Shown here: piece after piece, positions 1 to 64,000 of the stretch | Position numbering within the stretch: the first letter of the stretch is position 1 | How the letters are laid out: each line of letters begins with the position of its first letter | Assembly (NCBI GenBank): GCA_020241865.1 | Contig: GCA_020241865.1_4709.1 | Direction: 5' to 3' (one strand) | DNA length: 64,000 bases | Source of the DNA: a phage | The notes under the pieces: generated by a model | Seen by the model: only the letters and a program-made list of their open reading frames with translations | Told to the model about the DNA's origin: nothing | Database searches by the model: none | Position numbers and translations under genes: made by a program

Positions 1-1837
1 TCGAACCGAGACGAACGGCGATTTTATTTAGTGGTTTGATTGGGTCACTGTTGATTGTCTGGATAAAATGGATGGTGTAACTGCTCAATGTCTTAAGCAG
101 CTGCAGCATTCCGTATTGAATATCCTTAAGACTGGTGACATCTTCCAAATCCTGGCCGGTGGCCTTTGTGAAGATATCGAGAGCCAGAATACCCGCCTCT
201 TCTTGACTGATTGCGTCAAGCTCCCAATCCATCGATAAGAACCATTCCTTGTAAAGCTGTCCAATACCGAAGTCGACACCAACATCCATGTAGAAGTTTT
301 CAACGATTGCTTCAGCCATGCCTCGAGCTTGATAATGTTCTTGGAGCTGATACATGAACTGATGGCGACGCCAGCCCTGGTAAATCTCGGTAACGGCGCT
401 CAGAAACTCTTCAGTACTGACGACAGCACGCAGCGTCACTTGCTTATCCAAACACCACCAGATCAGTTTATCGGGAATGATAGCAGGATCGGTAATGCTA
501 CGGAGATGGTCGAATGTCGGTAGCGTTAACACCCTGACGTGGTTAGCATGGATCTTAGGTACTTCAATCAGCGTCATGCCCATCGAATAGTTCAGCAAAT
601 ACAAGAACAGCTTGTATGCATCTTTCATCGACATCGTCATGGTATCACCCGTCACCGGGTTGGTTGTCGTTAACCGTGACTGATACATGCCTATCGCGCT
701 AAGATGAATCCATTCGTTCAGCAGGAAATCATACTTAGGATACAGTTCACTGTCTGTAAGGTCTTCGGCTTCACTTTCCAACACCTTGGTCGTTAAGGTA
801 TTGTTGTCATGCATCGACATCTTCTCTATCGTGCGGTTAAGCTCGGTATAATACTCCGCTTCGTTATCCCGCGCTAAAGGGAACTGTTGCTGCATCACGG
901 TGGTGACCTTACGTCTTACCGTGCCATTACCGACGATCTCTTGAAGGTTAAGCGGTTTACGCTCCATGTAAACAGCAGGTTTTAACGTCTGGGGTATCTC
1001 GGAAGCGTCTTGTTTGATCGAGAACGCACCGATTGGAATTCCACGATCGGTTAATACCTTTTGAATGAGCTTATCGTAGTTTTCCGTTCTGCCCATGTTT
1101 CTTTCAACGTAAGCGATGTTACGATAGAACCAGAGCATTTGGGATTCGGTCATGTATCGCTTGAATCGATCGAGACCTTGATGGCTTGCCAGATAACTCC
1201 AGATATGGAAGCTATGGGCATAATGGGTATGACAGTTTTCCCAACGAATACCTTTTATCATCTCAGGTATTTGTGTGAATAGGATGGCGTATAGCGCAGG
1301 CCAATGAAGCATATCGACGCTCTCGTATGCCGGATGTTCCCAGCGTCTGAAGTAATCGTCGATTTCTTGCTGTAAACGTGGAATAAGATTGGCCTCGCGT
1401 GACTCAACCTCTTGTGTATCGTACCAGAGAATCTCATGATTGCGTGCCGCAATTGCTTTCTCGATATCGATGGGGTTAAGGATACCCAAGATCAACATAC
1501 GTTGTTCCGGGTACCGCGCAATTAAACGATTGAAATAATCTCCACCATACGCGTACTCCCTTGCCGTCATGCGATGCCGTAACATGTTTTCCTTAGTGAA
1601 CTCGATCTCTTCGAGCGTATCCAGGGAATTTACGGTCATCATTGTCTGACAAGGATGATACTCGCCAGCGAGATTCATGTAGTATAACCACGTGCGTGGG
1701 TCGTCCCCGACGGCCATCTGGTAGACTTCGGAAACCTTGAGGTTTAACCGTTCTGCCGTGATGTCGCTTTTAATAATCAGGGTGTCCGTTAGACGCTGCA
1801 CGCTTTCCGAATAAAGCTGATAGTCAGTGTTGGACAC
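1..1837 (-). CDS. hypothetical large protein, partial (3' part lies beyond window start; >600 codons in window)
   Basis: Stop-free minus-strand frame from 1837 down to position 1 (absent from ORF track because no stop inside window); GTG at 1837 with GGAGGA 6 nt upstream, alternative ATG at 1717; no P-loop or other motif recognised. Confidence 0.6.
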   Translation of the reverse strand, partial: MSNTDYQLYSESVQRLTDTLIIKSDITAERLNLKVSEVYQMAVGDDPRTWLYYMNLAGEYHPCQTMMTVNSLDTLEEIEFTKENMLRHRMTAREYAYGGDYFNRLIARYPEQRMLILGILNPIDIEKAIAARNHEILWYDTQEVESREANLIPRLQQEIDDYFRRWEHPAYESVDMLHWPALYAILFTQIPEMIKGIRWENCHTHYAHSFHIWSYLASHQGLDRFKRYMTESQMLWFYRNIAYVERNMGRTENYDKLIQKVLTDRGIPIGAFSIKQDASEIPQTLKPAVYMERKPLNLQEIVGNGTVRRKVTTVMQQQFPLARDNEAEYYTELNRTIEKMSMHDNNTLTTKVLESEAEDLTDSELYPKYDFLLNEWIHLSAIGMYQSRLTTTNPVTGDTMTMSMKDAYKLFLYLLNYSMGMTLIEVPKIHANHVRVLTLPTFDHLRSITDPAIIPDKLIWWCLDKQVTLRAVVSTEEFLSAVTEIYQGWRRHQFMYQLQEHYQARGMAEAIVENFYMDVGVDFGIGQLYKEWFLSMDWELDAISQEEAGILALDIFTKATGQDLEDVTSLKDIQYGMLQLLKTLSSYTIHFIQTINSDPIKPLNKIAVRLGS

Positions 1838-1864
1838 GATCGGTCCTCCAAGGAGCCAGTGTAA

Positions 1865-4774
1865 ATGAACGATATAAATAAAGGGCGCGTCGCCCTCGAA
1901 CGTCAAATGAGCAATAATGACGTTGCGAAGGCACTCATGAACAAATTTGTCGCTCCTGCTCCGCAGTCACGTCTTTATAATACACGTGATGCGGAAGGAG
2001 CGAACGGTCGTTTCGGGTTAGTTGTTCCCGACCAAATGACGATGAACACGGTTACGCGTGCGACCGCGACAAACATCGAGGATAATAAAAACATCCTCGA
2101 GCTGTTCCCTGAACTTAAACGCGTGATGCAGATCTATGTTGCCGCGTTGACGAACCCTAACGATCTTAAGACGGTCGAGATGTTTATCGACAGCGAAGAT
2201 TTCCCCGGCAGAGTCGCAGAAATCGTTCAGCCGATGATCGATACCATCGACACGCATTTTAAGAATATCTATAAAATAAAGACGCTTATCCCTCGTATCA
2301 TCGAAGACGTCTTCTTTATCAAGGGCAGTTATAACTTCGTTGTTCTGCCGGAAAGCACGCTCGACCGCGCCATTAATGGTAACGGTCAACTGAAACTTGA
2401 AGAATACGGATTTAAAGACAACCATTTTGCAAGTTGGGGGCTTCTAGGTAACGACAGTCGCAAACGCCACGAAAATCAATTACCTGCGACGGTTTCGATG
2501 GAAGATTATTTCTCGGGTGTTAATGAAACCATACCGTACGATCCTGTTGTTCGCATAGACAGCATCAAGTTTACCAATACCCTGCTTCGCGATAAGGACG
2601 GTAAATTCATTGAAGCGAAGATCGATATTCCGGATATGGTTACGGTTGTCGATAACCCAGACATCCTCCGCATGCCTATTCTGCATCAACGTCGAGCAGC
2701 GACAGCAGTGCAGCGTGCGTTACGCGCAAACACGTTAGGAGGTAGTGGTTTGGTAACGCTGTCAGGCGATCCGACCCTAACCGCTAACCGACGTGAGCTG
2801 TCGCAAGAACAGGTTAACGAGATCTGGAATAAGCTCAACATCCAGCGCCACACCAAGGTATCGCCCGTTTACGCGCTGGCAACCCCAGATACGCTTGATC
2901 GTCAAAGCGTTGGCCATCCTGGCGTGATGCATGTACCACCTGAGGCATTAGAACCCGTACATGCGCCCGGTGATCCTGAGAACCATATCGGGTATTTGGT
3001 TCAGTTGGATGAGTTTGGTTATCCAGTACGTTTGGTTGAAGATGCGGCGTATTACAAGCAGTTGGAAGGTCGGTTGTCGAAGATCACCGCAGATATCGCA
3101 GGTACGTCAAGCAACGGCATGGCGAGCGAGATGATTGGTGCAGCCAAGAACATGATCCAAGGTACGTCATGTAATCAGGTAGACATGTCGGCCTTCGTAT
3201 CATCGTACGAATCGCTGATGCAACGTTACATTGTCGAACGTATCGTTAACGGTTATCTTGGCAGTGCGGTGGAGATCGGTGCGACATCATCGTTTTATCT
3301 GTCGATGCTTGCTCGTAGCCTCGCTCACAAGCAGACCCGTGTTTTGTTTATTCCTCGAGAGATGGTGACTTACATCGCCTATGAATACAACAAATACGGT
3401 ATCGGTCGTTCGCTGCTTGAAAGTACGAAGATGATCTCATCGCAACGAGCCATGCTCATGGTTCAAGAACTGATGGCGAAAATCAAAAGTTCGTTGAACT
3501 ATACGACGCTAAGCGTAATGCTTGAAGACACCGACAGAAACCCGGTCGATACCGTCGAACAAGCACTGCATAGTTTCGCTCGTGTCTACCAGTCTGGTTT
3601 CCCGTTGGGTGAAACTAACCCGATGGATATCATCAACGCGTACGAACGAAGCTCGATTCGATTGAAGGTTGAGGGGAATAACCCACGCTTCCCGAAATTG
3701 AATACAGACGTCAGTGTTGAGCAGCGTAACTATCAGTCTCCTGATAATGAGCTGATGGATCGTTACCGTCGTGACCATTTCATGGGCTTGGGTGTGTCTC
3801 CGGAGATTATCGATACTTCCTACCAATCTGAATTCGCAGCTTCTGTGATTACAGCTAACGCGATGCAAGAGAAACAGTTCACGGTTTGTCGTGAGGTGAT
3901 CACGAATGGGTTATCGGACCACATCAAGAAATATACGGCATACAGTCCCGTGTTGTTGACGTCGTTACGAAACACGGTTCGTGCGAACATGTCTAAGCTT
4001 TCCCAGGCACAATTGAAGCAGCTTTTTGGTAGCGATTTCGAAAACGGTGTTATCCGTAACGTTAACGCCTATCAGGAGATTGACGACCAATCAGCAACAA
4101 TGGATCTGGATTACACTAAACCAGAAGTCCAGGAAGTTATTGCCGATGCTTATGTGTCCATGTTCTTAAACAGTCTGCGTGTGCGTTTACCGGATAGCAA
4201 TGCTCGTCGCCTTGAAGATCAGGTACGTGAATATAATCAGTACAAGGAAGCGATTACTGCGCAACTTGATGATTATTTAACGCCTGATTACGTCATGGGT
4301 CTGGGTGGGGTTGATGAAACAACGCTGCAGATGATCCGCGCATGCATTATTGGTACCGCGATGCGTACATGGGCAAAAGAGAATAACTTCAATCAGGAGC
4401 TGGCTGATCTCTTCAGTCTTGACGATAAGAAGAATGCCGTGCAAGATTGGAAACGTATGTCCATGGAACATATTGAAGTCATGGGTAAATGCATGGGTGA
4501 TTTTGCATTGTATATTCAGAATCTGACGAAGAAGATTGAAGAGAAGATGGGAGCTCAAGCACAGGACGGTAGCGTTTCATCTGATGGTTCGTGGTCATCC
4601 GATTCAAGTAGCGATACCGGTTCTTCTGATGACTTCGGTGGCGGTGACGATTTCGGAGATACCGATTTCGATACCGAAACGATGGAGGAAACCTCAACAG
4701 AAGAAACAACCACATCTGAGGAAACGACGACCGACACAACGTCAGAAGACGACACTTCAGGTGGCGTTGTCTAA
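1865..4774 (+). CDS. large hypothetical protein (969 aa) with acidic S/T/D/E-rich C-terminal tail; virion-protein candidate
   Basis: ORF track; ATG 1865 with AAGGAG about 9 nt upstream; only short antisense ORFs inside; C-terminal about 70 aa low complexity. Confidence 0.85.
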   Translation: MNDINKGRVALERQMSNNDVAKALMNKFVAPAPQSRLYNTRDAEGANGRFGLVVPDQMTMNTVTRATATNIEDNKNILELFPELKRVMQIYVAALTNPNDLKTVEMFIDSEDFPGRVAEIVQPMIDTIDTHFKNIYKIKTLIPRIIEDVFFIKGSYNFVVLPESTLDRAINGNGQLKLEEYGFKDNHFASWGLLGNDSRKRHENQLPATVSMEDYFSGVNETIPYDPVVRIDSIKFTNTLLRDKDGKFIEAKIDIPDMVTVVDNPDILRMPILHQRRAATAVQRALRANTLGGSGLVTLSGDPTLTANRRELSQEQVNEIWNKLNIQRHTKVSPVYALATPDTLDRQSVGHPGVMHVPPEALEPVHAPGDPENHIGYLVQLDEFGYPVRLVEDAAYYKQLEGRLSKITADIAGTSSNGMASEMIGAAKNMIQGTSCNQVDMSAFVSSYESLMQRYIVERIVNGYLGSAVEIGATSSFYLSMLARSLAHKQTRVLFIPREMVTYIAYEYNKYGIGRSLLESTKMISSQRAMLMVQELMAKIKSSLNYTTLSVMLEDTDRNPVDTVEQALHSFARVYQSGFPLGETNPMDIINAYERSSIRLKVEGNNPRFPKLNTDVSVEQRNYQSPDNELMDRYRRDHFMGLGVSPEIIDTSYQSEFAASVITANAMQEKQFTVCREVITNGLSDHIKKYTAYSPVLLTSLRNTVRANMSKLSQAQLKQLFGSDFENGVIRNVNAYQEIDDQSATMDLDYTKPEVQEVIADAYVSMFLNSLRVRLPDSNARRLEDQVREYNQYKEAITAQLDDYLTPDYVMGLGGVDETTLQMIRACIIGTAMRTWAKENNFNQELADLFSLDDKKNAVQDWKRMSMEHIEVMGKCMGDFALYIQNLTKKIEEKMGAQAQDGSVSSDGSWSSDSSSDTGSSDDFGGGDDFGDTDFDTETMEETSTEETTTSEETTTDTTSEDDTSGGVV

Positions 4775-4807
4775 ACGGATGTAAAAAAAAAAATAACACA
4801 TAGTTAA

Positions 4808-4842
4808 CCTTCTCCCCAACCCGATGAGGGAAGGGGAGAAGG
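4808..4842. terminator. GC-rich stem-loop CCTTCTCCCC/GGGGAGAAGG (family member) between convergent genes
   Basis: Perfect 10-bp inverted repeat around CCC-GATGA-GGG inner hairpin; A11 tract 4783-4793 just upstream. Confidence 0.6.
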
Positions 4843-4862
4843 GCTATGCGCTATTTAATTTA

Positions 4863-5135
4863 TTACGAGGTTAACCACGATTCAATTGTGGTGAGTTTGC
4901 TTCTCAGTACGCGCCAACTAGGGTGTGGTGGGATCACAGCGCCTTTGTCGATTACGGTTAGCTGAACCTGGTACTTCTGTTGCATACGCGCTACCGTGTC
5001 GCTTATCGAGAGGAAAAGCTGGTAACGTTCATATGCCGTCAGTTCACTGTCCTGTTGAACTGCGTTGGCCGCTAACGTAATTTCGCGTAAGTCCTTTGCA
5101 TCCACAGAGACGGTAATGAGTTTATATTGACTCAT
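4863..5135 (-). CDS. small hypothetical protein (90 aa)
   Basis: ORF track; ATG 5135 with AAGGA upstream; sits between stem-loop 4808-4842 and next gene. Confidence 0.6.
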   Translation of the reverse strand: MSQYKLITVSVDAKDLREITLAANAVQQDSELTAYERYQLFLSISDTVARMQQKYQVQLTVIDKGAVIPPHPSWRVLRSKLTTIESWLTS

Positions 5136-5196
5136 ACGGTTTCCTTATCAACTAGGGTATTGCAAATACAATACCCACCGTCGGACGATAAGTTAA

Positions 5197-7755
5197 TTAC
5201 TGCTCTTCACGTTCCAGCAGATACTCGGAAGCGGTAATACCGTTTACCGTACGTACTGCTTTCAGACGAGTATCATCGCTCAGAATTACAGTAACAGATT
5301 GCAGACCTTTTACTTTGGTTTCGAAGGTCTTGAACACCTGATCCAGCATACGAGCAATGCTTGGGTTGGTTGCAGCTGATGCGTGGGTGTAACCGCTTTG
5401 GTTCAGCTTCAGAATCTTGGCGTTGGTCGGTACGCGAACAACAACATGCGGACGCATCGCGAATACGCTGTGATTAAACCAGTAAGCATCGTTGCTATCT
5501 TCGTCGGTAACGATGTCTGGATTAACACGCATATCCTCGACAGCCGCATCCGCCAAACGACGTTCGATTTCGTCAGCATCCAGAGAGCCATCTTTCTCCA
5601 GTTCTGCACGATACTCACTCATGGCAACCAGATGACGTTCACGATTCGCTGCGGATTTTTCGTGAGCGGCTTTCAGGTAGTCATGCATGTTGTACAGTTC
5701 TGCCATGGAAAGACGAATGTTCCACTGACCTTCGCCGTCACGATTGCAGTAGAGACACTTCAGCATGTTGACCCAGGTATAGTAGCAATTGGAGAATTCA
5801 TCTTCAATGAACTTCTGGTCCATTTTAAGATCGTGAATCAGCCAACCGGACAGTTCTCCGATATCATCAACGAAGCTAGAGATGGTGGTTTCAGAGAAGT
5901 TCTTCGGTACGATACGTTTGATCAGCTTATTGACGTCTTTGGTCATGCTATCGTTCAGGAAATGCCAGATACGCAGAGGAATGACATCTCGATACTGTTG
6001 CATGATCTGACGATAAGCTTTGATATCGTCGCTACGACCTTTATCAATAGACAACGCATCCAGGAATTCATGGATTGCATCCAGCTCTTTGTCGGTATAG
6101 GTTCCCAGATAGGAATTGACCGTAGCCAGGAATGCTAATGCGTCGTTTTGGTTGACGTCGGTGTTGGTCTGCTGAATGATCGCTACTGAAGCTTTGGTTT
6201 CAGCATCCTCAACGCTTGACGCTGCGATCGCATCGGTGACGGTAAACAGTTTCATTTCGCGCTGCTCACCGACAACGATTGGCTCACGCTGAACCGGCTT
6301 GTTAAGACTAACGCGAACGACTTCTGCTTGCGCGATACGATCCAGTTTTGCCATTTCCTGCTCTGCCATACGACGAGCGGTTGGATCTGATTCAAGTTCG
6401 ATGTATTCCACTTCTTCCTCCGTGAGGGATGTAATGTCAACAATGGTTTCATGAAGAATTCCGTTTTCGTCGATACGTGCTCGACGAGCGAAGTGCCTGA
6501 AGTCATACAACGTCGGCCAACGACTATTAGGTGCGTAGTCTTTGGCTTTCAGACGCATCTGCATAAATTCTTCATGTTGAACAACACGACCGTAACGCTT
6601 AGCATCTTCGGTCGCATCAATTGGATTAACGGTCTTTGTTGCCGTAGCGGAACGAGCCGTACGAACCGGTTCCGGTTTCACCTGCGTCGGTTCAGGTTGA
6701 ACGGGTTTCTGCTGTCCAGCCTTAACATGCCATTCTGGCTCTTCGTACTGTTCAGCAAATTGCTCAGCCGCTGCAAAGATATCGTTGATACCACCAATAT
6801 CTCCTTCAGGATTTGTCGAGTAAATCCGTGGTTGTGGTGCCTCGTAACGCGGCGCTGTAGCAGCAGGTGCGTCATCAACGATAGGATCGTCATCACCAAC
6901 ATCATACAAACGGTTGAACGCACAATCCTTCGAATCAATGTACGATGGCGCTTGTGGTTGGACAACCGTCGGCCGAGGTTGTGCGCCGTATCCTGGTGTT
7001 GTTGGAGCCATGCCGCGCATAACTGCCGGACTAGGTTGGTATTGCGGTTGCGGATAGGTTCCACCATACATGGCGTACGCAGGCTGTTGTGGTTGACCAT
7101 ACCCGCTGCTAACCATCGCACTTGCTTGCGGCCCACGATAAGTCATCCCCATCTGCATCACCTGCTGCTTCAAACCACGTGACTTCTGAGCGATTTGCGC
7201 CAGACTCCCGCTTTTATTCAGCTGCGTGTACTTATTCGCGGCTTCCGGGTTAATGCGTGATAATTCAATCGCGCGATAATATTCCGGGTACTGATTCGGT
7301 TCAAAGAGCCACGTTACAAGATGATACAGCGCAACTGTACTCACGGCAGCAGAGACGATCTGGTCATCGGACGCGTTCTGTGGCATCGGGTTGATGTAAG
7401 AGAATACGTTCCAACAACAGTCTTCAACAAGCGATTCCATCATCATATCGTTATTGGTATAACGTGCGACGAACTCGGTTTGTATTTTGTCTTGCTGAGC
7501 GAAGTCTTTCAGGACATTAAAGATGGCTTGACGGATTTTGACGATCGTCGCTTCTTGGGTGATGAAGTTATAGTTCTGCTGATATGAGGGTTGTTGGTAT
7601 TGTGGTGGTTGATAGGCGTTATTCGGGTATGCGCCGTACGGCGATTGCTGATACTGTTGCTGGCGAACCTGTTCAGCCGCATAATTAACCGTGCTCGTAT
7701 AAGGGTTTTCGCTATAACCCATTTGTTGATACATGTTGTTACTGCCATTATACAT
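5197..7755 (-). CDS. hypothetical protein (852 aa) with Q/Y/P-rich low-complexity N-terminus and internal segment
   Basis: ORF track; ATG 7755 with AAAGGA upstream; long stop-free antisense frames suggest codon bias. Confidence 0.85.
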   Translation of the reverse strand: MYNGSNNMYQQMGYSENPYTSTVNYAAEQVRQQQYQQSPYGAYPNNAYQPPQYQQPSYQQNYNFITQEATIVKIRQAIFNVLKDFAQQDKIQTEFVARYTNNDMMMESLVEDCCWNVFSYINPMPQNASDDQIVSAAVSTVALYHLVTWLFEPNQYPEYYRAIELSRINPEAANKYTQLNKSGSLAQIAQKSRGLKQQVMQMGMTYRGPQASAMVSSGYGQPQQPAYAMYGGTYPQPQYQPSPAVMRGMAPTTPGYGAQPRPTVVQPQAPSYIDSKDCAFNRLYDVGDDDPIVDDAPAATAPRYEAPQPRIYSTNPEGDIGGINDIFAAAEQFAEQYEEPEWHVKAGQQKPVQPEPTQVKPEPVRTARSATATKTVNPIDATEDAKRYGRVVQHEEFMQMRLKAKDYAPNSRWPTLYDFRHFARRARIDENGILHETIVDITSLTEEEVEYIELESDPTARRMAEQEMAKLDRIAQAEVVRVSLNKPVQREPIVVGEQREMKLFTVTDAIAASSVEDAETKASVAIIQQTNTDVNQNDALAFLATVNSYLGTYTDKELDAIHEFLDALSIDKGRSDDIKAYRQIMQQYRDVIPLRIWHFLNDSMTKDVNKLIKRIVPKNFSETTISSFVDDIGELSGWLIHDLKMDQKFIEDEFSNCYYTWVNMLKCLYCNRDGEGQWNIRLSMAELYNMHDYLKAAHEKSAANRERHLVAMSEYRAELEKDGSLDADEIERRLADAAVEDMRVNPDIVTDEDSNDAYWFNHSVFAMRPHVVVRVPTNAKILKLNQSGYTHASAATNPSIARMLDQVFKTFETKVKGLQSVTVILSDDTRLKAVRTVNGITASEYLLEREEQ

Positions 7756-7789
7756 TTCTTACGATCCTTTTTATTTATTCGGTTATGTG

Positions 7790-9586
7790 TCAATCGATTA
7801 TGTCGTGATCGTTAATTTCTACAATTTCTTCATCGAATCGACCGACGTCTTTCTTCAAGCCTGCATTGGTTGCTGCAACGTCATTTGCAATTTGTGGGGT
7901 AATGATTAACCGACCGCGCTCATCGATAGGTGCGTACATACTGAACTTCTGACGTCCGGTTGGTTCGGAGTGTGGAAGATTCAGATAGCTTGCACAGAAC
8001 GGGATGGAACCACTAACCAAACGACTCTCGTCAGCCAATGCAGCACCGCCTGCGTTTTGGCTCTGGAGAACAACATGCGTGCTCACTTTGAACAGCATGC
8101 AATCACCCGGTGACTGAATCGATGTTGCCACTTTCTCACGTTTATCACGATTGCTCTGGATATTGAGAATCGCTTCCGTTGCAACTTGATTTCGCAACGC
8201 CTTCTGTACATCGCGATTGGTCATCTCTTTACGGTTGTTCTGTCGTTTACCACGTTCTGTGGTTTTAAGATGGAACCCCAGTTTAAAGATGCTCTTACGC
8301 ACATCCTCCATGACATATTCCAACACCATCAATTCCTTACCGAACATCGTCGTGGTATCAACACGACTCATTTCGATAGTAACATTGTCAATCAGATAGG
8401 CCATAAATTCATAGAAGTCGTCGCAAGGAATATTTTCCTGTTTGAACTTCTTCTGCTGAATTTCGTCAACGTAAAGATCGAGACTGTCGATGTGGTGGTT
8501 TACATCACGCAACAAACGCGCATCCGCATTGTTGTTATTAAAGATAATCAAACCGAGTAATGTACGCCAATGGTCTGGCGCATTCGCGAACTCTTCAACC
8601 GGATAGTCTTCCGGAAAACGATCGTAATAACGGTCGATGAGATACAAGAATGCACCGACAAGGCCAAGAACAATACGTTCCGTGCCTCCACGTCTTACTG
8701 CAATTTGAATATCAGGATGTTTGTAACGTACAGCGCTAGCGCTACGGCTTTTACCGCTTTTGCTGATACTAAAACCTTTAGGAATAACCCCCATGGTGCG
8801 ATAGATTACCCATTGGTCACGCGGAAAATCACGTTCAGCAAGGTTCCGTCCGGTTACGGCTTCGACACCTGCAAAACGTCGGAAACACTCACCCACCCCG
8901 TACTTCGCAAAGAGATAGTGACCCAGTGTGGTTACGCTGGTGTGGTTGATGTTGTCACCGTTCACTTTACTTTGTTTGGTAAGATGATAGATTTGTGACC
9001 AGGGTAATGACAGGTAATGACGATAATCGATACCGGTCGGTGTATCATTGCTCAGGAACTGATACGGTGTACGTTTAACCGTGATTTTGTCACGCGGAAG
9101 CATGATGAACGCCATGTCTTTCGTGTAACTGATTACCGGGTCAGCGAGCACTGCACTGAGAATGAAGTTCGCACCACGTAGACGCATTTTACCACCCTGA
9201 CCTACCGCGGGTAATAGGAGAGGATGTCGGATAATGCAGTAGTCCTTTCCGGGTTCACGACGGTCACCTGATTCCATCGCTCCGTACCAGCGGAATTCTA
9301 GCATCACCATAAACACATCGGATGGCGCAAGGTCGAAGGTCAGCTTACCGCTATCCTTCCCTTTGGTTTTCTTTCCTCCGCTTAAGTAGTGGAACTGTTC
9401 GCGGGCCATACAGCGACGCAGGCCATGATACACCAGATCCTTAGGTAAACTATCTTTGCTGTTCCGCCAAAGACGATCAACATAGGACTCAACATCTTGC
9501 ATCTTATCGACGACGATGTTGCGTGCTATCTTCTCGTTCATCTTCGGTGCAAGCCCAGCGACAGCTTTGCAGAATCTAGGATCCAT
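7790..9586 (-). CDS. hypothetical protein (about 598 aa)
   Basis: ORF track 7790-9589 starts at GTG; ATG at 9586 has AAAGGAG 6 nt upstream. Confidence 0.85.
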   Translation of the reverse strand: MDPRFCKAVAGLAPKMNEKIARNIVVDKMQDVESYVDRLWRNSKDSLPKDLVYHGLRRCMAREQFHYLSGGKKTKGKDSGKLTFDLAPSDVFMVMLEFRWYGAMESGDRREPGKDYCIIRHPLLLPAVGQGGKMRLRGANFILSAVLADPVISYTKDMAFIMLPRDKITVKRTPYQFLSNDTPTGIDYRHYLSLPWSQIYHLTKQSKVNGDNINHTSVTTLGHYLFAKYGVGECFRRFAGVEAVTGRNLAERDFPRDQWVIYRTMGVIPKGFSISKSGKSRSASAVRYKHPDIQIAVRRGGTERIVLGLVGAFLYLIDRYYDRFPEDYPVEEFANAPDHWRTLLGLIIFNNNNADARLLRDVNHHIDSLDLYVDEIQQKKFKQENIPCDDFYEFMAYLIDNVTIEMSRVDTTTMFGKELMVLEYVMEDVRKSIFKLGFHLKTTERGKRQNNRKEMTNRDVQKALRNQVATEAILNIQSNRDKREKVATSIQSPGDCMLFKVSTHVVLQSQNAGGAALADESRLVSGSIPFCASYLNLPHSEPTGRQKFSMYAPIDERGRLIITPQIANDVAATNAGLKKDVGRFDEEIVEINDHDIID

Positions 9587-9625
9587 CACACACTCCTTTC
9601 AGAAAGTTGCTTAAGCAGATTAAAG

Positions 9626-11062
9626 TTACTTTTTCGATGACGCTTTCTCAAGAATCTTGAAAAAGGTCATACCTATACCGACAACGGCCGCGGTTATGCT
9701 CGCAGCGGCTTTCCAAACATCGACGTTACGTTGACGTCGCGCTTCTTCCGCTTCACGTTGTCTTTTTGCCTCTTCATCACGTCGACGTATCTCAGCAGCA
9801 AACTCGTCGTGCTTACGTTTGGATTCTTCGTCTCGACGACGAAGTTCAGCGACGAATTCTTCATGTTTGCGTTTAGCCTCGTCATCACGACGTTTTAAAT
9901 CAGCTTGATAATCTTCGTGTATTTGTCTACGTAGATCATCTTGACGTTTCATTTCGGCTTGGTGTTGTTCCATCCTACGTTTTTGTTCGTCTTTAAGCTG
10001 ATCGAGTTCGGCTTTATGTTGTTCATCACGCAGCTTTGCGTCGGCGCGATGCGCCTCATGCATCTGTGCGATAACTGCCTTGTGTTCATCCGCCATACGT
10101 CGCATTTCAGCCATCACCCCTTTAAGGGTTTCTTCTGATGCCTTACGTTCGTAGCTACGTTGGTCGAAATCATTTTTGTAGGCTTCTTTTTGGATGGGGT
10201 CGCGCCAATGCAATGCCGATTCACGCGTCGGAAAAACATTGTACTTCCACATCTCTTTTTCCAAATCTTCGACCGGTACGAAGATGGAGTCATTATTCCC
10301 GAAGGTAACCAACATACCTGGCGCGCCTGCTCCATTCGTTGGTTTTATTTCGAACGCTTTCCCCAGCACGTTAACCCATAAGCTATACGGATTATGAAAG
10401 TCGGGCGGCGTCCAATGGATAGTGAGTTGCGTTCCGAGAATCCGGAAACCCTCTGTTTTTCCCGTCAAGCTCCGCGCGCACGTTGCGATGTAGGGGTGAT
10501 CAATCCCTTTCGTAACGTGGTCTGCGCTTTTGTATTCTCCTTTAACTTTTACGATTGCCACGTTGATTTGCGCGACATAAGCAGGTTGATTAAAGTTCAG
10601 CGTGTTGAGGTCAATTTGACATATTTCATCCAGCGTATCGTACCAGTCTTGCTGGTCTAATAGACGCGGCATTTTCTCTGTGTTAACAATACGACGGATA
10701 TGCGGTTTCCTTATCGCGTAACCTGTGCCGTTTTTAACACGGAGTATATCCCGACGTCTACCCGCGTAGACGAAGTTTCTGAATGCACCATTCGCATTAG
10801 ATACGTCATGGCTGTCAACTATTACAGGACTACGAAATTTTGAACGTCGTACGATCCTGAATGTATTGCCGTCCTCAACCCTACCAGGAATGTACTGGAA
10901 CATATTGTCGGAGGTGATAACCAACACGGTATGGCCAGATTCATTAATACATGCCCATCCTAATTCCAGGTCATATAACGGTTCAGCATAACCGTCAATG
11001 CGATAAGCGTGCGTACCATCCCACGGTTCGAACGCGGTATCACATATTGGCATGGAGGGCAT
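9626..11062 (-). CDS. tail-anchored membrane protein candidate: globular N-domain, charged repeat helix, C-terminal hydrophobic segment
   Basis: ORF track (track start 11068 is TTG; ATG 11062 has GGAGG 7 nt upstream); in-frame repeats RRRDEE-x-KRKH-x-EF; hydrophobic stretch AAASITAAVVGIGMTFF near C-terminus. Confidence 0.8.
   Translation of the reverse strand: MPSMPICDTAFEPWDGTHAYRIDGYAEPLYDLELGWACINESGHTVLVITSDNMFQYIPGRVEDGNTFRIVRRSKFRSPVIVDSHDVSNANGAFRNFVYAGRRRDILRVKNGTGYAIRKPHIRRIVNTEKMPRLLDQQDWYDTLDEICQIDLNTLNFNQPAYVAQINVAIVKVKGEYKSADHVTKGIDHPYIATCARSLTGKTEGFRILGTQLTIHWTPPDFHNPYSLWVNVLGKAFEIKPTNGAGAPGMLVTFGNNDSIFVPVEDLEKEMWKYNVFPTRESALHWRDPIQKEAYKNDFDQRSYERKASEETLKGVMAEMRRMADEHKAVIAQMHEAHRADAKLRDEQHKAELDQLKDEQKRRMEQHQAEMKRQDDLRRQIHEDYQADLKRRDDEAKRKHEEFVAELRRRDEESKRKHDEFAAEIRRRDEEAKRQREAEEARRQRNVDVWKAAASITAAVVGIGMTFFKILEKASSKK
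9775..9915 (-). repeat. in-frame tandem repeats inside CDS 9626-11062 encoding charged helix repeats
   Basis: Repeated DNA units visible at about 9780-9900 translating to KRRDDEAKRKHEEFVAELRRRDEESKRKHDEFAAEIRRRDEEAKRQ. Confidence 0.7.
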
Positions 11063-11211
11063 CGTCAACCTCCATCTGATTGAAAACTATCACGCATAAT
11101 ACATTTCCCTTTTCTTGTTCTTATCGAGCCGACAGCCGACGGTTTCAGCATCGTTCCTAGCGCGAGAACGACCTTACGTGTTGTCTATGCCTTATTCATC
11201 GCAGGCGTCTG

Positions 11212-11236
11212 TCACCTAGGTAATGTAAGCGTCAAA
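11212..11236 (-). promoter_or_regulatory. conserved promoter-like motif copy 3 (minus strand TACATTACCTAGGTGA)
   Basis: Shares CACCTAGGTAATGTA core with motifs at 19381-19416 and 57405-57437; lies in 330-bp intergenic region upstream of gene 9626-11062. Confidence 0.4.
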
Positions 11237-11270
11237 TTTTTTCTATTCGCAACAATAAACGGCATAGAAA

Positions 11271-11300
11271 CCTCCCCCAACCCTTACGGGCTGAGGGAGG
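11271..11300 (-). terminator. GC-rich stem-loop, family member in inverted orientation (CCTCCC...GGGAGG around CCC-TTAC-GGG)
   Basis: Inverted repeat read from sequence; downstream of stop of gene 11400-13622 on minus strand. Confidence 0.5.
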
Positions 11301-11399
11301 CTGACTTATGTATCACGGTGCCGGATGAATGTCCGGTGCAATGAAACCATCCGCAACGTTGTCGTCAAGAATATCGTCCAACGAAGCAGCTACGGTAGT

Positions 11400-13622
11400 T
11401 CAGTTAGTCTGAACAGGCAGCTTGATGTTTTCAGTGTAGACCTTACGCAGGTTCACAACGTTAATCAGACCCAGCAGCGGGCAGTTGTTAACGAAGCGGC
11501 AGCGCGGCTGAACCATGGTTTCTTTAGAAACCTGACCGTTACGGGTAACCTGAGCAACAGATACCAGTTCCGGTACATACAGGAACATACCGAAGGTCAG
11601 CGGATCCGGAGAACCCTGGATACCACGAGACAGGGTCACGAAGATCTTATCGCGCAGCATGACGTTCGGGTTATCTACAACCACGAAGTTGAAGCTTACA
11701 CCAACGGTGCGGAAATCACCATCGGTCTGCAGGAACTGCGGGATGTAGTTGTCAGTTGCTACTACGCAACGCGGTTTCTCATCAGCGTTGGAAGACAGCA
11801 GCTGCAGAGCTGGCTGATAACCAGACTCGGAGTACATGCGGTATGCCATCTCACGAATCACGTTCATGATCGCAGCAGACACTTCAGCACGACGTTCTGC
11901 AGTGGTGGTACCCTGAACAGATTTCTCCAGGTCCAGATTGATTTCTTCGAACCACGGACGGATCAGGTAACGACCGAAACCTTCGATCTGGATGTCGCCG
12001 AACTGACGGAAGCGAGAGGTCGCAACCGCTTTCAGTGCGTCTTTGTAGCTGAACAGTTTCTCAACCATCAGGTTGTCGAAACGTGCGTTAGCAGCTTGGA
12101 TCAGAACGTCCAGGTCAGCAGCGTTTTCTTCCCAATCCAGCGGACGAGGAATGGAGAACGGAGCCAGCAGGCCGATTGCGTAACGTTCTTGCTTCATGTT
12201 GAAGTCAAGGTGCTTACCGCGCTCACGACGGTTGCTGTTGTTACGGCGGATACGCAGTTCGTAACCAACCAGTTTGAAGCTCAGGTCTTCAGCCAGTTGT
12301 TTGAACTCTTCGCTCTTACGCGGTTGTTCGATGTTGTCCTGATCAACCAGGCGATACAGTTCAGCGTTAGCGCCGTTAACACGCAGACCGGCTTTCTCTA
12401 CGTTGGAAGAACCGTAAACTTCGATCGCCAGCTGAGCAGCAGATTTCGCATCGATGATGTCCTGCAGCGCTTCAGCTTTCGCGCCTTTAACGTCTTTGGT
12501 GTTCTCATCAACGAAGATGGAGTGGGTGTCGAACGCCAGGGTCATTTTGCGGAAGTCGCCTTCCAGGGATTTCTGGAAACCGTTGGTGATCAGACCAGAT
12601 ACGTCGAACGGTACGTAAGAGGTTTTGCTGTGCTTGGTAGATTTGATTTCCACCAGGATTTTGGTCAGCGTGATCTGGGCGTCCAGCGCGTCGGTGTTGT
12701 CGCTGTAACCGTTAGCCAGGATGCTATCGTCTTCAGCAATACCGATCATGTCGATCAGTTTATCAACAGCCAGGTAAGACGTTTTGTAAGTTACGCCTTT
12801 AATTTCGATGTCGCGCGGAGCAACGATAGCTTTGTCAACGAAGTACTGTGCGTTAGCATCGTCAGCACGATAGATCGGATGCAGATCGGTCACGTCGTTG
12901 GACAGAACGTCGTTGTACATGAACGCATCCAGCAGCGGACGACGTACCCAATCAGCCGGAGTACCGTCAGCGTTACGACGCAGGTGGTTGAACACCAGCG
13001 GACGACGGAAAGATACGTCGTAACCGATCTGGTTCGGAGCCAGAACGATGGTGTTGTACAGTTCGTTACCCATGCGGCTCAGACGAGAAGCCTTCACGTT
13101 GAACACAACGGAGTACGGCATCATGTCACGCAGTTCTTTCTGGTCGTAGGACAGCTGAACCAGTTCTTCAGATTCGCAACCGCAGGAATCAGCAGCCATC
13201 ATGACGAAGTTAGAGCTGTCAACTTCACGGCCAGACGGAGTGGTGCTGATGTTCATGGAACGTGCTTGTTTAGCATATTCTACCGGGTTACCATGAGCCA
13301 GCATGATCAGTGCTGCTGCACGAGCCTGCTGTGCGTTCATGGTGAACAGCTGTTCTTCAATACGCTGCTTCTCTTCCGGAGTGGTGGTTTCGAAGCCCAG
13401 CATGGACAGAACCGGTTCTTCGGCTTTACGGATGTCGCTGCTGAAGCTCTTAACATCCATTTCGTTAACCAGTTTGTCCATGGATTTGAAATCAACCTTA
13501 GAAGCAGATTCCATAGACAGGAAGGTGTTCTCCAGACCTTTGTCTGCTGGTTTGCTACCATTAGCGGTCAGGAACTGGCGAGTGGCCGCGACCTGTTGGC
13601 TAAGAAGGGTTTTATCATTCAT
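11400..13622 (-). CDS. highly expressed virion protein, candidate major capsid protein (740 aa)
   Basis: ORF track; ATG 13622 with AAAGGA upstream; strong codon bias (CTG, CGT, GGT, GAA dominate) and a 766-aa stop-free antisense frame; size fits jumbo-phage capsid proteins; no motif-level proof. Confidence 0.85.
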   Translation of the reverse strand: MNDKTLLSQQVAATRQFLTANGSKPADKGLENTFLSMESASKVDFKSMDKLVNEMDVKSFSSDIRKAEEPVLSMLGFETTTPEEKQRIEEQLFTMNAQQARAAALIMLAHGNPVEYAKQARSMNISTTPSGREVDSSNFVMMAADSCGCESEELVQLSYDQKELRDMMPYSVVFNVKASRLSRMGNELYNTIVLAPNQIGYDVSFRRPLVFNHLRRNADGTPADWVRRPLLDAFMYNDVLSNDVTDLHPIYRADDANAQYFVDKAIVAPRDIEIKGVTYKTSYLAVDKLIDMIGIAEDDSILANGYSDNTDALDAQITLTKILVEIKSTKHSKTSYVPFDVSGLITNGFQKSLEGDFRKMTLAFDTHSIFVDENTKDVKGAKAEALQDIIDAKSAAQLAIEVYGSSNVEKAGLRVNGANAELYRLVDQDNIEQPRKSEEFKQLAEDLSFKLVGYELRIRRNNSNRRERGKHLDFNMKQERYAIGLLAPFSIPRPLDWEENAADLDVLIQAANARFDNLMVEKLFSYKDALKAVATSRFRQFGDIQIEGFGRYLIRPWFEEINLDLEKSVQGTTTAERRAEVSAAIMNVIREMAYRMYSESGYQPALQLLSSNADEKPRCVVATDNYIPQFLQTDGDFRTVGVSFNFVVVDNPNVMLRDKIFVTLSRGIQGSPDPLTFGMFLYVPELVSVAQVTRNGQVSKETMVQPRCRFVNNCPLLGLINVVNLRKVYTENIKLPVQTN

Positions 13623-13771
13623 TGAAAGTATCCTTTACAGAATTAACTTATATAAGTCGGTCGATAGACCATAGCGTACACGCGTGCATGCGCCACTATA
13701 GTATCAGTAAACACTTACCGTTATTGAGGTCGTGATACAACACTAAAAATGCCGCATAACTTTTCCCTACG

Positions 13772-14392
13772 TCATAAACGACGCAGGCGATAATGGATGG
13801 AACGATTGGTGCAATATGAACGGAACAGCGGCAATTGCGCAACTTCCGCAAGACTCATATTAATTCGCAGGTGTTCAATAACGGCGCTGTAGTTATCAGC
13901 AATACGATCGCTCAATAACTCTTCTGCCAATAAAGGAAGACAATCGACAACAATCGCGATCACATCCTCATTAACATAACGCACCCGAACACTCAACGGA
14001 CGTTTGTCTGGGCTGTAAGTTGGATCCGCCAAACGACGTTCAATATCACGCGGATAGCTCGTCAGTAAATGGTAATAACCATTGTCATAACGATTGATGT
14101 ACTCACACAGCACATCAACATTCTTCTCTGGCGGCAAACCTGTTTCGTCATAGTGATACGCAAACATACCACCAAGCAGGTTGTTAAGATGAACCGCAGG
14201 GTTCGTTTGTTCGTGTTCTTTCGTGATGAAGAAAGGCACGTTCTGGGCTGCGAAATAAAAACCTACATCATTGGGCGATAGTATGCCGAAAAGACTTTTA
14301 GGGTCTAATAACACCTGTAAGTCATCACGCGCATTTCGAATAATCGCGTGTTCTACCCAATTCGGAACGACGAGATATCGGAGTTCCTTCAT
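13772..14392 (-). CDS. hypothetical protein (206 aa)
   Basis: ORF track; ATG 14392 with AGAGG upstream; divergent from 14432 gene. Confidence 0.75.
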   Translation of the reverse strand: MKELRYLVVPNWVEHAIIRNARDDLQVLLDPKSLFGILSPNDVGFYFAAQNVPFFITKEHEQTNPAVHLNNLLGGMFAYHYDETGLPPEKNVDVLCEYINRYDNGYYHLLTSYPRDIERRLADPTYSPDKRPLSVRVRYVNEDVIAIVVDCLPLLAEELLSDRIADNYSAVIEHLRINMSLAEVAQLPLFRSYCTNRSIHYRLRRL

Positions 14393-14431
14393 TATGATTA
14401 CCTCTTTGCAAGTATCGAAAGGATTGAGTCG

Positions 14432-16042
14432 ATGGACCCAAAACAGATAGCCATTAAGATTATTACGTTACTGTTTCGTAATGCACAATTGAACCATCCC
14501 GATCCCAGTACGATCGAACATGTTAAATCCGTCTTAGATAAAGTCGAACCCCCGAAAAACCATCTCGCTACAGACGTAGATAGAGAGGTTTTCAACAACC
14601 TGATGAATACCATTCATTGGATGTTGGAACAACCATTATCGGAACCTTTCGATAAACAACAGTTGTTACAAAGGATACGTTTGGATTGCCTTGAACAAAG
14701 CAATCTTTACGAGATTCTTGCCGACGGACTGTACGATATCGAAGACGACGCTCATATCAGTAAGGTCTGTTCACTCTATTACAACGAATTACGTAATCTG
14801 ATTACCCGTCGTCGTGTTTTCGAAACCTTTAGAAACACGTACATGGATATCAGTAACGGGCGACTTGGGGATAAAGAATTTTTCGATGCAATGGCGAATC
14901 TGAAATTATCGCTAGACAGTATCGAAATGGATACCGAAAATCCCGAAGAGATGTCGTGTATGATTGACGGCTTTATCGCTGACAGCGAAGACGATATCGA
15001 GAAAGTCGAACGTATGTTCGTCAAAGCGATGGAACGTAACAGTCCTGAAGGTGGATTTGTAACCGGCTGGCAAGGCTTTAATAAAATGTTGGGGTCGGTC
15101 GGTGTTTTACGTCGCGGTACCTTAGGACTGATTGGTGCAATGCAGCACCGGAACAAGTCAGGCGTGTTGTTAAAACTGTTCACACATCTGGCATTGTACA
15201 ACAAACCCCATTTCTTTTTCCCGGAGCGAGCAAAGAAAGCATTACTGATTCATTTGTCGACAGAAAACGAAGTGGAAGAAAACACGCTTCAGATATACAA
15301 GAACATGCGAGAACAGGAAACAGGCGAATATGTCGATATTCGTAAGATTGACCCTCGCGAGGCATCACGTTATGTGTTGAAGGTGTTCAACGATGCGGGT
15401 TTCTCTGTTTGTATGCGTCGTGTTGATGGGATGAGTTATAAACAACTCGCTAATCTCATCGACCATTTCGAACGCATGGGTTATGAAGTCATGGCGTTGT
15501 TCATTGACTATCTGAAAATGTTCTCATCGGAAGGGCTGGATAGAAATGGACCGACCGGCGCATGGCTCCAAGAACTCTTCAACAAAGTCCGTAACCTCTG
15601 CAGTGTTAAACGTATTTTAGGCATGACCGTACACCAGCTGTCATCCGATGCGAAGATGCGTGCACGTGATGGCAACGATGAAGAGTTTGTTGACCAAGTC
15701 GCAGGTTTAAGTTACTGGGATGGTTGTAAAGGGATTGACCGTGAGATTGACCTTGAAGTGATTGTTGATATCGTTAAGGAACCGGGCAAACGTCAAAGCT
15801 GGCAAGTCTTTGCATTAGGGAAAGACCGTCAACCGGATAACGGTTCAACGAAACCTGAAGACAAACACTTCGCAATGCCATTCCAAACCATCGGGATGCT
15901 TCCTGATGATTACGGTAAGAAAGCAGTGTATTGCCGCAAGGTTGGCGGACAACCTGTCTCCGAGGGAGGTAAAGGTCCGTGGAACAAGTTCGATGAAAAC
16001 GCAGCACCGAGTAATGAATTACAATTTGATTTAGAATTTTAA
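14432..16042 (+). CDS. DnaB-family helicase homolog candidate with atypical P-loop (537 aa)
   Basis: Track start 14348 would overlap the divergent gene; ATG 14432 has AAAGGA 8 nt upstream. Motifs by eye: GAMQHRNKSG (Walker A with Asn in place of the second Gly), KPHFFFPERAKKALLIHLS, LFIDYLKM (Walker B/H2-like), VHQLSSD (H3-like), in DnaB-like order and spacing. Confidence 0.75.
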   Translation: MDPKQIAIKIITLLFRNAQLNHPDPSTIEHVKSVLDKVEPPKNHLATDVDREVFNNLMNTIHWMLEQPLSEPFDKQQLLQRIRLDCLEQSNLYEILADGLYDIEDDAHISKVCSLYYNELRNLITRRRVFETFRNTYMDISNGRLGDKEFFDAMANLKLSLDSIEMDTENPEEMSCMIDGFIADSEDDIEKVERMFVKAMERNSPEGGFVTGWQGFNKMLGSVGVLRRGTLGLIGAMQHRNKSGVLLKLFTHLALYNKPHFFFPERAKKALLIHLSTENEVEENTLQIYKNMREQETGEYVDIRKIDPREASRYVLKVFNDAGFSVCMRRVDGMSYKQLANLIDHFERMGYEVMALFIDYLKMFSSEGLDRNGPTGAWLQELFNKVRNLCSVKRILGMTVHQLSSDAKMRARDGNDEEFVDQVAGLSYWDGCKGIDREIDLEVIVDIVKEPGKRQSWQVFALGKDRQPDNGSTKPEDKHFAMPFQTIGMLPDDYGKKAVYCRKVGGQPVSEGGKGPWNKFDENAAPSNELQFDLEF

Positions 16043-16063
16043 ACGCAAAAAAAAAAAGATTGT

Positions 16064-16112
16064 GCGGTTCCCTCCTCCAACCCGTAAGGGAAGGAGGAGG
16101 GGTTATGACCGC
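16064..16112. terminator. GC-rich stem-loop CCCTCCTCC-AA-CCC-GTAA-GGG-AA-GGAGGAGGG with extended flanking stem GCGGT/ACCGC, between convergent genes
   Basis: Perfect inverted repeat; A11 tract 16047-16057 gives a U-tract after the hairpin for minus-strand transcripts. Confidence 0.65.
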
Positions 16113-16117
16113 TTTGA

Positions 16118-16444
16118 TTAACTTATTGTCATGAATTCATTAGGTGAAAATTTCCAGCCGTTCTCGGTGAGAAGCGTGTTGAGTTTCGCTGCAACGATAA
16201 GCCATGCGTGCATGGCTGTTACATCGTATTGGCGATTCACTCGACGTTGGTTTTCGATATTGATTTGCTCCTGTTCAGTGATGTTTGGATAAAGTGCGAT
16301 AGCGCTAGGTTTACCCAGCGCGCTAGTCATCACCGCCGTACATTCACTGATAATGTTGTTTAAGTGGTAGTTATACACCGTTCCACGCATGACGCGATGA
16401 CGGCATTCGATAATAGCGTCGTAAATGATTTCTCGAGTAATCAT
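16118..16444 (-). CDS. hypothetical protein (108 aa)
   Basis: ORF track; no clear SD, possibly coupled to upstream gene. Confidence 0.6.
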   Translation of the reverse strand: MITREIIYDAIIECRHRVMRGTVYNYHLNNIISECTAVMTSALGKPSAIALYPNITEQEQINIENQRRVNRQYDVTAMHAWLIVAAKLNTLLTENGWKFSPNEFMTIS

Positions 16445-16450
16445 GATAAT

Positions 16451-16852
16451 TTAAAACATACGGTCGTTTTTAGCACGGGCGTCCATTACCAGATCGTAGA
16501 TGCCTGCGGTTCGTAAGCACTCTTCGTAGTAACGATGTGTGCCTTCCTCAGCCATCCACGATAACCCTCGGCTATCCGCAACGATAACCAGTTTGTTATT
16601 GTTGAACGCACACACCACACGGTATGTCGCGTTGTTATTCGGATCGCGAGTGATGAGTTCATAGACGCCGTTAACAGGTTTACTGAATTCGCCGTTTAAC
16701 GGAACGAGTTCGGTAGTACCTTCAGCAAACGTTACGTTGATCGGTGATGGATCTTTAGCGATAACAGTATATTCCACATTGTGTTCTTTACTGGTCATAA
16801 TACCGAAGTAAGAACTCACAGGGGAACGCGGTACACTAAGAATATTAAACAT
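16451..16852 (-). CDS. hypothetical protein (133 aa)
   Basis: ORF track; ATG 16852 with AGAGGA upstream. Confidence 0.7.
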   Translation of the reverse strand: MFNILSVPRSPVSSYFGIMTSKEHNVEYTVIAKDPSPINVTFAEGTTELVPLNGEFSKPVNGVYELITRDPNNNATYRVVCAFNNNKLVIVADSRGLSWMAEEGTHRYYEECLRTAGIYDLVMDARAKNDRMF

Positions 16853-16922
16853 AAATGTTGTCCTCTTAATTGGATTTAGATTGTTGGGTATGTGATTGGG
16901 AAATGAAAACGTTGTTTCGGTT

Positions 16923-17492
16923 TTAGACGATGAGTGACCAGGTAGTAAGCACCCCGCTTGCGAATTCGAGCTTAAGACGTTTACCGATAAGTTGTTGCTG
17001 GATCATCTTCTCGGTGATACGTCGATCATGCTGAACCGCTTTATCAAACGCTTCTTTCGCTTCAGCTTGGTAGAAGTTCGTTTCTTCGTTTTCGTCGATC
17101 TCTTCGAGAGCATCGTCGTCGATGTCAGCAAGTTTCACTCGACCGTTTTCATCAGGTTGTTCTGCAGGTTCATTGTCATACGGCGTGTCTTTTGTTGGTG
17201 CGACACGATGTTGCAACTCGACCTGCGTTAACATGATCTCCATCTCACCATCGATAGGAATGATTTCATCGGCGCTGCCGTTTTCGGTCAACTCTCGACT
17301 TTCCAGTAATGTCGTCGTAACAGAGAACACCTCTTCAACAGGAACCTCATCATCGTCGATAGTGTTAACCGTATTGCTGGTAACTTCGGCAACGACCATC
17401 AAATCGAATGCGTGAGGATCGCCTGGCATTTTGATTCCTGGAAGTTTGTTGAGGTACCAAGGATCGAGAATCATGATTTCTGGATTGAACAT
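16923..17492 (-). CDS. hypothetical acidic protein (189 aa)
   Basis: ORF track; ATG 17492 with AAAGG upstream. Confidence 0.7.
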   Translation of the reverse strand: MFNPEIMILDPWYLNKLPGIKMPGDPHAFDLMVVAEVTSNTVNTIDDDEVPVEEVFSVTTTLLESRELTENGSADEIIPIDGEMEIMLTQVELQHRVAPTKDTPYDNEPAEQPDENGRVKLADIDDDALEEIDENEETNFYQAEAKEAFDKAVQHDRRITEKMIQQQLIGKRLKLEFASGVLTTWSLIV

Positions 17493-17567
17493 CGTTTTTA
17501 CCTTTCTATGTTAGGTGGATTGCGGATAGAAGAATCAATGCATAGACTGATTTAAGTTTGTTAAGGT

Positions 17568-18470
17568 TTACTTAGTCTTCGAGTTACAAGGACTGACATG
17601 TTGTTGTACTCGTTGAATCGTATCGTAGTACGGGTTAGATTGGTTGAACATGCTGTTGTGTGGATGATAGCCGTATGGCGCATTTTGCCTTGTTGATGAG
17701 AAACCTTGTTGAGAAGGACGATTTGAATTAACCGCGAGTACGTAGTAAACCAAATTTTGACGGTCGAACGTTCCTTCGTTTTTGAAGGTGTCGGCGTAGG
17801 TGTTTATCGCTGGAGCGAGTCTATCACCATCGGCGGTAATAATTGTACCGTCTGGGTAAACTTCACGAACGACGCACCATGTTCCGATAAGAACGTCTTT
17901 GGGCGGCGTATTGCCGTATCCGGTTGTAACGGTAAGGTAAGTATCGAACCCTTCAGAACAACAAGGATGACGATAGATAGGTCCTGTCATTTCCGTTCTA
18001 TCGGTATCGTCGCATTTCTCTATCGAGAGCGATGGTGTGTCGGTTTTGAAATTGTCAAATTCTTTCTTTAAGTCGATTACAGGTTCTTTCGTATAGTACT
18101 TCTTGATTGCTTTGACGTAAAGATCAGGAACGGTTGTCAGCATTCCGTTATACCTGATTCTCAGGTTTTCGAGTAATCCAAAGATACTCGCGCATGCTTG
18201 TTCGCGAGGTTTTGTAAGATAAGAGATCCCCCCAGGAACGCTGGGATCTTTGAGAAAGAAGATTGCGTTATTGTCGTTGTGCAGTGCGTTGAAGAAAACG
18301 ATTGATTCGATATATACGGAGCATAGGCTGTCGTTGGCGTCGTCAGATAACACCCAGATGCACTCATCGGTCGTCTTGTTTAAAAGTTCTGTTTTGTCCA
18401 CCAAACGTTGTTTCATTGCGAGGAAATGTGCCTGTTGTTCAGCGGATAATTCACGATAAATAGTGGTCAT
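17568..18470 (-). CDS. hypothetical protein, tandem paralog of 18556-19329 (about 300 aa)
   Basis: Track ORF 17568-18548 trimmed to ATG 18470 (AAGGAG 6 nt upstream); shares IY-HP-C...YL-T-G and REVYPDG-I motifs with neighbour. Confidence 0.8.
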   Translation of the reverse strand: MTTIYRELSAEQQAHFLAMKQRLVDKTELLNKTTDECIWVLSDDANDSLCSVYIESIVFFNALHNDNNAIFFLKDPSVPGGISYLTKPREQACASIFGLLENLRIRYNGMLTTVPDLYVKAIKKYYTKEPVIDLKKEFDNFKTDTPSLSIEKCDDTDRTEMTGPIYRHPCCSEGFDTYLTVTTGYGNTPPKDVLIGTWCVVREVYPDGTIITADGDRLAPAINTYADTFKNEGTFDRQNLVYYVLAVNSNRPSQQGFSSTRQNAPYGYHPHNSMFNQSNPYYDTIQRVQQHVSPCNSKTK

Positions 18471-18517
18471 GTTGAGCTCCTTGATTACGATAAGGATGAT
18501 TGCGGTTTTGTGATGCT

Positions 18518-18546
18518 GGTAGGGCCCTAAACAAAGGAGCCCTACC
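18518..18546 (-). terminator. stem-loop GGTAGGGC/GCCCTACC between tandem paralogs
   Basis: 8-bp inverted repeat with 13-nt loop in the spacer between stop 18556 and start 18470. Confidence 0.5.
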
Positions 18547-18555
18547 AATATTGGG

Positions 18556-19329
18556 TTACTCAGGATCGGCGTAGAAATGGTGAGGATAGCCGGAGTACGA
18601 TCCCGCGTTACCGGCTATGGATTCTTTCTGGGAATCGACGACGAGCGCATAGAACTGTCGGGAATTTGTTAGCGTTGAGAAATAAGCGGAAAGGACTTTT
18701 TCATTCAACGCATCGCAAGGTAGACAGGTGCGACCGCAAAACGTCACGATACGGCCGTCGGGATAGATCTCACGAATCATTCTCCACTCACCGATATCCA
18801 CTGGTGATGGCGCTGCTACACCACCTGTTATCGTTAAGTAACGATCGTACGTGGTATGGCATTCAGGATGAATATAGATCGGCTTGTTCGTTTCGACAGG
18901 TTCCGAAGTATCTCGACGACTAAGAAGCTCAACGACTTCAAGATAAATCGTTGGTAGATCGCGGAGAATACCGGTGCTACGACGTTTCTTTGTGATTCGC
19001 GGACGAATCTCGTTGAGAGCGTATTCGAGCTTACGTTCAGCTTCGTACGCATCGAGTTTTATCAGGCGACCCGGTTCATCGGAATGATCCTGAGTTACGT
19101 AAACGAAATACGCGTTGCCTTTTGCAGCGTGAAAGATTCGAGCGACCTTAAATGTTTCTACGGTACGATACCCAAGGCGCGATTGATTTTCCACAGGAGA
19201 AAATATCCAATGTCGTCCTTCGTCCGCCTCAACAATTTCGTTGAAACTATCCGTTTGTTCTGGGACCTGGTAGTCAGCCATTAATGTATCAAGAGCGTCG
19301 TCAGCCAGTTTGATGTAAATATCTGTCAT
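18556..19329 (-). CDS. hypothetical protein, tandem paralog of 17568-18470 (about 258 aa)
   Basis: Track ORF runs to 19542 through the intergenic stem-loop and promoter-like motif; ATG 19329 has GAGGA upstream and begins MTDIYIKL, matching MTTIYREL of the paralog. Confidence 0.8.
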   Translation of the reverse strand: MTDIYIKLADDALDTLMADYQVPEQTDSFNEIVEADEGRHWIFSPVENQSRLGYRTVETFKVARIFHAAKGNAYFVYVTQDHSDEPGRLIKLDAYEAERKLEYALNEIRPRITKKRRSTGILRDLPTIYLEVVELLSRRDTSEPVETNKPIYIHPECHTTYDRYLTITGGVAAPSPVDIGEWRMIREIYPDGRIVTFCGRTCLPCDALNEKVLSAYFSTLTNSRQFYALVVDSQKESIAGNAGSYSGYPHHFYADPE

Positions 19330-19380
19330 GTTTGTATCCTCGGCTATTAAGAGAAATTTACAGTGATAACAGTAACCGTT

Positions 19381-19416
19381 GTTATCACCTAGGTAATATA
19401 GTCGCGAAATAAACTG
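19381..19416 (-). promoter_or_regulatory. conserved promoter-like motif copy 1 (minus strand CAGTTTATTTCGCGACTATATTACCTAGGTGATAAC)
   Basis: Near-identical 33-nt copy at 57405-57437; contains TATATTAC; about 50 nt upstream of ATG 19329 and just downstream of stem-loop 19434-19465; adjacent inverted repeat TGATAACA-N8-TGTTATCA at 19364-19387. Confidence 0.5.
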
Positions 19417-19433
19417 GGTTAGACAGTATATGA

Positions 19434-19465
19434 CCCTCTCCCAACCCGTAAGGGAAGGGAGAGGG
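19434..19465 (-). terminator. GC-rich stem-loop CCCTCTCCC-AA-CCC-GTAA-GGG-AA-GGGAGAGGG (family member)
   Basis: Perfect inverted repeat starting 5 nt after stop of gene 19470-20837. Confidence 0.65.
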
Positions 19466-19469
19466 AATA

Positions 19470-20837
19470 TTAAACGGTTGGACGAACAGTATTGTCTTTT
19501 TCTGGTGCAATCCATAACGTGACTGTACCATGGCATGTCCACTGCGGTTCACGCACAGAAGAACCTGCCATTGTAACAGCGCAATCGGTACGCATGATAA
19601 CCCCGTATGCTTCGCAGAGATTGTTATCCTGCATCCACACAACTTTAGCGGGCATGCCAGGATACAACAAATCCATGTTTGCGTATTCCCACACCAACTG
19701 CATCGTTCTACCGCGTAATCCGGCAGTATTGCTTAATTCACGCCATCGGTTATCGGTTACGCGTCCCATCCCTTTCGCCACTTTCACGTTATCGCTACGT
19801 TCTTCAGTTACGTACTCGCTAACGTTTACGGTACGACTGATGATCGTATCACCCCCTTTTGATAATGTCATTCCCTGACTCATCTGACTTGCCGAAACAA
19901 AACGCCCACCCGCATTACCTAACAACGAAGCCGCGTTATTGATGTCGCTTACCGACGCCCCTCTCGTACACGCAATTTCCACGTATTTGTCACGATTGAT
20001 CCAGGTCTTGTCCATGCCCGGAAACATATCGGCAGGATAGTTGTAAAAGATCGCCGTGCGCCGACCGTCAGAGAAACGGGTTTCGTCGTATAAGGGGTAG
20101 ATATACAGATACGGGGATTGATAATAACAACCGACGTCAGCTGAATAAATACCGACCTGGTTCTGTATTTTATCTACGAGATCCATCGCATTGGTACCGT
20201 GTGGAAGAATAAGCAACTTGAATGGGTTGTCGTTATTCGGTGCAACAATATCCACACCCTGCATTTTGAATCCGGTGTCAGCTTCAACCGCAGAAAGTAT
20301 CTTGCTGAATTCAAGTCGCAGTACATCCAGCACTTTCGACCCAGTATAGTTCTCACCGGTTTCTGATTGCATGAAGCTTTCAAGAACAGGATCGAACAGT
20401 TGAAATTGAAGATCGACCATTTGTTCGTAGTCTTTCTTCGAAGAATCGGTTGCGGTACGTTCGTCGGTAGCGGACATACGACTGTCTACGGTTGTTAAAC
20501 AAACCGCTCGGTAGACGTAAGCTTGTGCGGCATCGTCTACGGTTTGGCGTTGTCCGCGCATCAGGCTGTACGCCTGCACGATGATGCGCATTTTAAGTTG
20601 TTGTTGGTACGGTAGAATGTATTTTCCGTAACTGCCGGGCGGGAACTTTACAGAGATATAGAGTTCATCTCCAGCGTTACGTTCATAGTCTCGATACGTG
20701 TGGACTTGAGTCACTAAAGGAACAGACACCGTCATTGACGGCGTGATTAATTCCGCGGTGACTTTATACGCAACAGCAACTGCTTCCTGCGCAAATGTAC
20801 CGATATACCGTCCTAACGGCGTCTGTTTGTAATCCAT
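19470..20837 (-). CDS. hypothetical protein (455 aa)
   Basis: ORF track; ATG 20837. Confidence 0.85.
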   Translation of the reverse strand: MDYKQTPLGRYIGTFAQEAVAVAYKVTAELITPSMTVSVPLVTQVHTYRDYERNAGDELYISVKFPPGSYGKYILPYQQQLKMRIIVQAYSLMRGQRQTVDDAAQAYVYRAVCLTTVDSRMSATDERTATDSSKKDYEQMVDLQFQLFDPVLESFMQSETGENYTGSKVLDVLRLEFSKILSAVEADTGFKMQGVDIVAPNNDNPFKLLILPHGTNAMDLVDKIQNQVGIYSADVGCYYQSPYLYIYPLYDETRFSDGRRTAIFYNYPADMFPGMDKTWINRDKYVEIACTRGASVSDINNAASLLGNAGGRFVSASQMSQGMTLSKGGDTIISRTVNVSEYVTEERSDNVKVAKGMGRVTDNRWRELSNTAGLRGRTMQLVWEYANMDLLYPGMPAKVVWMQDNNLCEAYGVIMRTDCAVTMAGSSVREPQWTCHGTVTLWIAPEKDNTVRPTV

Positions 20838-20839
20838 GT

Positions 20840-21445
20840 TTAACGACCCCGTTGCTGTTGTTGAATGATGAATTCTTCGATCTTCGTACCACGGAATTCG
20901 CTGTGACGAACCGCTTGCAGTTGCTCTTCAACGGTTGGGCCTGCATTGAGACCACCACGACGTGCGCGGTTGATGCCGATTTTACGGCGCTGACCGATTT
21001 CACGTAAACGTGAAGATAATCCGCTCATTTCGGTTGGGTCTTTAATGCGACCGCGTGCAACGTTCCACAGACCACCCATGAACTCTTCGAGGATACGGCT
21101 GGCTTCGAGAGACGGTACGCGCGCGTTAGGGTCGTTTTCGAGATTGTATTTAACGTATTCCGTATGTTCCAGAAGAAGCATGAACATCTTCATGGCGTTC
21201 ACGTCAGGATTTGCAATACGCATAGGAACACCACGAGAATGTTTTTCAGCAGCCTGCGGTACGGTAAGCTGTGCGGGCACCTCTTCGTTCATGGCCATAT
21301 CGTCGATTTCTGCAACCCCTGAAGAGTAGACGCCGCTGACCTCATTGGTGTAATTGTCCACCATGAATTTACGGGGAATCCAGAATTCGAATTTACGTTC
21401 AAATAGACGTTTGGTTGGGGTATCTTTAACGTGTTGTAGACTCAT
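20840..21445 (-). CDS. hypothetical protein (201 aa)
   Basis: ORF track; ATG 21445 with AGGAG upstream; ATGA overlap with upstream gene stop. Confidence 0.8.
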   Translation of the reverse strand: MSLQHVKDTPTKRLFERKFEFWIPRKFMVDNYTNEVSGVYSSGVAEIDDMAMNEEVPAQLTVPQAAEKHSRGVPMRIANPDVNAMKMFMLLLEHTEYVKYNLENDPNARVPSLEASRILEEFMGGLWNVARGRIKDPTEMSGLSSRLREIGQRRKIGINRARRGGLNAGPTVEEQLQAVRHSEFRGTKIEEFIIQQQQRGR

Positions 21446-22758
21446 GGTTCAATAGCTCCTGCTCGTAACAGCATAATAACGAACGGTGTGAAATAATAAC
21501 GATCCAGCGGAGAAAGCAACGGTAATGCGTCAACCATCTGTTTCAGTGCTGGATGACTGATTGCTTTCTCATCGACCATATCACGTACCATACTCTCAAT
21601 GATTGTCATTGGGGCTTGATTGCGATAGAAAGCCTCTGTGAAAACATAGTACGGATCGTCCGCTACAGATGGAAACAACGGAACGCCGTCATACTCCATC
21701 GATGTAAGGTTGGTCACCAACGGATTTGTCGGTGGTGTGTTTTCAGGTACAGCCAACTCTTTACCTACGTCTTCACCGAGCGACGTGGTCGCAGGCCACA
21801 TACAGAACCGCGCACCACTAAAACGAATCCCACCTGCAGCCGGGTACTGATAGAAACGCTTTGTTGACAACAGTGTGAATTTCACCGTCAACCGCGCCTC
21901 GTCTTCCCGACGTCCGTCCATTACCCATTCAAAGACAGAAATCGCATTCGCTTCCTGGCTGTCGTCTACGTTAAGACGTCCGAAGTTCCATGAAGGTTTT
22001 CCTTCAAGCGACGACCATAATTTCGTAAACGCGTTAACACACCAGGGATCGTAGGTTGCCGCATCCTGACCAGGAACAAGTAATGTGTTTAATTCACGGC
22101 TGTAGAATTCATGGTAGTACGCGTGACAAAGTCCCAGCGCACGACGGAGATAATCATACTTACGATTGTATTTCTCCGTTGCCATTACGGGATGTTTTCC
22201 GTGCTTTAACTGGTCTTGGTCGTACAGCGTATCCTCAACGATTTTCGCTTCCAGTTCGATAAGCTGTTTTTCGTCAAGAATACGCTGGAAGGAAATATCG
22301 CATTCGTAAGCCGGTGCTAAGCTAATGTTCTTCGGCGTGATTCGGGTGATCGTGTACACCGCGATACGATGATCGAGACCGGAGATTAACAGCATGTTAC
22401 CTAAAAGAGGAACCGATACCGCCGGAAGTATACACGTACCCTCGGATTGAAAACGTGCGGTCCCGTTGTCGTACGACGGCGTCAATGACGACATTAACTT
22501 GATAGGGTAATGTCTGATGCGACGGTACTGCTGTTCAGCGATGTCTCGGTTAGCTTGAAAACTGCTTTGTTCATCATCGCGACCGAGAATCTGTTCGTAA
22601 TAATCACATTCTACGGAATAACCGGATGCGTAATTCACTAACCCGATTTGACTATTGTATTGCTCATCCACCACCGCAGAACGATAAACATCGTCGCGAG
22701 CCTTCGCGGGTTGTTGGGGGTTGATGGTGGGTTTCGCGGGCTTCTTAGCGAGCGCCAT
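21442..22758 (-). CDS. hypothetical protein (438 aa)
   Basis: ORF track; ATG 22758 with AGGAG upstream. Confidence 0.85.
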   Translation of the reverse strand: MALAKKPAKPTINPQQPAKARDDVYRSAVVDEQYNSQIGLVNYASGYSVECDYYEQILGRDDEQSSFQANRDIAEQQYRRIRHYPIKLMSSLTPSYDNGTARFQSEGTCILPAVSVPLLGNMLLISGLDHRIAVYTITRITPKNISLAPAYECDISFQRILDEKQLIELEAKIVEDTLYDQDQLKHGKHPVMATEKYNRKYDYLRRALGLCHAYYHEFYSRELNTLLVPGQDAATYDPWCVNAFTKLWSSLEGKPSWNFGRLNVDDSQEANAISVFEWVMDGRREDEARLTVKFTLLSTKRFYQYPAAGGIRFSGARFCMWPATTSLGEDVGKELAVPENTPPTNPLVTNLTSMEYDGVPLFPSVADDPYYVFTEAFYRNQAPMTIIESMVRDMVDEKAISHPALKQMVDALPLLSPLDRYYFTPFVIMLLRAGAIEP

Positions 22759-24310
22759 AGCGTTTCACTCCTACGATGGTACCGACAAGAATTCTCGGTA
22801 CGAATAAACTACGATGTTTGAACCACGAAGCGGTTGTTGGGATACGTTTGATGGCTTCGATAAGCCCGATTAGCGTATAGCACCCCCGACTGTTCTTCTT
22901 AGGCCAGTACTTTTTATCTAGACCTAATACTGCAAACAGCTCATCCACCAGATTGGGATAACAACACAACGCTTCAAGTGTTTCAACCTGTAACTGACTT
23001 AAATCTAACAGTATCGCCAGACGAACGTGGTAATCACTCCGTAAGTCTAACGGATCTTTCGCTTCAAGATCGCCAACGTCGGTTAATGTCCACGCGTCTC
23101 TTGCGTAGCGGTATTTGCCCTTCCAAACCTCAAGGAAAAAAGGAGACTGGTAATGACATTTTGACCATTCTGGGTACTCACGGAACCACCGAACAAGATC
23201 GGGATGGAATTCACCTTCTTCGGCTAACGAGTCCAACGTCACCAACAGGTTAGGTTGTTCAGGATCGATGGCAAGCAGCGCGGTGAAAAGCGTGCTTGAT
23301 GGAAGTTCGGTTTCCACACTTGATGGCGGTAGCCATTCATCCAGATCAGGATACCGATACGCTTGAATCGACGCACCCTGCTCGGGCAAGAACGAATCAC
23401 GAAGAATGTCCTGATACTGCACCACCATACCACCACGACGCGCACGGGATTTATCACGCACCGAAAGGCTCGGTTTGTAAAGGTACTCTTCGGGGAGTAT
23501 CTGTTGGTGTACTTGAACAGGATACCGTGCTACGATATGTGTTGGCGTGTCGTACGTGTAACGGTAAGAGAAGGTTGCGTTGTACGAAGAACTGTTCTCA
23601 TTCTTCTCTGGCTTCGGAGCGTCGGTGAAATCAAATTGACCAGAGATCTCTTCTTGCATTTCCCTGATAACCAATTTAACGCTCTTACCGTCACCTGCAA
23701 CTGTCGTCATGGTGGTTGCGCGGTTGTCGAACCCGTCTCTAAGGTATTCGCTGAACTTATCCCCGTAACCCGCTATTGCTTCTCGGTGTGTGTGGATAAC
23801 TTTTAACAACATGAGAAACTGTGTTGGGATCGCATAGCTGTATTCAGCGCTAAGAAAGGCGGCGACATGCTGACTTGTGAGCAACCGTTTCATGTCGTAC
23901 CACCAACGTTCGGCAGTGACCTGATCTTCGAACCGTTTGGTGATCTGCATGGTTGCAACCATCGTACTGTAAACAGGTACTAACGATACGCCAAGGTTAC
24001 GGTCTTCAAATACGGGAAGACTGTTTCGTTTGTAAACGGTATCGTACATAGAGGCCTGTTCTTCAGGGACAATGTTAAGCTCAATTTGGATAAACCCGTC
24101 AGCAGGCCCCTTTACATCCTGATCAACAACTTGCGGCGGTTGCTCGTTCGCAGCACTCATTTTAGCGTGAAGAGCTTCCCCTCGAAAAAGAATGTTCTCC
24201 CGACTATAATCCCACCCGCAAAGCTCGCTGATCTGCCGTAACACCGCGATTGCAACCGGACGTGTTACCGTCGCGTATACGTCATTGATTTTTCGATCAA
24301 GTTTAGGCAT
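22745..24310 (-). CDS. hypothetical protein (about 521 aa)
   Basis: Track start 24337 is GTG; ATG 24310 has GAGGA 9 nt upstream and overlaps upstream stop by 8 nt. Confidence 0.8.
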   Translation of the reverse strand: MPKLDRKINDVYATVTRPVAIAVLRQISELCGWDYSRENILFRGEALHAKMSAANEQPPQVVDQDVKGPADGFIQIELNIVPEEQASMYDTVYKRNSLPVFEDRNLGVSLVPVYSTMVATMQITKRFEDQVTAERWWYDMKRLLTSQHVAAFLSAEYSYAIPTQFLMLLKVIHTHREAIAGYGDKFSEYLRDGFDNRATTMTTVAGDGKSVKLVIREMQEEISGQFDFTDAPKPEKNENSSSYNATFSYRYTYDTPTHIVARYPVQVHQQILPEEYLYKPSLSVRDKSRARRGGMVVQYQDILRDSFLPEQGASIQAYRYPDLDEWLPPSSVETELPSSTLFTALLAIDPEQPNLLVTLDSLAEEGEFHPDLVRWFREYPEWSKCHYQSPFFLEVWKGKYRYARDAWTLTDVGDLEAKDPLDLRSDYHVRLAILLDLSQLQVETLEALCCYPNLVDELFAVLGLDKKYWPKKNSRGCYTLIGLIEAIKRIPTTASWFKHRSLFVPRILVGTIVGVKRYGAR

Positions 24311-24686
24311 CGATGTCGTCCTCGCTAATTTCCTCACCTCCTTGTTGTCGATATCCGGTATAATGAATCAGACTGCTCTGTAGAAGCTCTTTAACGAGCC
24401 CTAGACGCGTTTTATCTGTTTCATTGGACGTTTCCATTAATGTTTCTATTTCGTTGTTTAAAACAGCGTATAGCGCTTCTAACGGCAATCCTTGGATGAT
24501 TGGTTTGATGGTACCTTCCGGTAGTGCCGCAACAGGAATCTGCACGACGGTTTCGTGTGCGGTATGTGGGTTGATACGGCAAATATACATACCGGGTACT
24601 GAATGTCGCGGGCACGCCGCTACCAAGCATGTCTGTTGCTGCGCACCGTTAAGTGCGAGTGAAAGAAATTTTGCTTCACGTGTCAT
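24303..24686 (-). CDS. hypothetical protein (127 aa)
   Basis: ORF track; ATG 24686. Confidence 0.7.
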   Translation of the reverse strand: MTREAKFLSLALNGAQQQTCLVAACPRHSVPGMYICRINPHTAHETVVQIPVAALPEGTIKPIIQGLPLEALYAVLNNEIETLMETSNETDKTRLGLVKELLQSSLIHYTGYRQQGGEEISEDDIDA

Positions 24687-24731
24687 CGCAGATTCCTGTT
24701 TGAAAGATAAGATATCACATGATGGTCGACA

Positions 24732-24768
24732 GCATAAAGCCCACCCCGAAGGGCGGGCTGTTTATGCG
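24732..24768 (-). terminator. stem-loop GCATAAAGCCCACCCC-GAA-GGGCGGGCTGTTTATGC (looser family relative)
   Basis: Imperfect inverted repeat whose CATAAA/TTTATG flanks also pair; between stop 24775 and start 24686. Confidence 0.5.
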
Positions 24769-24774
24769 TACGGA

Positions 24775-27700
24775 TTACTTGTAGGCACCGCAATGGGCTT
24801 TGATGAGGAAAAGCACCGCTTGCATCGGTTTATTGAACTGTTGCCATAACGTCAATGCCGGATGGAACAACCAATCTTCCAGGCCGAGAACAATACCGTA
24901 GTTAACGACATTATTAACATCGTTCTCAACGTTGAGTTCGCTATCCAGGAATTTATCGATTGAACGCAGGGTCTGCATGGCGTTGTCAGCAATAAGCCAA
25001 GCTTCATGTGCTTCACGAGCCGCACGCAGCACTGCCTCCAGTTCGCTGATAGTAGCTACCGGTAATTCCTCACTGGTGAGGTCGTCAGAAACCGTAAACT
25101 GGCGATTGATACCGGTGTAGATCCACTGCATCAGTTTCGCTGCTTCCTCGTTCGGGTTGTTACGCGTTGTCGCATAAGTCGCGCTCACCTTCACGATGTG
25201 CGTTTCACCAAGATACGCTTTGGACCCAACACCTTTACGATCGCTGTCTTTCCACGGTTGTACGGTAGCGACCATGAGCTTATCCCATTTCTGAATAGGA
25301 ATACGCTTCAGACCAACAACCGATCCAGCGGATGTTTCGGACTGGTTGCTCTTCCGCACGTCGCTGAGCTCACGATCGATCGCAACGATTAATTCACGCG
25401 TCATGTTACCAAGCATTTTGATTTCACCCAACGCAGCGATGAGCTTCTTCACATCGGTAACAGGTTCACCACCGATGGTAAGATGACGGATGAAACGTTT
25501 CAGAATAATCCGTTCTGCTGCTGGGTTACCGCGACGCGCTTTGGCCAGCGCTTGCTGTGTTTCGGCGAACAGCTTATCCCATGGAGCCGTAGCGGCGGTA
25601 TAGTAACGATGGTTGGTTTCAATCCAGTTACCGATACGGTTAACCGCGCTCTTAACGGTATCCATGAATCCTTCCATCGCAATTTCGGTAGCTTCGACGT
25701 TACCCTGGAAGTTATCGGGACCGATCTCGCGTGCCGCTACCAGAATACCTTCCACCGCGCTCACCGCGTGGCGACCGATAGCCAGATTTCGCTGCGCTTC
25801 TTCAGCACGCTCAACGAATTCCACCACCGCAGGATTATCAACGATTTCCGCCTCGGCAACAACACGTGTACCGGCATCGCCTTCCAGTGTTTCGATGGTG
25901 ACAACAGGATCGTTTTCACCAGCAACATCCTGGTATTCTTCCTGTTTGAGATCGCCGTTATCAGCCGCTGCGACAGCGGTGAGTATACGAACGGTAACAT
26001 CGCCGAGTTCTTTTGCAGCGAATCCGTAAACGGTGCATGCGGTCGTTGCAAAGTTCATCAGGGTACGTGTGCGCTGCGTGACGTAGCGTGCGCCCGATTC
26101 GTTTTCCACTTTGTCCAGATCGCGGAGTAACTGCTCAGCCGTCTCCTGAAGTTGAGTAACTGCTTTCAGGAGGTCTTCGTCAAACAGTTTCGTTGCCGCA
26201 CCGATCAGCATTTCAACGCTAACGTTGGACGGCACAGCATCATCCTGTTGTTTCATGGCGCTAAGTTCGTCACGGAACTCACGAATGCCGTTTAACGCAT
26301 CGTCGATAGAATATCCGAACGCTTTCACGCCCGCCATTCCAAGAGCTGCTTTCATTTCAGCTGGATGCTGAACTTGCTCGCCTTCCTTGCTGTTCTTTAA
26401 CTCATCGAAATATTTCTTCGACGCGTCCGCAATACGTTTACTGTCTTTAACCGCATTTACGATCTTATCGACAGATTTCGAGTCGTTTGCGAGCAGCGTA
26501 TCCAGTTTATTCCACTCAACGTCAACCTTCTTGGTGTCGCTCGGCGGAGGAAGCAGTTTCATCACTGGTGCTGTGCGTTGTTCTTTGGTCAGCTTGTCGG
26601 CCTTCTCTTCGATTTTTTTCTTATTAACACCAAAGAGATTTTTCAAACGCGCCACGAGGGCTTTTAAGAACTTCGCGACCGCTTCGTAAACCGATTTCAG
26701 AATCTGTTTAAAGCGACCCGGCTGCTTTTCCCCGTCTTCCAGATTGAGATCGCTGTTCAGTGCGACATCAAGCTGTTTGTACGATTCCATGATGTATTCG
26801 TCTTTGATTTCAGGACGAATCTCGAAGCTTTCCATCGGACCTTCAGCCGGACGGAATTCCATTTTCAGTTCGCCTTGCAGGGTAGGGTCGACAATGGCGA
26901 TCGCTTCACCCTGACCATCAGCGTTAAAGCGTTCAGCGTAACGAGTACGGCGAACAATAACACTCTTATCCCCATCAAGACGACGTACCACCATGGTGCC
27001 AGGAATGTACGGTTGTTCTGTTTCAATGACGGTTACATCTGTTTCACCCTCACCGAGAATAACAGATGCACGCTGTTCAACAACAGGAACATCTAATACA
27101 CCACGGGCTTCCAGCTCTTGATGAATTTCGAACGACTCTTGTTTCAGATCTTCATCTTCTTCGTTTTCGTCGTCTTCATCATCGTCACCTTTGGTGTTTT
27201 CATCACCCTTGGTGGTTGTGTCGTCGGTGGCACCAGCGTCAGCGTCGGTGTTAGCAGGTTCTTCGGACGCAGGTTCGGTGGTGTTGTCCTCCGTGGACGA
27301 CCCGTCAGTGTTATCGACATCAACATCACCTTGCAGTTCTGTTTCCTGAGCAACTGCTTCGGCTTTCTGCTCGCCGGTATTACCATCATTAGCGTCGACA
27401 ACAGGTTGTTCGTCAGCGACGGTATCTTCAACCTTTTCTACTTTCTCCACGACACGTTTAATCACGGTGACTTTGATGGGTTCTTCCGTTGTTTTGGTTT
27501 CTGGCGTCACCTCGGTTGCCGCAGCCGCTGTTTCAGCAACAGGTTCTGCTTTTTCCGGTTCGACGACATTACCTTTAACACCTTCGGTGGTTTCTGCAGG
27601 TTGCGCTGCCTGTTCGATTTGCGCCGGATTGGTTGGATCGATGGCGTTAGCCGCATCCTGAATCTTGTTCTTCAGGTTGTCGCGGTCAGCGTTAACGGTC

Positions 27701-28152
27701 GGGTCGTTGGTCACTTTCGGTGCCGGTGTTTCGGTCGGTGCGTTTGCCGGATACGGGTTCTTCGGCTCTTCGCCAGGTGCGGTCGGTACCGCGATCAGAA
27801 CGAACGGTTGAACATCGTTACCGTCTTCCATGGTTACGCCACCGTTGCTCGGTGTGAAACGAATTCGTAAACTACCATCAATAGGACGGGTCACAATAAC
27901 AGCACGTACGACATCCTCACCGTTCTCATCCGTGCTACGAATCACACGAACAGCGTCATCAACGGTAGCCCCTTCCTCGAGCGTATCTGATTCGATCGTC
28001 GCTTCGATGCTGTCTGGCCGTGCCGCTGTAGGTAATGCGATCACTTGCTCTTCTTTATCAGTAGAAAGCGTTGCTTTGACTTCGATAGGTGTATCGCCGC
28101 TTTCCAGGTTAAGATGCGACTTACGCATCAGATCAGCTAACGATTTTTTCAT
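24775..28152 (-). CDS. large virion-internal protein candidate (1125 aa) with acidic low-complexity central region; C-terminal part shares the EGF-x-IW motif of the paralog family
   Basis: ORF track; ATG 28152 with AGAGGA upstream; motif MEGFMDTVKSAVNRIGNWI. Confidence 0.85.
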   Translation of the reverse strand: MKKSLADLMRKSHLNLESGDTPIEVKATLSTDKEEQVIALPTAARPDSIEATIESDTLEEGATVDDAVRVIRSTDENGEDVVRAVIVTRPIDGSLRIRFTPSNGGVTMEDGNDVQPFVLIAVPTAPGEEPKNPYPANAPTETPAPKVTNDPTVNADRDNLKNKIQDAANAIDPTNPAQIEQAAQPAETTEGVKGNVVEPEKAEPVAETAAAATEVTPETKTTEEPIKVTVIKRVVEKVEKVEDTVADEQPVVDANDGNTGEQKAEAVAQETELQGDVDVDNTDGSSTEDNTTEPASEEPANTDADAGATDDTTTKGDENTKGDDDEDDENEEDEDLKQESFEIHQELEARGVLDVPVVEQRASVILGEGETDVTVIETEQPYIPGTMVVRRLDGDKSVIVRRTRYAERFNADGQGEAIAIVDPTLQGELKMEFRPAEGPMESFEIRPEIKDEYIMESYKQLDVALNSDLNLEDGEKQPGRFKQILKSVYEAVAKFLKALVARLKNLFGVNKKKIEEKADKLTKEQRTAPVMKLLPPPSDTKKVDVEWNKLDTLLANDSKSVDKIVNAVKDSKRIADASKKYFDELKNSKEGEQVQHPAEMKAALGMAGVKAFGYSIDDALNGIREFRDELSAMKQQDDAVPSNVSVEMLIGAATKLFDEDLLKAVTQLQETAEQLLRDLDKVENESGARYVTQRTRTLMNFATTACTVYGFAAKELGDVTVRILTAVAAADNGDLKQEEYQDVAGENDPVVTIETLEGDAGTRVVAEAEIVDNPAVVEFVERAEEAQRNLAIGRHAVSAVEGILVAAREIGPDNFQGNVEATEIAMEGFMDTVKSAVNRIGNWIETNHRYYTAATAPWDKLFAETQQALAKARRGNPAAERIILKRFIRHLTIGGEPVTDVKKLIAALGEIKMLGNMTRELIVAIDRELSDVRKSNQSETSAGSVVGLKRIPIQKWDKLMVATVQPWKDSDRKGVGSKAYLGETHIVKVSATYATTRNNPNEEAAKLMQWIYTGINRQFTVSDDLTSEELPVATISELEAVLRAAREAHEAWLIADNAMQTLRSIDKFLDSELNVENDVNNVVNYGIVLGLEDWLFHPALTLWQQFNKPMQAVLFLIKAHCGAYK

Positions 28153-28167
28153 AAAGCGTTATTCCTC

Positions 28168-29274
28168 TTAAAAGTAATATTTCAGCGCCTCGCGAGAGAC
28201 ATCAAGCATAGCCGCTGTTGAATTCGTAAAGAACTCGGCATAGCCCACAAGCGGCACCTTGATCCACGCGGTATACGCTGTAAGGTATCGAGAAAGGGCT
28301 ACCATAGCATCATCAGAAGCAGTAGTAACTGACAACTGACCTTGTTGACGATAAACGTCGTTAAGTTTTGCTTGTAGATTCCCTGCGATTTCGAGTAACT
28401 CGTTGGCGTACTTTTTACGATGGTAACTAACCAGTAAATCAACACCCGTATTTACCGACTCGAGTAGCACACCAACTTGTTCTAATGTTGGCATTGTAAC
28501 CACCATATCCCGTTCAACTGACGGTACATCCTGGACTTCAAACCGTGCGGATTGAATGGTGAGGGACTGTTGAATTGAACCAGAACCTGAAGCGGTAACC
28601 TGATCGAGTCGTAGCGTACGGTTACCCAGTAACGTTACATTGACGAGTCTCGATTCGTTCAGCGTGCTGTAGACTTTATGCAATAACGTATACGCGTCAC
28701 GGTTAATCACATCGATTAATGCGGTATCCGTCTGTTTTAAGATAATGTCGAGCGCTCTATCTAACGTATTAGCGAACTGCTTGAAATCATCACGGAACGA
28801 CGAAGACAAGAGATATTCAGCGATTGCCAAATTCTGTTTGTATAACGTATTCCCAGTTGTGAAGTCGAATCCAAAACTGTTCCCATACCGTAGGTGCGGT
28901 GCCAGCGTTGACGAAGCTTCGAAGCTTTGCGCGATGGGTTTACGACCAACGGCTTTTGTGTAGTGACGGCGGATGTTGCTGAGTTCGAGCTGTAGTGCGC
29001 GACTACGATCGATAAACCGGGCGATAAACGCAGTGATGTTCCGCAACGTTGTCCAGATCGCATCGATGATGGCTTTGATGATTTTCATCGCAAGCTGATT
29101 GTACGATTCCATCGTGAGGAGATCAGCACTTTCTGTGGTATAACCGGTTGCCGGAATACCGCCTGCTTGCTGATAAATAAGCTGGTGAATTTGTCGTTGC
29201 GTTGCTGTCTCTGGCACAGGTAATGTTTTTAACAAGCTTAACGCTTGAATCTGTCCGTCATAGGTCTGCAGCAT
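28168..29274 (-). CDS. hypothetical protein, probable paralog-family member (about 368 aa)
   Basis: Track ORF 28168-29316 trimmed to ATG 29274 (GAGGA upstream, 17-nt overlap with upstream stop). Confidence 0.8.
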   Translation of the reverse strand: MLQTYDGQIQALSLLKTLPVPETATQRQIHQLIYQQAGGIPATGYTTESADLLTMESYNQLAMKIIKAIIDAIWTTLRNITAFIARFIDRSRALQLELSNIRRHYTKAVGRKPIAQSFEASSTLAPHLRYGNSFGFDFTTGNTLYKQNLAIAEYLLSSSFRDDFKQFANTLDRALDIILKQTDTALIDVINRDAYTLLHKVYSTLNESRLVNVTLLGNRTLRLDQVTASGSGSIQQSLTIQSARFEVQDVPSVERDMVVTMPTLEQVGVLLESVNTGVDLLVSYHRKKYANELLEIAGNLQAKLNDVYRQQGQLSVTTASDDAMVALSRYLTAYTAWIKVPLVGYAEFFTNSTAAMLDVSREALKYYF

Positions 29275-30559
29275 TGCTGGTTTCCTCAAGTTCGAGATGC
29301 GCGTCAAGATAATCATTAAGACCGTCGATGACGTCGCAGACAGTTAACAGGAATCGGGCAAAAGCAACCGCCTGGAAGCCGACGACGTTACGCGCGATAC
29401 CCACACGTTGAACGATAGCGGATGCGGTGGTATCGTCGTTGTCCATCTGTTGTAGTAAACGCTCGTAAGGTTGAATCCATTCGTCCTGGTCGGCAAGGCC
29501 TGCTTCAAGACAACGTTTAAATTCCAACTGTCGTAGCGTAGACCATAATGTACTTAATGCGTTGATGATTGTATTGGTTCCGTCGATAACGTCGTTCAAC
29601 GGTAAGAAACGGAATCCGTCTTTTGCTGATTGGAACGGTGCAGCCTCCCACACAACGCTGAATTGTGTTCCTGTTGCGTCTTCGATGTTGTGTAATTTAA
29701 GGTAGGAAGCACCAACAGGTGCGTCAACGACGATATCGTCTGTTCCGGTAGGCTTTAACGGCTTCTCGCATAACGCGTCGTTGATGACTTCGAGGATATT
29801 CTCCCAACAGGCTTCGTTTTCTGCAGCGATACCTTCTTTGTTATCCGCTGATGGTGCTTTTAGTAGCTGCATTAATAACGGATCGAGTTGACGATGCCAT
29901 GCTGCGAGGATTCCTGTGTTCGTTACGATGTTTTCTGCGGTTTGTCGTAAATCAGCAATGCTGCTTACCGCACCGCCTTTCGGATGAAGATATCGCCAGT
30001 TGTAGGGAAAGTTCTCCCAGAATGCGTTATCTTCATCGACGTCGTATTCGGAAATAGTTTTCAACGCAGCCGCTTTCTTTAATAACGGCTTCACCTGACG
30101 AACGAATCGACGATAACAACGATTGCAGATATCGATCGCGTAGCGGTATAATTCGTTCATGTAAAGCCATAACGCTCGGGTTGCTTCTTTTGCGGTCTTG
30201 TCAAAACTTTCCATGTTCAAGCTCATCCCGCTGGAAGTTTCCTCTTCCAGACCCTCGATGATGTGGTTTGGATCCATTCCCATTCCGGCTGCTGCGGTCG
30301 ATGCGATATGTTTGATGGTGTTAATATCGCGTTCTTCAACTTCAGCCATGTTTGGGACGATATCCAACCTGAGTTTATTTAATGTTTGAAGGTGTTGTTC
30401 ACCTTCTTTCATCACCGTGTTTGTTTCGTCGATTGAGTGAAACTGATTCTCAATATTACTGGCATCGAGAATATTGCCAGCGATACCGAACGATTCTACA
30501 GGTTCATCATCAATCCCTTGAAACAACGATGTCATGGGTTGTTGTAACACGTTTTCCAT
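29258..30559 (-). CDS. paralog-family protein (433 aa)
   Basis: ORF track; ATG 30559 with AGGAG upstream; motifs IKHIASTAAAGMGMD and MESFDKTAKEATRALWLYM. Confidence 0.85.
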   Translation of the reverse strand: MENVLQQPMTSLFQGIDDEPVESFGIAGNILDASNIENQFHSIDETNTVMKEGEQHLQTLNKLRLDIVPNMAEVEERDINTIKHIASTAAAGMGMDPNHIIEGLEEETSSGMSLNMESFDKTAKEATRALWLYMNELYRYAIDICNRCYRRFVRQVKPLLKKAAALKTISEYDVDEDNAFWENFPYNWRYLHPKGGAVSSIADLRQTAENIVTNTGILAAWHRQLDPLLMQLLKAPSADNKEGIAAENEACWENILEVINDALCEKPLKPTGTDDIVVDAPVGASYLKLHNIEDATGTQFSVVWEAAPFQSAKDGFRFLPLNDVIDGTNTIINALSTLWSTLRQLEFKRCLEAGLADQDEWIQPYERLLQQMDNDDTTASAIVQRVGIARNVVGFQAVAFARFLLTVCDVIDGLNDYLDAHLELEETSNAADL

Positions 30560-30665
30560 TTGGGACTCCTACGTAGGAAAATCTTGGCGGGTGATCATGT
30601 CCGCCATTTACCTTCTGAACCGTTGATTCAGAAGTCAAAAGATAACCGGATACCAACGCCATAAA

Positions 30666-30697
30666 CCTTCCTCCAACCCGTAAGGGAAGGAGGAAGG
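30666..30697 (-). terminator. GC-rich stem-loop CCTTCCTCC-AA-CCC-GTAA-GGG-AA-GGAGGAAGG (family member)
   Basis: Perfect inverted repeat between stop 30708 and start 30559; arms carry a compensatory T/A change relative to other copies. Confidence 0.65.
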
Positions 30698-30707
30698 GAT
30701 ATAGTGG

Positions 30708-31997
30708 TTATGCTTTTTCGGTTACAGCGTCGAAGTATTTCGCTGCAGCAAATACAGCATCCGCATATTGGCGTATCGAAGCGCGAAGAATCTTGGTTGA
30801 CAATACAGTACTTAAGCGCGCCATTTCAGAAACCGCGCTTACATAAGGACGGATGGTTTCACGATCGGCTTCAGGCAGCTTGTCGAGCATATCACCCCAC
30901 TTCGTTTTGATTTTCATACCGTTGAGTTTAGCGGTACGCTCCACAGAACCGGCCAAAGCTTCAACCATGTGGAAATAAGAGGAGTCTATCGTACGGAACA
31001 CGTTAAGATAGGAAGTCAATGCGCCTTTCAGTTCGTTATCGTCTTTGAAAATGTTTGCGTTCTCTATCTCACCGGCCACCGTCATCTCGGCCTCAACCCG
31101 AATATTTTTCACCAACGTATAGGCTTTAATCGCATCACGTTCGTTTTCAACAGCGTCGAGACCTTGAATAACGAATTCCTTCCCACCGCTCTCTGGAAAA
31201 ACAACTTTATTCAGAGCTGATTTGATCGCCAGCAGGTATTTGTCTAAGATAGACGGAAGCAGTGTGAGGTCAGTGAGGTCTGCGACCTTTTTATTGATAT
31301 CAGCCACATGCTTAAACAGTGAATCCGTCCCGCTTGCGCTTGCAGCGAGTTGTTCGATATGCTTGCTTGCAAACACGGCATTCGCTGATTTAGCATTAGG
31401 GAACATATTGACCATATTTCCAGTGGGCTTATCCAACTGTTTGATATGGCGCTCACCTTTATTCACAGCGGTTGCGATCTTGACAATTTTGTTGTATGCA
31501 ACGACCAGGTTCTTGAACAACATCTGGAACAGTTTGAACAGTTGCTCAGCGATATTCGCAATGATTACCCAAACTGCGTATAACGCTTGTGCTGCGCGTT
31601 CTTTAAAGCCTTCCAGCACAATAGCTTGCCCTTCCACCAAACAATCGTCAGCTTGGAACATGTCTTCATCGGACATCCCCAGGTTAGCCGCTGACGTCGA
31701 AGCAATCTGACGGATAAGGGCGATGTCGCTCGCACGTGCTTCAGGGATCGTAGGTGCGATCATGTACGCGGTATCTTCCAGCGTTGCTGAGGTACGCACC
31801 GCAATTTCAGCCAGTTCGCTGGATTCATCGATTGTCTCGTCGGTACGTCGAATCACCAACTCAACTTCGTCCTCTTCGATTTCTGCGTTAGGATCGTGTT
31901 GCTCCGCTGGAGTTGCCGCAAGAAGATCTTCGGCGCTGAGCAGTGCGAGTTCGAATGCGTTTTTATTGACGTTATCAAAAAGAGAGATGCGGGCCAT
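30708..31997 (-). CDS. paralog-family protein (429 aa)
   Basis: ORF track; ATG 31997 with AAGGA upstream; motifs IRQIASTSAANLGMSD and LEGFKERAAQALYAVWVII. Confidence 0.85.
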   Translation of the reverse strand: MARISLFDNVNKNAFELALLSAEDLLAATPAEQHDPNAEIEEDEVELVIRRTDETIDESSELAEIAVRTSATLEDTAYMIAPTIPEARASDIALIRQIASTSAANLGMSDEDMFQADDCLVEGQAIVLEGFKERAAQALYAVWVIIANIAEQLFKLFQMLFKNLVVAYNKIVKIATAVNKGERHIKQLDKPTGNMVNMFPNAKSANAVFASKHIEQLAASASGTDSLFKHVADINKKVADLTDLTLLPSILDKYLLAIKSALNKVVFPESGGKEFVIQGLDAVENERDAIKAYTLVKNIRVEAEMTVAGEIENANIFKDDNELKGALTSYLNVFRTIDSSYFHMVEALAGSVERTAKLNGMKIKTKWGDMLDKLPEADRETIRPYVSAVSEMARLSTVLSTKILRASIRQYADAVFAAAKYFDAVTEKA

Positions 31998-32006
31998 GTT
32001 AGTTCC

Positions 32007-33323
32007 TTAACCTTTGGTATAAGCTTTAACGAGAGTGTTGATAAATGAGGTCAATGCACGAAGATATTGGTAAGCGAATTGGTTTTCAATACGGTTCTCT
32101 TTACCGCAAAGCAGAATCGCGCGCTTAACGAGCTTAGGATAGATCTCAACGTACGGTTGGTAGCTCGCATCAAAATTCTGCTCGTTGAAGCGTTTCATGG
32201 TAACGTATTGGATGCGTTCCATGGTACGGATTTTATTACGAGAGAAGATCTCAGAGAAAGCACGCCCACGTTTTGTTACCATCAACAGATCTTTCGCGAA
32301 CGTCAGTTGTCGAACGCTACGCAAATCGTCAGGTGTCGGTAGGACGTACGTTTCCGGGTCACTATCCCATTCAATATCTTCAACGACAATATCCAAGTCG
32401 AGGTAACGTTTAACAGCATCGATGATATTGTCTTTTGACGCATCGAATTCTTTCAAGAAGACCGCACCGTTGACATAACGGATACGTTTTCCGGAAACCG
32501 TTGGAGTGATAACGTCAGTACCTTCCACAGAACCGCGATTTTCCAGTGTCGATTTGACAGCGTTCAAGAAAGTCAGATAATCAACGGGAAGTTTTTCAAC
32601 CTTATCTAAATGGAAGTCGATGATGTTTAACCCTAACCCATCAATAACTGAATAACCGTCCGATTTAAGGAACATCTGATTGAAGGTATCAATGTTGCTT
32701 TTCAGCGCGTCTACACCACCAACGTTGTTACGGTTAGGGAAAAGTGTCCGCCACTCCGCTTTAAACGCAACTTCTTTATTTTCCTCGTATTTGCCTTTAG
32801 GCATTTGTTCGAGGTCTGCAACGGCTTTCTGAAAATTGCGCGTCTCGTCGTAAACAAGACGGGTAAGCTTCTCGAAGGCTGCTGCCAGAGTCAGGGCAAT
32901 ATCAACGATGATATCCCAGATCTTTTTCATGGCTTTTACAACGGTGTCCTTAAACCCTTCAACAACCAAAGCTTCTCCAACCTCAACACGATCGGTTGGG
33001 GTCAGCAATGCTTCGGAGGGTAGACCCAGAGCAATCGATGCGGATTCTTGAACGTTACGAACTAATGCAACGTCACTGTAGTTAGCCGATTCGATAGTCG
33101 GAGCAACATCAAAACTGATTTCCCGCAGTGCAGCAACAGCAGGGAAAGCACGATCAAGTGCATCTTCATGTTCGTCGATTGTCGCTAAACGTAATTCAAC
33201 ACCATCGGCGTCGATGACTTCAGTGGTAGGCTCCACGGCAAGCGCCTCAGCAACAATAGGATCTTTTTCAAACGCCTCAAGGCTGATATCGCCCTGGGTC
33301 GCAAATAGCGGTATGTGTACCAT
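32007..33323 (-). CDS. paralog-family protein (about 438 aa)
   Basis: Track start 33347 is TTG; ATG 33323 has GGAGA upstream; motifs VRNVQESASIALGLPS and VEGFKDTVVKAMKKIWDII. Confidence 0.85.
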   Translation of the reverse strand: MVHIPLFATQGDISLEAFEKDPIVAEALAVEPTTEVIDADGVELRLATIDEHEDALDRAFPAVAALREISFDVAPTIESANYSDVALVRNVQESASIALGLPSEALLTPTDRVEVGEALVVEGFKDTVVKAMKKIWDIIVDIALTLAAAFEKLTRLVYDETRNFQKAVADLEQMPKGKYEENKEVAFKAEWRTLFPNRNNVGGVDALKSNIDTFNQMFLKSDGYSVIDGLGLNIIDFHLDKVEKLPVDYLTFLNAVKSTLENRGSVEGTDVITPTVSGKRIRYVNGAVFLKEFDASKDNIIDAVKRYLDLDIVVEDIEWDSDPETYVLPTPDDLRSVRQLTFAKDLLMVTKRGRAFSEIFSRNKIRTMERIQYVTMKRFNEQNFDASYQPYVEIYPKLVKRAILLCGKENRIENQFAYQYLRALTSFINTLVKAYTKG

Positions 33324-33371
33324 GTGTTGTCTCCAGTAATGATTCAAAAGATAAACCTGAGCGGCATAGAA

Positions 33372-33403
33372 CCCTCTCCCAACCCGTAAGGGAAGGGAGA
33401 GGG
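33372..33403 (-). terminator. GC-rich stem-loop CCCTCTCCC-AA-CCC-GTAA-GGG-AA-GGGAGAGGG (family member)
   Basis: Perfect inverted repeat between stop 33426 and start 33323. Confidence 0.65.
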
Positions 33404-33425
33404 GATATGTCAGTTTATTAACTGA

Positions 33426-34748
33426 TTACTGCTGTGCTGCGTCAGCCGGTTTCTCAGCCGCCTGGCCGCCGTACTCTTTCAGCATTTTAGCAACGCCATC
33501 CAGGACAGCGTTACCTGCCTGAACACCGTATTTCATCAGACCGGTCTGCGGGTTCACGTAGCAGGAACGTGCGTCTTTCAGTGCAGACAGTACAGCTTGA
33601 ACACGCTGTTTTTCCTGAGCGGAAACTTCGCCTTTCTTAGACAGATCGGCTTCCATATCGTCACCGAATTTAACAGCGTCTTTGAAGCCCTGGGATTTCT
33701 TACCGATGTTGCCTTTCAGCGCCAGCAGTTTGTCGGCCAGTGCTTCAACACCGCTAACCGCAGCAGCCAGCTGATTCAGGGACAGGACGGTAGCTTCAAC
33801 TTCTTTTGCTTCGCCAGAGCGTTCCCAGGTTACTTTACCATCATTGGCTTTGAAACCCCAACCTGCCGGGCCAGCAACGTCAGCAATCGCCGGAGCGTTC
33901 AGTTTATCAGCGTACTCGGTGTGAGATTTAGCAACAACGGTACCAACGAATTTATCAGCACGATCGTCAGCAGCCTTCATTGCTTTCTCGAAGGTGTCAG
34001 CGATTTTGGTCGCGCCGGTAACCAGATCATCACCACCGATGTAACCAGAAACGCCGCTACCCAGTTTAACTTTGGTATTTTTAGCAGCGCCTTTACGCTT
34101 GGCGATCATTTCTTTCAGTTTAGCAGCACGTGCTTTCAGTTTGGTCGCGCCGTCGAAGATGCGATCCATGAACTTCACGAAGGTTTCCCAGGAAGTCTTC
34201 AGGAAGTTCTTGATGGTTGCCCACAGTTTCTGCCACCATTTTTGTTCTTCCAGGAAGATCATGTTGGTTGCATCGTAGCGGGAAGCGGAACCACCGAAGC
34301 TTTCGAAGGAAGGCATGGTTTCCGGCAGTTTGAAACCGATAGTACCACACAGACGTTTCAGATTACGCATGTGTTCTTGCGCGGTCTGTGCAGACATACC
34401 ACCGTCTTTCAGGTAGCTTTCGGTTGCAACAACGGTTTCCGTCAGTTCATCCATGGCTTCGTCCATGGCTTCTGCGGTTTCGTCGTCTTTTGCAATTTCG
34501 ATAACAACAGCATCAACCTGCTCGATATCACCACGAACTTCGATAGCCAGTTCGGTTTCAGCTGCGGTATCTTCAGCGATTTCAGCACGTTCGGTCAGTT
34601 CAGCCACAACGGTTTCATCCGCTGGTGCAGCATCAGCTGCCGGTTCTGCTTCAACGGTTGCCGCTGCATCCGGGTCGATCTCAGCAGCCAGTTGAACCAG
34701 CTGTGCGTTAGATGGATTTGCGACAAGACGATCAAAAATAGAAGGCAT
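33426..34748 (-). CDS. highly expressed paralog-family protein (440 aa), abundant virion protein candidate
   Basis: ORF track; ATG 34748 with AAAGGA upstream; strong codon bias and 390-aa stop-free antisense frame; motif SFESFGG...KLWATI. Confidence 0.85.
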   Translation of the reverse strand: MPSIFDRLVANPSNAQLVQLAAEIDPDAAATVEAEPAADAAPADETVVAELTERAEIAEDTAAETELAIEVRGDIEQVDAVVIEIAKDDETAEAMDEAMDELTETVVATESYLKDGGMSAQTAQEHMRNLKRLCGTIGFKLPETMPSFESFGGSASRYDATNMIFLEEQKWWQKLWATIKNFLKTSWETFVKFMDRIFDGATKLKARAAKLKEMIAKRKGAAKNTKVKLGSGVSGYIGGDDLVTGATKIADTFEKAMKAADDRADKFVGTVVAKSHTEYADKLNAPAIADVAGPAGWGFKANDGKVTWERSGEAKEVEATVLSLNQLAAAVSGVEALADKLLALKGNIGKKSQGFKDAVKFGDDMEADLSKKGEVSAQEKQRVQAVLSALKDARSCYVNPQTGLMKYGVQAGNAVLDGVAKMLKEYGGQAAEKPADAAQQ

Positions 34749-34791
34749 AATTTGTTTCCTTTACAATAAATTGCACATTAGCTAATGCGGC

Positions 34792-34816
34792 TTAAGTGAA
34801 CCGTCAGCTCACTTAA
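34792..34816 (-). terminator. stem-loop TTAAGTGA/TCACTTAA overlapping stop codon of gene 34813-35343
   Basis: 8-bp perfect inverted repeat with 9-nt loop, read from sequence. Confidence 0.5.
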
Positions 34817-35343
34817 AAGCCCTTAAAACCCGGTGCCATAGGTTGCCCAAACACCGCATTCAAAGTACATATGATGTCCTGGATGCCATTGTCCCAATGG
34901 AGCCAAGTACGCACCATCTCTTCGTCTGACAACGTGATATAACTCATAAGTTTACCGCTGCTTTCCAGGCGTTGGTGTGAACTTAACGACTGACGATCTG
35001 ACCAGTTATCAATCAATTGACCAGCAATCTGAACGTTCGTGTCTCGTCTACCCGTGTGAATGAACCGTAGCGTATCACGGATAAACTCCAGACTGGTGAA
35101 GTTCAGATTTGGGTTATGGCTGTTCATTTCCACCCAATCGGTGATGGGGTACATCAAACGATAAAGGGTAGAAAGAACCTGGCGTTCATATTTCCAGTCA
35201 TCGAGAGGAGTACCGTCGACCAGACGCTGATACAAACTAACAACGTCACGATCGTAGTTCTCCTGGCGTTTTACACCGTTAACCGGAAATCCGAAGAACC
35301 CGGTACCGTATAACGTTAAAGGGACGTCACGAAGTGCATTCAT
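34813..35343 (-). CDS. hypothetical protein (176 aa)
   Basis: ORF track; ATGA overlap with upstream stop. Confidence 0.75.
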   Translation of the reverse strand: MNALRDVPLTLYGTGFFGFPVNGVKRQENYDRDVVSLYQRLVDGTPLDDWKYERQVLSTLYRLMYPITDWVEMNSHNPNLNFTSLEFIRDTLRFIHTGRRDTNVQIAGQLIDNWSDRQSLSSHQRLESSGKLMSYITLSDEEMVRTWLHWDNGIQDIICTLNAVFGQPMAPGFKGF

Positions 35344-36242
35344 ACAGCCGCCTCTTCTTTTCGTTTAATATCATAACGAAGTTTCTTCAGTCGCTCTTCG
35401 TGATATTCGATCTGCTGCTGGATTTTTGGATCGTTGCCCGCATTCTGCTGTTTTTGCTTCAGTGACAAAATCCAATACTCCAACGCTTGGGCTTCTTCTT
35501 TGGCTGCTTGTAACGACGCTTCTTCACGTTCGCTGCGCCAGATGCGATAACGGTAAATAAGCGTGTTGGTCATTTGAGTGTCGGACCATGAGCCCATACG
35601 CATCGGGTCAGTATTACCCGCGTTGTACAATCCATTACCAACACCGTCTTCATCAGAAACCACAACATCCGGGATTTTATCCAACCCAGCAAGGATCTGT
35701 TGTTTCTGTCCACACAGCACCTCGGTGGCGATGGCGAAACCGTACATGTTGGCGGTCAGGTAAGCAATCTCGTTTTTGGTGAAGAACTCACCAAGTGCTT
35801 TATCACCACCTGGCATGCTTTCGCAGATGACCGTCGCACGAAGCAGCGTACGAGCGTAGCTAACGTAGAAGCCCAGGGACTCAACAAGACGTACCAGAGC
35901 GGCTTCTTTGAAACTCAGACCGTCAGCAGCAACATCGATTTCCAGGTTTTTGTTAACACGTTTAACAATTTCTGGAATCAGATCAACAGCATTACGTAGC
36001 GCTAAGTGAACGTTTTCTACCCAGCTTCCAGAGCGAACGCGGGTTAAACGCTGGTGCAGATCCTTATCAGCAAGTTTCCATAAGGCGCTTTCTCCCTTTT
36101 GGAGAAGCGAAGCGGATGTCTCGTAGTAAGGAATCGCGGTGTTGTTGATTTCGTCACGGATTGATTCAAGTGCGTCAGCAACACCGGTGCGTTTAAAAAG
36201 CGGCTTCAAACCGCGAATGAATTCTTTAAAATCGATTGCCAT
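35340..36242 (-). CDS. hypothetical protein (300 aa)
   Basis: ORF track; ATG 36242. Confidence 0.8.
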   Translation of the reverse strand: MAIDFKEFIRGLKPLFKRTGVADALESIRDEINNTAIPYYETSASLLQKGESALWKLADKDLHQRLTRVRSGSWVENVHLALRNAVDLIPEIVKRVNKNLEIDVAADGLSFKEAALVRLVESLGFYVSYARTLLRATVICESMPGGDKALGEFFTKNEIAYLTANMYGFAIATEVLCGQKQQILAGLDKIPDVVVSDEDGVGNGLYNAGNTDPMRMGSWSDTQMTNTLIYRYRIWRSEREEASLQAAKEEAQALEYWILSLKQKQQNAGNDPKIQQQIEYHEERLKKLRYDIKRKEEAAV

Positions 36243-36281
36243 GAGTGAGCACCTATGCTATTTCGAAACAGGTTGCGTATA

Positions 36282-37388
36282 TTAACGAATCTGTGGGACG
36301 TTTCCGGTACGGAGCGCCTGGAGGATCGTCAGGAGATCGGAACCCGAGGTTGACGAACTGTTGGATTTTTCCAGCTGCTTGAAGCTTACGGTGGTCCCTT
36401 GATCCAAGCTGTGGAAATAGAAGGTCACCATCTCTTCAGCTTCGTCGATGATGATCAACTGCATTGCGAGGGCTTCAGCCATGACTTTCTGACGTGTGGT
36501 ATAATCAGATAAACGACGTCCGATCTTACGCTCGATGGCTTCCTGGTTAGCCTTAGAGATGATATAGGTGGAGGCGATGGCTCCAGAAGAAGGGATCTTT
36601 GTGCTCGCTGCAGCTTTTGCGGCATTGATGCGCGCAGCATTAACAGCCTTACGGATACCCTCTTTATCCATGCGTGAGATTCGTTTGTGTTCGCGAACCA
36701 GATCGCTAAGCAGGATCATATCGCTCCAGAAAGACAGCTCACCGGCCATCATGCGATGCCAACGTGCTCGCCAGGTGTTCTGTGGGCCGCCAATCGCTAA
36801 AATCGACGCAAGCACTTCCGCTGGAGAGCTTGCAATACGCATGCTGATGTTCAACGGCATTTTCATCGTTGCCTGACCATCGGTCAGCGTCACGGTTAAG
36901 AACTTGCCGGTGACCGCGTTTGCATCTTTGTTCAGCAATTCGATCGCCGCGTCGCTGGCTCCAACATCGAGGCTATTTTTTTGTTTCCCCTGTAGGTTGA
37001 ATCCTTTGTCATCAAGGAAAACAAGGCTTTTGCTATCCGCACTTTCCAGCGCTAATTTAACGGCCTTATCCATCAGGTTAGCGTTACGGTTTGGGTTCAC
37101 ACGACCCAGCGTTTTATCGACACTGATGTTACCCACCTGCATGATGGTATTCAACGCCAGTAAATAGAACCCGGTATACATGTTTTCAGCGGTGCGCATG
37201 CAGTTGCCTAACGCATTGCGTGCGTCGCTATAATACAACTCACGTTCAAAGATCAACGGCGCGATAACGCGTGAAGGTTGTGAGAGTTCAACCAGCGAAC
37301 CTGGCTGGATAAGTTTATTAACTTCGTAGACTTTAGCGATACCTGACGCAACAACATTAACAGCGTCGGCAATTTCTGATGCTACCAT
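36282..37388 (-). CDS. hypothetical protein (368 aa)
   Basis: ORF track; ATG 37388 with AAGGA upstream. Confidence 0.8.
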   Translation of the reverse strand: MVASEIADAVNVVASGIAKVYEVNKLIQPGSLVELSQPSRVIAPLIFERELYYSDARNALGNCMRTAENMYTGFYLLALNTIMQVGNISVDKTLGRVNPNRNANLMDKAVKLALESADSKSLVFLDDKGFNLQGKQKNSLDVGASDAAIELLNKDANAVTGKFLTVTLTDGQATMKMPLNISMRIASSPAEVLASILAIGGPQNTWRARWHRMMAGELSFWSDMILLSDLVREHKRISRMDKEGIRKAVNAARINAAKAAASTKIPSSGAIASTYIISKANQEAIERKIGRRLSDYTTRQKVMAEALAMQLIIIDEAEEMVTFYFHSLDQGTTVSFKQLEKSNSSSTSGSDLLTILQALRTGNVPQIR

Positions 37389-37422
37389 ATTGAAATCCTT
37401 ATTTACAAATAAAGGAAAGAAA

Positions 37423-38628
37423 ATGTCTAATTACTACGACCAAGCTATTCAAACCATTCAGGAGAATAATGCGTCGTTAACACCCGAAGCTGTGGAGGCA
37501 GCGGGCAATGCGGTGTTATTCACTGATTCGGATTGGGCAATAGCGCGGAAGAATATTCGTACCAGTGTCGGTCAAGGGACATACGAGGACAGTATCGCCA
37601 GACGGTATCGGAATGTGTCGCCTATTCCTGGTAACAGCCCGATCCCGATTAACCGCGATCATGCCGGTATTACCTTCTTCACACGACCTAATTTACATCT
37701 TACCGACGCGAACTTAAAACGAGATCGACGTTTGTGGTCGTTACGTACGGATAACCCTAACAGTATTCAGGCTGTTGTCCGTGACTACTTGGACCCTGTG
37801 GGTGCCAGAAAGCGGAACCATCGAGGACGTGCCATCGTCGATGAGCGCAATCCATTCATAAGTATACTGACGGACAACCTGACGGATATCAGCGGTTTCA
37901 ATGACATGGAAATGCAGGTCTATCAGGGTAAACCGGGATTACGCCAAGAAACCGTTGTGATGGCTGACGGTTCAGTGGATATGTTCCAGCCTTATAACCT
38001 GAACGCGACGTTCAAGAACATCATGGGTAACCCCATCATGTTCCTTCATTATATTTGGTTGATTTACATCGCAGGCGTGCATAATGGTGAACTGACGCCA
38101 AGCCCTCAGGCCATCATCGACAATGAAATGGATTACTGGACAAGATGCTATCGTATCATCCTGGATCCGACTGGGATGTATGTTCGTTATATCTTCGCAC
38201 CGACCGCGATGTTTCCTGTCGGGTTACCGATTGGTAATATGGCTAACTACAGCATCGATAAACCCTTCACGCAAGATAACGAACGTATCACTATCCCATA
38301 CCAAGCGGTTGGTAACAACGCATTCGATGAAATTCTGAAGGATGAATTCAATCGCCTTGTCCTGATGTTCTATTACGGTGAGAACGATACCCGTACGTTC
38401 CTTGAAGATGAGGAGTTGGTACCTATCTCACCCTACGAGCGTCGAATCATGTCGTATCGTGTCGATATGTATCCATTTATTCATCCGTTGACCTCAGAGC
38501 TTCTTTGGTTCGTACCCGCTGATGATTACAACGAATTCTATCTGGATCTTGAGCCGTCGGCGTTACCACCGGATACGTTCAGTCGCGATCTTGTCCGTAC
38601 CACCATTCCGCAAAATTACGAGGGATAA
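37423..38628 (+). CDS. hypothetical protein (about 401 aa)
   Basis: Track start 37390 is TTG lying 1 nt from the divergent gene start; ATG 37423 has AAGGA 7 nt upstream. Confidence 0.8.
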   Translation: MSNYYDQAIQTIQENNASLTPEAVEAAGNAVLFTDSDWAIARKNIRTSVGQGTYEDSIARRYRNVSPIPGNSPIPINRDHAGITFFTRPNLHLTDANLKRDRRLWSLRTDNPNSIQAVVRDYLDPVGARKRNHRGRAIVDERNPFISILTDNLTDISGFNDMEMQVYQGKPGLRQETVVMADGSVDMFQPYNLNATFKNIMGNPIMFLHYIWLIYIAGVHNGELTPSPQAIIDNEMDYWTRCYRIILDPTGMYVRYIFAPTAMFPVGLPIGNMANYSIDKPFTQDNERITIPYQAVGNNAFDEILKDEFNRLVLMFYYGENDTRTFLEDEELVPISPYERRIMSYRVDMYPFIHPLTSELLWFVPADDYNEFYLDLEPSALPPDTFSRDLVRTTIPQNYEG

Positions 38629-38631
38629 TAA

Positions 38632-41625
38632 ATGAGCGTAACCAACAAAGATCTTGCTGAACAGCTCAATCGCTATATGCTTTCACCTATTGAAATGCAG
38701 GCTATTGCAAGCGATATGATCCGTTTGGCCTCTGATGGCGAGTTAACCCTGGTTGACCCCAGCTGTCCGTTTGTTTATCTGCTGGAGGTTGCAACGGCAA
38801 CGGCTGCGAACCAGAACGCGCGGGATGAGTCCCGTGTTCGCGAACTGTATCCGAAGCTTGCAACCAACTGGAGCCAGCTCTATCGTTGGATGTATGACGA
38901 GTCGTACGTCGGACGTTTCGCAATGCCGGGTAAAACGGAAATCATTTATTCGTTAGGGTATCAGGAAATCCTCGATCGCGCTGTAGAGATTCCCAACACC
39001 ATCGCCTCCGATGATTTAAGCCGTTCTTACAGCCGTAAGTTAGTGATACCACGTACGACAGCGTTTACGGTAGCCGGAATGGATTTCGGGTTACATTATC
39101 CCATCGAAATCCAAGTACAAGCGCACGACCAGATCCGCGTCGTTTATAACACCGATAACATCAGCCCATTGCAAACCTTGGAGAGTAACCAAGTTGAGTA
39201 CGGGGTTGTTCGTGTAAAAGCGGGTAAAGTGTTGGTGATGCGTATCCCGCTGTTCCAGTTTAAAACACTGGTAAAAGATGTGCCGTTTAACAGCGTTCAC
39301 GGGATGAACAGCAGTATTACCTTCGAAGATCAGTTTTACCATTGTCGTGCGTACATGTCGTCAGATAACGATACCTGGACGGAGATAGCGACAACGCACA
39401 GTCAACAGATCTACGATCCGTTAACACCAACCATCGCGTTACAAGTAGAAGGGAACAAACTTAACTGGCGTGTTCCTGAAATTTATTTGTCTCAAGGTAC
39501 GATGGATAAAAGCACCATTCGACTTGAGGTGTTGACGACGAAAGGGAAAATCAGCGTCGACCCGTCTGATTACGACGTGACCGATTGGAAAGATAACTAC
39601 ATCGATCTGTCGCCAAAAGCCGAACAGAAATACAGTGCGCCGCTAAGTGCATTCAACATTAAAGGGATTTATAGCGAAGGGGCGTTGTCGGGTGGGCGAT
39701 CCGCGTTAACGTTCGAGGAACAACGTGAACGCGTTATGGCTGGCGTGAACAAAACCAAGGTGCCGATCACGGGAACGCAGGTAGAGCTGGTGCTTCAAGA
39801 TGCGGGCTACGGGATGGTGACCACCATCGACAACGTAACCAATCGTTCGTTCCTGGCAACCCGAGATTTACCGCAATTGAGCGACAGCGTGCCGCAAGCC
39901 GGTTCGTTGATGGGGTCTTTCTATACGTCAGCTGCAGCATTGGTGAAAAGTAAGTTTGTCGCCGATAACGGCGATCGTATTACGATTAAACCTGACTGCC
40001 TGTATCGCGACAGTAACGGAAGTATCACGCTGTTGTCGGACGATGAAATTGACCGTATTAATGCGGGCAACTCCGATGCGAAGTTGAATGCGGTAAACAA
40101 CGCCATGTTGTTTTACAGTCCGTTTCATTACGTATTAGATGCGACAAGCGATTTCGACATCCACGCTTATTACCTGGATGCCCCTAAGATCGGCACGCAA
40201 GCATTCCTCGACGCGAACGAGACAATCCCGTTAACCGCTATGGTGACCGGATACCGTCTGGATCGTATCGCTGAAGGATATCGTCTAAGCCTCATTGTAG
40301 AAGGTAACGACGCATGGAAGGCGCTCGACGATAAAAACGTGCATGTGCAGCTAGGATTCAATCCGCGGGGTGAGGGCGATTATGCGACGATGTTGGCATC
40401 GCCTACAACCGATGAACAAGGTCGTCGTTTGTTCACCTTCGATATCACCACGAACTATGATTTTACACGAATCCTGGCTGATGATTCCACGGCGTATGAA
40501 CCGTATATCGCATTGACCTCTTTCTCGATGTATGAATCGACACCGCGGGCTTACTGGGCATCACTGCAGCAGTATTTGGAAATCTTCCATGTGGTGACGG
40601 ATTATGCGCCGGAAGATGTCGACGGTATTTTACACAGTGCTTCCGATAATTACCTGGTTAAGAAACTCACGCTTCAAAATGGGTATTGTTTCTACCGTGA
40701 ACGTCTCACCGCAACCTTTGGTTATGATCTGGATGGTCTTTGGATGCGTTCTCGTACGGTGGCCTCGGAGATCACGTATAAACGTTACACCGAGAACATT
40801 CCATGGGTGTATGATGAAGATATTCCAGCGACGGATGAGACCGGTTCTGTTATCATTGAGCAAGGCGATGATGGTACGTTGTCGGTTAAATATCTGCATC
40901 GTAAAGGAGATCCGAAATTAAACAGTGATGGGAGCCAAGCCTATCGTTACCTGAAAGGCGACATCATGAAAGATAATTACGGTAATCCGATCCCCGTCGA
41001 TGAACGTGAGGTTCTGCGTAACCTGGACATGTTCTTTATTGATGCATCGTATCTGTTAGCGAACGATACAGACGTGATTGAGTATCGTAATGCGATTCCT
41101 ACGCAGCTTATCGAATGGATCCAGAACGATATCGACACGTTCATGAATTTCTGTTATGAAGAAACAGAGATTTCACTGTATCCTAAACAATCGCTGGGGT
41201 ATGTGGATGTGATTGTGGAAAACGGATTGGAAACGACGCTTCCTGCTGCCCTATCGTTCAACGTAACACTGTACTTACCAGCTAAGCAATACGCTGACCT
41301 GGATTTACGTCAAGTCCTTCAAGCGATGGTGTCGAAAGTCATCAATGAATGCTTGACATCCCGTACAGTAGCTAAAGCAGAAATGATCGCGATGATTCGT
41401 GAGGAAGGAGGTGACGACATCCTGAACGTTGAAATCGATGATTTTGGACCAGGTAAGAACCTCAGTGTTTATACCGCGAAGAACGACGGTGTTCGTTGTG
41501 CGGTGAAGAAAGAGCTTTATGTGAAAGCGGATGGTATCTTGTCCGTACGTGAAGCGATCGATGTAAGTTTTGTGAAACATGCACAAAGCAACAGTTCAGC
41601 GCTAGCACAAGGCCTTCGTGTCTAA
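38632..41625 (+). CDS. large hypothetical protein (997 aa), structural-protein candidate
   Basis: ORF track; ATG 38632 three nt after upstream stop. Confidence 0.85.
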   Translation: MSVTNKDLAEQLNRYMLSPIEMQAIASDMIRLASDGELTLVDPSCPFVYLLEVATATAANQNARDESRVRELYPKLATNWSQLYRWMYDESYVGRFAMPGKTEIIYSLGYQEILDRAVEIPNTIASDDLSRSYSRKLVIPRTTAFTVAGMDFGLHYPIEIQVQAHDQIRVVYNTDNISPLQTLESNQVEYGVVRVKAGKVLVMRIPLFQFKTLVKDVPFNSVHGMNSSITFEDQFYHCRAYMSSDNDTWTEIATTHSQQIYDPLTPTIALQVEGNKLNWRVPEIYLSQGTMDKSTIRLEVLTTKGKISVDPSDYDVTDWKDNYIDLSPKAEQKYSAPLSAFNIKGIYSEGALSGGRSALTFEEQRERVMAGVNKTKVPITGTQVELVLQDAGYGMVTTIDNVTNRSFLATRDLPQLSDSVPQAGSLMGSFYTSAAALVKSKFVADNGDRITIKPDCLYRDSNGSITLLSDDEIDRINAGNSDAKLNAVNNAMLFYSPFHYVLDATSDFDIHAYYLDAPKIGTQAFLDANETIPLTAMVTGYRLDRIAEGYRLSLIVEGNDAWKALDDKNVHVQLGFNPRGEGDYATMLASPTTDEQGRRLFTFDITTNYDFTRILADDSTAYEPYIALTSFSMYESTPRAYWASLQQYLEIFHVVTDYAPEDVDGILHSASDNYLVKKLTLQNGYCFYRERLTATFGYDLDGLWMRSRTVASEITYKRYTENIPWVYDEDIPATDETGSVIIEQGDDGTLSVKYLHRKGDPKLNSDGSQAYRYLKGDIMKDNYGNPIPVDEREVLRNLDMFFIDASYLLANDTDVIEYRNAIPTQLIEWIQNDIDTFMNFCYEETEISLYPKQSLGYVDVIVENGLETTLPAALSFNVTLYLPAKQYADLDLRQVLQAMVSKVINECLTSRTVAKAEMIAMIREEGGDDILNVEIDDFGPGKNLSVYTAKNDGVRCAVKKELYVKADGILSVREAIDVSFVKHAQSNSSALAQGLRV

Positions 41626-41646
41626 AACAAAATAGCATGAGCATAA

Positions 41647-41678
41647 CCCTCCTCCAACCCGTCAGGGAAGGAGGAGGG
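41647..41678. terminator. GC-rich stem-loop CCCTCCTCC-AA-CCC-GTCA-GGG-AA-GGAGGAGGG between convergent genes
   Basis: Perfect inverted repeat between stop 41625 (plus) and stop 41688 (minus). Confidence 0.65.
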
Positions 41679-41687
41679 AATATGCTG

Positions 41688-44600
41688 TTATCTTACGTTA
41701 TTGCTGTTCTGCTGTTCGCTGAACCAACCATACACCTTGAGATCGGTACCGTATTTCAACGCGATATACGCATTCAGCGCAGCACAGAACAAAGACGCGA
41801 ATGCCCATATCAGCGAAGGATCAACATCTTCCGTTACCATTGGGAGAGTATTATCCGGTTCCCATGATGGAGAACTGTCCATGAACGTTGCGTACCATCC
41901 CCGCCGTTGTTCTTCGGTGGTAAAGTCGCTATGGGGTTCCAATGCTTCTTTTGCCAGACGTCGATATTCGAACATATGCGTTGCTAAAGCCGATGAGTTA
42001 CCAGATTCGCCTTCATAGTTCGGATCCACCGCATAACAGAGTTCTGTGGAATCTAACAAAGCAACCGCCTGTGTGATGTTGTCGGCAGTGCCTGCACCAT
42101 AGAGCTCGATAGACCGCGAAAGCTTTTCACAGAACGCATTTAACGCGGAAGGATTGGACACCTGAAGGTCAAGGCCTAATGTCCACGGATAGTTACTGAA
42201 TACGCCCGTAAACCGCGGCATAACACCCAACAGATGTTGTCCGATTACAGCACGGTTATAAACAGCCCGGTTATAGACTTGAAACGCAGCCTCCAAAGCT
42301 TGGTTATAATGACGACGAAGTTCGTCACGCGAGTTGCGGAATCTGTTTGCCGCAAGACTTGTGGCTGCGACGCTACAAACATCGTAATTGGTGGACGAGA
42401 GCACAGTTTCGTTAAGATCGAACGATTCCTGTTTCAACGATCCGCTAACCGCTGCTGCTTCGCTGTTTGCTTTATCGACAACAGTACTCAAAGCGTTGAT
42501 GTAACGTTTAGCTCGGACTTCCAGCCATTGTGCGATACCGAGAATATCCACCGCGGCTTTAGCAAGATCGCGTGCATTCACGATTTCGTTCTTCAACGCC
42601 CCTAAACCTTTATTTTCAGGCGTTGAGGCTTGTTGACGAATCATACTGTTCAACATGGTAAGCAGATTATCCAACTCATGTCCGCTGACCTTGTTGCGCG
42701 CATCGGTAATCGGCCCTTGCAGGAATTTACGACAACCGTCATTATACCGAATCAGTTTATCCACGTCGATGGATTCGTTCGTGGTTTCCTTGAACTGATT
42801 CTTTAATTCTTCACGGTAGTCGTGTATCTCGCTTGTAAGATTATCAACGGTGATACCATTGTGACCAAGAAGAACTTTACTGAAGTTGCCCTTCTCGAAC
42901 GCCAGTGCGATGTCTTCACGAATCTTAGCCAGTTTATCCTGATCTAATTCACGACCGTTTGACAGTTCTTTCACTTCAGCACTGATTATTGCTGCAACCG
43001 TTCCAAGGTTATCGGTAACCCCTTTGAACGTGCTTGACCAAACACTTCCCGCTTCAGCGTATTTTGCGATGGTCTGGATACCGACGCTATGTAACGACGC
43101 TAAACGTTTCTTCGTACCTTCGGTAAGCAATGCATCTTTAGCTCGCGTAAGTTGACTGTTATTGGCTTCCGCTTGCTGGATGGCCGCTTTCGCATTCCCG
43201 TTACGCCAGCTCTTAACCAACCAATCGACCAAACGTTTCAGGATGTTGATGGTATATTCCATCGTACGTCGTAACGTTTCCCATGCGCTTTCAGCGGTAT
43301 AGATCCCACCAACAGTGTACCCTTCCATCTTCAGCGCTTTGGTATCGGTTTGACGTGCCAACCATTCTACCGTCGCAGAACAAACGTTTACGAACGCCTC
43401 CAGGTAGTTGTAATAGGCCTCTGTTGCGGAGGTTTCGTTGAGCTTCGAATGCAGATAAAACTGTTCGTATAGCTCGTCGTCATCACCGAAGGCGTCGTAG
43501 TTCCACAGTTCGGTATCGCAGCCGGTACCACAGAAGACATCCGCCGTTGTAAACTCCTTAAGTGCTTTCGTTGCGTCGTTGGTCAGGAATTTACCTGTCT
43601 CAAGTACGTCGTCAACATTAAGTCTCGGGAGTTCGTCAGTAATTGGGTTTTCCAGCATCAACGTATTGAAGAACACGCTGTACTTGTATCCAAGCCATTT
43701 TGGATAACTGTTTTCAGATATCGTAGACGCCGGTTTGATTTTCTTGGCTTCAGCCAACGTGTCTTCTGCAACCTGATATTGGTTTTCCCCAGCTTTGATA
43801 CGTCGTAATGCTTTTTCTTCCAACTGTTTGAGTTTGGTGTGCCGTGCTTGAGCTGGAGCCTCAACCAGTTTTTGTACCGACCGCATGGCGGAAATCGCTT
43901 CTTTCAATGTGGTGATCGGCATACGAACTTTACCGTCATCGAAACTCAGCGCGCGAGCAATACGTCGACTTACAACAGGTTCGGTATGGATGTTTCTTTC
44001 TACCCACGATTTGTTTGCGTAGGTTTGCGTGATTTGCTGCTGGATCTTTTCAAGATAGCCCCAGCTTTTGGATGCTTTGCCGTCCAAAAGCGGATTAGGT
44101 CCTTTCTTATCAAAAAGCTTTTTGATAGGATCAAAGAAACCTTCTTGCACGAGATCGATACGGGTGTAACCATCAGCTGCTTCGATTTCTTCTTGGGTTT
44201 TATCCCAGAAGTCGTCGCTCTTTGCAGCAACCGCTGTATCTTTAATGTCCAGGATGATCTGACCCACCGTTTGCGCAAACAGCAAGGCCGCACGTACCGA
44301 TTGTGCGAACATCCGCTGATATTTGATTCGAACGCATTGCATCTGGGTTAGCAGATTCAGTTGCGCGATCCCATCCAAGGTGCTATCTTGAGCAAGTCCT
44401 TCAGCCTTAGCGATAACCTGTTTTACACGTTCAGCGACATCAACGTATTGCTGGCATACATCCCGCAGAATACGTGCTGCGAAGACCCCGGTACCGATAT
44501 AGTTCAACAGGTCTTTTAATGACCATTCAGACGGACAATCGGCTGGTGCGGTAGGGAGTAAGCAACCATCACCGTCCATGAATCGCTCTAATGCACTAAT

Positions 44601-45281
44601 ATCCTGATTTTCTACTCTCATGGGGATATCAGCATCAGCGGCTTGCAGATCCAGCATCTGTTGTAGGATGTTGGTATCGGTTTGCACAAGCGTCGCAAGC
44701 GCTTGGCTGTGTGCGATTATTGGTAACGCTGGTGACCATACTGCAGCAAGCTTGTCGGCGTGACGTTGAATGGCATACCCCATATCCTCGATCACATCGG
44801 GATGCTCGATAACCCCCTGAAGCGTTTGATGTAGCTCACCGAGTTGCTGAGACAGATCGACCATCATGGTGTTGAAGGTTTCGCCATCCTCTTTGTGGTT
44901 GTCCAGACGCTCAAGTTCATGTTGAAGCAATGCGACGAGCTGTCCGTTGCCTTCTTGCTTCAGCTTGCTTTCCATTAACGTAACGGCTTTATCGACGATC
45001 TGGCACGCTTCACGAAAACCGGTTGTGGAAGGAAGCTCTGTCCATAACGCCAGCGGTTTACCGTCAAGGGCTTCCGGCATCGATAACGAAAGCATAGACA
45101 GTTGTTGACGTGATACTTGCTGTTCACGGTGTAATGTTTCTTTTAACGCCAAGAGATCGTCAAGAAACGCGCCGTTAAGGGTGGTCGTACGCGGTGTTGA
45201 ATTAATACCGTCAGTTAACGATTCAAGCACCAGGAGACCGTTATCAGCTGAAGAGAGTCCCGCGGCAAGATATTTGTTCAT
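41688..45281 (-). CDS. large hypothetical protein (1197 aa)
   Basis: ORF track; ATG 45281 with ACGGAG upstream. Confidence 0.85.
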   Translation of the reverse strand: MNKYLAAGLSSADNGLLVLESLTDGINSTPRTTTLNGAFLDDLLALKETLHREQQVSRQQLSMLSLSMPEALDGKPLALWTELPSTTGFREACQIVDKAVTLMESKLKQEGNGQLVALLQHELERLDNHKEDGETFNTMMVDLSQQLGELHQTLQGVIEHPDVIEDMGYAIQRHADKLAAVWSPALPIIAHSQALATLVQTDTNILQQMLDLQAADADIPMRVENQDISALERFMDGDGCLLPTAPADCPSEWSLKDLLNYIGTGVFAARILRDVCQQYVDVAERVKQVIAKAEGLAQDSTLDGIAQLNLLTQMQCVRIKYQRMFAQSVRAALLFAQTVGQIILDIKDTAVAAKSDDFWDKTQEEIEAADGYTRIDLVQEGFFDPIKKLFDKKGPNPLLDGKASKSWGYLEKIQQQITQTYANKSWVERNIHTEPVVSRRIARALSFDDGKVRMPITTLKEAISAMRSVQKLVEAPAQARHTKLKQLEEKALRRIKAGENQYQVAEDTLAEAKKIKPASTISENSYPKWLGYKYSVFFNTLMLENPITDELPRLNVDDVLETGKFLTNDATKALKEFTTADVFCGTGCDTELWNYDAFGDDDELYEQFYLHSKLNETSATEAYYNYLEAFVNVCSATVEWLARQTDTKALKMEGYTVGGIYTAESAWETLRRTMEYTINILKRLVDWLVKSWRNGNAKAAIQQAEANNSQLTRAKDALLTEGTKKRLASLHSVGIQTIAKYAEAGSVWSSTFKGVTDNLGTVAAIISAEVKELSNGRELDQDKLAKIREDIALAFEKGNFSKVLLGHNGITVDNLTSEIHDYREELKNQFKETTNESIDVDKLIRYNDGCRKFLQGPITDARNKVSGHELDNLLTMLNSMIRQQASTPENKGLGALKNEIVNARDLAKAAVDILGIAQWLEVRAKRYINALSTVVDKANSEAAAVSGSLKQESFDLNETVLSSTNYDVCSVAATSLAANRFRNSRDELRRHYNQALEAAFQVYNRAVYNRAVIGQHLLGVMPRFTGVFSNYPWTLGLDLQVSNPSALNAFCEKLSRSIELYGAGTADNITQAVALLDSTELCYAVDPNYEGESGNSSALATHMFEYRRLAKEALEPHSDFTTEEQRRGWYATFMDSSPSWEPDNTLPMVTEDVDPSLIWAFASLFCAALNAYIALKYGTDLKVYGWFSEQQNSNNVR

Positions 45282-45296
45282 AAAACACTCCGTTGG

Positions 45297-45327
45297 CCTA
45301 GGGGAAGGTTTTCAGCCTTCCCCTAGG
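45297..45327 (-). terminator. stem-loop CCTAGGGGAAGG-TTTTCAG-CCTTCCCCTAGG
   Basis: Perfect 12-bp inverted repeat between stop 45341 and start 45281. Confidence 0.6.
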
Positions 45328-45340
45328 GTTATAAACACAA

Positions 45341-48136
45341 TTAAGCTAATTTACCGAAACCGGCTTTTTGCAGTTTCTCGTTGATGATTTTCGCTTCAGC
45401 GAAGACGTAATCGCGGTAGGCGGTCACTAACGCATCCACACGTGAACGCAAGGCTTCTTCGAAGCTATACCACGCTGCGATTTCACGAATCTGTGCGTTG
45501 ATATAATCAACGGTTGAGCGAAGCTCGGTTGCGTTTTCTTGCGGAACGGCTTTCACCTGGCGAGCAACGTCATTTAAACGGCGGAACTGTGTTTCGATTT
45601 CTTTAAACTTACTGTCGGCAAGTTTGCTGAATTCGTCACCAGAACGGGTAAATAACAGATAGCTGTTGCCGTCAAGTGCGGTCGCTAACTGCTGAAGTAC
45701 GTTGGTGTCCGGATACACAGGAGTACCGCTTTGCAGTACTTTCTCACCGAATTCCGCGAAGTCCTTCGGTGGTAAGTGTGCAGACGTTGTCAATTCGTTG
45801 AAACGGAAAGTCAGCGAATTATCATACAGCATCCGGTACGCTTCCATACCCTGTTTCATGGTACCGGCCAGGTTAGCCAGACGCGGAGCAATCTCGCCTT
45901 CTTTAGCGCGTTTCTGGTCTTCTAACGCCCCTTCGAGTTCTTTACACTGGTCGTTCAGATACACGATACGATCAGGACGTAGACGACGCATCTCACGAAG
46001 AATAGTATCCAGCTTACCTTCCTGGAAATAACCCAACGTTAAAGACGTACACGCTTGCTGAAGACGATCGAACACCGGTAAGGTTACCATCTCCTTACGG
46101 ATACCATCAACAATCGCAGAAACAGCCGAAAGTTTCTGTTCTGTAGTCAATGGAACATCAGAGGCCGACTTGCTGGGTGCACCAACAACGTTACGCATTG
46201 CGTCGGTATCCTCGGTTTTATCAACCTCTTTACGAACATGCTCATCAGGAACATAAACGTTCGCGTTACGTTTCGCCTGCTTGATGGCGTCGTTGGCCGC
46301 TTTTTCGGTGGCCGCTACGCTATCGGCACGTTTCTTCAAGAGTTCAATAATCCAGAGCAACAGACGACGAATCGCAGTGTAGGCTGTCGTGATGATGACA
46401 CCGATAACAGCCATCTTCATGATACCGAACGATTCCATGGTCGGCTCTAACGCTTGGTCTGGCATATACCGTTCACGCAGCTCCAGATAGATCTGCTCAT
46501 CTGGTTTGCTGACCTCACCACGATGCGAAGTCCGATAAATGGCTTCGTCAATCTCAACAAGATCTTTGCGTGCCTGACGGTCAGATTCTGTTAGGTAAGC
46601 ACAACCGGATACGTCGTCTTCGAAGCTTAAGAATTTGAAAAAGTCACTGACGTCGATCTTGATCTTCTTCGCTTCATTATCGACATCGATAACATCTTTT
46701 TTCTGTGCCTGATATTCCGCTTTGATGTCGTTCACCGGCTTCAACGCACGTTCTTTTAATACCTGCACGATCTGTTTCCAGTCGGCGTCACGCTCAAGAA
46801 CAAGGAAGTAATTCTTGAGTTCAAAAGCACGGTAACGCGCAACGAGTTGTTCTACCTGAATATGAGCGAGTTGCACATCCATCAGCCAACGCGACATTGC
46901 TGAGATCAAACGGCTATAAGCAAGCAATGTCTGATATGTTAGCTTCATGTGCTTTTCGTACAGCTCAATATCGCCGTCTTGAATATCAGCCGTTGGGTTC
47001 ATTTCCTTCGTTGCTTTGAAGATCTGTTCGGCCTCATTTAACGTTTGTTCGAATTTGACTTCATTAAACGTGTCAAACGGTTCAGCCAACTCCATCATTC
47101 GATCGTGAAGCTCACGAACCCAGGCTTCCTTATTGTTGCGAATAGCTGCGTCATCGTGAAGTTCAGTTTGATGTTTCTGTACCCATTCTTCGACGATATC
47201 AGCGGCGGCAACAATTCCTGTACCATCGGAAACTAACGGAACAACTCCAGCAAGTACGCCTACACACGCCGGGGTTTTCCAATAATCGTTCAAAGCGTTT
47301 CTGAATTCAACGATGGATTGTACGTTTGGTACCGTATCCAAAAACGTACTGCCGTTACGGCTCATTGTCGTTACGATATCAGCGAATTCCTTCTGCTTAG
47401 CGGTAACAAAAGGAACCAGGACCATAAGCCATTCAGCAACCGACTTCGCTTTCTCTTTCAGATTTTTGTCAGCGATTTCCTTAAGGTTTATCGCACCACC
47501 GTAACCTGCAAGCTCTTTATATACGTCGCTAAGGGTCATCTGTTTATCCAACATTTCTTTGAAACGTGGGTAATCAGCACCTAACGCATCGACAATATCG
47601 TTGATTACGTCATCAGTTGTTGCGATAAACTTCTTCGTATCAACGTTTGAATATTTCCAGACGTATCGTACTGCTTTCTTGATTCCTGCAAAGATAAACG
47701 CCCAGATACGCTTGATGAGTTCCCAGACTTTCTTCGCGCCATCGACAAACAGTTTAGAGACCTTGGCAACGAATCCTTCCTGCACCAATTCAACGCCGTT
47801 ACGTGATGGGATTTCCGTGAAGAAAGCATCCGGCAGTTGTTTCGGGAATGCGTCACCAAGACGCATACGCAGTTCCGGTACATCAGCACGAGAAATACCG
47901 CGTGTTACTAATTGTTCGTGAAGACGAACGTTTTCTTCACCAGAGGTCACGAATTCGTCAACATCGAAGGAGACCATTGTTTCCTGATCTTCGGTGGTAA
48001 CGACGCTTGAACCATCACTGGTTTGGATGTCTTCGTCAGGGAATGCCATGAGCATACCGTGACGCATTTCAACCACCCCGTAATCGGTTGCTAAACCGAA
48101 TTCGTTGTGGTCTGGGGTAATAACTGGGATACTCAT
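45341..48136 (-). CDS. large hypothetical protein (931 aa) with hydrophobic segments
   Basis: ORF track; ATG 48136 with AGGAG upstream; ATGA overlap with upstream stop. Confidence 0.85.
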   Translation of the reverse strand: MSIPVITPDHNEFGLATDYGVVEMRHGMLMAFPDEDIQTSDGSSVVTTEDQETMVSFDVDEFVTSGEENVRLHEQLVTRGISRADVPELRMRLGDAFPKQLPDAFFTEIPSRNGVELVQEGFVAKVSKLFVDGAKKVWELIKRIWAFIFAGIKKAVRYVWKYSNVDTKKFIATTDDVINDIVDALGADYPRFKEMLDKQMTLSDVYKELAGYGGAINLKEIADKNLKEKAKSVAEWLMVLVPFVTAKQKEFADIVTTMSRNGSTFLDTVPNVQSIVEFRNALNDYWKTPACVGVLAGVVPLVSDGTGIVAAADIVEEWVQKHQTELHDDAAIRNNKEAWVRELHDRMMELAEPFDTFNEVKFEQTLNEAEQIFKATKEMNPTADIQDGDIELYEKHMKLTYQTLLAYSRLISAMSRWLMDVQLAHIQVEQLVARYRAFELKNYFLVLERDADWKQIVQVLKERALKPVNDIKAEYQAQKKDVIDVDNEAKKIKIDVSDFFKFLSFEDDVSGCAYLTESDRQARKDLVEIDEAIYRTSHRGEVSKPDEQIYLELRERYMPDQALEPTMESFGIMKMAVIGVIITTAYTAIRRLLLWIIELLKKRADSVAATEKAANDAIKQAKRNANVYVPDEHVRKEVDKTEDTDAMRNVVGAPSKSASDVPLTTEQKLSAVSAIVDGIRKEMVTLPVFDRLQQACTSLTLGYFQEGKLDTILREMRRLRPDRIVYLNDQCKELEGALEDQKRAKEGEIAPRLANLAGTMKQGMEAYRMLYDNSLTFRFNELTTSAHLPPKDFAEFGEKVLQSGTPVYPDTNVLQQLATALDGNSYLLFTRSGDEFSKLADSKFKEIETQFRRLNDVARQVKAVPQENATELRSTVDYINAQIREIAAWYSFEEALRSRVDALVTAYRDYVFAEAKIINEKLQKAGFGKLA

Positions 48137-48573
48137 GCATTCTCTCCTTGCAGTGCGTTAGCGAAAGCCGTTGCGAGTTGCGCAACCAGCTTAGGATCAA
48201 CACCTTCGATAACGTCGGGCAGCCCTGCGGTTTCTTGGTCACGAACGGCGGAGGCTAATAACAGCATGGTTTCAGGTGCGGTCGGCTCATGCACCATGCG
48301 GTAACGCAGGCACCAGAAGTAGCGGGCAACGTCTAACGCATCGGCCAGCCCAATAACCAGTACCTTGTTCAGCTTATCCAGCCCTTCACGGATTTTAGGG
48401 AGATGTTCGCGAACGAAAATGCTATCTGCGGTCAGATCTTCTTTTTCAGCGAATACGGGCATGCTGTAACCAGCGATATAACCTGCGGCAATACTTAGCG
48501 CACGGGTCTGTTGTTCGGCTGGGAAATCACGTACCAGGTCTTTCAGCTGAACGGCGAAATCAGAAATATTCAT
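48133..48573 (-). CDS. hypothetical protein (146 aa)
   Basis: ORF track; ATG 48573 with AAAGGA upstream. Confidence 0.75.
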   Translation of the reverse strand: MNISDFAVQLKDLVRDFPAEQQTRALSIAAGYIAGYSMPVFAEKEDLTADSIFVREHLPKIREGLDKLNKVLVIGLADALDVARYFWCLRYRMVHEPTAPETMLLLASAVRDQETAGLPDVIEGVDPKLVAQLATAFANALQGENA

Positions 48574-48605
48574 GTTAAATTCCTTTATAGTAAAAATAGA
48601 AGAGA

Positions 48606-49916
48606 TTAGGCGATAATGGAGTCAAGAGTCGCTGCGGTTTTGAACAGATCGCTGTTCATTGTAGAAGAAAGGACTTGCTGAATTTCTTCCTGTTTAACCG
48701 CTTTACGAACCCCAGGACGAAGGATAAGCGTAACCATCTGTGAAAAGGTACGATTATTGTTCATCGCACTCAGCGTTTCATCGATTGTTTTGATGGCATC
48801 CAGCGTCATGGAACGAACATCGCTTGGGATATCACGATCTTTCAAGCGTATAATTAAATCTTGTTTGATTTTACGGAATCGTTCCATGTCGTTATCGTAA
48901 ATGCTGTATGTCGGATCTAACCAAACAGAAAGCGCGGTTACAGCGACAACAACCAACACGCCGATAGCACCAACAGAAGCTAAACCTATCGCCATCATAG
49001 AAGCTATAGTAGCATCCATGATGAAGGAGAGCCAGAACATCGTTTTGGACTTCACGGAGTCTTTGCTATAAAGCCGATACATTTTAGCAAGCCCGCTAAC
49101 GAGATACTCCCCACCGCCATGACGCGTAGCGAACTGATCAGCCATGAATTCGGAAGCAACGTCGGTATATCGTCCAGCGTTGTTTACGTTTCTTAACTGC
49201 ATCGCTCTGTTAGACACGTAAACCGTGTACCAGACACTACCGTCGTCTGAATCACTGATTTTGTCTACGTCGACGTTGGTATCCAACGTTTTGTTTAACG
49301 CTTTCGCCAGTTCGATACGTTTTACCTTATCGGTTGTCCCCAACAGTTCACGCTGTACGGTCATGATTGAGGCTTCGACACGAACCGTTTCCGACAATGT
49401 TTCAAGGAAGGTAAATGCGTGCCCGATTTCATGCAGCATTATGGCTGCTTTTTCTTCCGGAAGAAAGGGTTCTGTCGCCGTTAGCAGTTCATACGTGATG
49501 GCAGAACGAATCTTCAATTCTTCAAAAATACCGTAAACACGACCTTTTTCTAAATCGACGTAACCGACAGGTGTATCTTTAATCTTCTTAAGGAGCGTAA
49601 CACCATCAGCACCGCGCATCCATAACCGATGATAGTCTGCCAGGATTGTGTTGTTTGTCGAAATATCCGGCGGGTACACGTAGGCATTCATCCGGCCCAT
49701 TTTCACGTCGACCGAGAATTCGATGTTCAACCCCGTATAGCGTTTAACCATCTCGGTTAAACGACCGTCCTTGAAAACGTTTAAAACCTCTTTTTTATCC
49801 AGTCCCTGTTTGCTTCTGAAGAACTCGGTCATTTCCTTGAACAAGGAACCATCTTGAAACTTGATGGCCTCCATCGTTAATTCGTCATGACCATACACGC
49901 GTTGTAGTAATGACAT
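48606..49916 (-). CDS. membrane-associated zinc metallopeptidase candidate (HEXXH motif, 436 aa)
   Basis: ORF track; motif AIMLHEIGHAF at residues about 159-168 (about 49419-49433); about 40-residue hydrophobic stretch FWLSFIMDATIASMMAIGLASVGAIGVLVVVAVTALSVWL at residues about 293-332. Confidence 0.8.
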   Translation of the reverse strand: MSLLQRVYGHDELTMEAIKFQDGSLFKEMTEFFRSKQGLDKKEVLNVFKDGRLTEMVKRYTGLNIEFSVDVKMGRMNAYVYPPDISTNNTILADYHRLWMRGADGVTLLKKIKDTPVGYVDLEKGRVYGIFEELKIRSAITYELLTATEPFLPEEKAAIMLHEIGHAFTFLETLSETVRVEASIMTVQRELLGTTDKVKRIELAKALNKTLDTNVDVDKISDSDDGSVWYTVYVSNRAMQLRNVNNAGRYTDVASEFMADQFATRHGGGEYLVSGLAKMYRLYSKDSVKSKTMFWLSFIMDATIASMMAIGLASVGAIGVLVVVAVTALSVWLDPTYSIYDNDMERFRKIKQDLIIRLKDRDIPSDVRSMTLDAIKTIDETLSAMNNNRTFSQMVTLILRPGVRKAVKQEEIQQVLSSTMNSDLFKTAATLDSIIA

Positions 49917-49927
49917 TGTACACTCTC

Positions 49928-49945
49928 TAAATTTACGTAAATTTA
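49928..49945. promoter_or_regulatory. 18-bp perfect palindrome TAAATTTACGTAAATTTA in divergent intergenic region
   Basis: Read from sequence; 12 nt upstream of minus gene start 49916, in the 221-bp spacer before plus gene start 50138. Confidence 0.5.
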
Positions 49946-50137
49946 AGGGTTCATGGATCGGCTGGCCGCACCAATCACAATGTGTCCGCTGCTATGCAAC
50001 GGCATTCATAGAAATACCTTTTGACGGTAACATCACCGTTCATACCCCAAGCAATAAGAGTGGTCGGTTAAAAACAACAGAACGTGAGGATGATATAGAA
50101 AATCACCTTTTAACACTTATTACGAGTTTATCAAGCC

Positions 50138-51889
50138 ATGAGCGAACAAGAACGAAAACCTAAGAAGAAACTGCTCGGTATTCAATGTCGACACATCAGC
50201 TATAACGAAGCGAACGATGGCAGCAAGAACGACCTCATGATCGCAAAAGAGATCATGTTCTTCGATGATAATACGCAAGCGACGAACCTTCGCTTCTTCG
50301 AGAATTACAAACGTCCGTTTTGGGTGACGGTAGAGAGTAAACGTAAGAACAAATATAAAAAGGAAAGCGAGAAGCTCTCGCATGTGCGTCGCTACGATGT
50401 CCGCCAAAGCGAACTGGTTGAAAAGATCAGCTCGGTACTTTATAAAAGACGTGCTGACGATAACACCCGTTTACAGCAGCTTGCACGGAGTCCATACCTC
50501 TATGGAACGGACGTTAGCGCCAGCTGTTATTTAAAAACCCAGTACAACACAAAATGGCCGGAATACGTCGATAAATTACCCGCTTCCATTGCCTGTTTCG
50601 ATATCGAAACCGACGTTGTCCACGGACACGGTAAGATCGTTTGTATGTCTATTACAATGGGATACAATGCGATACTTTGCTATACCAAGGACTTCGTTGG
50701 TCATATTCCGAATGCCATTGAGAAAACCCATGAGAAGATTCGATATTACCTGGCCGAACGTCTGAATACCAAAGAAGATCCCCACGCATTCGAAAAATAT
50801 CAGTACGATGTTCGAATCGTAGAAAGCCCGGCACAAGCGGTCATCCAATGCATGCAGAAGGTTCACGAATGGCAGCCGGATTATCTCCTTGGCTGGAATA
50901 TCGCGTTCGATATTCCGCGCATGCTCCAGGCACTGAACGAGGAAGGGTATCGTCCCGAGGATGTTTTCTCCGATCCCCGTATACCACCTAAATATCGTAT
51001 TGCTCGCTGGGTACCACCGAAGACCGACAAGGTATCTGCTTCAGGTCGTAAAACCAACCTTACCCTTGAGCAAACCTGGCCGATGTTTTATACGATGGCT
51101 ACGTATCAGGTTATGGATGCGATGTGTGGCTATAAGTTCGTTCGTTTAGGAAGACCGGATGAAGGACGCTATTCACTCGATGCGGTGTTAGAGCGAAATA
51201 AATGCCATACGAAATTAAAAGCTATTCCTGGTACAGAGGGGTTCACGGAGCTTGCCTGGCACGAAGAGATGCAAACGAACCATCAAATCGACTACGGCGT
51301 ATATAACCTTTGGGATAACCAGGGTATTGAGGCGTTGGACCAGAAAACAAAAGACTATTCGATGACCATCCCTATCCGTTTAGCGGCGTCGGATTTGAAA
51401 GATTTCAGTTCTAACCCTAAACGTATCTGCGATAAACTTTTCTTCGTTTATCTTAACCGTGGGGAAGTCATGGGATGTACCGCTGACGACATGACCCAGG
51501 AAGAAGATAAGTGGGTTATCTCACGAGCTGGACATATCGTCACATTACCATGCGATCTCATGGCTGACAACGGCATTCATCTCTTCTGGGATATGCCGAA
51601 CCTGAGAAGTTATATCCGTCTATTCGTTGCAGACCTTGACATTAGCAGTTCATACCCGAATGGGCAGATCCTGTTGAATCTATCCAGAGCGTGTGTTTTT
51701 CGCGAGCTCTCACGCATTGAGGGCGTCTCTGACTATCAATTCAGGAAGTTAGGTATCAACTTTATTACCGGAGGTAAAACGAACGCTGTAGACTTCTGTA
51801 GAATCGTTTATAAAGCACCATCGATGTTTGAACTTTTAGAACATTTCGATGCAACGCGTCCAAAAGAGGAAGCGCGGACCATCGAATGA
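50138..51889 (+). CDS. family-B DNA polymerase N-terminal fragment (3'-5' exonuclease domain plus motif A), 583 aa
   Basis: Motifs by eye in canonical order: Exo I CFDIETD (about residue 155), Exo II WNIAFDIP (about 258), Exo III Y-x3-D (YQVMD about 323 or YSLDAV about 345), motif-A-like DLDISSSYPNG (about 499); no motif B (K-x3-NS-x-YG) or motif C (YGDTDS) before stop. Confidence 0.8.
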   Translation: MSEQERKPKKKLLGIQCRHISYNEANDGSKNDLMIAKEIMFFDDNTQATNLRFFENYKRPFWVTVESKRKNKYKKESEKLSHVRRYDVRQSELVEKISSVLYKRRADDNTRLQQLARSPYLYGTDVSASCYLKTQYNTKWPEYVDKLPASIACFDIETDVVHGHGKIVCMSITMGYNAILCYTKDFVGHIPNAIEKTHEKIRYYLAERLNTKEDPHAFEKYQYDVRIVESPAQAVIQCMQKVHEWQPDYLLGWNIAFDIPRMLQALNEEGYRPEDVFSDPRIPPKYRIARWVPPKTDKVSASGRKTNLTLEQTWPMFYTMATYQVMDAMCGYKFVRLGRPDEGRYSLDAVLERNKCHTKLKAIPGTEGFTELAWHEEMQTNHQIDYGVYNLWDNQGIEALDQKTKDYSMTIPIRLAASDLKDFSSNPKRICDKLFFVYLNRGEVMGCTADDMTQEEDKWVISRAGHIVTLPCDLMADNGIHLFWDMPNLRSYIRLFVADLDISSSYPNGQILLNLSRACVFRELSRIEGVSDYQFRKLGINFITGGKTNAVDFCRIVYKAPSMFELLEHFDATRPKEEARTIE

Positions 51890-51936
51890 TTCAAGTAGGT
51901 TGATCCTCGCTTAACAAAAAAGAAAACACATGCGAA

Positions 51937-51969
51937 GCCCCTCCCCCTGGCGGAAGCCGGAGGGAGGGG
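51937..51969. terminator. GC-rich stem-loop CCCCTCCC...GGGAGGGG between convergent genes
   Basis: Imperfect inverted repeat between stop 51889 (plus) and stop 51976 (minus). Confidence 0.55.
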
Positions 51970-51975
51970 TGAGGT

Positions 51976-52461
51976 TTATGCGCGTTCGTTACCAACCGTT
52001 ACTTTGTAGTCAGCGTCGGTTAAGAAAATAGACAGGAATCCATGTTCTTTGCAAATCTTACTAAGGATGTCAGCAATGATTTCGTTGATCATCGGCTTGT
52101 TTGCAAGGGCATAGATGTACCCGGGTGTAAAAGAAAGTGCGTGATTGATCATAGGCTCATGAGAAGCCAAGATAAGGATCACGTGATGCTTCCCATCGTC
52201 GGTAACGACCGCTTGCGTAGACACGAAGAAATCAGTGAAGCAGCAGCGATCACAGGCTTTAGGTATATACAAGTCACCCAGAGCTTCGTCACGTGCTTTT
52301 ACGTGTGTTTCAGGGGTGATGCTGCTAAGTTGATCTTCAGCGAGATCCAAGACATCCTCAATCGTTTTAAGAATAGCGTTGCGGAAATCCTCACGGTAGA
52401 ATGGGATGATATCACGATCGTTCATGTAATCGCCGGATTCGATAGTAAAGTTGATGTTCAT
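51976..52461 (-). CDS. small hypothetical protein (161 aa), small-gene island
   Basis: ORF track; ATG 52461 with AGGAG upstream. Confidence 0.75.
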   Translation of the reverse strand: MNINFTIESGDYMNDRDIIPFYREDFRNAILKTIEDVLDLAEDQLSSITPETHVKARDEALGDLYIPKACDRCCFTDFFVSTQAVVTDDGKHHVILILASHEPMINHALSFTPGYIYALANKPMINEIIADILSKICKEHGFLSIFLTDADYKVTVGNERA

Positions 52462-52531
52462 TGAATGCTCCTAGTGGTTATGTCGATTGATCGATGTATT
52501 GATTTATGTTTGAAGGTGTTGTTCACCTTCG

Positions 52532-52996
52532 TTAGATATCGTCATCCGTGGTGCCGTAGGACATATGCTGAATTAATTTTCTCGGCTCGATGAAAATACG
52601 ACATGTGATAAACACATCGGGATCGTATTGCTCCACGCAACGTCCGAAGGTTTGTTTTGCGGCTTGGCGCATCGATGTTATTTCCTGATCGTTCATCGCA
52701 TTATCGAATTCGATGTTGATCGCGATTTTATCGGGAAATAAATAGATAAAGTAATCGCCGCTGATACCACCATCATCAAAGTGACGTTCATTGTAGCACT
52801 GGACGAGCTTACCTTCACGTTCTTTCTGATACCACCCAAGGATACTATTAAGACCTCTGTCCACGCATTCGAATGCTTGAGTAATAACATCCTCAACGAC
52901 GGATGCAGGCGTGGGACCATTGAATAGACGATCTAAGCGCTTTTTCATCGATTTGGTTTTCTCGTTCATGATTTCTTTTCCTGTTATAATCGGCAT
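52532..52996 (-). CDS. small hypothetical protein (154 aa), small-gene island
   Basis: ORF track; ATG 52996 lies 4 nt after the 3' arm of stem-loop 53001-53030, which supplies the only SD-like sequence (GGGGAAGGG). Confidence 0.75.
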   Translation of the reverse strand: MPIITGKEIMNEKTKSMKKRLDRLFNGPTPASVVEDVITQAFECVDRGLNSILGWYQKEREGKLVQCYNERHFDDGGISGDYFIYLFPDKIAINIEFDNAMNDQEITSMRQAAKQTFGRCVEQYDPDVFITCRIFIEPRKLIQHMSYGTTDDDI

Positions 52997-53000
52997 ACAA

Positions 53001-53030
53001 CCCTTCCCCGGCCTGATGGCTAGGGAAGGG
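53001..53030 (-). terminator. GC-rich stem-loop CCCTTCCC...GGGAAGGG (family relative) overlapping the ribosome-binding site of gene 52532-52996
   Basis: Inverted repeat between stop 53045 and start 52996. Confidence 0.55.
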
Positions 53031-53044
53031 GCTATGCTACGTTG

Positions 53045-53443
53045 TTATGCTTCGCAATCAGCTGAAGGCGTCGCGCCTTTCTTACCAGCGATACGCCAAA
53101 TCCGACACGCTGGGTAATGGTTAACCTCTAGAGAGCAAGGAATGTTATATTTCTCTTCCAGCGCATAAAGACATTTCGTTAGCTGCTCCAGCGCGTTCTC
53201 GTCGTGTCGTAACGCGTGGTGGCCTAATCGATGTTGGTCGTTCTTTATATACGCCTCGAAGAGAACATGTTGGCGATGTACGCTGACGTTTACAGCCTCG
53301 AGTATAGCTTGGTCGAGCATACGACTAAAGCACATCAACGAGTCAGATACGTTTTCTCGCTTAACCAGATCGATCATGGCGGGAATATACGAATGGTCGA
53401 TGTTATCGATGACCGCTTTAGCGACGGAATCAGCAACGTTCAT
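53045..53443 (-). CDS. small hypothetical protein (132 aa), tandem paralog of 53481-53876
   Basis: ORF track; shared motifs KAVxDNIDH, MIDxxK, EEKYNIP-SLEVN. Confidence 0.8.
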   Translation of the reverse strand: MNVADSVAKAVIDNIDHSYIPAMIDLVKRENVSDSLMCFSRMLDQAILEAVNVSVHRQHVLFEAYIKNDQHRLGHHALRHDENALEQLTKCLYALEEKYNIPCSLEVNHYPACRIWRIAGKKGATPSADCEA

Positions 53444-53480
53444 CTTTTTTAATCCCTAGTTTGTTATTGATCACGTATAT

Positions 53481-53876
53481 TTACTCTTTGACGTCAGTTG
53501 TCGTTTCGACATGCTTCTCACTACTGACGTACCAGAGCAGGTACGCTGGGAAAAGATTGACCTCTAAGCTAAATGGGATATTGTATTTCTCTTCCATTTT
53601 ACAGAGATGTTCTTTAAGTAAATTTCTCGCGTCTCTGTCACCACGAACAGAGTGCCAGTCTAGTTCTTTGTTCTCCTTTACCAGGACCTCTACGATGATA
53701 CGTTGCTCGTGAACCTCGGTTTTCACAGTGAAAAGTAAATCGCTGCTATCCAAACGGGTAAAACGAATGTATGAACCAGGTGTTTTTTCTTGTTTAATAA
53801 TATCGATCATGGTAGAAATGCGCGGATGATCGATGTTGTCGTTAACAGCTTTAACGATGGATTCTACAATGCTCAT
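53481..53876 (-). CDS. small hypothetical protein (131 aa), tandem paralog of 53045-53443
   Basis: ORF track; ATG 53876 with AAGGA upstream. Confidence 0.8.
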   Translation of the reverse strand: MSIVESIVKAVNDNIDHPRISTMIDIIKQEKTPGSYIRFTRLDSSDLLFTVKTEVHEQRIIVEVLVKENKELDWHSVRGDRDARNLLKEHLCKMEEKYNIPFSLEVNLFPAYLLWYVSSEKHVETTTDVKE

Positions 53877-53908
53877 TTTTTATCCTTAATGTTATCGATT
53901 TGGAAATA

Positions 53909-54676
53909 TTACTTATTTTTGCTTTCTTTATAGACAGTTGTTACCCACGATGGGAAAGCCGGATGGAAACAGAGCGTGAACGTAACTGTCGTATCGTATT
54001 TAAACGCACAGTTCACTAACCGGGTATCTAACGTTTTCCTTAATCCGTCATCATCGTTATCGATGATGGTCATATCTCTTAATATCCCAAGCACGTTAAC
54101 GCCATCGGGTGTCTGGGTTACGACAAGTCGTCGTAATGGCCCGCATGTATAGTCACGTACAAATCCTTTCTTCGGGTCCGATACCCTGTTTAACGCATCG
54201 TGATTTTTGATGAATTCATCGGCGATACAATAGGTTTGCTCCCTTGCTTTATCGGGATCGTATTCTGCTAATAGTTCCTTCGTGTCGAATGTTATCGCGT
54301 TATTAGCATTCGATTCAGAAGGGAAACATAAAACTAAACGAACAGGGTATTCATATTGATCTGTTCTCGTTTCGAAAGCATTAGCTAAACACGGCTTGTA
54401 TGCCTTTGCGTCGACATTGTCCAAACACGGATGCAATAATGCGTGAATAACGGCACCATCGTCAGTTAAACCGAATTCCAGAAATTGTGTTTCATCGACA
54501 TCCGTGACGGTTTTCTGAAGATACGCTTTACCGTTAACGATATCGGTATCCCACATATCGTCGTTTAACGATTCTTCAAACTTATCGAATATATGGTTTA
54601 CGAAATTGATGAGTTCATCAATACGACACTGTTGGTTGAATTCGATTAATCGTTGAACTTTATCTCTGATAGACAT
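53909..54676 (-). CDS. hypothetical protein (255 aa), small-gene island
   Basis: ORF track; ATG 54676 with AAGGAG upstream. Confidence 0.8.
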   Translation of the reverse strand: MSIRDKVQRLIEFNQQCRIDELINFVNHIFDKFEESLNDDMWDTDIVNGKAYLQKTVTDVDETQFLEFGLTDDGAVIHALLHPCLDNVDAKAYKPCLANAFETRTDQYEYPVRLVLCFPSESNANNAITFDTKELLAEYDPDKAREQTYCIADEFIKNHDALNRVSDPKKGFVRDYTCGPLRRLVVTQTPDGVNVLGILRDMTIIDNDDDGLRKTLDTRLVNCAFKYDTTVTFTLCFHPAFPSWVTTVYKESKNK

Positions 54677-54678
54677 GA

Positions 54679-55143
54679 TTACTCCTTAGTTCCTTCTTCG
54701 TTGGACGTATATTCCACATAGTGGAATTCACGGCCGTCGATAAACTTGAGTGCTACTGTAATAGGGAAATCACACGGCATAGCGGATTTCGTAAATGCGT
54801 TATCAGCAACATCAGATAACCGACGTATGGTATTCTCCCCTTTTGCTATGAATGGGAATTTAATGTTAATAAGGATACGGTGTTTGTAAATAGTAAAGAC
54901 GACAGTGCTGTCGAAATGTACCCCAGTTAAAGTCATTGTTGGGATACGTTTTACAACGGAGAAATGTGTCCCGTCAATATCGCTACTTCCCACTGACCAT
55001 TCATCGGAATTGCGTAGACTTTTCTTGAGGATATCAACGCTTTGCGTGACCACCTCAGCAACTTGTACGACGTACGTGTCTTTATGCATGTCGAAAAGTT
55101 CGTTGACGTTAGATTTGAATGAATAAACCGTTGCCATTATCAT
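54679..55143 (-). CDS. small hypothetical protein (154 aa), small-gene island
   Basis: ORF track; ATG 55143 overlaps upstream stop (ATGA); alternative ATG 55137 has better SD spacing. Confidence 0.75.
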   Translation of the reverse strand: MIMATVYSFKSNVNELFDMHKDTYVVQVAEVVTQSVDILKKSLRNSDEWSVGSSDIDGTHFSVVKRIPTMTLTGVHFDSTVVFTIYKHRILINIKFPFIAKGENTIRRLSDVADNAFTKSAMPCDFPITVALKFIDGREFHYVEYTSNEEGTKE

Positions 55144-55598
55144 ACCTCTTTTTTCATCTTCATCGGAACAGCGAGTGCTGCACTCGCTGTTCCATTATCC
55201 GGCTCATATTCCAATGTAACGAGATTGCAGCCGTCCGATAATTCATAATCGATCGCTAGGGGGAACGAGATACCGTGCGACTTTATGCATTTACCAAATG
55301 TCTCGTTGGCTGTATACATTAGAAGTTGCTTTGCGGCAAGCCCGTTTACGCTGAAAGGTAATTGTGCTGTCGCAGCGATACGATTATTGTAAACTCTGAT
55401 ATCGGTGATATCTACAATCGTAGCATTGCCGTGTTGTGTTGATGGAACGGATAGGTTGTAGAAGTAAGGTTCGGAGTCGGAATCGGGCTCGTTAAATAAT
55501 TCCCAGCACCCGTCCTCCTGCAATCTTACTTCGAGTATTTCAAAGCTTTTAATTATCGATTCTACCAGCTGCTCACCGTAAGAATCCCATGTCGTCAT
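55140..55598 (-). CDS. small hypothetical protein (152 aa), small-gene island
   Basis: ORF track; ATG 55598. Confidence 0.75.
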   Translation of the reverse strand: MTTWDSYGEQLVESIIKSFEILEVRLQEDGCWELFNEPDSDSEPYFYNLSVPSTQHGNATIVDITDIRVYNNRIAATAQLPFSVNGLAAKQLLMYTANETFGKCIKSHGISFPLAIDYELSDGCNLVTLEYEPDNGTASAALAVPMKMKKEV

Positions 55599-55669
55599 TT
55601 TTTAACACCTTCGACACCTTTTAACCGATACGTGTCCCATCTAACAAGGGACACGATATCGTTGATTAA

Positions 55670-56164
55670 TTACTCTTCTGTGTTTTCATTGTCAGGATCG
55701 TAGTGGAATTCGAACAGCCCTGAACCGTCGTGTCCGTTGATTGTTAGTATAACGGGCATATCGAATCCTCGGACACGCGAATGAAAACATTGTGCTAATT
55801 TTAGTTTGGCGTATGCCGCTACTTCATTGACAGCAATACACGATTCACCTGTTATACTCAGTATAACGTCGATACTAACAATGTTGTCGTGCAACGCAAA
55901 ACGCCAGCGATCGATACGATTATTATCTTTATCGGTTGTCTCGTTTACGAGATAGACTTTATCGTCAACCGACAAAGCGGGACTCCAGCAACGATCGTTT
56001 ATTAAATTCGCCTGGAGTTTTAGTATCGTCTGATCGATAATATCCCAACACGTAACCAGCGTGGTGTCAGGCACTGAGTAGAGAAGGGCGTGCACTTTAT
56101 CCTTTATTTTAAGTGCTTCCGCAGGACGTCCGCAAATACCATGCATTTCGACTTTCTTATTCAT
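55670..56164 (-). CDS. small hypothetical protein (about 164 aa), small-gene island
   Basis: Track start 56170 is GTG; ATG at 56164. Confidence 0.7.
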   Translation of the reverse strand: MNKKVEMHGICGRPAEALKIKDKVHALLYSVPDTTLVTCWDIIDQTILKLQANLINDRCWSPALSVDDKVYLVNETTDKDNNRIDRWRFALHDNIVSIDVILSITGESCIAVNEVAAYAKLKLAQCFHSRVRGFDMPVILTINGHDGSGLFEFHYDPDNENTEE

Positions 56165-56208
56165 ATTCACTTCTTTCTTAATCTAAATGTTAGTTGGGGG
56201 TGGGATGC

Positions 56209-56811
56209 TTACATGCTTTCTAGCATATTGACGATCATGGAACCCATACCGAAACTCGGTCTCTCACCGATATACTCAGCAAGCTGGCGATGGACGTCTT
56301 TTGGATTTCCTTCTTCACCGTCAGCATCGATGTAGACTGAAAAAGAAACCGAATCGGAATCCACGCTGATAACCAGACGACGTTCATTGCGTTCCTTGAG
56401 CGTGTCGACGATAGATGCTTTCAGTACCGGGATCGCATTCATCGCGTGCAAGATATCTCCATCGGGTTTCGGCAGATCGATCTTTTCTTTCAGGTCGATA
56501 TTGATGTTGGTTACAATTGGGTTGAGGTCGACCTTGACGTAATCGTTAGGGTACATGCGAATAATCGCACGATCGATATCTGAACCGTAAAAGTCAACAC
56601 GTGGCTTTAACACTTCTTTGTTTGGATCCATGTTTTCATCCATACCCGCCTGCAAGAAACGTTCTACGTTATCCAGTTCACGATAAACTAACGCTTCGAT
56701 TTCTTTCAGATAGTTGGCTGCGGTTTCATGTTCTTTACGCAGCTCGTCTTTAAGGAGCTGTACGGTGGTTTCACTGGAACGAATGCTGTTCGCGAATTGG
56801 GTAATTGACAT
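56209..56811 (-). CDS. hypothetical protein (about 200 aa), small-gene island
   Basis: Track start 56841 is TTG; ATG 56811 has AAGGA 8 nt upstream. Confidence 0.75.
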   Translation of the reverse strand: MSITQFANSIRSSETTVQLLKDELRKEHETAANYLKEIEALVYRELDNVERFLQAGMDENMDPNKEVLKPRVDFYGSDIDRAIIRMYPNDYVKVDLNPIVTNINIDLKEKIDLPKPDGDILHAMNAIPVLKASIVDTLKERNERRLVISVDSDSVSFSVYIDADGEEGNPKDVHRQLAEYIGERPSFGMGSMIVNMLESM

Positions 56812-56858
56812 ATCGAATTCCTTAAATTCTCTTGAGTTCAATTAATGATGAAAAGCTG

Positions 56859-56887
56859 TAAAAAAAAAAGGTGGGGCGAACCCCACC
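56859..56887 (-). terminator. intrinsic terminator: stem GGTGGGG-CGAA-CCCCACC followed by T10 on minus strand
   Basis: Perfect 7-bp stem with 4-nt loop and A10 tract on plus strand (U-tract on minus transcript), 26 nt after stop of gene 56913-57338. Confidence 0.75.
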
Positions 56888-56912
56888 AAAACGTCAGACA
56901 CACGCGGGAAAA

Positions 56913-57338
56913 TTAATTCAGTGATGCATATAAGGCATAACGACTGTAGATCTCAACCGCCGGTCCGTTATGCGTTAACAGACCGTCTCGGCTGTAATAC
57001 TGGAAAAATGAATAACGTTTGTCGAAGTGATAAACAAAAGCAATGTCTTTGCCGTCAAAACCTGTGATGCGTGGTCTGTTTTTATCTAGCAATGCTTTGA
57101 CTTTTAACAGTGTTGCCGCACGTGCTTTAACGTTAGGGATCAAGCCATCACAATCGATATAAACAGTGTAACCTGTTTCAGATGTTGCGACGGTCGTATT
57201 GCGATTGACGCGGAAGATTTTTGTTTCGTATGTACTATCTTCAAGAATTGGGTTTTGTTTTTCGTATTTTCGTTTACGCAGAAATTCTACAACGGTGATA
57301 TAGTTAGCGGTAATATGCCCGGTTATAGCTTGTAACAT
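56913..57338 (-). CDS. small hypothetical protein (141 aa) downstream of promoter-like motif copy 2
   Basis: ORF track; ATG 57338 with AAAGGA upstream. Confidence 0.8.
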   Translation of the reverse strand: MLQAITGHITANYITVVEFLRKRKYEKQNPILEDSTYETKIFRVNRNTTVATSETGYTVYIDCDGLIPNVKARAATLLKVKALLDKNRPRITGFDGKDIAFVYHFDKRYSFFQYYSRDGLLTHNGPAVEIYSRYALYASLN

Positions 57339-57404
57339 CTTGACATCCTTTTATATTGGATTGGTTGCAATTGTCTTAAATAGATGATAAGATATTTTGC
57401 TCTT

Positions 57405-57437
57405 ATCACTAAGGTAATGTAGTCGCGAAATAAACTG
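57405..57437 (-). promoter_or_regulatory. conserved promoter-like motif copy 2 (minus strand CAGTTTATTTCGCGACTACATTACCTTAGTGAT)
   Basis: Near-identical to 19381-19416; adjacent inverted repeat TGATAAGA-N8-TCTTATCA at 57385-57408; about 67 nt upstream of ATG 57338. Confidence 0.5.
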
Positions 57438-57467
57438 CGTTAACACGAAATAAAAAACAGCATAGAA

Positions 57468-57507
57468 CCCTCCTCCCACATCCTTCAAGAGGACGGTGGG
57501 AAGAGGG
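57468..57507 (-). terminator. GC-rich stem-loop CCCTCCTCCC...GGGAAGAGGG (family member, enlarged loop)
   Basis: Inverted repeat with one mismatch, 6 nt after stop of gene 57513-57914. Confidence 0.55.
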
Positions 57508-57512
57508 AGAGA

Positions 57513-57914
57513 TTAAATGTCGTGGACGGCAATGCCGTTTAACCAGCAATACAGCTTAACGCGACAGGAATACCGCTTCGTTGCGGCAACCATTTCATCG
57601 CGTAAACGCTGGTATATTTCATCCTGGTGTTCACGATCAATGGGGTAATCAGCCCAACATTCGATCATGACGTCACCATTCGTCAGAATCGTCGTACGCA
57701 TCCTGTCCTGGATACGGCGGTCTTTCCCGGCATTAGGGAAATACATTCCTTCAGTACGAATAAGGTCGCCGCAAGGCATGACTAACCATTCGTTCGTTTT
57801 GCCGGTATTCTTATAATCCATTACAGCTTGCATTGCGGTGTCAACGCTAAAAGAAACATAATTCCAAACGGATGTCCAACGATAGATTGCGGGTTGTTCG
57901 AGTGTTTCGTTCAT
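57513..57914 (-). CDS. small hypothetical protein (133 aa)
   Basis: ORF track; ATG 57914 with AGGAAAAG upstream. Confidence 0.8.
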   Translation of the reverse strand: MNETLEQPAIYRWTSVWNYVSFSVDTAMQAVMDYKNTGKTNEWLVMPCGDLIRTEGMYFPNAGKDRRIQDRMRTTILTNGDVMIECWADYPIDREHQDEIYQRLRDEMVAATKRYSCRVKLYCWLNGIAVHDI

Positions 57915-57968
57915 GGAGTGCTTTTCCTATTTTTATTTTCTGCACAGGATAAATTCAACGGCATAAAG

Positions 57969-58000
57969 CCCTTCCCTGCCCTTATATGGGGCGGGAAGAG
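57969..58000 (-). terminator. GC-rich stem-loop CCCTTCCC...GGGAAGAG (family relative) with CATAAA/TTTATG flanks
   Basis: Imperfect inverted repeat in 214-bp spacer between stop 58129 and start 57914. Confidence 0.5.
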
Positions 58001-58128
58001 TTTATGACCGCAATGAGAATCTCTCACGACAAGCTCACGACGATTATCGCATCACCCCGCGAGTGAGGGAGATCAGGATCACCTCCTACGTCGTAACGAC
58101 AGTAATCCCGTTAACGTCGCCTTAGGCA

Positions 58129-58755
58129 TTATGCGAAGCGACGCATGTAACCTGCCAGATAGTTACGTGTATCGAAGTAAGCAATTTCAGGAATTGCGAT
58201 ATTAAGGTCGATAGCACGGATTTCAACCTGGCGACGGCTTTCATCATAGATCGCATCCATCAGACGCAGTACTGTCAGGAAAGCCATGCGGGTATGGTAG
58301 TCCAGCGGCATGTTATCGATGCCACGATACAGATAACGGTTTGCATTAAATGCTCCTTCGCTGTTATCTTTCCAGATCTTCAGAATATCAGCAAAGGCGG
58401 TGCGGAAAACCTCAGGATTATCCACATCCAGTAACGCACGGAAGGCAGACATTAAAGACCGCTGATGGCGGATCAACGACTGCGGTGTTTGCGGCATGGT
58501 CGGACCCATTTCTTCCGCATATTTCTGGAACGGGGCAACCAGGGTTGCGGCACGAGAAGCCACGATAGAAACAGCAGGCGATTCTTTCACCGCTGGTTTC
58601 GCAGGCTTTTCTTCAACAACGGTTTCCTTCTTCTCAACAGCGACCGTTTCCGGCTGTGCTACAACATCACCAACCGGAGCATCTGCAACGGTGGTTTCTA
58701 CCGCAGTAATCTCCTCGTCCATTTTTGCAGAACGTTGGTCTTTATTCTTGCTCAT
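58129..58755 (-). CDS. highly expressed small protein (208 aa) with charged, proline/valine-rich N-terminal segment
   Basis: ORF track; ATG 58755 with AAAGGA upstream; host-like codon choice and two stop-free antisense frames. Confidence 0.85.
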   Translation of the reverse strand: MSKNKDQRSAKMDEEITAVETTVADAPVGDVVAQPETVAVEKKETVVEEKPAKPAVKESPAVSIVASRAATLVAPFQKYAEEMGPTMPQTPQSLIRHQRSLMSAFRALLDVDNPEVFRTAFADILKIWKDNSEGAFNANRYLYRGIDNMPLDYHTRMAFLTVLRLMDAIYDESRRQVEIRAIDLNIAIPEIAYFDTRNYLAGYMRRFA

Positions 58756-58780
58756 GTTTATTTCCTTTCATTTAACAAGG

Positions 58781-60082
58781 TTAACTAATATAAAGTTCGG
58801 GATCGTAAGGCGCTAACGATACACTGGCGTTATGCATTGCTTTCATCATAGTGTTCATGAAAACGTTGTTTACACCGGTGATCTCTGCCCCGATCGCGTC
58901 TGGGGTTGGAGCCATCGCGTTACCGCAACAGGTAGCACAGTATTCCAGTGGGCCTGCTTTACAACGTTGAGGATCACGTAACTTGATGGTCTGTCCTTCC
59001 AAGGAAGCAAGTAATTCAGCATCAATAAGTTTAAGCGCTGCGCCGTCGATCATGTAACGGCCGACAAGCAGCTTATCTTTGATATGATCGCGGTTTACCG
59101 TGAACAGAATATGTTCGTGGGTACCACAGTCGTCCATCGTGATTTTAAGGTTCTGTGTCGCACGTTGTGATTCTTTCGCCGTCTGTCCCGCTAAAGCGGT
59201 CAGTGCGCCACGTGAGAACGAACCTGCACGTGCGCTGTTGTTGTACTCCGCCCAATGGTCGACACGCATCCCTTCAGCCAGGCTGTGTGTGATAACGTTA
59301 CGTTTACCAGGGTCAACGAAGTCGGCTTCAACCCCCATCATGATGTGCGTTTTCTTTCGAGTATTACCGAAACTCTTACCGGGGTTAATATAGAACCCTT
59401 CCGATTCATCACCCTTAAAGGATTCCTTATCCATTTTGGTCAGCGTGGCTTCGAGTTTGATCAGTTCTTCAGGCGTGAACTTACCTTCCTCTTGTAAGCG
59501 TGCTAACTCTTTATCGCGATAGGCAATAATATCATCATCGACCGTTAACGCTTTATCACTCATTGATGGAACAATTAAACGGTTGATAGCGGTTAACGCA
59601 CTAATATTGTTGGTGAATTTCTTCACTTCGCTTGCGTACAACGGACCAATTGGACGTTCGTTAGGATCGGGTATTCCCTCTTCAGGATCGTCAGCGACGC
59701 GTGGCGCAATCAGTGACTCCAGTGTACCGCTGGTCAACCGTCCTGCCTGGTATTCAATCTGAATACCGAAAGCATCATAAAGGACGTACATATTGAACAA
59801 CGCTTCACCGAAGGTTGTGGTGGTTGTATTCTTAACCGACGGTAGATCACCAGGTGCAAGCTCCAATGGCTCCCAGAAACTCAACAGGGGTTTTGTTGGC
59901 TCGGTTTCCCATTGGTGTTCTTCACCGTCGATGGTAACCGTAACGACGTTACCTTGACGACGTAATTTAGGCTGATACTTCTCAGCGCCGCCTTCCGTAA
60001 AAGCAAATGCGTCGTTAATCCATTCAAGATAACGGTAGTGCCCTTCACGCATCGCGTAAAGGAAATATTCACGAGGTGTCAT
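58781..60082 (-). CDS. hypothetical protein (433 aa)
   Basis: ORF track; ATG 60082 with AAGGAG upstream. Confidence 0.85.
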   Translation of the reverse strand: MTPREYFLYAMREGHYRYLEWINDAFAFTEGGAEKYQPKLRRQGNVVTVTIDGEEHQWETEPTKPLLSFWEPLELAPGDLPSVKNTTTTTFGEALFNMYVLYDAFGIQIEYQAGRLTSGTLESLIAPRVADDPEEGIPDPNERPIGPLYASEVKKFTNNISALTAINRLIVPSMSDKALTVDDDIIAYRDKELARLQEEGKFTPEELIKLEATLTKMDKESFKGDESEGFYINPGKSFGNTRKKTHIMMGVEADFVDPGKRNVITHSLAEGMRVDHWAEYNNSARAGSFSRGALTALAGQTAKESQRATQNLKITMDDCGTHEHILFTVNRDHIKDKLLVGRYMIDGAALKLIDAELLASLEGQTIKLRDPQRCKAGPLEYCATCCGNAMAPTPDAIGAEITGVNNVFMNTMMKAMHNASVSLAPYDPELYIS

Positions 60083-60095
60083 GTAACAACTCCTT

Positions 60096-60968
60096 TTAAA
60101 CCCGGGTCAGGTCACCGTGACATGAAACGAACTCTGATAACGCTCGGGTTGCTTCTTTGGATTCTTCAGCCATCGGGAAGTTTGCGGTAATAAGTTCTCG
60201 TAAGACAGGGACGAGTTCATTATCTTCGAGATCGGAAGCTAAGGCGAATGCAATCAGTTCTTGGGTGTATGCATACGGTTGCTGACGTAATGCAGTAAGC
60301 TGATCCCGACACTGCGACATTAGCAGGTCCAGTGGAACCGCTATCGTACCCCCTTCATCAATATACTGGCTGAACACTGGTGGGAACGCATCGCTGATGA
60401 CACGAATACGTCGACGAATATGATCCGGAATCTGGACGTTTTCTTCATCGACGACGTTTTCGCTATCTTTCTCCAGCTTCTTGGTCAGTACCTCTTGAAT
60501 GCGTGGAAGTAAGCTTGAATGCACGAAACCGATTAATGGGGTTACGTTAACAGCATCGACACCGTAAATATAATGCGCGCATTCCGCTAGCGCTTCAGCT
60601 GCGGTGTAGTCTTCATCTTCAACGATAGCGAGTAGAAAAGCGGTATCGTCGTGTGTTTCCAGGTCTAATAACGTAGACGCTAGCGCATGAAGATATTTCA
60701 GGCTATCCAGAGTTAGCTGCCCTTCGTTAATTCGGATCCCGAAGGCAAGCAATTGTTGTTTATAAAGTTCGATACATCCGTTTGTTAAAATGATGTCTAA
60801 TTCGTTTAAATCGTATTGTTCCCCAGCACCTGACAACATCGTACTGCAGAACGTTTCCAGTTGTTCACATTTAAAATCTTGGTATAAACGATGTATGCAG
60901 TGCTGTAACAGCGTACGCCTTGTTTCAGGGATCTTACCTTCTAACAAAGCCAAGACGGAATCAATCAT
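60096..60968 (-). CDS. hypothetical protein (about 290 aa)
   Basis: Track start 60974 is GTG; ATG 60968 has GGAG 5 nt upstream. Confidence 0.8.
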   Translation of the reverse strand: MIDSVLALLEGKIPETRRTLLQHCIHRLYQDFKCEQLETFCSTMLSGAGEQYDLNELDIILTNGCIELYKQQLLAFGIRINEGQLTLDSLKYLHALASTLLDLETHDDTAFLLAIVEDEDYTAAEALAECAHYIYGVDAVNVTPLIGFVHSSLLPRIQEVLTKKLEKDSENVVDEENVQIPDHIRRRIRVISDAFPPVFSQYIDEGGTIAVPLDLLMSQCRDQLTALRQQPYAYTQELIAFALASDLEDNELVPVLRELITANFPMAEESKEATRALSEFVSCHGDLTRV

Positions 60969-61064
60969 ATCCACTCCGATGCGGTAAATGTCTACTAGCT
61001 CTCATAATCTATTGAAGAAACTACCAGCTTACGCCAACTTAGATTAATCAGGAGTAACCATCCC

Positions 61065-61538
61065 ATGCCAGTTTCATCCAAACCAAGAAAAAAATCTGTA
61101 GGAAACCCTAAAGCTCAGGAAACAACAGCAATTCGTTGGGACGAGTTACGTGAACCTATCGAAAACTGCGAATTGTTATTAGGTACCCTGGGTGCAGCTA
61201 TTTACCAAGCGACGCAACCCTGTCGTTTACGATTAACCCAAAACAAACGTGATGAGTTCGTTGCGTTATCAACAAGCACGAATAAAGATCTGACCGAACT
61301 TCAAACCGAGTTGACGACGATCAAGAACTCCATCACGCCGATGTACGGTAAAGAAGTTGATGAACAAAGTATTCTGTTACAGTACAACTACGGGATGTCG
61401 TTAATGAACATCCTGGAACGCGCATCCGATATTCTGCGTCCTGACGTTGCACGCCTAAGCCAGCTGCGTGTCGAAGGGATGGAGAACCAGATCCGATTCG
61501 CTAACAGTGTTAAATCTCAAGGAGCCACCGAAGCATGA
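61065..61538 (+). CDS. hypothetical protein (157 aa), first gene of plus-strand operon
   Basis: ORF track; ATG 61065 with AGGAG upstream; stop overlaps next start (ATGA). Confidence 0.8.
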   Translation: MPVSSKPRKKSVGNPKAQETTAIRWDELREPIENCELLLGTLGAAIYQATQPCRLRLTQNKRDEFVALSTSTNKDLTELQTELTTIKNSITPMYGKEVDEQSILLQYNYGMSLMNILERASDILRPDVARLSQLRVEGMENQIRFANSVKSQGATEA

Positions 61539-63199
61539 GCGAACAAGAAAAAGAAGTCGTGACGAATCAGGAAGCCGTTGAGCGTTCAGAGTCGTCCGTT
61601 GAAACAACGATTCCGGCAAGTTCCGAGCCTGTTGGTTCCACACAGCAGGAAAGTAAAGACGAAGTAGTGGCTCCAGAAGCAACCCGTGAAGAAGAACCAT
61701 CACATCCACCGCTGGTCGATTTCTCGAAGGCAACGATACGTTTCCAATGCGAAGACATTCGTCCTAAGAGTCCGAAGAAAACAAAACGTCAGCCGTTGGT
61801 GTTACCGCTGTATTCTCCACGTGTGCAGACAACGTATTACCGGGAATACATCAACGAAGCAATGGATACCGTGCAAGCCATTGTCGCTCAACGCGGTAAA
61901 CCGACAGACGAACAATTTGATAAATTCAGTAAAGCGGTGGTGCAATCGGTTGCTGATGGACAATATCATCCGCGTGGCCCAGCTCACGATCGCGCCTTGG
62001 AACGTAAGGGCAGTCAGTGGACTAACGTACCCGTAGACTCATCGGGTGTTGGTCGCGTTATTCCTGGCATTCCACAACCGAACCGTATCCCTGATGATGT
62101 CGAAGCGCCGCTGACAGGAACCGATGCGATCTATTTTGCCATCCGTAATACGAAATCAGGTGCGCCTGCGGTAATGCCGTTATGGCATAGCGGTATTAAG
62201 CTGCAGTTTAATCCGCCGTCAAATGAACGTGTTGCAATTATGCACGAACGTATTGCACGCGATAAAATCCTGGGTGGACGTGATAGTACCGGTTTCCTGT
62301 TTTCAGCAACCTCGATTATCACCATGAAGCACGCTATCGAATTAGCATTAGAATGCTGCTACATGGCCAACGTACCGAACCTGGATATCCAGCGTTTGAA
62401 AGACATTATTCCGGTTACCGATGTTCCAGCGTTATTGCTGAACGTGCTGGTAACCATGTACCCGTACGGATATCCTTACGTACAGACCTGCTATCAGAAT
62501 CCAGAAACCTGCGACTATCGTGTTGAAGATACCGTAAGCTTTGCGAAACTCTATCAAGTTGACAACAGCGCGATAACCAAACGTATGCGACAGATCATGA
62601 CCGAAGGTCCGGTCATGACGGATGAACTTTTGCGTGAGTATGCAAACGAACTGGGTGAAACAAACTCCCGTACGCTGGATCTGTCCGACAACGGTTCTGT
62701 TATCATTGAACTTGAAGTACCGAAGATTTCACGTCAGATCGCCATGGGCGAACGCTGGTTAAGCGATACCCTGGAAGATCTGCGTGATATTCTATCGCGT
62801 CCGTCAATGACCGAAGAAGAGCGTGATCGTGTTATTCGTGAACGTCAGTTCTATAGCTGGATGCGTCAGTATGATGCGTGGATCAAATCGATGCACGTGT
62901 CAGTAAACGGTACCATGCGTCGTGTAAGCGATGCAGATACGGCAACGGTATTAGCACAGCTGTCACGAGACAGCGACCTTCGTGAACGTTATATTGACGG
63001 GTTGATGCAATTCATCGGTGATTCGACGATTGCGCTCGCAGCGATGCCTGCCTGGAAATGTCCGAAATGTAATGCCGATATTGCTGACAATCTGCGTGAC
63101 CAGAAATACTACGATCTGATTGCTTTGGATGTACCCCAGCTTTTTTTTACCCTAAACTCCGTCCAATCTCTTCAGGAGGGGATGGACGCGGTATTCTAA
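61535..63199 (+). CDS. hypothetical protein (554 aa) with C-terminal CPKC zinc-ribbon-like motif
   Basis: ORF track; ATG 61535 with AAGGAG about 10 nt upstream. Confidence 0.85.
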   Translation: MSEQEKEVVTNQEAVERSESSVETTIPASSEPVGSTQQESKDEVVAPEATREEEPSHPPLVDFSKATIRFQCEDIRPKSPKKTKRQPLVLPLYSPRVQTTYYREYINEAMDTVQAIVAQRGKPTDEQFDKFSKAVVQSVADGQYHPRGPAHDRALERKGSQWTNVPVDSSGVGRVIPGIPQPNRIPDDVEAPLTGTDAIYFAIRNTKSGAPAVMPLWHSGIKLQFNPPSNERVAIMHERIARDKILGGRDSTGFLFSATSIITMKHAIELALECCYMANVPNLDIQRLKDIIPVTDVPALLLNVLVTMYPYGYPYVQTCYQNPETCDYRVEDTVSFAKLYQVDNSAITKRMRQIMTEGPVMTDELLREYANELGETNSRTLDLSDNGSVIIELEVPKISRQIAMGERWLSDTLEDLRDILSRPSMTEEERDRVIRERQFYSWMRQYDAWIKSMHVSVNGTMRRVSDADTATVLAQLSRDSDLRERYIDGLMQFIGDSTIALAAMPAWKCPKCNADIADNLRDQKYYDLIALDVPQLFFTLNSVQSLQEGMDAVF

Positions 63200-63261
63200 T
63201 CGATCCGCGATACGGGTTACATGACGGACAACTTGTTCGTAATGATGAAAAAATCTGGGAA

Positions 63262-63621
63262 TTGCTGTTAGCGCGTAAAGGCGATGGTGGCATGAAGCTG
63301 AACATCGAAATGGGTATTGCGTACGATACCATGTTTGGCTTGTACGATCGTGTTAACGACTGGACGCCGTTGAAATGGGTGGCTCAGCACCCCGCTGAAG
63401 ATCCCTGGGACAGATTGGGGATTAAACCCTTAATCGAAGATTATGTCCGATTCGGTATTAAAGAGTTCATGACGTTGGATGCGTTTTTACAAGCACCGTA
63501 TCCTTACGCGCAAATGGTACTCAAAATCGCACAAGACGAACTGCGGAAACGTAGTGCGGTACTGGACGACGATGAGGACAAGTTACGACGAGAAGAAGAA
63601 CGTTTACGAAACGGAAAATAA
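63262..63621 (+). CDS. hypothetical protein (119 aa; start uncertain, alternative ATG 63292)
   Basis: ORF track start is TTG; stop 1 nt before next ATG. Confidence 0.55.
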   Translation: MLLARKGDGGMKLNIEMGIAYDTMFGLYDRVNDWTPLKWVAQHPAEDPWDRLGIKPLIEDYVRFGIKEFMTLDAFLQAPYPYAQMVLKIAQDELRKRSAVLDDDEDKLRREEERLRNGK

Positions 63622-63622
63622 A

Positions 63623-64000
63623 ATGGCGAGATTTACCAGTTTGATTGGGTTGGATATTTGGGAAACACCGGCTGACGTTCGGGTTATTCCTGTTAACACC
63701 GTCGGTGTGATGGGACGTGGTCTTGCCAAACAGGCAGCCGATCGTGTACCCGGTCTTCTTGAAGCGTACCGTAAGCAATGTCAAGATGGGTTTAAGGTGG
63801 GCGAAGTCGTGTCGTATCAACACGGTGATAACGATCAACTCACCTACGTGTTGTTTCCATCAAAATCGGATTGGCGTGAAAGAACACGACGCGAGTATAT
63901 CGTTAACGGTTTACTGGCGTTAAAAGCATGGTTACTGGAGCTTCAGTTCGAAAGAGACGGCTTCTCATATCGGCGTCCGGCTGAACCGCTGATCGTTGCA
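63623..64000 (+). CDS. macrodomain protein candidate (TARG1/DarG-like ADP-ribose-binding or -removing fold), partial, runs off window end
   Basis: Stop-free frame from ATG 63623 to window end (not in ORF track); translated start MARFTSLIGLDIWETPADVRVIPVNTVGVMGRGLAKQAADRVPGL has the N-x-V-G-x-M-G-x-G-[IL]-A signature I associate with TARG1/DarG-type macrodomains. Confidence 0.6.
   Translation, partial: MARFTSLIGLDIWETPADVRVIPVNTVGVMGRGLAKQAADRVPGLLEAYRKQCQDGFKVGEVVSYQHGDNDQLTYVLFPSKSDWRERTRREYIVNGLLALKAWLLELQFERDGFSYRRPAEPLIVA

Follow-up and report, generated by a model that had tools for sequence, protein, structure and literature searches.

The sequence analysed, termed the window, is a stretch of 64,000 nt of phage contig GCA_020241865.1_4709.1. 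It belongs to a Goslar-like chimallivirus (Goslarvirus, Chimalliviridae). Its first 12 kb are 98.4% identical to Escherichia phage vB_EcoM_Goslar, and blastn showed the whole window to be collinear with Goslar 32041-93296, save for four larger indels and short unaligned stretches. Goslar was the only nucleotide-level relative in the phage collection, and viral contigs yielded only near-identical copies. Genome GCA_902731065.1, the portal protein of which shares 68% amino-acid identity with that of the window, is referred to as the 68% relative.

Several segments differ between the window and Goslar. A 1.77-kb insertion at 17552-19324 (82 nt in Goslar) carries two minus-strand ORFs (17568-18548 and 18556-19542; 326 and 328 aa) that gave no Pfam match, and an early-promoter-like site is located just upstream of them at ~19400. 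The gp064 homologue contains an 823-nt insertion (43305-44127), and its ORF (41688-45281) comprises 1197 aa compared to 930 aa in Goslar. At 53054-54720, approximately 1.67 kb with three small minus-strand ORFs take the place of 55 nt of Goslar; the flanking region 52549-55138 is the most divergent part of the window (79-82% identity). At 51631-51652, a 1.78-kb insertion of Goslar (81183-82966, with the NUMOD1/HNH endonuclease gene gp069 adjoining the DNA polymerase gene) is absent from the window, and the polymerase ORF (50138-51889) is longer than Goslar gp068 (583 versus 499 aa).

Three divergent gene pairs of the window are separated by very short gaps, designated J1, J2 and J3 (Table 1). 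The roles of the gene products as upper baseplate wedge (gp35), portal (gp36), vertex-binding protein homologous to phiKZ gp119 (gp42), abundant injected head protein (gp61) and tail-tube initiator (gp62) were taken from the Goslar cryoEM preprint. By these gene identities, the junctions bound core structural and replication gene blocks.

Table 1. Junctions, genes and candidate signals (window coordinates unless stated otherwise).
Feature	Position	Strand	Remarks
J1 gap, 27 nt	1838..1864		minus-strand start GTG (cac, 1835-1837); plus-strand ATG at 1865
J2 gap, 39 nt	14393..14431		minus-strand start CAT 14390-14392; plus-strand ATG at 14432
J3 gap, 34 nt	37389..37422		minus-strand start CAT 37386-37388; plus-strand ATG at 37423
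gp035 homologue, upper baseplate wedge, phiKZ gp128-like	1..1837	-	GTG start 1835-1837; ORF continues beyond window edge
gp036 homologue, portal protein, phiKZ gp129-like	1865..4774	+	
gp042 homologue, capsid vertex-binding protein, phiKZ gp119-like	13772..14392	-	
gp043 homologue, divergent DnaB-like helicase	14432..16042	+	Pfam PF20307
gp061 homologue, abundant injected head protein, phiKZ gp89-like	36282..37388	-	
gp062 homologue, tail-tube initiator, phiKZ gp88-like	37423..38628	+	Pfam PF23971
phiKZ gp123 homologue, beta-like subunit of non-virion RNA polymerase (nvRNAP)	7790..9589	-	PDB 7OGP chain E, E=2.9e-40
Chimallin (nuclear shell protein) gene	171003-172898 (Goslar annotation)		outside the window
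ATTTTATA (ATNNTATR), candidate wedge-operon promoter	2270..2277	-	antisense in portal ORF, 433 nt upstream of gp035 start
ATAGTATG (ATNNTATR), candidate helicase-gene promoter	14278..14285	+	antisense in gp042, 147 nt upstream of DnaB-like ATG
TATC at P119L-equivalent site	14446..14449	-	54 nt upstream of gp042 ATG, DnaB-like codons 5-6; same in Goslar; TATG in 68% relative
ATGATATA (ATNNTATR), candidate gp062 promoter	36559..36566	+	antisense in gp061, 857 nt upstream of gp062 ATG
Conserved TATG (GTATACNTATGAA), weak candidate	37857..37860	-	two rare ATA codons of gp062; 469 nt upstream of gp061 start
Conserved plain TATG	1228-1231	+	634 nt from portal ATG
ATACTATA (ATNNTATR), reference intergenic example	13697..13704	-	75 nt upstream of major capsid gene; block conserved in 68% relative
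ATNNTATR copies 1-6	2270-2277(-), 4507-4514(+), 13697-13704(-), 14278-14285(+), 28303-28310(-), 34868-34875(-)		
ATNNTATR copies 7-11	36559-36566(+), 43249-43256(+), 50090-50097(+), 51089-51096(-), 53142-53149(+)		
Terminator-like hairpin GAGGGCGACGCGCCCTT with tail TATTTATATCG	1868..1897	-	portal codons 2-11, 31-60 nt upstream of gp035 start
Early (virion RNAP-type) promoter TTTGACGCTTACATTACCTAGGTGA	11212..11236	-	conserved in 68% relative
Two further early-promoter copies	~19400 and 57421	-	
GC hairpin + TTATGCYGT terminators	11258-11304, 24736-24775	-	many more in Goslar intergenic regions

Start-codon distances of 27, 39 and 34 nt had been noted in a first-pass annotation of the window. 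They are exact; all three gaps are base-for-base the same in Goslar, and the starts match those of RefSeq NC_048170 (gp035/gp036, 27 nt; gp042/gp043, 39 nt; gp061/gp062, 34 nt). Among the 20 divergent junctions of Goslar, four are shorter than 40 nt (27, 31, 34 and 39 nt), two measure 54 and 64 nt, and fourteen range from 96 to 254 nt. The 31-nt junction (Goslar 155766-155796) falls outside the window and separates gp171, an RNA polymerase beta-subunit gene, from gp172, a baseplate-wedge gene.

At J1, TCCTCCAAGGAG (1844-1855) consists of TCCTCC (1844-1849), the complement of the Shine-Dalgarno sequence (SD) of the minus-strand gene, directly abutting AAGGAG (1850-1855), the SD of the portal gene. 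At J2, the SD complement ACCTCT (14400-14405) is followed by the SD AAAGGA (14418-14423), and at J3, TCCTT (37396-37400) and AAGGA (37412-37416) are separated by 11 nt. The back-to-back arrangement described in the first-pass annotation was thus found; the J3 spacer, given there as 12 nt, had to be corrected by one nucleotide. The mirrored SDs arise because two ribosome-binding sites are packed into 27-39 nt, and are a geometric consequence of compaction. Hairpins formed across the junctions by SD and anti-SD were no more stable than those of shuffled sequences (z-scores -0.2 to +0.5).

The same junctions were located in other members of the family. The wedge/portal gap (J1) measures 27 nt in the window, 27 nt in the 68% relative, 35 nt in phiKZ, 35 nt in 201phi2-1, 32 nt in Desertfox, 56 nt in Ralstonia phage FLC4-11C and 26 nt in Aeromonas phage pAEv1810. 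For the gp89-like/gp88-like gap (J3), the values are 34 nt (window), 30 nt (68% relative), 30 nt (L024), 39 nt (phiKZ), 28 nt (PCH45), 25 nt (SPAsTU) and 53 nt (Ea35-70). The gp119-like/DnaB-like gap (J2) was counted only in the ten genomes with firm starts. It is compact in six of them (window, 39 nt; 68% relative, 36 nt; Ea35-70, 28 nt; Eowyn, 32 nt; Aphrodite1, 45 nt; Yaphecito, 54 nt) and long in the other four (SURPRISE13, 97 nt; 201phi2-1, 128 nt; phiKZ, 211 nt; FLC1-1B, 221 nt). Nearly all compact cases share one layout: start-codon complement, short spacer, anti-SD, a few bases, SD, spacer and ATG. J1, J2 and J3 are ancient boundaries between oppositely oriented blocks, namely wedge and portal, gp119-like plus capsid and DnaB-like helicase, and gp89-like and gp88-like genes; the conservation of these RBS-to-RBS junctions is ancient and beyond chance. 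Among the papers searched, none was found to comment on these junctions. Two annotations of homologous junctions appear to be wrong. In Erwinia phage PhiEaH1 (2225-2328) the divergent genes overlap by 104 nt, and in Proteus phage 7 (1501-1603) the helicase start is placed 102 nt downstream of the onset of the tblastn alignment.

Goslar belongs to the Chimalliviridae and is a jumbo phage that forms a nucleus; members of the family carry two multisubunit RNA polymerases. The family model phage phiKZ develops insensitive to rifampicin, on its own RNA polymerases and without the host enzyme. The phiKZ gp123 homologue in the window indicates that this phage, too, supplies its own transcription machinery, and by family knowledge a Goslar-like phage would not depend on the sigma-70 RNA polymerase of its host. 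The second annotated RNA polymerase subunit gene (58781-60082) had no PDB or Pfam match, and a Pfam search of the two annotated polymerase genes detected no RNA polymerase domains.

De novo k-mer analysis of the intergenic DNA of Goslar recovered two known chimallivirus signals, the early promoter and the terminator. The early promoter, ttTCACGgcTA[TC]ATTACcTa.GTGA, occurs in 13 copies in Goslar, all on the minus strand; one is located upstream of the chimallin gene and three fall in the window. Early promoters of the phiKZ type (AT-rich consensus around TATATTAC) were absent at or beside J1, J2 and J3. The terminator, a GC hairpin followed by TTATGCYGT, is the motif described for phiKZ (GC hairpin, then TTATKYYGT). 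Clear copies follow, for example, the capsid gene, and none is present in the compact gaps. An enrichment of TTATGC that was considered as a promoter signal was assigned to this terminator module. The TATG within TTATGCYGT coincides with the core of phiKZ late promoters, and a few copies of the module lie in divergent regions, ahead of the gene that opens a strand block, where no terminator is needed. In the coding sequence of Goslar, TATG occurs 1.57 times per kb in antisense and 3.30 times per kb in sense orientation; codon usage, or selection against unwanted antisense initiation, might account for this rarity.

Published phiKZ late promoters are characterized by a bare T(-3)ATG(+1), i.e., the 4-nt sequence TATG ending at the start site, and in vitro any change of it strongly lowered transcription. 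The late promoter P119L, which has been defined biochemically and structurally, is recognised by the nvRNAP. Its G+1 is positioned 47 nt upstream of the ATG of gene 119. Goslar gp042 corresponds to this downstream gene and has the same divergent partner, the DnaB-like helicase; P119L lies in the 211-nt intergenic gap of phiKZ, whereas in the phages with compact junctions the equivalent position is within the helicase ORF. Six of 11 genomes carry TATG upstream of the gp119-like start, at a distance of 31-62 nt. In this zone, which was picked after inspection of the data, it ranked first among the 256 4-mers (binomial P=1.3e-4; 4.8e-3 without the two Pseudomonas phages). Three compact genomes have it within the first DnaB-like codons, at 51 nt (68% relative), 49 nt (Ea35-70) and 62 nt (Eowyn). 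The window and Goslar carry TATC instead of TATG at this site, which weakens the case for a promoter there in this phage. An ATTACC resembling the phiKZ middle promoter was noticed at J2 and rejected; it is explained by the SD of the minus-strand gene, and transcription would start too near to the ATG.

On the opposite strand of J2, the candidate site ATAGTATG results from GGC-ATA-CTA, codons that belong to the conserved SILS motif of gp042. Its TATG (14282-14285) lies within 16 consecutive nucleotides that the 68% relative shares without change. The isoleucine of SILS is encoded by ATA in all six lineages that possess the motif, and ATA makes up only 10% of the isoleucine codons of Goslar. 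Retention of this codon creates GATARTATR on the antisense strand of these lineages; Proteus phage 7 departs from it in the GATA portion.

The pattern ATNNTATR was derived within this analysis, prompted by the antisense GATARTATR of gp042; its spacing does not agree with that of phiKZ P119L. On both strands of Goslar, 44 copies were counted against about 200 expected from an order-3 Markov model, an approximately five-fold under-representation. ATC.TATR, ATA.TATR, ATG.TATR and ATT.TATR occupied the first four ranks for under-representation among 4061 comparable patterns, and ATA.TAT[CT] was not depleted in Goslar. Intergenic DNA, which accounts for 7% of the Goslar genome, holds 17 of the 44 copies, and 15 of these are located 34-169 nt upstream of a gene start, including those of the capsid, the DNA polymerase and several helicase and structural genes. 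Of the 15 copies antisense within ORFs, ten are followed within 1.5 kb by a gene start on the same strand, typically across a divergent junction (background 22%, P=2.4e-4). Where regions of the window are covered by the 68% relative, five of six copies are conserved at the orthologous position. Like the TATG of phiKZ late promoters, the pattern ends in TAT plus a purine; unlike P119L, it has AT at -7/-6. ATNNTATR is probably a promoter core of the phage polymerase, and it offers a concrete candidate for the poorly defined middle/late promoter of the Goslar lineage. A further-reaching version, in which it would be the core promoter of the nvRNAP in this lineage, purged from the genome for its potency and written antisense into neighbouring ORFs by means of rare codons (ATA), with long, mutually complementary 5' regions and a family-wide coupling of the paired genes, is regarded as doubtful.

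Other patterns were dropped as core elements: GTATGA was not depleted, and a bipartite TTAC-N4-ACTATA box found upstream of the capsid and gp030 genes had just two intergenic copies. Plain TATG was weakly enriched 21-60 nt upstream of genes, with uninformative flanks; in the family as a whole, the 260 nt to either side of J1 lack it, and it is rare around J3. The four compact junctions of Goslar shared only AT-rich, TTTAT-like strings. Upstream of the capsid gene, on the minus strand at 13626-13771, perfectly conserved blocks relative to the 68% relative include the palindromes ACTATAGT and CTTATATAAG and the block GCACGCGTGTAC, and exceed what a minimal promoter needs.

Candidates at the other two junctions are more distant from the genes. 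ATTTTATA is embedded in a 20-nt block that is identical, and at equal distance, in the 68% relative, and ATGATATA in a 17-nt block (GAGATGATATAGGTGGA), also identical there. The assignment of ATGATATA to gp062 is uncertain because of the long leader of 857 nt; the leader from ATTTTATA would also be long (433 nt), and either site may instead act in antisense RNA synthesis or have another role. No ATNNTATR was found upstream in the opposing gene for the portal gene, gp042 or gp061, and these three genes are without a convincing promoter candidate in the window. Part of the sequence conservation may be due to constraint at the protein level.

Taken together, it is considered fairly likely that minimal promoters of the phage polymerases are embedded in the opposing ORFs and that the divergent transcription units overlap at their 5' ends. 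The DNA between the starts has been reduced to two back-to-back ribosome-binding sites, which would be tolerated since the phage is transcribed by its own multisubunit RNA polymerases, and the coding sequence across the junction could accommodate the tiny TATG-like signals. Transcripts in either direction would initiate within the neighbouring ORF and carry a leader complementary to the beginning of the opposite gene. Putative promoters of this kind would be 14278-14285 (+) for the helicase gene, 14449-14446 (-) for gp042, 2277-2270 (-) for the wedge operon and 36559-36566 (+) for gp062. The gaps hold just two ribosome-binding sites probably because the phage has its own RNA polymerases with promoters so small that they are able to sit in a neighbouring gene. 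The first-pass annotation had offered promoters in upstream coding sequence and very short promoters of the phage type as alternatives. Both seem to be combined here, as suggested indirectly by TATG at the P119L position in relatives, the conserved ATA codon and ATNNTATR upstream of gp035, gp043 and gp062; the interpretation is partly supported, given the portal gene, gp042 and gp061, and a TATG within a gap occurs only at J2, where it is not conserved.

Start signals inside the gaps themselves were weighed as an alternative, in the form of a minimal, possibly bidirectional signal of the phage polymerase with leaders of approximately 15-35 nt that barely include the SD. The TATG at 14393-14396 in J2 would give a leader of 36 nt, the J3 gaps of phiKZ and Ea35-70 contain TATG at 23 and 39 nt from the gp88-like start, respectively, and Yaphecito has TATG within its 54-nt J2 gap. 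In Goslar, the 54-nt junction gp189/gp188 contains GATAGTATG at 34 nt from a start. However, the J2 gap is the only one of the three with a TATG, and the site reads TTACGT in the 68% relative; the J1 and J3 gaps of the window are devoid of TATG and ATNNTATR on both strands, except for the start codon of gp061 itself. Comparison of the gaps to the 68% relative revealed mainly the SDs to be kept; J1 and J2 additionally retain the bases from the SD of the plus-strand gene to its ATG. Outside the SDs, the J3 gap is not conserved. Promoters within the gaps are accordingly judged unlikely.

As a further alternative, the genes might have no dedicated promoters nearby and be expressed from long read-through or antisense transcripts that originate kilobases upstream, with hairpin terminators setting the level. 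Most phiKZ genes have been reported to be read in several overlapping transcription units, with terminators in 5' UTRs. In the window, no TATG was found within 500 nt of J1 on either strand, and a terminator-like hairpin is situated 44-60 nt upstream of gp035 within the portal ORF. This hairpin (1897-1881, portal codons 6-11) was the first-listed terminator-like match in 1-20000 and fits the phiKZ-type module loosely. It represents a weak minus-strand version of that module just upstream of J1, and differs from the phiKZ motif in its location inside the portal ORF, in ending in TTATATCG and in the loss of the stem in the 68% relative; it was rejected as a conserved terminator, as the stem is not maintained there. 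The plus-strand genes, moreover, form isolated islands, with the next plus-strand gene about 20 kb upstream of gp062 and about 6 kb upstream of the portal gene. Annotated terminators intervene, and convergent junctions are equipped with strong bidirectional hairpin-TTATGC terminators. Expression by read-through is thus given a small probability, and embedded promoters remain the preferred explanation.

Errors of annotation, with one start of each pair placed wrongly and true spacers long enough for ordinary promoters, are highly improbable. Such errors might be suspected from the GTG start of gp035, from an annotated N-terminus of gp043 that is 22 residues longer than that of phiKZ gp118, and from the inconsistent relatives, with the overlap in PhiEaH1 and the late start in Proteus phage 7. 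Against this, the alignment of gp035 with phiKZ gp128 begins at residue 1, residue 5 is the first one modelled in the cryoEM structure of Goslar gp36, the portal, and several DnaB-like homologues align from query residue 1. All six starts are preceded by a strong SD at 6-9 nt, sequence conservation with the 68% relative sets in exactly at every annotated start codon, and the SD, ATG and first codons of gp043 form a 26-nt block identical in that genome. Reassignment of start codons, which the first-pass annotation had named as a possible refutation, is contradicted by the N-termini of homologues, the portal structure and the onset of conservation.

Transcription by the host sigma-70 RNA polymerase from conventional promoters hidden in the flanking ORFs is scarcely credible: the one weak match (9/12; 14418-14391, minus strand) has its -10 element on the start codon of gp042, sigma-70-like matches number about half of those in dinucleotide shuffles (16 versus 28.8±5.8 in 1-20000; 10 versus 20.4±4.5 in 30000-45000), and both the rifampicin-insensitive development of phiKZ on its own polymerases and the nvRNAP subunit gene of the window speak against it. 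The earlier argument that divergent sigma-70 promoters cannot fit into gaps of 27-39 nt is correct in its logic, but its premise is moot for a chimallivirus with its own RNA polymerase. No pair of -35/-10 elements in both directions is present in the gaps, and the single match overlaps a start codon.

The compact junctions are an ordinary, predictable consequence of known chimallivirus transcription and not a new kind of system. They show to what extent genes can be packed once a virus is free of host promoters, with only two ribosome-binding sites left between divergent core genes, an arrangement inherited from the ancestor shared by phiKZ-like and Goslar-like phages. At such places, annotated coding sequence probably doubles as promoter, which matters for recoding and engineering of such phages and for knock-downs aimed at 5' ends.

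Among the closest known counterparts are the junctions gp128/gp129 (35 nt) and gp88/gp89 (39 nt) of phiKZ and their equivalents in 201phi2-1, Agricanvirus, Seoulvirus and PCH45. These are orthologous pairs, likewise divergent at 25-56 nt with anti-SD and SD back to back; apart from the SDs, their sequences are unlike those of the window.

In bacteria, overlapping divergent transcription units of the 'excludon' type are characterized by long antisense 5' UTRs. Should promoters indeed be embedded in the ORFs, the two divergent mRNAs would here, too, be complementary to each other in their 5' parts. In contrast to excludons, the overlap would be a by-product of compaction, and the phage transcribes its genes in the phage nucleus, separate from translation.

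Follow-up and report, generated by a model that had tools for sequence, protein, structure and literature searches.

Why should a protein of a jumbo phage begin with long stretches built largely of glutamine, tyrosine and proline? The question is raised by an open reading frame on the minus strand (5197..7755) of the window, by which we mean the whole 64,000-nucleotide stretch of phage DNA that was analysed. A sequence-only reading had placed Q/Y/P-rich tracts at 6945-7755 in this 852-aa protein, described them as prion-like and unusual in phage proteins, and considered either condensate formation or a role as a fibre, whisker or other virion-surface element. Both peptides that it quoted are present exactly, and its coordinates correspond to residues 1-270, with an exact lower bound of 6946. 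Escherichia phage Goslar matches the window at ~98% identity, and among its products the 852-aa protein corresponds to gp38 (Goslar_00038; Goslar 37235-39793), with 98.1% nucleotide and 98.8% amino acid identity. The Goslar_00038 annotation reads 'hypothetical protein'. Annotation of gp38 with Pfam and PHROGs gave nothing significant, and no Pfam family was found for its C-terminal domain. A sub-threshold match to Cas9_C_2 (18.6 bits against a cut-off of 27 bits) was taken as chance.

The genomic neighbourhood supplies an identity. The gp38 gene starts 34 bp past the stop of its upstream neighbour, likewise on the minus strand (7790..9589). This 599-aa neighbour is a non-virion RNA polymerase (nvRNAP) beta-type subunit (Goslar gp39/phiKZ gp123; phrog_2943 'polymerase', E=1.2e-119) with matches in 217 chimallivirus records, and JADA is anchored next to it by conserved synteny. 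JADA is an essential early jumbo-phage protein that is sensed by bacterial Avs5 immunity, and its gene lies invariably immediately 3′ of an nvRNAP subunit gene (PMC12931631). The same co-directional order of nvRNAP followed by JADA occurs in PhiPA3, Eowyn, Simmy50 and KTN4, and in all ~80 diverse loci, IMG/VR included, whose contigs are sufficiently long. A published core-genome ortholog table groups Goslar gp038 with phiKZ124, 201phi2-1 gp204 and RAY gp004. JADA is restricted to chimallin-encoding, nucleus-forming jumbo phages, and the window falls among them by its 98% identity to Goslar and by the ortholog table. Another candidate, the nuclear-import factor PicA/Imp1 with the tracts as an analogue of FG-nucleoporins, was considered because phiKZ gp69 likewise adjoins nvRNAP genes; it was ruled out, as Goslar PicA is gp174.

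Sequence searches yielded few homologs. A word-indexed search found 4 close relatives, a 50-sequence profile query only 1 more, an exhaustive HMMER search of 1.8 billion representatives one further relative (P0005, 37% identical), and tblastn against 50,697 phage records Goslar only. The JADA family was therefore assembled by synteny with the nvRNAP gene and then by iterative HMM searching on the C-domain, which joins all 72 long syntenic ORFs. A family profile that includes the window sequence matches 9rp3_A with E=1.6e-47, and hhalign between disjoint sets, the Goslar clade and the 9RP3 clade (9RP3, L073 and L080), gives 98.3% (E=1.7e-14) over 235 columns. Searches of PDB sequences by phmmer with gp38 and by hmmsearch with the Goslar-clade profile were empty; only the family-wide profile reached 9RP3, and the kinship of gp38 and 9RP3 is thus remote. 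Judged by C-domain homology, gene order and identity to Goslar, gp38 is the ortholog of JADA (Pa36 gp316 = phiKZ gp124, PDB 9RP3; Mol Cell 2026). The N-domain behaves differently from the C-domain: hhalign of the Goslar clade against the phiKZ clade detected no similarity (probability 0.1%), and HMM iteration from the Goslar N-domain recruited nothing beyond the Goslar clade. The two N-domains are either too diverged for detection or non-homologous.

The tracts can now be placed within a JADA-type layout, in which a helical region (residues 66-195) is followed by a biased coil of ~200 residues and then by the C-domain from about residue 393. The first tract, LC1 (residues 1-65; 7561..7755, minus strand as for all features of gp38), is an N-terminal tail rich in Q, Y, N and P. 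It precedes an N-terminal domain (residues 66-195; 7171..7560) of ordinary composition and predicted helical fold. The second, LC2 (residues 196-272; 6940..7170), is the uncharged, Q/P/G/M/Y/A-rich first half of the inter-domain linker. The second half (residues 273-392; 6580..6939) is Pro-rich and acidic, has a charged fraction of 0.29, is mostly coil in the AF2 model and carries two conserved islands. The C-terminal domain (residues 393-852; 5200..6579) is homologous to the dimeric JADA C-domain of PDB 9RP3. LC2 is the start of a linker of ~200 aa that tethers a small helical N-domain to a C-domain that is presumably dimeric, as in 9RP3. The AF2 models (full length, and C-domain with 6 sequences) are of low confidence overall, with mean pLDDT of only 37 and 45. 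Within the weak full-length model the helices at 68-180 are the best part (pLDDT 51-64), residues 204-372 are coil with the lowest pLDDT, and LC2 is without secondary structure at pLDDT 20-26.

Because both models are of low confidence, it is composition that suggests that LC1 is a disordered N-terminal tail. The Pa36 ortholog offers a closer look at disorder in this family. Its cryo-EM map has no density outside the C-domain, residues 171-269 are predicted to be disordered, and the first 170 residues are reported as a well-predicted domain (PMC12931631). The Pa36/phiKZ linker at 171-269 has the composition P15 G13 Q10 A9 N7 M7 Y4 and a charged fraction of 0.07. The N-terminus of Pa36 JADA is mildly Q/P-rich, and since it is included in that well-predicted domain, part of LC1 may pack on the N-domain.

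Both tracts are strongly biased. LC1 consists of Q (22%), Y (18%), N (14%), P (9%) and G (5%), 68% in total, with 35% Q+N and 20% aromatic residues. In residues 196-270, Q and P (17% each) are followed by G (12%), A (11%), M (9%) and Y (9%); Q/P/G/Y amount to ~56%, and LC2 is 10% aromatic. The earlier description of these regions as almost entirely Q, Y, P, G and N thus captured a strong bias and overstated it, Met and Ala being prominent in the second tract. Each tract has a charged fraction of 0.05, against 0.19-0.29 in the flanking domains. In LC1 the gaps between Tyr/Phe residues vary less than in shuffled sequences (P=0.006, gap-variance test); the evenness of LC2, taken alone, is not significant (P=0.21). 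Low charge, polar spacers and evenly placed aromatics make up a sticker-and-spacer composition, which is found in LC1 and family-wide.

How unusual such tracts are depends on the comparison. No other real gene in the 64-kb window has long tracts like those of gp38. A Q/N/Y-rich tail also occurs in a second ORF (17568-18470, minus strand), but this ORF shadows Goslar gp47/gp48 out of frame; another flagged ORF has only a marginal 43-aa stretch. Among neighbouring chimallivirus genes, 21 of 621 ORFs of at least 200 aa (3.4%) contain at least 60 aa of such sequence; several of the 21 are of a different, acidic Gly-rich type. The tracts are thus unusual against the local background, as had been proposed, but not within the JADA family, in which a low-complexity linker is found in 75 of 77 orthologs.

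These linkers come in two main flavours: 56 are of a Q/P type, 17 of an R/D/RGG type and 2 are mixed. At least 8 changes of flavour are seen on the tree, and the Q/P type persists across 34% to 59% GC, which rules out GC content as the driver. Stretches of at least 60 aa rich in Q/Y/P/G/N/M occur in 55 of 73 orthologs (median 179 aa), compared with 3.4% of background ORFs; none starts within the C-domain, and 43 of the 73 have an N-terminal tract of the LC1 type. In the N-half of JADA orthologs, Q (2.4x), P (2.2x), M (1.7x) and N (1.5x) are over-represented, and Lys is 2.4-fold depleted (0.41x), but Arg is not. Even spacing of aromatics also holds family-wide, with 11 of 50 tracts at P<0.05 and a Fisher combined value of 3e-7. 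A composition that is conserved across the family, independent of GC and accompanied by evenly spaced aromatics points to a selected property and not to filler. A 261-aa 'short-form' JADA in PhiPA3 was traced to an annotation or frameshift split, so it is no true short form.

We propose, as the probable explanation, that the Q/Y/P tracts are the disordered tail and linker of a JADA ortholog, with a composition selected for a sticker or tether role. The tracts would act through low charge, scarcity of Lys, abundance of Gln and Pro, and regularly spaced Tyr/Met 'stickers'. A dimer of C-domains would then present two long, weakly self-adhesive leashes, which would let the N-domains reach their partners. 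Given an infection-specific partner, many weak aromatic and Gln contacts could help this abundant protein to gather at the early phage infection (EPI) vesicle.

What is known of JADA orthologs bears on this proposal. JADA is essential, early and abundant, and forms infection-induced foci at the EPI vesicle; without infection, JADA-mScarlet is diffuse (PMC12931631), so the tracts do not drive assembly alone. As for the condensation considered by the sequence-only reading, the refuting case that it named (order in homologs, no puncta) does not apply: the linker of the ortholog is without cryo-EM density rather than ordered, and the ortholog does form infection-induced puncta (PMC12931631). When phiKZ124 is knocked down, propagation falls and, at 30 min, phage transcription is strongly disturbed (PMC12571901); expression of the Churi homolog has been recorded at 15 min. 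By analogy with these Pseudomonas-phage JADAs, early expression, essentiality and EPI-vesicle foci may be expected of the E. coli-phage gp38 as well. A part in condensates at this vesicle is plausible. For Goslar gp38 itself, a literature search gave nothing on localisation, expression timing or essentiality, and the CRISPRi-ART supplements gave no fitness data; nor was any literature found that ties EPI-vesicle proteins to condensates. Reviews up to June 2026 still call the function of JADA unknown.

A more far-reaching version of the proposal can be formulated, although we consider it unlikely. The JADA linker might be the functional core of a membraneless assembly round the early-infection vesicle, in which interchangeable arms, either FUS-like (Q/P/Y/M) or RGG/RD, are carried on C-domain dimers. 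Condensing with phage mRNA as it emerges, with ribosomes or with nascent components of the nuclear shell, the arms would organise the hand-over from vesicle to phage nucleus. If this is true, JADA would be the phage's own equivalent of the RNP-granule scaffolds of eukaryotes, which would account for its being essential, made early and in abundance, able to form foci, and well suited as a target of immune sensing.

The alternative that survives best, and that we judge somewhat unlikely, is a passive entropic spacer. The tracts would only hold the N- and C-domains apart at variable distances, and the Q/P make-up would be a by-product of slippage and relaxed constraint. Flexible linkers rich in P and Q are often found in envelope and division proteins of E. 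coli, and several features of the family agree with such a spacer. The C-domain starts anywhere from residue 227 to 468, so that the preceding region varies about two-fold in length; tract sequences are unalignable between clades; and the linker can be of the wholly different R/D/G type. Among relatives that are 80-99% identical, LC1 varies in length by indels made of Q/Y/P only. Moreover, the JADA C-domain alone suffices for recognition by Avs5 (PMC12931631). Free drift, however, would not be expected to confine 75 of 77 orthologs to two recurring flavours irrespective of GC over 34-59%, nor to produce a depletion of Lys that spares Arg or aromatics more evenly spaced than chance across the family. 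Slippage also meets an obstacle in the DNA itself: tandem repeats were looked for under the gp38 tracts, none was found, and they were dismissed as the source. Finally, the same close relatives show no indels in LC2 and hardly any other change there, which runs against relaxed constraint. This near-invariance fits specific binding as well as selection on composition only.

Specific binding is the basis of a second alternative, in which the two islands of the linker dock onto host machinery, for instance the DnaX clamp-loader complex or FtsZ, in the style of the disordered linker of SSB, which has an acidic tip. The first island, YDVGDDDP (residues 284-291; 6883..6906), lies where the uncharged tract ends and is invariant in a 5-sequence alignment. 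The second, DIFAAAEQFAEQYEEPEW (residues 325-342; 6730..6783), is an amphipathic acidic segment, near-invariant in that alignment, that is predicted to form a short helix inside the linker (AF2 helix 324-335); it is a candidate binding motif. In favour of docking, both islands are kept in the 37%-identical P0005, as 'FDYDEDDV' and 'DLYNLAERFAVEEEDPMW', while the linker around them diverges. Counterparts are also seen elsewhere: 'AAYDVPGSS' in phiKZ-type JADA and 'AFYDDPPP' in PhiPA3 for the first island, and 'D..M.L..EEE.E.MFN.P' in the RAY-like clade for the second. However, YDVGDDDP is not universal across the JADA family, nor is any other motif, and the likeness to the SSB tip is loose. The acidic islands are clade-specific, which excludes an SSB-tip-like acidic motif common to all JADAs behind the uncharged tract, and the SSB-tip idea was demoted to a minor rival for that reason. 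Moreover, the islands do not account for the surrounding 60-270 aa of biased composition. The host partners themselves come from a second-hand statement that phiKZ gp124 co-purifies with host DnaX/FtsZ complexes in an affinity-purification screen (PMC11849849, citing Van den Bossche et al. 2014). Docking as the explanation of the tracts is improbable in our estimation.

Two further possibilities, the second of them raised by the sequence-only reading, fare worse. Conversion of the Q/N/Y-rich tail to a self-propagating amyloid, suggested by the 35% Q+N, 20% aromatic and almost uncharged LC1, is very hard to credit, as the best 80-aa window (from residue 3) holds 26 Q+N against the at least 30 of the Michelitsch-Weissman criterion, proline reaches 9% in LC1 and 17% in LC2, JADA is soluble enough for 2.1 Å cryo-EM and diffuse in uninfected cells (PMC12931631), and the family's alternative linker is highly charged R/D, which is incompatible with a Q/N amyloid; 'prion-like' thus stands for the kind of low-complexity sequence and falls in the strict sense. 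A fibre, whisker or other virion-surface segment is largely refuted: although Goslar gp038 was recovered from purified virions (26 peptides, 28% coverage, an estimated 17-39 copies) and the KTN4 record calls a phiKZ-type ortholog a 'putative virion-associated protein', gp38 is absent from the 28 proteins of the Goslar cryo-EM model, is given no substructure in Table S4, and shares its preparation with chimallin (~126 copies) and PhuZ (~171 copies), so that carry-over of abundant intracellular proteins is evident; its orthologs are early, intracellular and EPI vesicle-associated (PMC12931631), and the annotation of 201phi2-1 gp204, unlike that of its neighbours, does not name it as a virion protein. 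The gp38 tracts are best read as a disordered tether under selection and not as part of a fibre or whisker.

The original finding is thereby largely deflated, since the tracts belong to a published 'disordered linker' and are neither a virion fibre nor a bona fide prion domain. The JADA family and its linker are already in the literature, and the conserved composition with its two flavours is a modest new lead. Nonetheless, nucleus-forming jumbo phages cannot do without JADA, and JADA triggers Avs5 immunity; with gp38 identified as its ortholog, the protein can be approached in E. coli and Goslar, a genetically tractable system. Since uncharged Q/P/Y/M linkers and Arg-rich RGG/RD linkers have swapped repeatedly and independently of GC, the linker's physical properties are probably part of the function. 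Assembly at the early-infection vesicle may depend on the linker.

Comparison with known systems sharpens this picture. With Pa36/phiKZ JADA, gp38 shares its position directly 3′ of a co-directional nvRNAP gene, its confinement to Chimalliviridae, and the succession of N-domain, long disordered linker and C-domain of ~380-460 aa, including a nearly uncharged P/G/Q/M/Y-rich linker at the same position. It differs in being 131 aa longer than the 721-aa Pa36 protein, in an N-terminal tail that is far more Tyr/Gln-rich, in a longer linker with an added acidic half, and in a C-domain that is only ~20% identical.

The linkers of ZipA, FtsK and SSB are likewise Gln/Pro/Gly-rich flexible tethers between folded or oligomeric modules and are made in E. 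coli, and SSB also has an acidic/aromatic island after an uncharged tract. In comparison, gp38 has many more Tyr and Met, and its acidic island is internal, not C-terminal, and not conserved in the family. The Q/N prion domains of yeast, such as those of Sup35 and Ure2, resemble gp38 in their high Q+N, aromatics, low charge and N-terminal location; gp38 departs from them with 26 instead of at least 30 Q/N per 80 residues and with its high proline. There is no homology between JADA and FUS-family domains, which are S/Y/G/Q-rich with RGG; gp38 has far more Pro and Met and less Ser and Gly, and JADA is diffuse without infection. The likeness to FUS is one of physical chemistry only: an uncharged polar tract with regular Tyr (in LC1) is attached to an oligomerising folded domain, an RGG/RD-rich flavour serves as the alternative linker in the family, and the ortholog forms foci.

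The 852-aa open reading frame at 5197..7755 on the minus strand contains, exactly, both peptides quoted by a sequence-only reading, which had placed Q/Y/P-rich tracts in what correspond to residues 1-270 of the protein. At the DNA level, its gene is 98.1% identical to Goslar_00038, whose product (gp38) is annotated as a 'hypothetical protein' in Escherichia phage vB_EcoM_Goslar; this jumbo phage forms a nucleus. The protein opens with LC1, a low-charge Q/Y/N/P tail (residues 1-65, window 7561-7755, minus strand), followed by a helical N-domain (residues 66-195). LC2 comes next (residues 196-272, window 6940-7170, minus strand), then an acidic, Pro-rich continuation of the linker (residues 273-392) and a C-domain (residues 393-852); on this map, LC2 is the first half of the inter-domain linker. 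LC1 is 22% Q, 18% Y, 14% N and 9% P, and residues 196-270 of LC2 are 17% Q, 17% P, 12% G, 11% A, 9% M and 9% Y. Charged residues make up ∼0.05 of each tract versus 0.19-0.29 of the flanking regions. The tracts are thus real, non-random and strongly biased, but calling them 'almost entirely' Q, Y, P, G and N was an overstatement: these residues account for 68% of LC1 and ∼56% of LC2, where Met and Ala also matter.

Nowhere else in the window does a real gene encode a long tract like these. Among neighbouring chimallivirus ORFs that reach 200 aa or more, just 3.4% have similar tracts; this background contains some non-coding shadow ORFs, and several of its tracts are of another kind, acidic and Gly-rich. 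No tandem DNA repeat was found beneath LC1 or LC2. A 300-aa ORF at 17568-18470 (minus strand) with a 64-aa Q/N/Y/P/S-rich C-terminal tail is most likely no gene but an out-of-frame shadow, because it overlaps the positions of Goslar gp47 and gp48 (same strand, different boundaries). Separately, minus-strand ORFs of 880-965 aa in six other chimallivirus loci (L026, L033, L044, L061, L065 and L077) share an ILxSSILSPKDM motif and look portal-like. Of the 13 unique proteins with this motif, six have a C-terminal low-complexity tail, 40-120 aa long, that is acidic and Gly-rich (for example, GGGGFGGEAGTGEETPGGESTGFGEEPGLGG); the scan flagged no such tail in the ORFs of the window.

Searches of gp38 against Pfam and PHROGs gave no assignment. 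A sub-threshold Cas9_C_2 match (Pfam; residues 731-791, E=0.0017, 18.6 bits versus a 27-bit cut-off) was taken as chance, as it was seen in only 1 of 50 family members. The idea that gp38 is the nuclear import factor PicA, with nucleoporin-like tracts, was rejected because Goslar PicA is gp174. Four relatives were found at 80-99% identity, and an exhaustive search of 1.8 billion representatives returned one, P0005, whose C-terminal 500 aa are 37% identical; a search of 50,697 phage records recovered only Goslar itself. Among the close relatives, LC1 varies by gain and loss of Q/Y/P units, with a 13-residue expansion in two, and LC2 is nearly invariant and free of indels.

Gene order led further. 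Directly upstream of gp38 lies a polymerase subunit (7790..9589, minus strand; phrog_2943, E=1.2e-119). A published chimallivirus core-genome ortholog table places Goslar gp038, RAY gp004, 201phi2-1 gp204, a PhiPA3 protein and phiKZ gp124 in one column, and equates Goslar gp039 with phiKZ gp123 (the non-virion RNA polymerase, nvRNAP) and gp040 with phiKZ gp122. Syntenic loci were anchored on the polymerase subunit in PhiPA3, Eowyn and Simmy50, and then in 80 loci from IMG/VR; the first large same-strand ORF downstream of it was 600-890 aa in almost all of them. An iterative HMM search seeded with the Goslar-clade C-terminal region (database size 10^6, inclusion E<1e-3) recruited all 72 of 72 long syntenic ORFs within five rounds, with matches running end to end across the ∼385 positions of the C-terminal domain. 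The few 'short' orthologs were explained by small intervening ORFs, with the real gene after them. For PhiPA3 (L002, HQ630627, 6649-8737, plus strand) the GenBank annotation divides the gene: 'gp140' (261 aa) comprises the N-domain plus a G/M/P-rich tail and ends at 7434, and the C-domain (E=4e-44) is open in another plus-strand frame at 7181-8737, beneath an annotated reverse-strand 'gp141' that is therefore probably spurious. The split comes either from a sequencing error that shifts the frame or from a genuine frameshift inside the low-complexity region.

A profile of 50 diverse C-domains, that of the window included, matched one structure, PDB 9RP3 chain A ('Gp316/JADA', E=1.6e-47), across the whole C-domain. 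Neither gp38 nor a Goslar-clade profile reached 9RP3 directly, so a non-circular hhalign comparison was run: five Goslar-clade sequences against 9RP3 and two 33%-identical relatives aligned over 235 columns (probability 98.3%, E=1.7e-14). gp38 therefore has the testable defining features of JADA, namely its position, C-domain homology, architecture and taxonomic range. Its N-domain has no detectable similarity to the phiKZ-type N-domain.

The genes on either side deserve mention. The phiKZ gp122-gp123-gp124 trio forms a conserved block adjoining the major capsid gene. The ORF at 9626-11068 (minus strand, 480 aa) is Goslar gp40, in the column of RAY gp001 and phiKZ gp122. A highly charged helical repeat, in three ∼17-aa copies like RRRDEEAKRKHEEFVAEL, makes up its C-terminal third; a terminal hydrophobic helix, WKAAASITAAVVGIGMTFFKIL, follows, and on this basis gp40 may be a tail-anchored membrane protein. 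Directly downstream of the JADA gene is a small same-strand ORF at 4863-5135 (minus strand, 90 aa; Goslar gp37), without family assignment beyond a sub-threshold Vps51/Exo84 N-terminal match.

The structure comes from Muralidharan et al. (Mol Cell 2026; PMC12931631), who described JADA (Pa36 gp316; ortholog phiKZ_124) as essential, early, highly expressed and specific to Chimalliviridae. Diffuse in uninfected cells, it gathers in foci at the early phage infection (EPI) vesicle once infection has begun, and its C-domain, the sole part with cryo-EM density, triggers the Sir2 NADase of the Avs5 immune system on its own (PMC12931631). Over residues 344-721, the JADA studied experimentally is identical to KTN4_159, a phiKZ-type gp124. 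A Churi homolog is present by 15 min. When phiKZ124 is knocked down by antisense, the phage propagates less and its transcription at 30 min is strongly perturbed; the transcriptional effect is also reported for knockdown of phiKZ122 (PMC12571901). JADA's own function is given as unknown in PMC12931631 and in a June 2026 review.

Disorder of the gp38 linker is well supported by orthology. The cryo-EM-invisible linker of the Pa36/phiKZ-type JADA (residues 171-269; 15% P, 13% G, 10% Q, 9% A, 7% each of N, T, M and S, 4% Y; charged fraction 0.07) belongs to the same sequence type as LC2, down to a similar end island ('AAYDVPGSS', and 'RLYDVGDDD' in gp38). A weak AF2 model of gp38 renders residues 204-372 as coil of lowest confidence; the two AF2 runs, one of the full length and one of the C-domain, had a pLDDT of only 37 and 45. 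LC1 is probably disordered too, judging by composition; part of it may fold, as the N-terminal residues of Pa36 JADA lie within a confidently predicted domain (PMC12931631).

Across the family, linker composition is retained. With an ad hoc definition (six residue types at ≥50% in 40-aa windows), Q/Y/P/G/N/M-rich sequence amounts to 60 aa or more in 55 of 73 unique orthologs (median 179 aa). Tracts are N-terminal in 43/73 and lie between the N- and C-domains in 51/73; in none of the 73 does a tract start within the C-domain. In the pooled N-terminal halves, Q (2.4x), P (2.2x), M (1.7x) and N (1.5x) are over-represented and K (0.41x), H, C, L and I under-represented, with R unchanged. Orthologs without Q/P tracts carry an Arg-rich, mixed-charge linker in the same place (R 13-25%, D 8-17%, G 8-17%) that contains RGG runs and RD-dipeptide runs, such as RGRDRDYDRDDRGGRDRDRR and RGGFGRSSGGFGRGREEERRGRYEGRGRDE. 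These R/D- or RGG-type linkers lie between about residue 150 and the C-domain start in L052, L040 (RSF1), L035, L050, L071, L084, L067, L047 (FBKp24), L045 and others. Among 77 unique orthologs, 56 are of Q/P type, 17 of R/D type, two both and two neither. The flavours are interspersed, with at least eight changes on a C-domain tree built roughly by neighbour joining, and they are not accounted for by GC content (34-59% for Q/P type, 43-56% for R/D type; Mann-Whitney P=0.12). Aromatic residues are more evenly spaced than in shuffles in LC1 (P=0.006), with no such effect in LC2 (P=0.21). In a set of 50 tracts, taken from representatives that share less than 60% identity, 11 reached P<0.05 (2.5 expected) and 38 fell below 0.5 (Fisher combined P 3e-7), although these tracts, while unalignable, are not fully independent.

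The best-supported explanation is that LC1 and LC2 are low-charge parts of JADA that are intrinsically disordered, LC1 as a tail and LC2 as the opening half of a ∼200-residue linker. With a dimeric C-domain, each JADA particle would bear two disordered arms. We argue that their chemistry is selected beyond mere length, because composition persists where the sequence itself does not, flavours are limited to two and aromatics are evenly spaced. In the mechanism we propose, the arms allow the N-domains to search for partners and supply weak multivalent contacts that, in the presence of an infection-specific partner, would favour accumulation of this abundant early protein at the EPI vesicle. Such partner dependence would fit foci upon infection and diffuse localisation otherwise. 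A role for JADA as a condensate scaffold there is conceivable but improbable in our estimation. We found no literature tying EPI-vesicle proteins to condensates.

A rival reading is that the linker docks host proteins through two islands, YDVGDDDP (284-291) and DIFAAAEQFAEQYEEPEW (325-342). Both are kept in P0005 and have counterparts in other clades, and a second-hand report has phiKZ gp124 co-purifying with host DnaX/FtsZ complexes, but the islands are not universal in the family. The tracts could also be a purely passive spacer. In favour of this are the two-fold length variation, a second flavour that is entirely different, and the finding that Avs5 sensing needs no more than the C-domain. 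What weakens it is that just two flavours occur, that Lys is depleted, that aromatics are patterned and that LC2 is nearly invariant. The terms prion-like and phase-separating find partial support as labels for the chemistry and are compatible with the reported puncta, but a true prion or amyloid domain is unlikely: an 80-residue window holds at most 26 Q+N where the threshold is 30, Pro content is high and an ortholog is soluble. A virion fibre, whisker or surface element, also proposed from sequence, is not supported: LC-MS/MS of purified Goslar virions does detect gp038 peptides (estimated 17-39 copies, ∼25; bioRxiv 10.64898/2026.04.21.720040, Table S4) and the KTN4 GenBank record independently labels a phiKZ-type JADA 'putative virion-associated protein', but gp38 is in no modelled virion substructure and the same LC-MS/MS preparation contains the intracellular chimallin (∼126 copies) and PhuZ (∼171), contaminants that keep low-copy detection from proving packaging.

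The JADA family was published in 2026 with its linker called disordered; in that paper (PMC12931631) 'disordered' appears twice and 'low complexity' is absent, and neither linker composition nor the R/D and Q/P flavours are mentioned. New here are the assignment of Goslar gp38 to JADA, a conserved linker composition with two interchangeable flavours (Q/P/Y/M or RGG/RD), and the aromatic-spacing signal. Together, these provide a testable lead to JADA function.

Follow-up and report, generated by a model that had tools for sequence, protein, structure and literature searches.

The open reading frame analysed here lies on the minus strand of the window (the whole 64,000-nucleotide stretch of phage DNA under analysis), starts with an ATG at position 11062 and encodes 478 amino acids followed by a stop codon. 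Its product is 99.6% identical to gp40 (HOV27_gp040) of Goslar, a nucleus-forming Escherichia coli phage, and will be called gp40. The protein is composed of a beta-rich N-terminal domain (residues 1 to 288), a charged helix (residues 289 to 450), an uncharged segment (residues 452 to 468) and a basic tail (Table 1). The sequence-only reading had described a tail-anchored protein in which an N-terminal domain of about 290 residues precedes a charged repeat helix, a single C-terminal hydrophobic segment and a short basic tail, and this outline is real, with the boundaries given here. Neither Goslar gp40 nor its accession is mentioned in any paper retrieved by the literature search.

gp40 is the Goslar member of core gene cg35, listed as confined to chimallin-encoding jumbo phages. 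Table S3 of Prichard 2023 (PMC10299810) equates cg35 with Goslar gp040, PhiKZ gp122 and RAY gp001, and marks it with the asterisk used for genes specific to chimallin-encoding phages. The gene is flanked by the genes of the MCP (major capsid protein) and of a subunit of the nvRNAP, and the gap between gp40 and gp39 is about 36 to 39 nucleotides, depending on the gp39 start codon chosen.

Table 1. Features at the gp40 locus, with positions in the window
Feature	Position	Strand	Basis or remark
gp39, nvRNAP beta-type subunit (PhiKZ gp123 homologue), downstream of gp40 and co-transcribed with it	7790..9586	-	ChmA-independent expression, like gp40
Coding sequence of Goslar gp40, chimallivirus core gene cg35	9626..11062	-	Open reading frame; identity to HOV27_gp040; Prichard 2023 Table S3
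Short basic C-terminal tail, aa 469-478, KILEKASSKK, net +3	9629..9658	-	Sequence
Predicted C-terminal transmembrane anchor, aa 452-468, AAASITAAVVGIGMTFF	9659..9709	-	Hydrophobicity; Lys flanks; family tails
Juxtamembrane basic/aromatic segment, aa 441-451, ARRQRNVDVWK	9710..9742	-	Conservation; family motif
Continuous charged alpha-helical stalk, ER/K-like, aa 289-450	9713..10198	-	AlphaFold2 single helix; ion pairs; period
Three clear 18-aa units, aa 387-440	9743-9904	-	Part of the array of about six units
Array of about six 18-aa (54-nt) units, aa 333-440	9743..10066	-	TRF; autocorrelation; register alignment
N-terminal beta-rich domain, aa 1-288, conserved family domain	10199..11062	-	hhalign; AlphaFold2
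Shine-Dalgarno sequence GGAGG, 6-nt spacer before the gp40 ATG	11069..11073	-	Read from sequence
Strong hairpin downstream of the capsid gene: 15-bp stem, GUAA loop, then UUUCU	11269..11302	-	dG = -31.3 kcal/mol, z = -5.8
gp41, major capsid protein, upstream neighbour; late gene outside the gp40 unit	11400..13622	-	PF25620, E = 5e-218

Published RNA-seq of Goslar under ChmA knock-down (10.1101/2023.09.20.558163) gives log2 fold changes of +0.7 to +1.2 for gp037 to gp040 (+0.85 to +1.09 for gp040 itself), about -4.0 for the MCP gene gp041 and about -6 for gp036. In PhiKZ, the transcript of the homologous gene 122 peaks at 10 min, is lower by 30 min, and still accumulates in a chmA knock-down, exactly like the nvRNAP gene 123 (PMC12571901). 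These data support gp40 as the head of an early, chimallin-independent unit, gp40-gp39-gp38-gp37, expressed from the EPI-vesicle stage and transcribed separately from the late capsid gene beside it.

The hairpin between the two genes is a probable terminator separating the late MCP gene from the gp40 unit. It was detected by k-mer recurrence and folding after being missed by a terminator scan, and its loop motif, CCCGTAAGGG, occurs five times in the window against 0.03 copies expected. The annotation of phage FBKp24 likewise has both a terminator and a promoter separating the capsid gene from the cg35 homologue. A sigma-70 promoter scan found no promoter, as expected because the phage has its own polymerases, and a recurring promoter motif was not found upstream of gp40.

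Domain architecture of gp40

The N-terminal domain is conserved across the family. An hhalign comparison of the Goslar-clade profile with 16 positional orthologues aligns residues 29 to 286 (98.5% probability, E = 3e-15), and N40, H189, P190, G249 and A283 are near-invariant among 59 representatives. The fold is predicted with low confidence, as AlphaFold2 runs on 8 and on 11 sequences gave pLDDT values of 23 to 75, below 50 for most of the domain. Searches with gp40 returned no Pfam match (E up to 0.1), with scattered single-member noise only for 21 family members, and a PDB profile search gave no match below E = 0.42. The top 23 Foldseek matches of the weak model in BFVD are uncharacterised proteins of 311 to 406 residues, and all those with organism names come from jumbo phages of Goslar's group, 201phi2-1 and Eowyn among them. 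The PHROG families matched by the gp40 family (phrog_7727 at E = 4e-5) carry no functional annotation.

Residues 289 to 475 are modelled by AlphaFold2 as a single unbroken helix, with pLDDT values of about 80 to 93 over the charged part. Between residues 321 and 447, K/R and D/E account for 28% each and hydrophobic residues for 15%, and glycine and proline are absent. Pairs of opposite charge are enriched in the stalk at i+4 (0.25 to 0.38 per residue, z = 4.6 to 5.2) and i+3 (z = 5.3 to 6.4) and depleted at i+1 (z = -3.8). The hydrophobic period of the stalk is 3.64 to 3.66 residues, with a power of 33.6 at 3.67 versus 3.4 at 3.50 for residues 333 to 447, and matches an 18/5 or 11/3 repeat. 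The hydrophobic residues form a narrow seam in which F, L/I/M, A and H recur every 18 residues at 140 to 260 degrees; within residues 353 to 425, 10 of the 12 hydrophobic residues fall at 140 to 220 degrees on the helical wheel.

The seam follows an 18-residue repeat. Protein autocorrelation is 0.33 at lag 18 and 0.24 at lag 36, and only 0.12, the background level, at lag 7. A heptad coiled coil was rejected on this last value and on a period of 3.64 to 3.66 rather than 3.5. The earlier description of about 130 residues of heptad-like repeats was correct as to a charged helix, which is longer (about 160 residues) and has an 18-residue period. The in-frame DNA repeats reported with it were recovered by TRF at 9764-9892 (period 54 nt, 2.4 copies, 69% matches). 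Exact repeat lengths had been taken to suggest recent expansion. This is not supported, because the DNA units are not exact copies, at only 59 to 65% identity to each other (adjacent units in register, 46 to 63%), and repeats occur in every Goslar-like homologue. The three clear repeats are kept in all of these homologues and partly in a relative at about 31% identity (P0015). Only the Goslar lineage has the 18-residue unit; a charged helical stalk occurs throughout the family.

The segment AAASITAAVVGIGMTFF is the only one of its kind in gp40, with a 17-residue Kyte-Doolittle mean of 1.82 versus a maximum of 0.89 elsewhere in the protein. It consists of 17 uncharged residues flanked by K451 and K469, 59% of them small, and is followed by 10 residues. 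By hydrophobicity, gp40 has this one segment less than about 30 residues from the C terminus and neither a signal peptide nor another transmembrane segment, which is the tail-anchor pattern; the same tail test is passed by 2 of the 46 open reading frames of at least 150 residues in the window. In the AlphaFold2 models the hydrophobic tail continues the long helix, and the burial that had been named as refuting an anchor is not seen. Residues 441 to 478, comprising the juxtamembrane segment, the predicted anchor and the tail, are 97 to 100% identical among Goslar-like homologues and form their most conserved part. Two features speak against membrane insertion. The Goslar tail is short, at 17 residues, and marginally hydrophobic, its summed value on the Hessa 2005 scale being about +1.35 kcal/mol; and the net +3 charge of the C-terminal tail is unfavourable for inner-membrane translocation.

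The cg35 family

Sequence searches reached only close relatives. Against 50,697 phage records, tblastn found Goslar only; word-indexed protein searches and a search of 1.84 billion representatives recovered, besides Goslar-like proteins, only two relatives at 31% identity. The search of representatives gave only three matches, and the one locus examined among them (P0016, L002) has the same gene order as Goslar. The wider family was therefore reached by synteny and profiles. It includes PhiKZ gp122, PhiPA3 gene 138, 201phi2-1 gp202 and RAY gp001, and PHROGs 7727, 7286 and 15024. In all 16 GenBank phages examined and at all 80 IMG/VR loci (96/96), the gene directly upstream of that for the nvRNAP subunit belongs to the family, and all 80 IMG/VR orthologues match the family HMM (hmmsearch E values of 1e-17 to 1e-108). 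Wherever the upstream side is annotated, it carries the capsid gene on the same strand. The PhiPA3 homologue is annotated as a hypothetical protein, and its neighbours carry virion-structural labels.

The order of N-terminal domain, helical stalk and hydrophobic tail is kept in the relatives at 31% identity and in most lineages, and stalk length varies. It ranges from 27 to 197 residues over lineages, with a median of 97, and reaches 150 to 197 residues in close relatives of Goslar. The variable part lies upstream in the stalk, where indels of 18, 11 and 29 residues correspond to whole helical turns within about 20 degrees. Natural alleles of 460, 478 and 507 residues occur. The ER/K ion-pair signature of the Goslar lineage has z values of 7 to 8 versus a family median of 1.5. 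Because of this more than 7-fold range of lengths among lineages, a ruler of fixed length is unsupported, and the earlier suggestion of a membrane-anchored spacer retains the support of a tail that is not buried in the models and of the conserved architecture.

A transmembrane-like tail is present under strict criteria in 38 of the 57 family clusters (defined at 60% identity), with about eight more borderline. The uncharged run is typically 16 to 17 residues long and Lys-flanked, with hydrophobicity kept and sequence not, and small residues (G/A/S/T) make up 31 to 59% of it. The juxtamembrane segment of gp40 corresponds to the motif R-[RK]-[DN]-x-x-[DE]-x-[WL]-K of other lineages. The tails of PhiPA3, PhiKZ, Phabio, the BUCT660/FBKp24 group, phiKT1019 and CF8 contain D/E and fail the transmembrane test. 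For lineages with such tails a membrane-binding amphipathic helix was considered, and their amphipathicity is significant in some cases only.

A candidate membrane-to-shell tether and its rivals

gp40 is probably held in a membrane by its tail, with its folded head about 25 nm away. The tail would enter a lipid bilayer after translation, be it that of the inner membrane or of the EPI vesicle that arises from this membrane, and the N-terminal domain would stay cytoplasmic. The helix would then behave as a rigid stalk of the ER/K type, its hydrophobic seam narrow and straight, and in Goslar could keep the N-terminal domain as far as about 24 nm from the bilayer (at 0.15 nm per residue over 160 residues). 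If the N-terminal domain makes contact with the chimallin shell or with a complex associated with it, gp40 would serve as a membrane-to-shell tether or spacer during nucleus establishment, and in the most specific version would contribute to the attachment of the EPI vesicle to the nascent nucleus. The Goslar vesicle is known to stay attached to the nucleus and to co-rotate with it, by a binding mode that the Goslar EPI-vesicle study calls unknown. This tether explanation as a whole is tentative, and we judge it somewhat more apt to be wrong than right; the more than 7-fold variation of the stalk argues against one fixed tether geometry. A more elaborate form is rather unlikely: cg35 as a connector of two organelles, with its tail in the EPI membrane and its N-terminal domain bound to the forming chimallin shell or to pores of the ChmB type, which would nucleate the shell beside the vesicle and hold both together for direct genome hand-off, the stalk length setting the gap.

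Proximity to the shell is documented for PhiPA3, where the gene 138 product was recovered in ChmA and ChmB pulldowns and labelled by ChmA-miniTurboID; the ChmB pulldowns containing this homologue are also rich in capsid proteins (PMC10643120). When PhiKZ122 is knocked down, PFU and ChmA fall slightly and phage transcription at 30 min is strongly disturbed; knock-down of the MCP hardly alters phage gene expression. Since the nvRNAP gene of PhiKZ begins 10 nucleotides downstream of PhiKZ122, this phenotype may be a polar effect on it. Both the proximity and the knock-down data come from PhiPA3 and PhiKZ, whose tails fail the transmembrane test.

The same proximity data would also fit a hydrophobic tail that binds protein instead of lipid, mediating homo-oligomerisation of the stalk or docking to the chimallin lattice or a shell-embedded complex, with gp40 as a fibre, soluble or bound to the shell, that extends outward from the nucleus. 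The charged residues in the PhiKZ, PhiPA3, Phabio and FBKp24-group tails point the same way, as do the abundance of small residues, which resembles that of tightly packed helices, and the straight seam and phase-preserving indels of the stalk, which suggest helix-helix packing. However, what is conserved in the tail is its length, Lys flanks, juxtamembrane motif and C-terminal position, and its sequence is poorly conserved, a pattern of a lipid anchor rather than of a specific protein interface; the published descriptions of the shell that were consulted give no hydrophobic acceptor site. We consider this alternative unlikely.

Two further roles were weighed. An inner-membrane-anchored gp40 might serve a step unrelated to the EPI vesicle, such as procapsid nucleation or organisation at the cell membrane, much as T4 gp40 is a membrane chaperone that aids portal-initiated head assembly. 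Such a role would agree with the conserved place directly downstream of the major capsid gene, with the reported assembly of capsids of nucleus-forming phages on the membrane (PMC10299810) and with the capsid proteins in the ChmB pulldowns. It is nevertheless improbable: the gp40 transcript is early and chimallin-independent, unlike those of the MCP and other structural genes, a strong hairpin (in FBKp24, a terminator and a promoter) separates the two genes, knock-down of PhiKZ122 shifts phage expression whereas that of the MCP hardly does, and the PhiPA3 homologue is labelled hypothetical among virion-structural neighbours. The constant position beside the nvRNAP gene in the same orientation, the identical expression kinetics and the transcriptional phenotype of the PhiKZ122 knock-down would instead suit an accessory factor of the nvRNAP or of the early-to-late transcription switch, perhaps translationally coupled with the nvRNAP subunit, in which the membrane-like tail is incidental. 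Yet the nvRNAP works inside the nucleus, and a protein with a conserved transmembrane-like tail and a 24-nm stalk is unlikely to be a subunit of this enzyme. The purified PhiKZ nvRNAP consists of gp55, gp68, gp71-73, gp74 and gp123 and is not known to contain gp122. Polarity on gene 123 explains the transcription phenotype equally well. An accessory role of this kind is highly improbable.

The tether reading bears on a wider question. About one third of the core genome of chimalliviruses is found in nucleus-forming phages alone, and the majority of these genes, cg35 included, are without known function. The study of the Goslar EPI vesicle and two recent reviews name as open problems how the EPI vesicle and the shell bind and how the genome passes between them. 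In the literature searched, a phage-encoded membrane protein at this interface is not described, and no paper joining chimallin or chimallivirus with transmembrane terms was found. With a predicted tail anchor in most lineages, expression before the nucleus forms, a homologue found beside ChmA and ChmB, and a tunable stalk, cg35 fits such an interface role and is a concrete candidate for the link from the early lipid vesicle to the protein nucleus. Should the membrane prediction fail, there would still be a core gene with a defined architecture, operon and expression class, and a corrected account of its repeats.

Likeness to known systems

Several membrane proteins resemble gp40 in part. Phage i-spanins and holins share with it a single transmembrane segment and a long helix. 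The i-spanins, products of late lysis genes, are however anchored at the N terminus and have their coiled coil in the periplasm; gp40 has its anchor at the C terminus, is probably oriented towards the cytoplasm, and is expressed early from an operon that includes an RNA polymerase subunit gene. A spanin or holin was rejected on the C-terminal anchor, the capsid and RNA polymerase genes on either side and the early expression. A head-assembly chaperone of the T4 gp40 type was rejected with respect to late expression, as Goslar gp40 is early and ChmA-independent, unlike the MCP. ElaB and YqjD (DUF883), bacterial tail-anchored proteins of the inner membrane, consist of helix on the cytoplasmic side, one C-terminal transmembrane helix rich in Gly and Ala, and a very short basic C terminus. 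This outline is like that of gp40, whose 288-residue beta-rich domain is, however, absent from ElaB and YqjD, and membership in DUF883 was rejected on the lack of a Pfam match in gp40 (E up to 0.1) or in 21 family members (E up to 1). A weak PHROG match of gp40 is to phrog_1893 (E = 0.0077).

The stalk resembles ER/K single alpha-helix (SAH) spacer domains, such as those in myosin X and caldesmon, with which it shares i+3/i+4 ion pairs, low hydrophobic content and the absence of Gly and Pro, although pure SAH domains have no hydrophobic seam. Among long-stalk tail-anchored tethers such as golgins and SNAREs, the SNAREs carry a basic/aromatic juxtamembrane segment directly before the C-terminal anchor. 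gp40 has a similar layout without the heptad SNARE motif. Homology of gp40 to SAH domains, golgins or SNAREs was not detected. The other cg35 proteins share with Goslar gp40 the homologous N-terminal domain, the position between the MCP and nvRNAP genes and the order of domains, whereas those of PhiKZ and PhiPA3 are without its clean transmembrane tail. Within this family, the Goslar lineage stands apart by the longest stalk measured (150 to 197 residues versus a median of 97), the strongest ER/K signature and the sole 18-residue repeat.

The gp40 gene and its early transcription unit

The gp40 product is 99.6% identical to one protein of Escherichia phage vB_EcoM_Goslar, and besides Goslar no GenBank phage has a match to it. 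The Goslar record annotates it as HOV27_gp040, hypothetical protein, between gp041 (major head protein) and gp039 (annotated polymerase). The ATG start codon at 11062 is preceded by GGAGG with a 6-nt spacer. A 766-aa open frame runs antisense along the whole MCP (major capsid protein) gene, and is most likely a shadow ORF produced by codon bias and no gene.

Goslar RNA-seq at 30 min postinfection, comparing control with ChmA (chimallin shell protein) knock-down (EPI-vesicle preprint 10.1101/2023.09.20.558163, Supplementary Table 2), shows that gp040 transcripts rise upon knock-down, which places gp40 in the chimallin-independent early program run from the EPI vesicle, the early lipid vesicle formed before the phage nucleus. 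The genes gp40, gp39, gp38, and gp37 form a codirectional early ChmA-independent block (4860-11062, minus strand) with late genes on both sides. In PhiKZ, control reads of the homologous gene 122 were 3405, 4255, 2580, 2200, and 945 at 5, 10, 15, 20, and 30 min, and climbed to 5927 in the chmA knock-down; these kinetics resemble those of gene 123, for the nonvirion RNA polymerase (nvRNAP) subunit, and are opposite to those of the late MCP (PMC12571901 source data). Early expression independent of chimallin is thereby established from published data.

A hairpin with a 15-bp stem (ΔG = −31.3 kcal/mol, z = −5.8), followed by UUUCU, separates gp40 from the stop codon of the MCP gene. Its loop motif, CCCGTAAGGG, occurs five times in the window versus 0.03 expected, and looks like the mark of a common terminator family of Goslar. 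A consensus terminator scan did not pick up the post-MCP hairpin; the FBKp24 record has a terminator and a promoter annotated at the equivalent site. About 200 nt of untranslated sequence extend from the hairpin to the gp40 ribosome-binding site and presumably contain the early (vRNAP) promoter; no recurring promoter motif was found upstream of gp40. In PhiKZ and PhiPA3, this gap contains one more small gene (gp121 and gene 137, respectively), whereas Goslar has none of at least 40 aa there.

Features of the gp40 region, with log2 fold changes in the ChmA knock-down (10.1101/2023.09.20.558163)
Feature	Position	Strand	Log2 fold change	Remarks
gp41 (MCP)	11400-13622	-	~-4.0	upstream of gp40; Pfam PhiKZ_MCP, E = 5e-218
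Antisense frame	11325-13625	+		
Post-MCP hairpin, with CCCGTAAGGG	11269-11302	-		
Untranslated segment	11063-11268	-		
gp40	9626-11062	-	+0.85 to +1.09	478 aa
Tandem repeat (TRF)	9764-9892			period 54, 2.4 copies, 69% matches
gp39 (nvRNAP subunit)	7790-9586 (ORF 7790-9589)	-	+0.74 to +1.09	downstream of gp40; PHROG polymerase family, E = 1e-119
gp38	5197-7755	-	+0.81 to +1.17	852 aa, hypothetical, uncharacterized; downstream of gp39
gp37	4860-5135	-	+0.69 to +0.98	end of gp40-gp37 block
gp036 (late)			-5.6 to -6.8	
Other CCCGTAAGGG copies	16081-16090, 19445-19454, 30677-30686, 33383-33392	+		
Other ORF with TM-like tail	41688-45281	-		1197 aa; uncharged run 15, KD17 1.82

Architecture of gp40 and its charged stalk

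The sequence-only reading had described an N-terminal domain, a charged helix, a single hydrophobic segment, and a basic C terminus, and this description holds. Residues 1 to 288 have a normal globular composition (34% hydrophobic, 13% Gly/Pro); residues 321 to 447 comprise 28% K/R, 28% D/E, and just 15% hydrophobic residues, without Gly or Pro. Two AlphaFold2 runs predict residues 289 to 475 as one unbroken helix, with a pLDDT of ~80 to 93 in the charged part. The sole hydrophobic segment, AAASITAAVVGIGMTFF (aa 452 to 468), has a 17-residue Kyte-Doolittle mean of 1.82, versus ≤0.89 elsewhere in the protein, and lies between K451 and K469, the C terminus reading KILEKASSKK. The test for a TM-like tail used on gp40 is passed by only 2 of the 46 window ORFs of at least 150 aa.

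The repeats had been taken for heptad-like; the repeat unit is instead 18 residues (54 nt), with protein self-identity of 0.33 at lag 18, 0.24 at lag 36, and 0.12 at lag 7. The helix is non-heptad because its hydrophobic periodicity is 3.64 to 3.66 residues, with power nearly nil at 3.50. Residues 333 to 440 accommodate about six units in register. The proposal of a recent expansion is unsupported, as adjacent units are 46 to 63% identical in DNA and the three clearest 59 to 65%. Compared with shuffles of the identical residue set, the stalk has an excess of opposite-charge pairs at i+3 (z = 6.4) and at i+4 (z = 5.2) and a deficit at i+1 (z = −3.8), which is how such pairs are distributed in ER/K single alpha-helices. 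Between residues 353 and 425, 10 of 12 hydrophobic residues fall at 140 to 220 degrees of the helical wheel, the remaining two at 80 and 260. This seam is narrow and straight, with F, L/I/M, A, and H repeating at a spacing of 18 residues, exactly five turns.

Goslar-like homologues measure 460, 478, 489, and 507 aa. Their identity to Goslar is 90 to 99% in the N-domain, 55 to 100% in the variable stalk, 81 to 98% in the 18-aa repeats, and 97 to 100% in the juxtamembrane, TM, and tail regions. Indels of 18, 11, and 29 residues relative to Goslar all lie in aa 318 to 386, upstream of the three clear repeats, and correspond to 5.0, 3.06, and 8.06 helical turns; being near-whole turns, they keep the azimuthal phase within ~20 degrees. 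We infer from these sequences that a continuous helix may be under selection, in which the seam or the relation of head to anchor must keep register. Two homologues, P0003 and P0010, have a common divergent cassette at aa 318 to 386 of the window protein (55 to 59% identity to Goslar, +11 aa) and differing N-domains (98% and 90% identity to Goslar, respectively), suggesting that recombination may have occurred inside the stalk-coding region. Five Goslar-like sequences (P0004, P0006, and P0012 to P0014) sit in NCBI assemblies whose labels are Salmonella enterica and E. coli O157; the contigs reach ~244 kb, an indication that assemblies of isolates contain jumbo phage, either carried by the isolate or present as a contaminant.

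The cg35 family in nucleus-forming phages

Only Goslar-like proteins and two homologues of ~31% identity, P0015 and P0016, came out of the word-indexed searches and of one across 1.84 billion representatives; these two homologues keep all three parts of the architecture but have shorter stalks. On the P0016 contig, as in Goslar, the genes for a helicase, a small protein, the MCP, the family member, and the nvRNAP subunit follow one another in that order. The wider family was reached with the neighboring nvRNAP subunit gene as a handle. A gene of 258 to 375 codons occupies the position of gp40 in 16 diverse GenBank chimalliviruses, including PhiKZ (gp122), PhiPA3 (gene 138, AEH03561.1 in the GenBank feature table), Phabio, Eowyn, and PCH45, and the Goslar-clade profile matches that of the positional orthologues over aa 29 to 286 (98.5% probability, E = 3e-15). 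In 80 of 80 IMG/VR loci retrieved by the nvRNAP profile, a family member lies directly upstream of the nvRNAP gene (hmmsearch E, 1e-17 to 1e-108). With the low-confidence AlphaFold2 model, the top 23 Foldseek matches in BFVD are all uncharacterized proteins of 311 to 406 aa, and those bearing organism names all belong to jumbo phages of this group, including 201phi2-1 and Eowyn. A published core-genome table equates cg35 with Goslar gp040, PhiKZ gp122, and RAY gp001, labels it "hypothetical," and flags it as confined to phages that encode chimallin (PMC10299810, Table S3); the family is already catalogued yet uncharacterized. The architecture, the membership in this family, its confinement to nucleus-forming phages, and the synteny are each established, be it from sequence analysis, from structure prediction, or from publications.

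The 101 family proteins form 57 clusters at 60% identity. By strict criteria (≥15 uncharged residues in a row and KD17 ≥1.5, inside the last 45 residues), 38 clusters qualify as having a TM-like tail; about eight more are borderline (run of 13 to 15, or KD slightly under the cutoff). The uncharged run is usually 16 to 17 residues, Lys flanked and rich in small residues, starts with [FWL]-[LI]-P in many lineages, and comes after the motif (Y-x-E-R-S-x-x-)R-[RK]-[DN]-x-x-[DE]-x-x-K, which is conserved. The tail sequence itself is unconserved, as would be usual for a lipid anchor. Taken from the conserved Ala (A283 equivalent) to the tail start, the stalk spans 27 to 197 residues (median, 97) and is longest in the Goslar lineage, where the ER/K signature is also by far the strongest (z = 7 to 8 versus a family median of 1.5). 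Among 59 representatives, N40, H189, P190, G249, and A283 of the N-domain are near invariant. The N-domain has no relatives in Pfam, NCBI-style, or PDB searches, and the PHROG families matching the gp40 family are all of unknown function.

Membrane, shell, and polymerase

PhiPA3 gene 138, described by its authors as conserved with an unknown role, was found in ChmA and ChmB GFP pulldowns and by ChmA-miniTurboID (PMC10643120), which places one homologue near the shell. In Goslar, the EPI vesicle stays physically joined to the nucleus and corotates with it, and a vesicle is associated with >95% of ChmA shells (10.1101/2023.09.20.558163); the same authors name the binding between the compartments and the transfer of the genome as questions still to be answered, and two reviews do likewise. 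In the arrangement proposed here, the tail would be a lipid anchor with most of the protein cytoplasmic, the stalk a stiff spacer (~24 nm long in Goslar if each residue adds 0.15 nm), and the N-domain would contact the shell or a shell-attached component. That gp40 is a tail-anchored stalk protein at the membrane/shell interface while the nucleus is established is a tentative reading, somewhat short of an even chance. As an early, predicted membrane-anchored, shell-proximal core protein, it is also a candidate for the link between EPI vesicle and nucleus, a role that we consider unlikely.

The main weaknesses of both readings are a tail of marginal hydrophobicity with a basic C terminus, the low-confidence N-domain model, the non-TM tails of PhiKZ and PhiPA3, precisely the sources of the experimental data, and possible polarity of the PhiKZ gene 122 knock-down. 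A rival reading makes the tail a protein-binding module. Charged residues occur in the tails of PhiKZ, PhiPA3, Phabio, the BUCT660/FBKp24/L050 group (L050 is a locus), phiKT1019, and CF8, and those of FBKp24, phiKT1019, BUCT660, and Phabio are significantly amphipathic; amphipathicity of the PhiKZ and PhiPA3 tails was nonsignificant. In another rival, gp40 would be a membrane factor in capsid assembly, which is to be set beside its place next to the MCP gene and its early expression, opposite to that of the MCP. It might instead be an accessory factor of the nvRNAP, with which it shares synteny and kinetics. In a PhiKZ antisense screen, both of the two gene 122 oligomers gave a weak drop in plaques and ChmA, and this knock-down was one of the few to affect transcription of the phage strongly at 30 min (PMC12571901). 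Because gene 123 starts 10 nt past gene 122, the polymerase may have been affected through polarity or translational coupling. Knock-down of gene 124, in the position of gp38, likewise disturbs phage transcription.

The words "transmembrane" and "tail-anchored" are absent from the 2025 and 2026 reviews, and among the full texts covered, none combines chimallin or chimallivirus terms with transmembrane terms; an earlier description may exist elsewhere, for example in the published EPI-vesicle or Juk papers. As an architecture, a tail anchor joined to a helical stalk is of a familiar kind; the biological setting is new.
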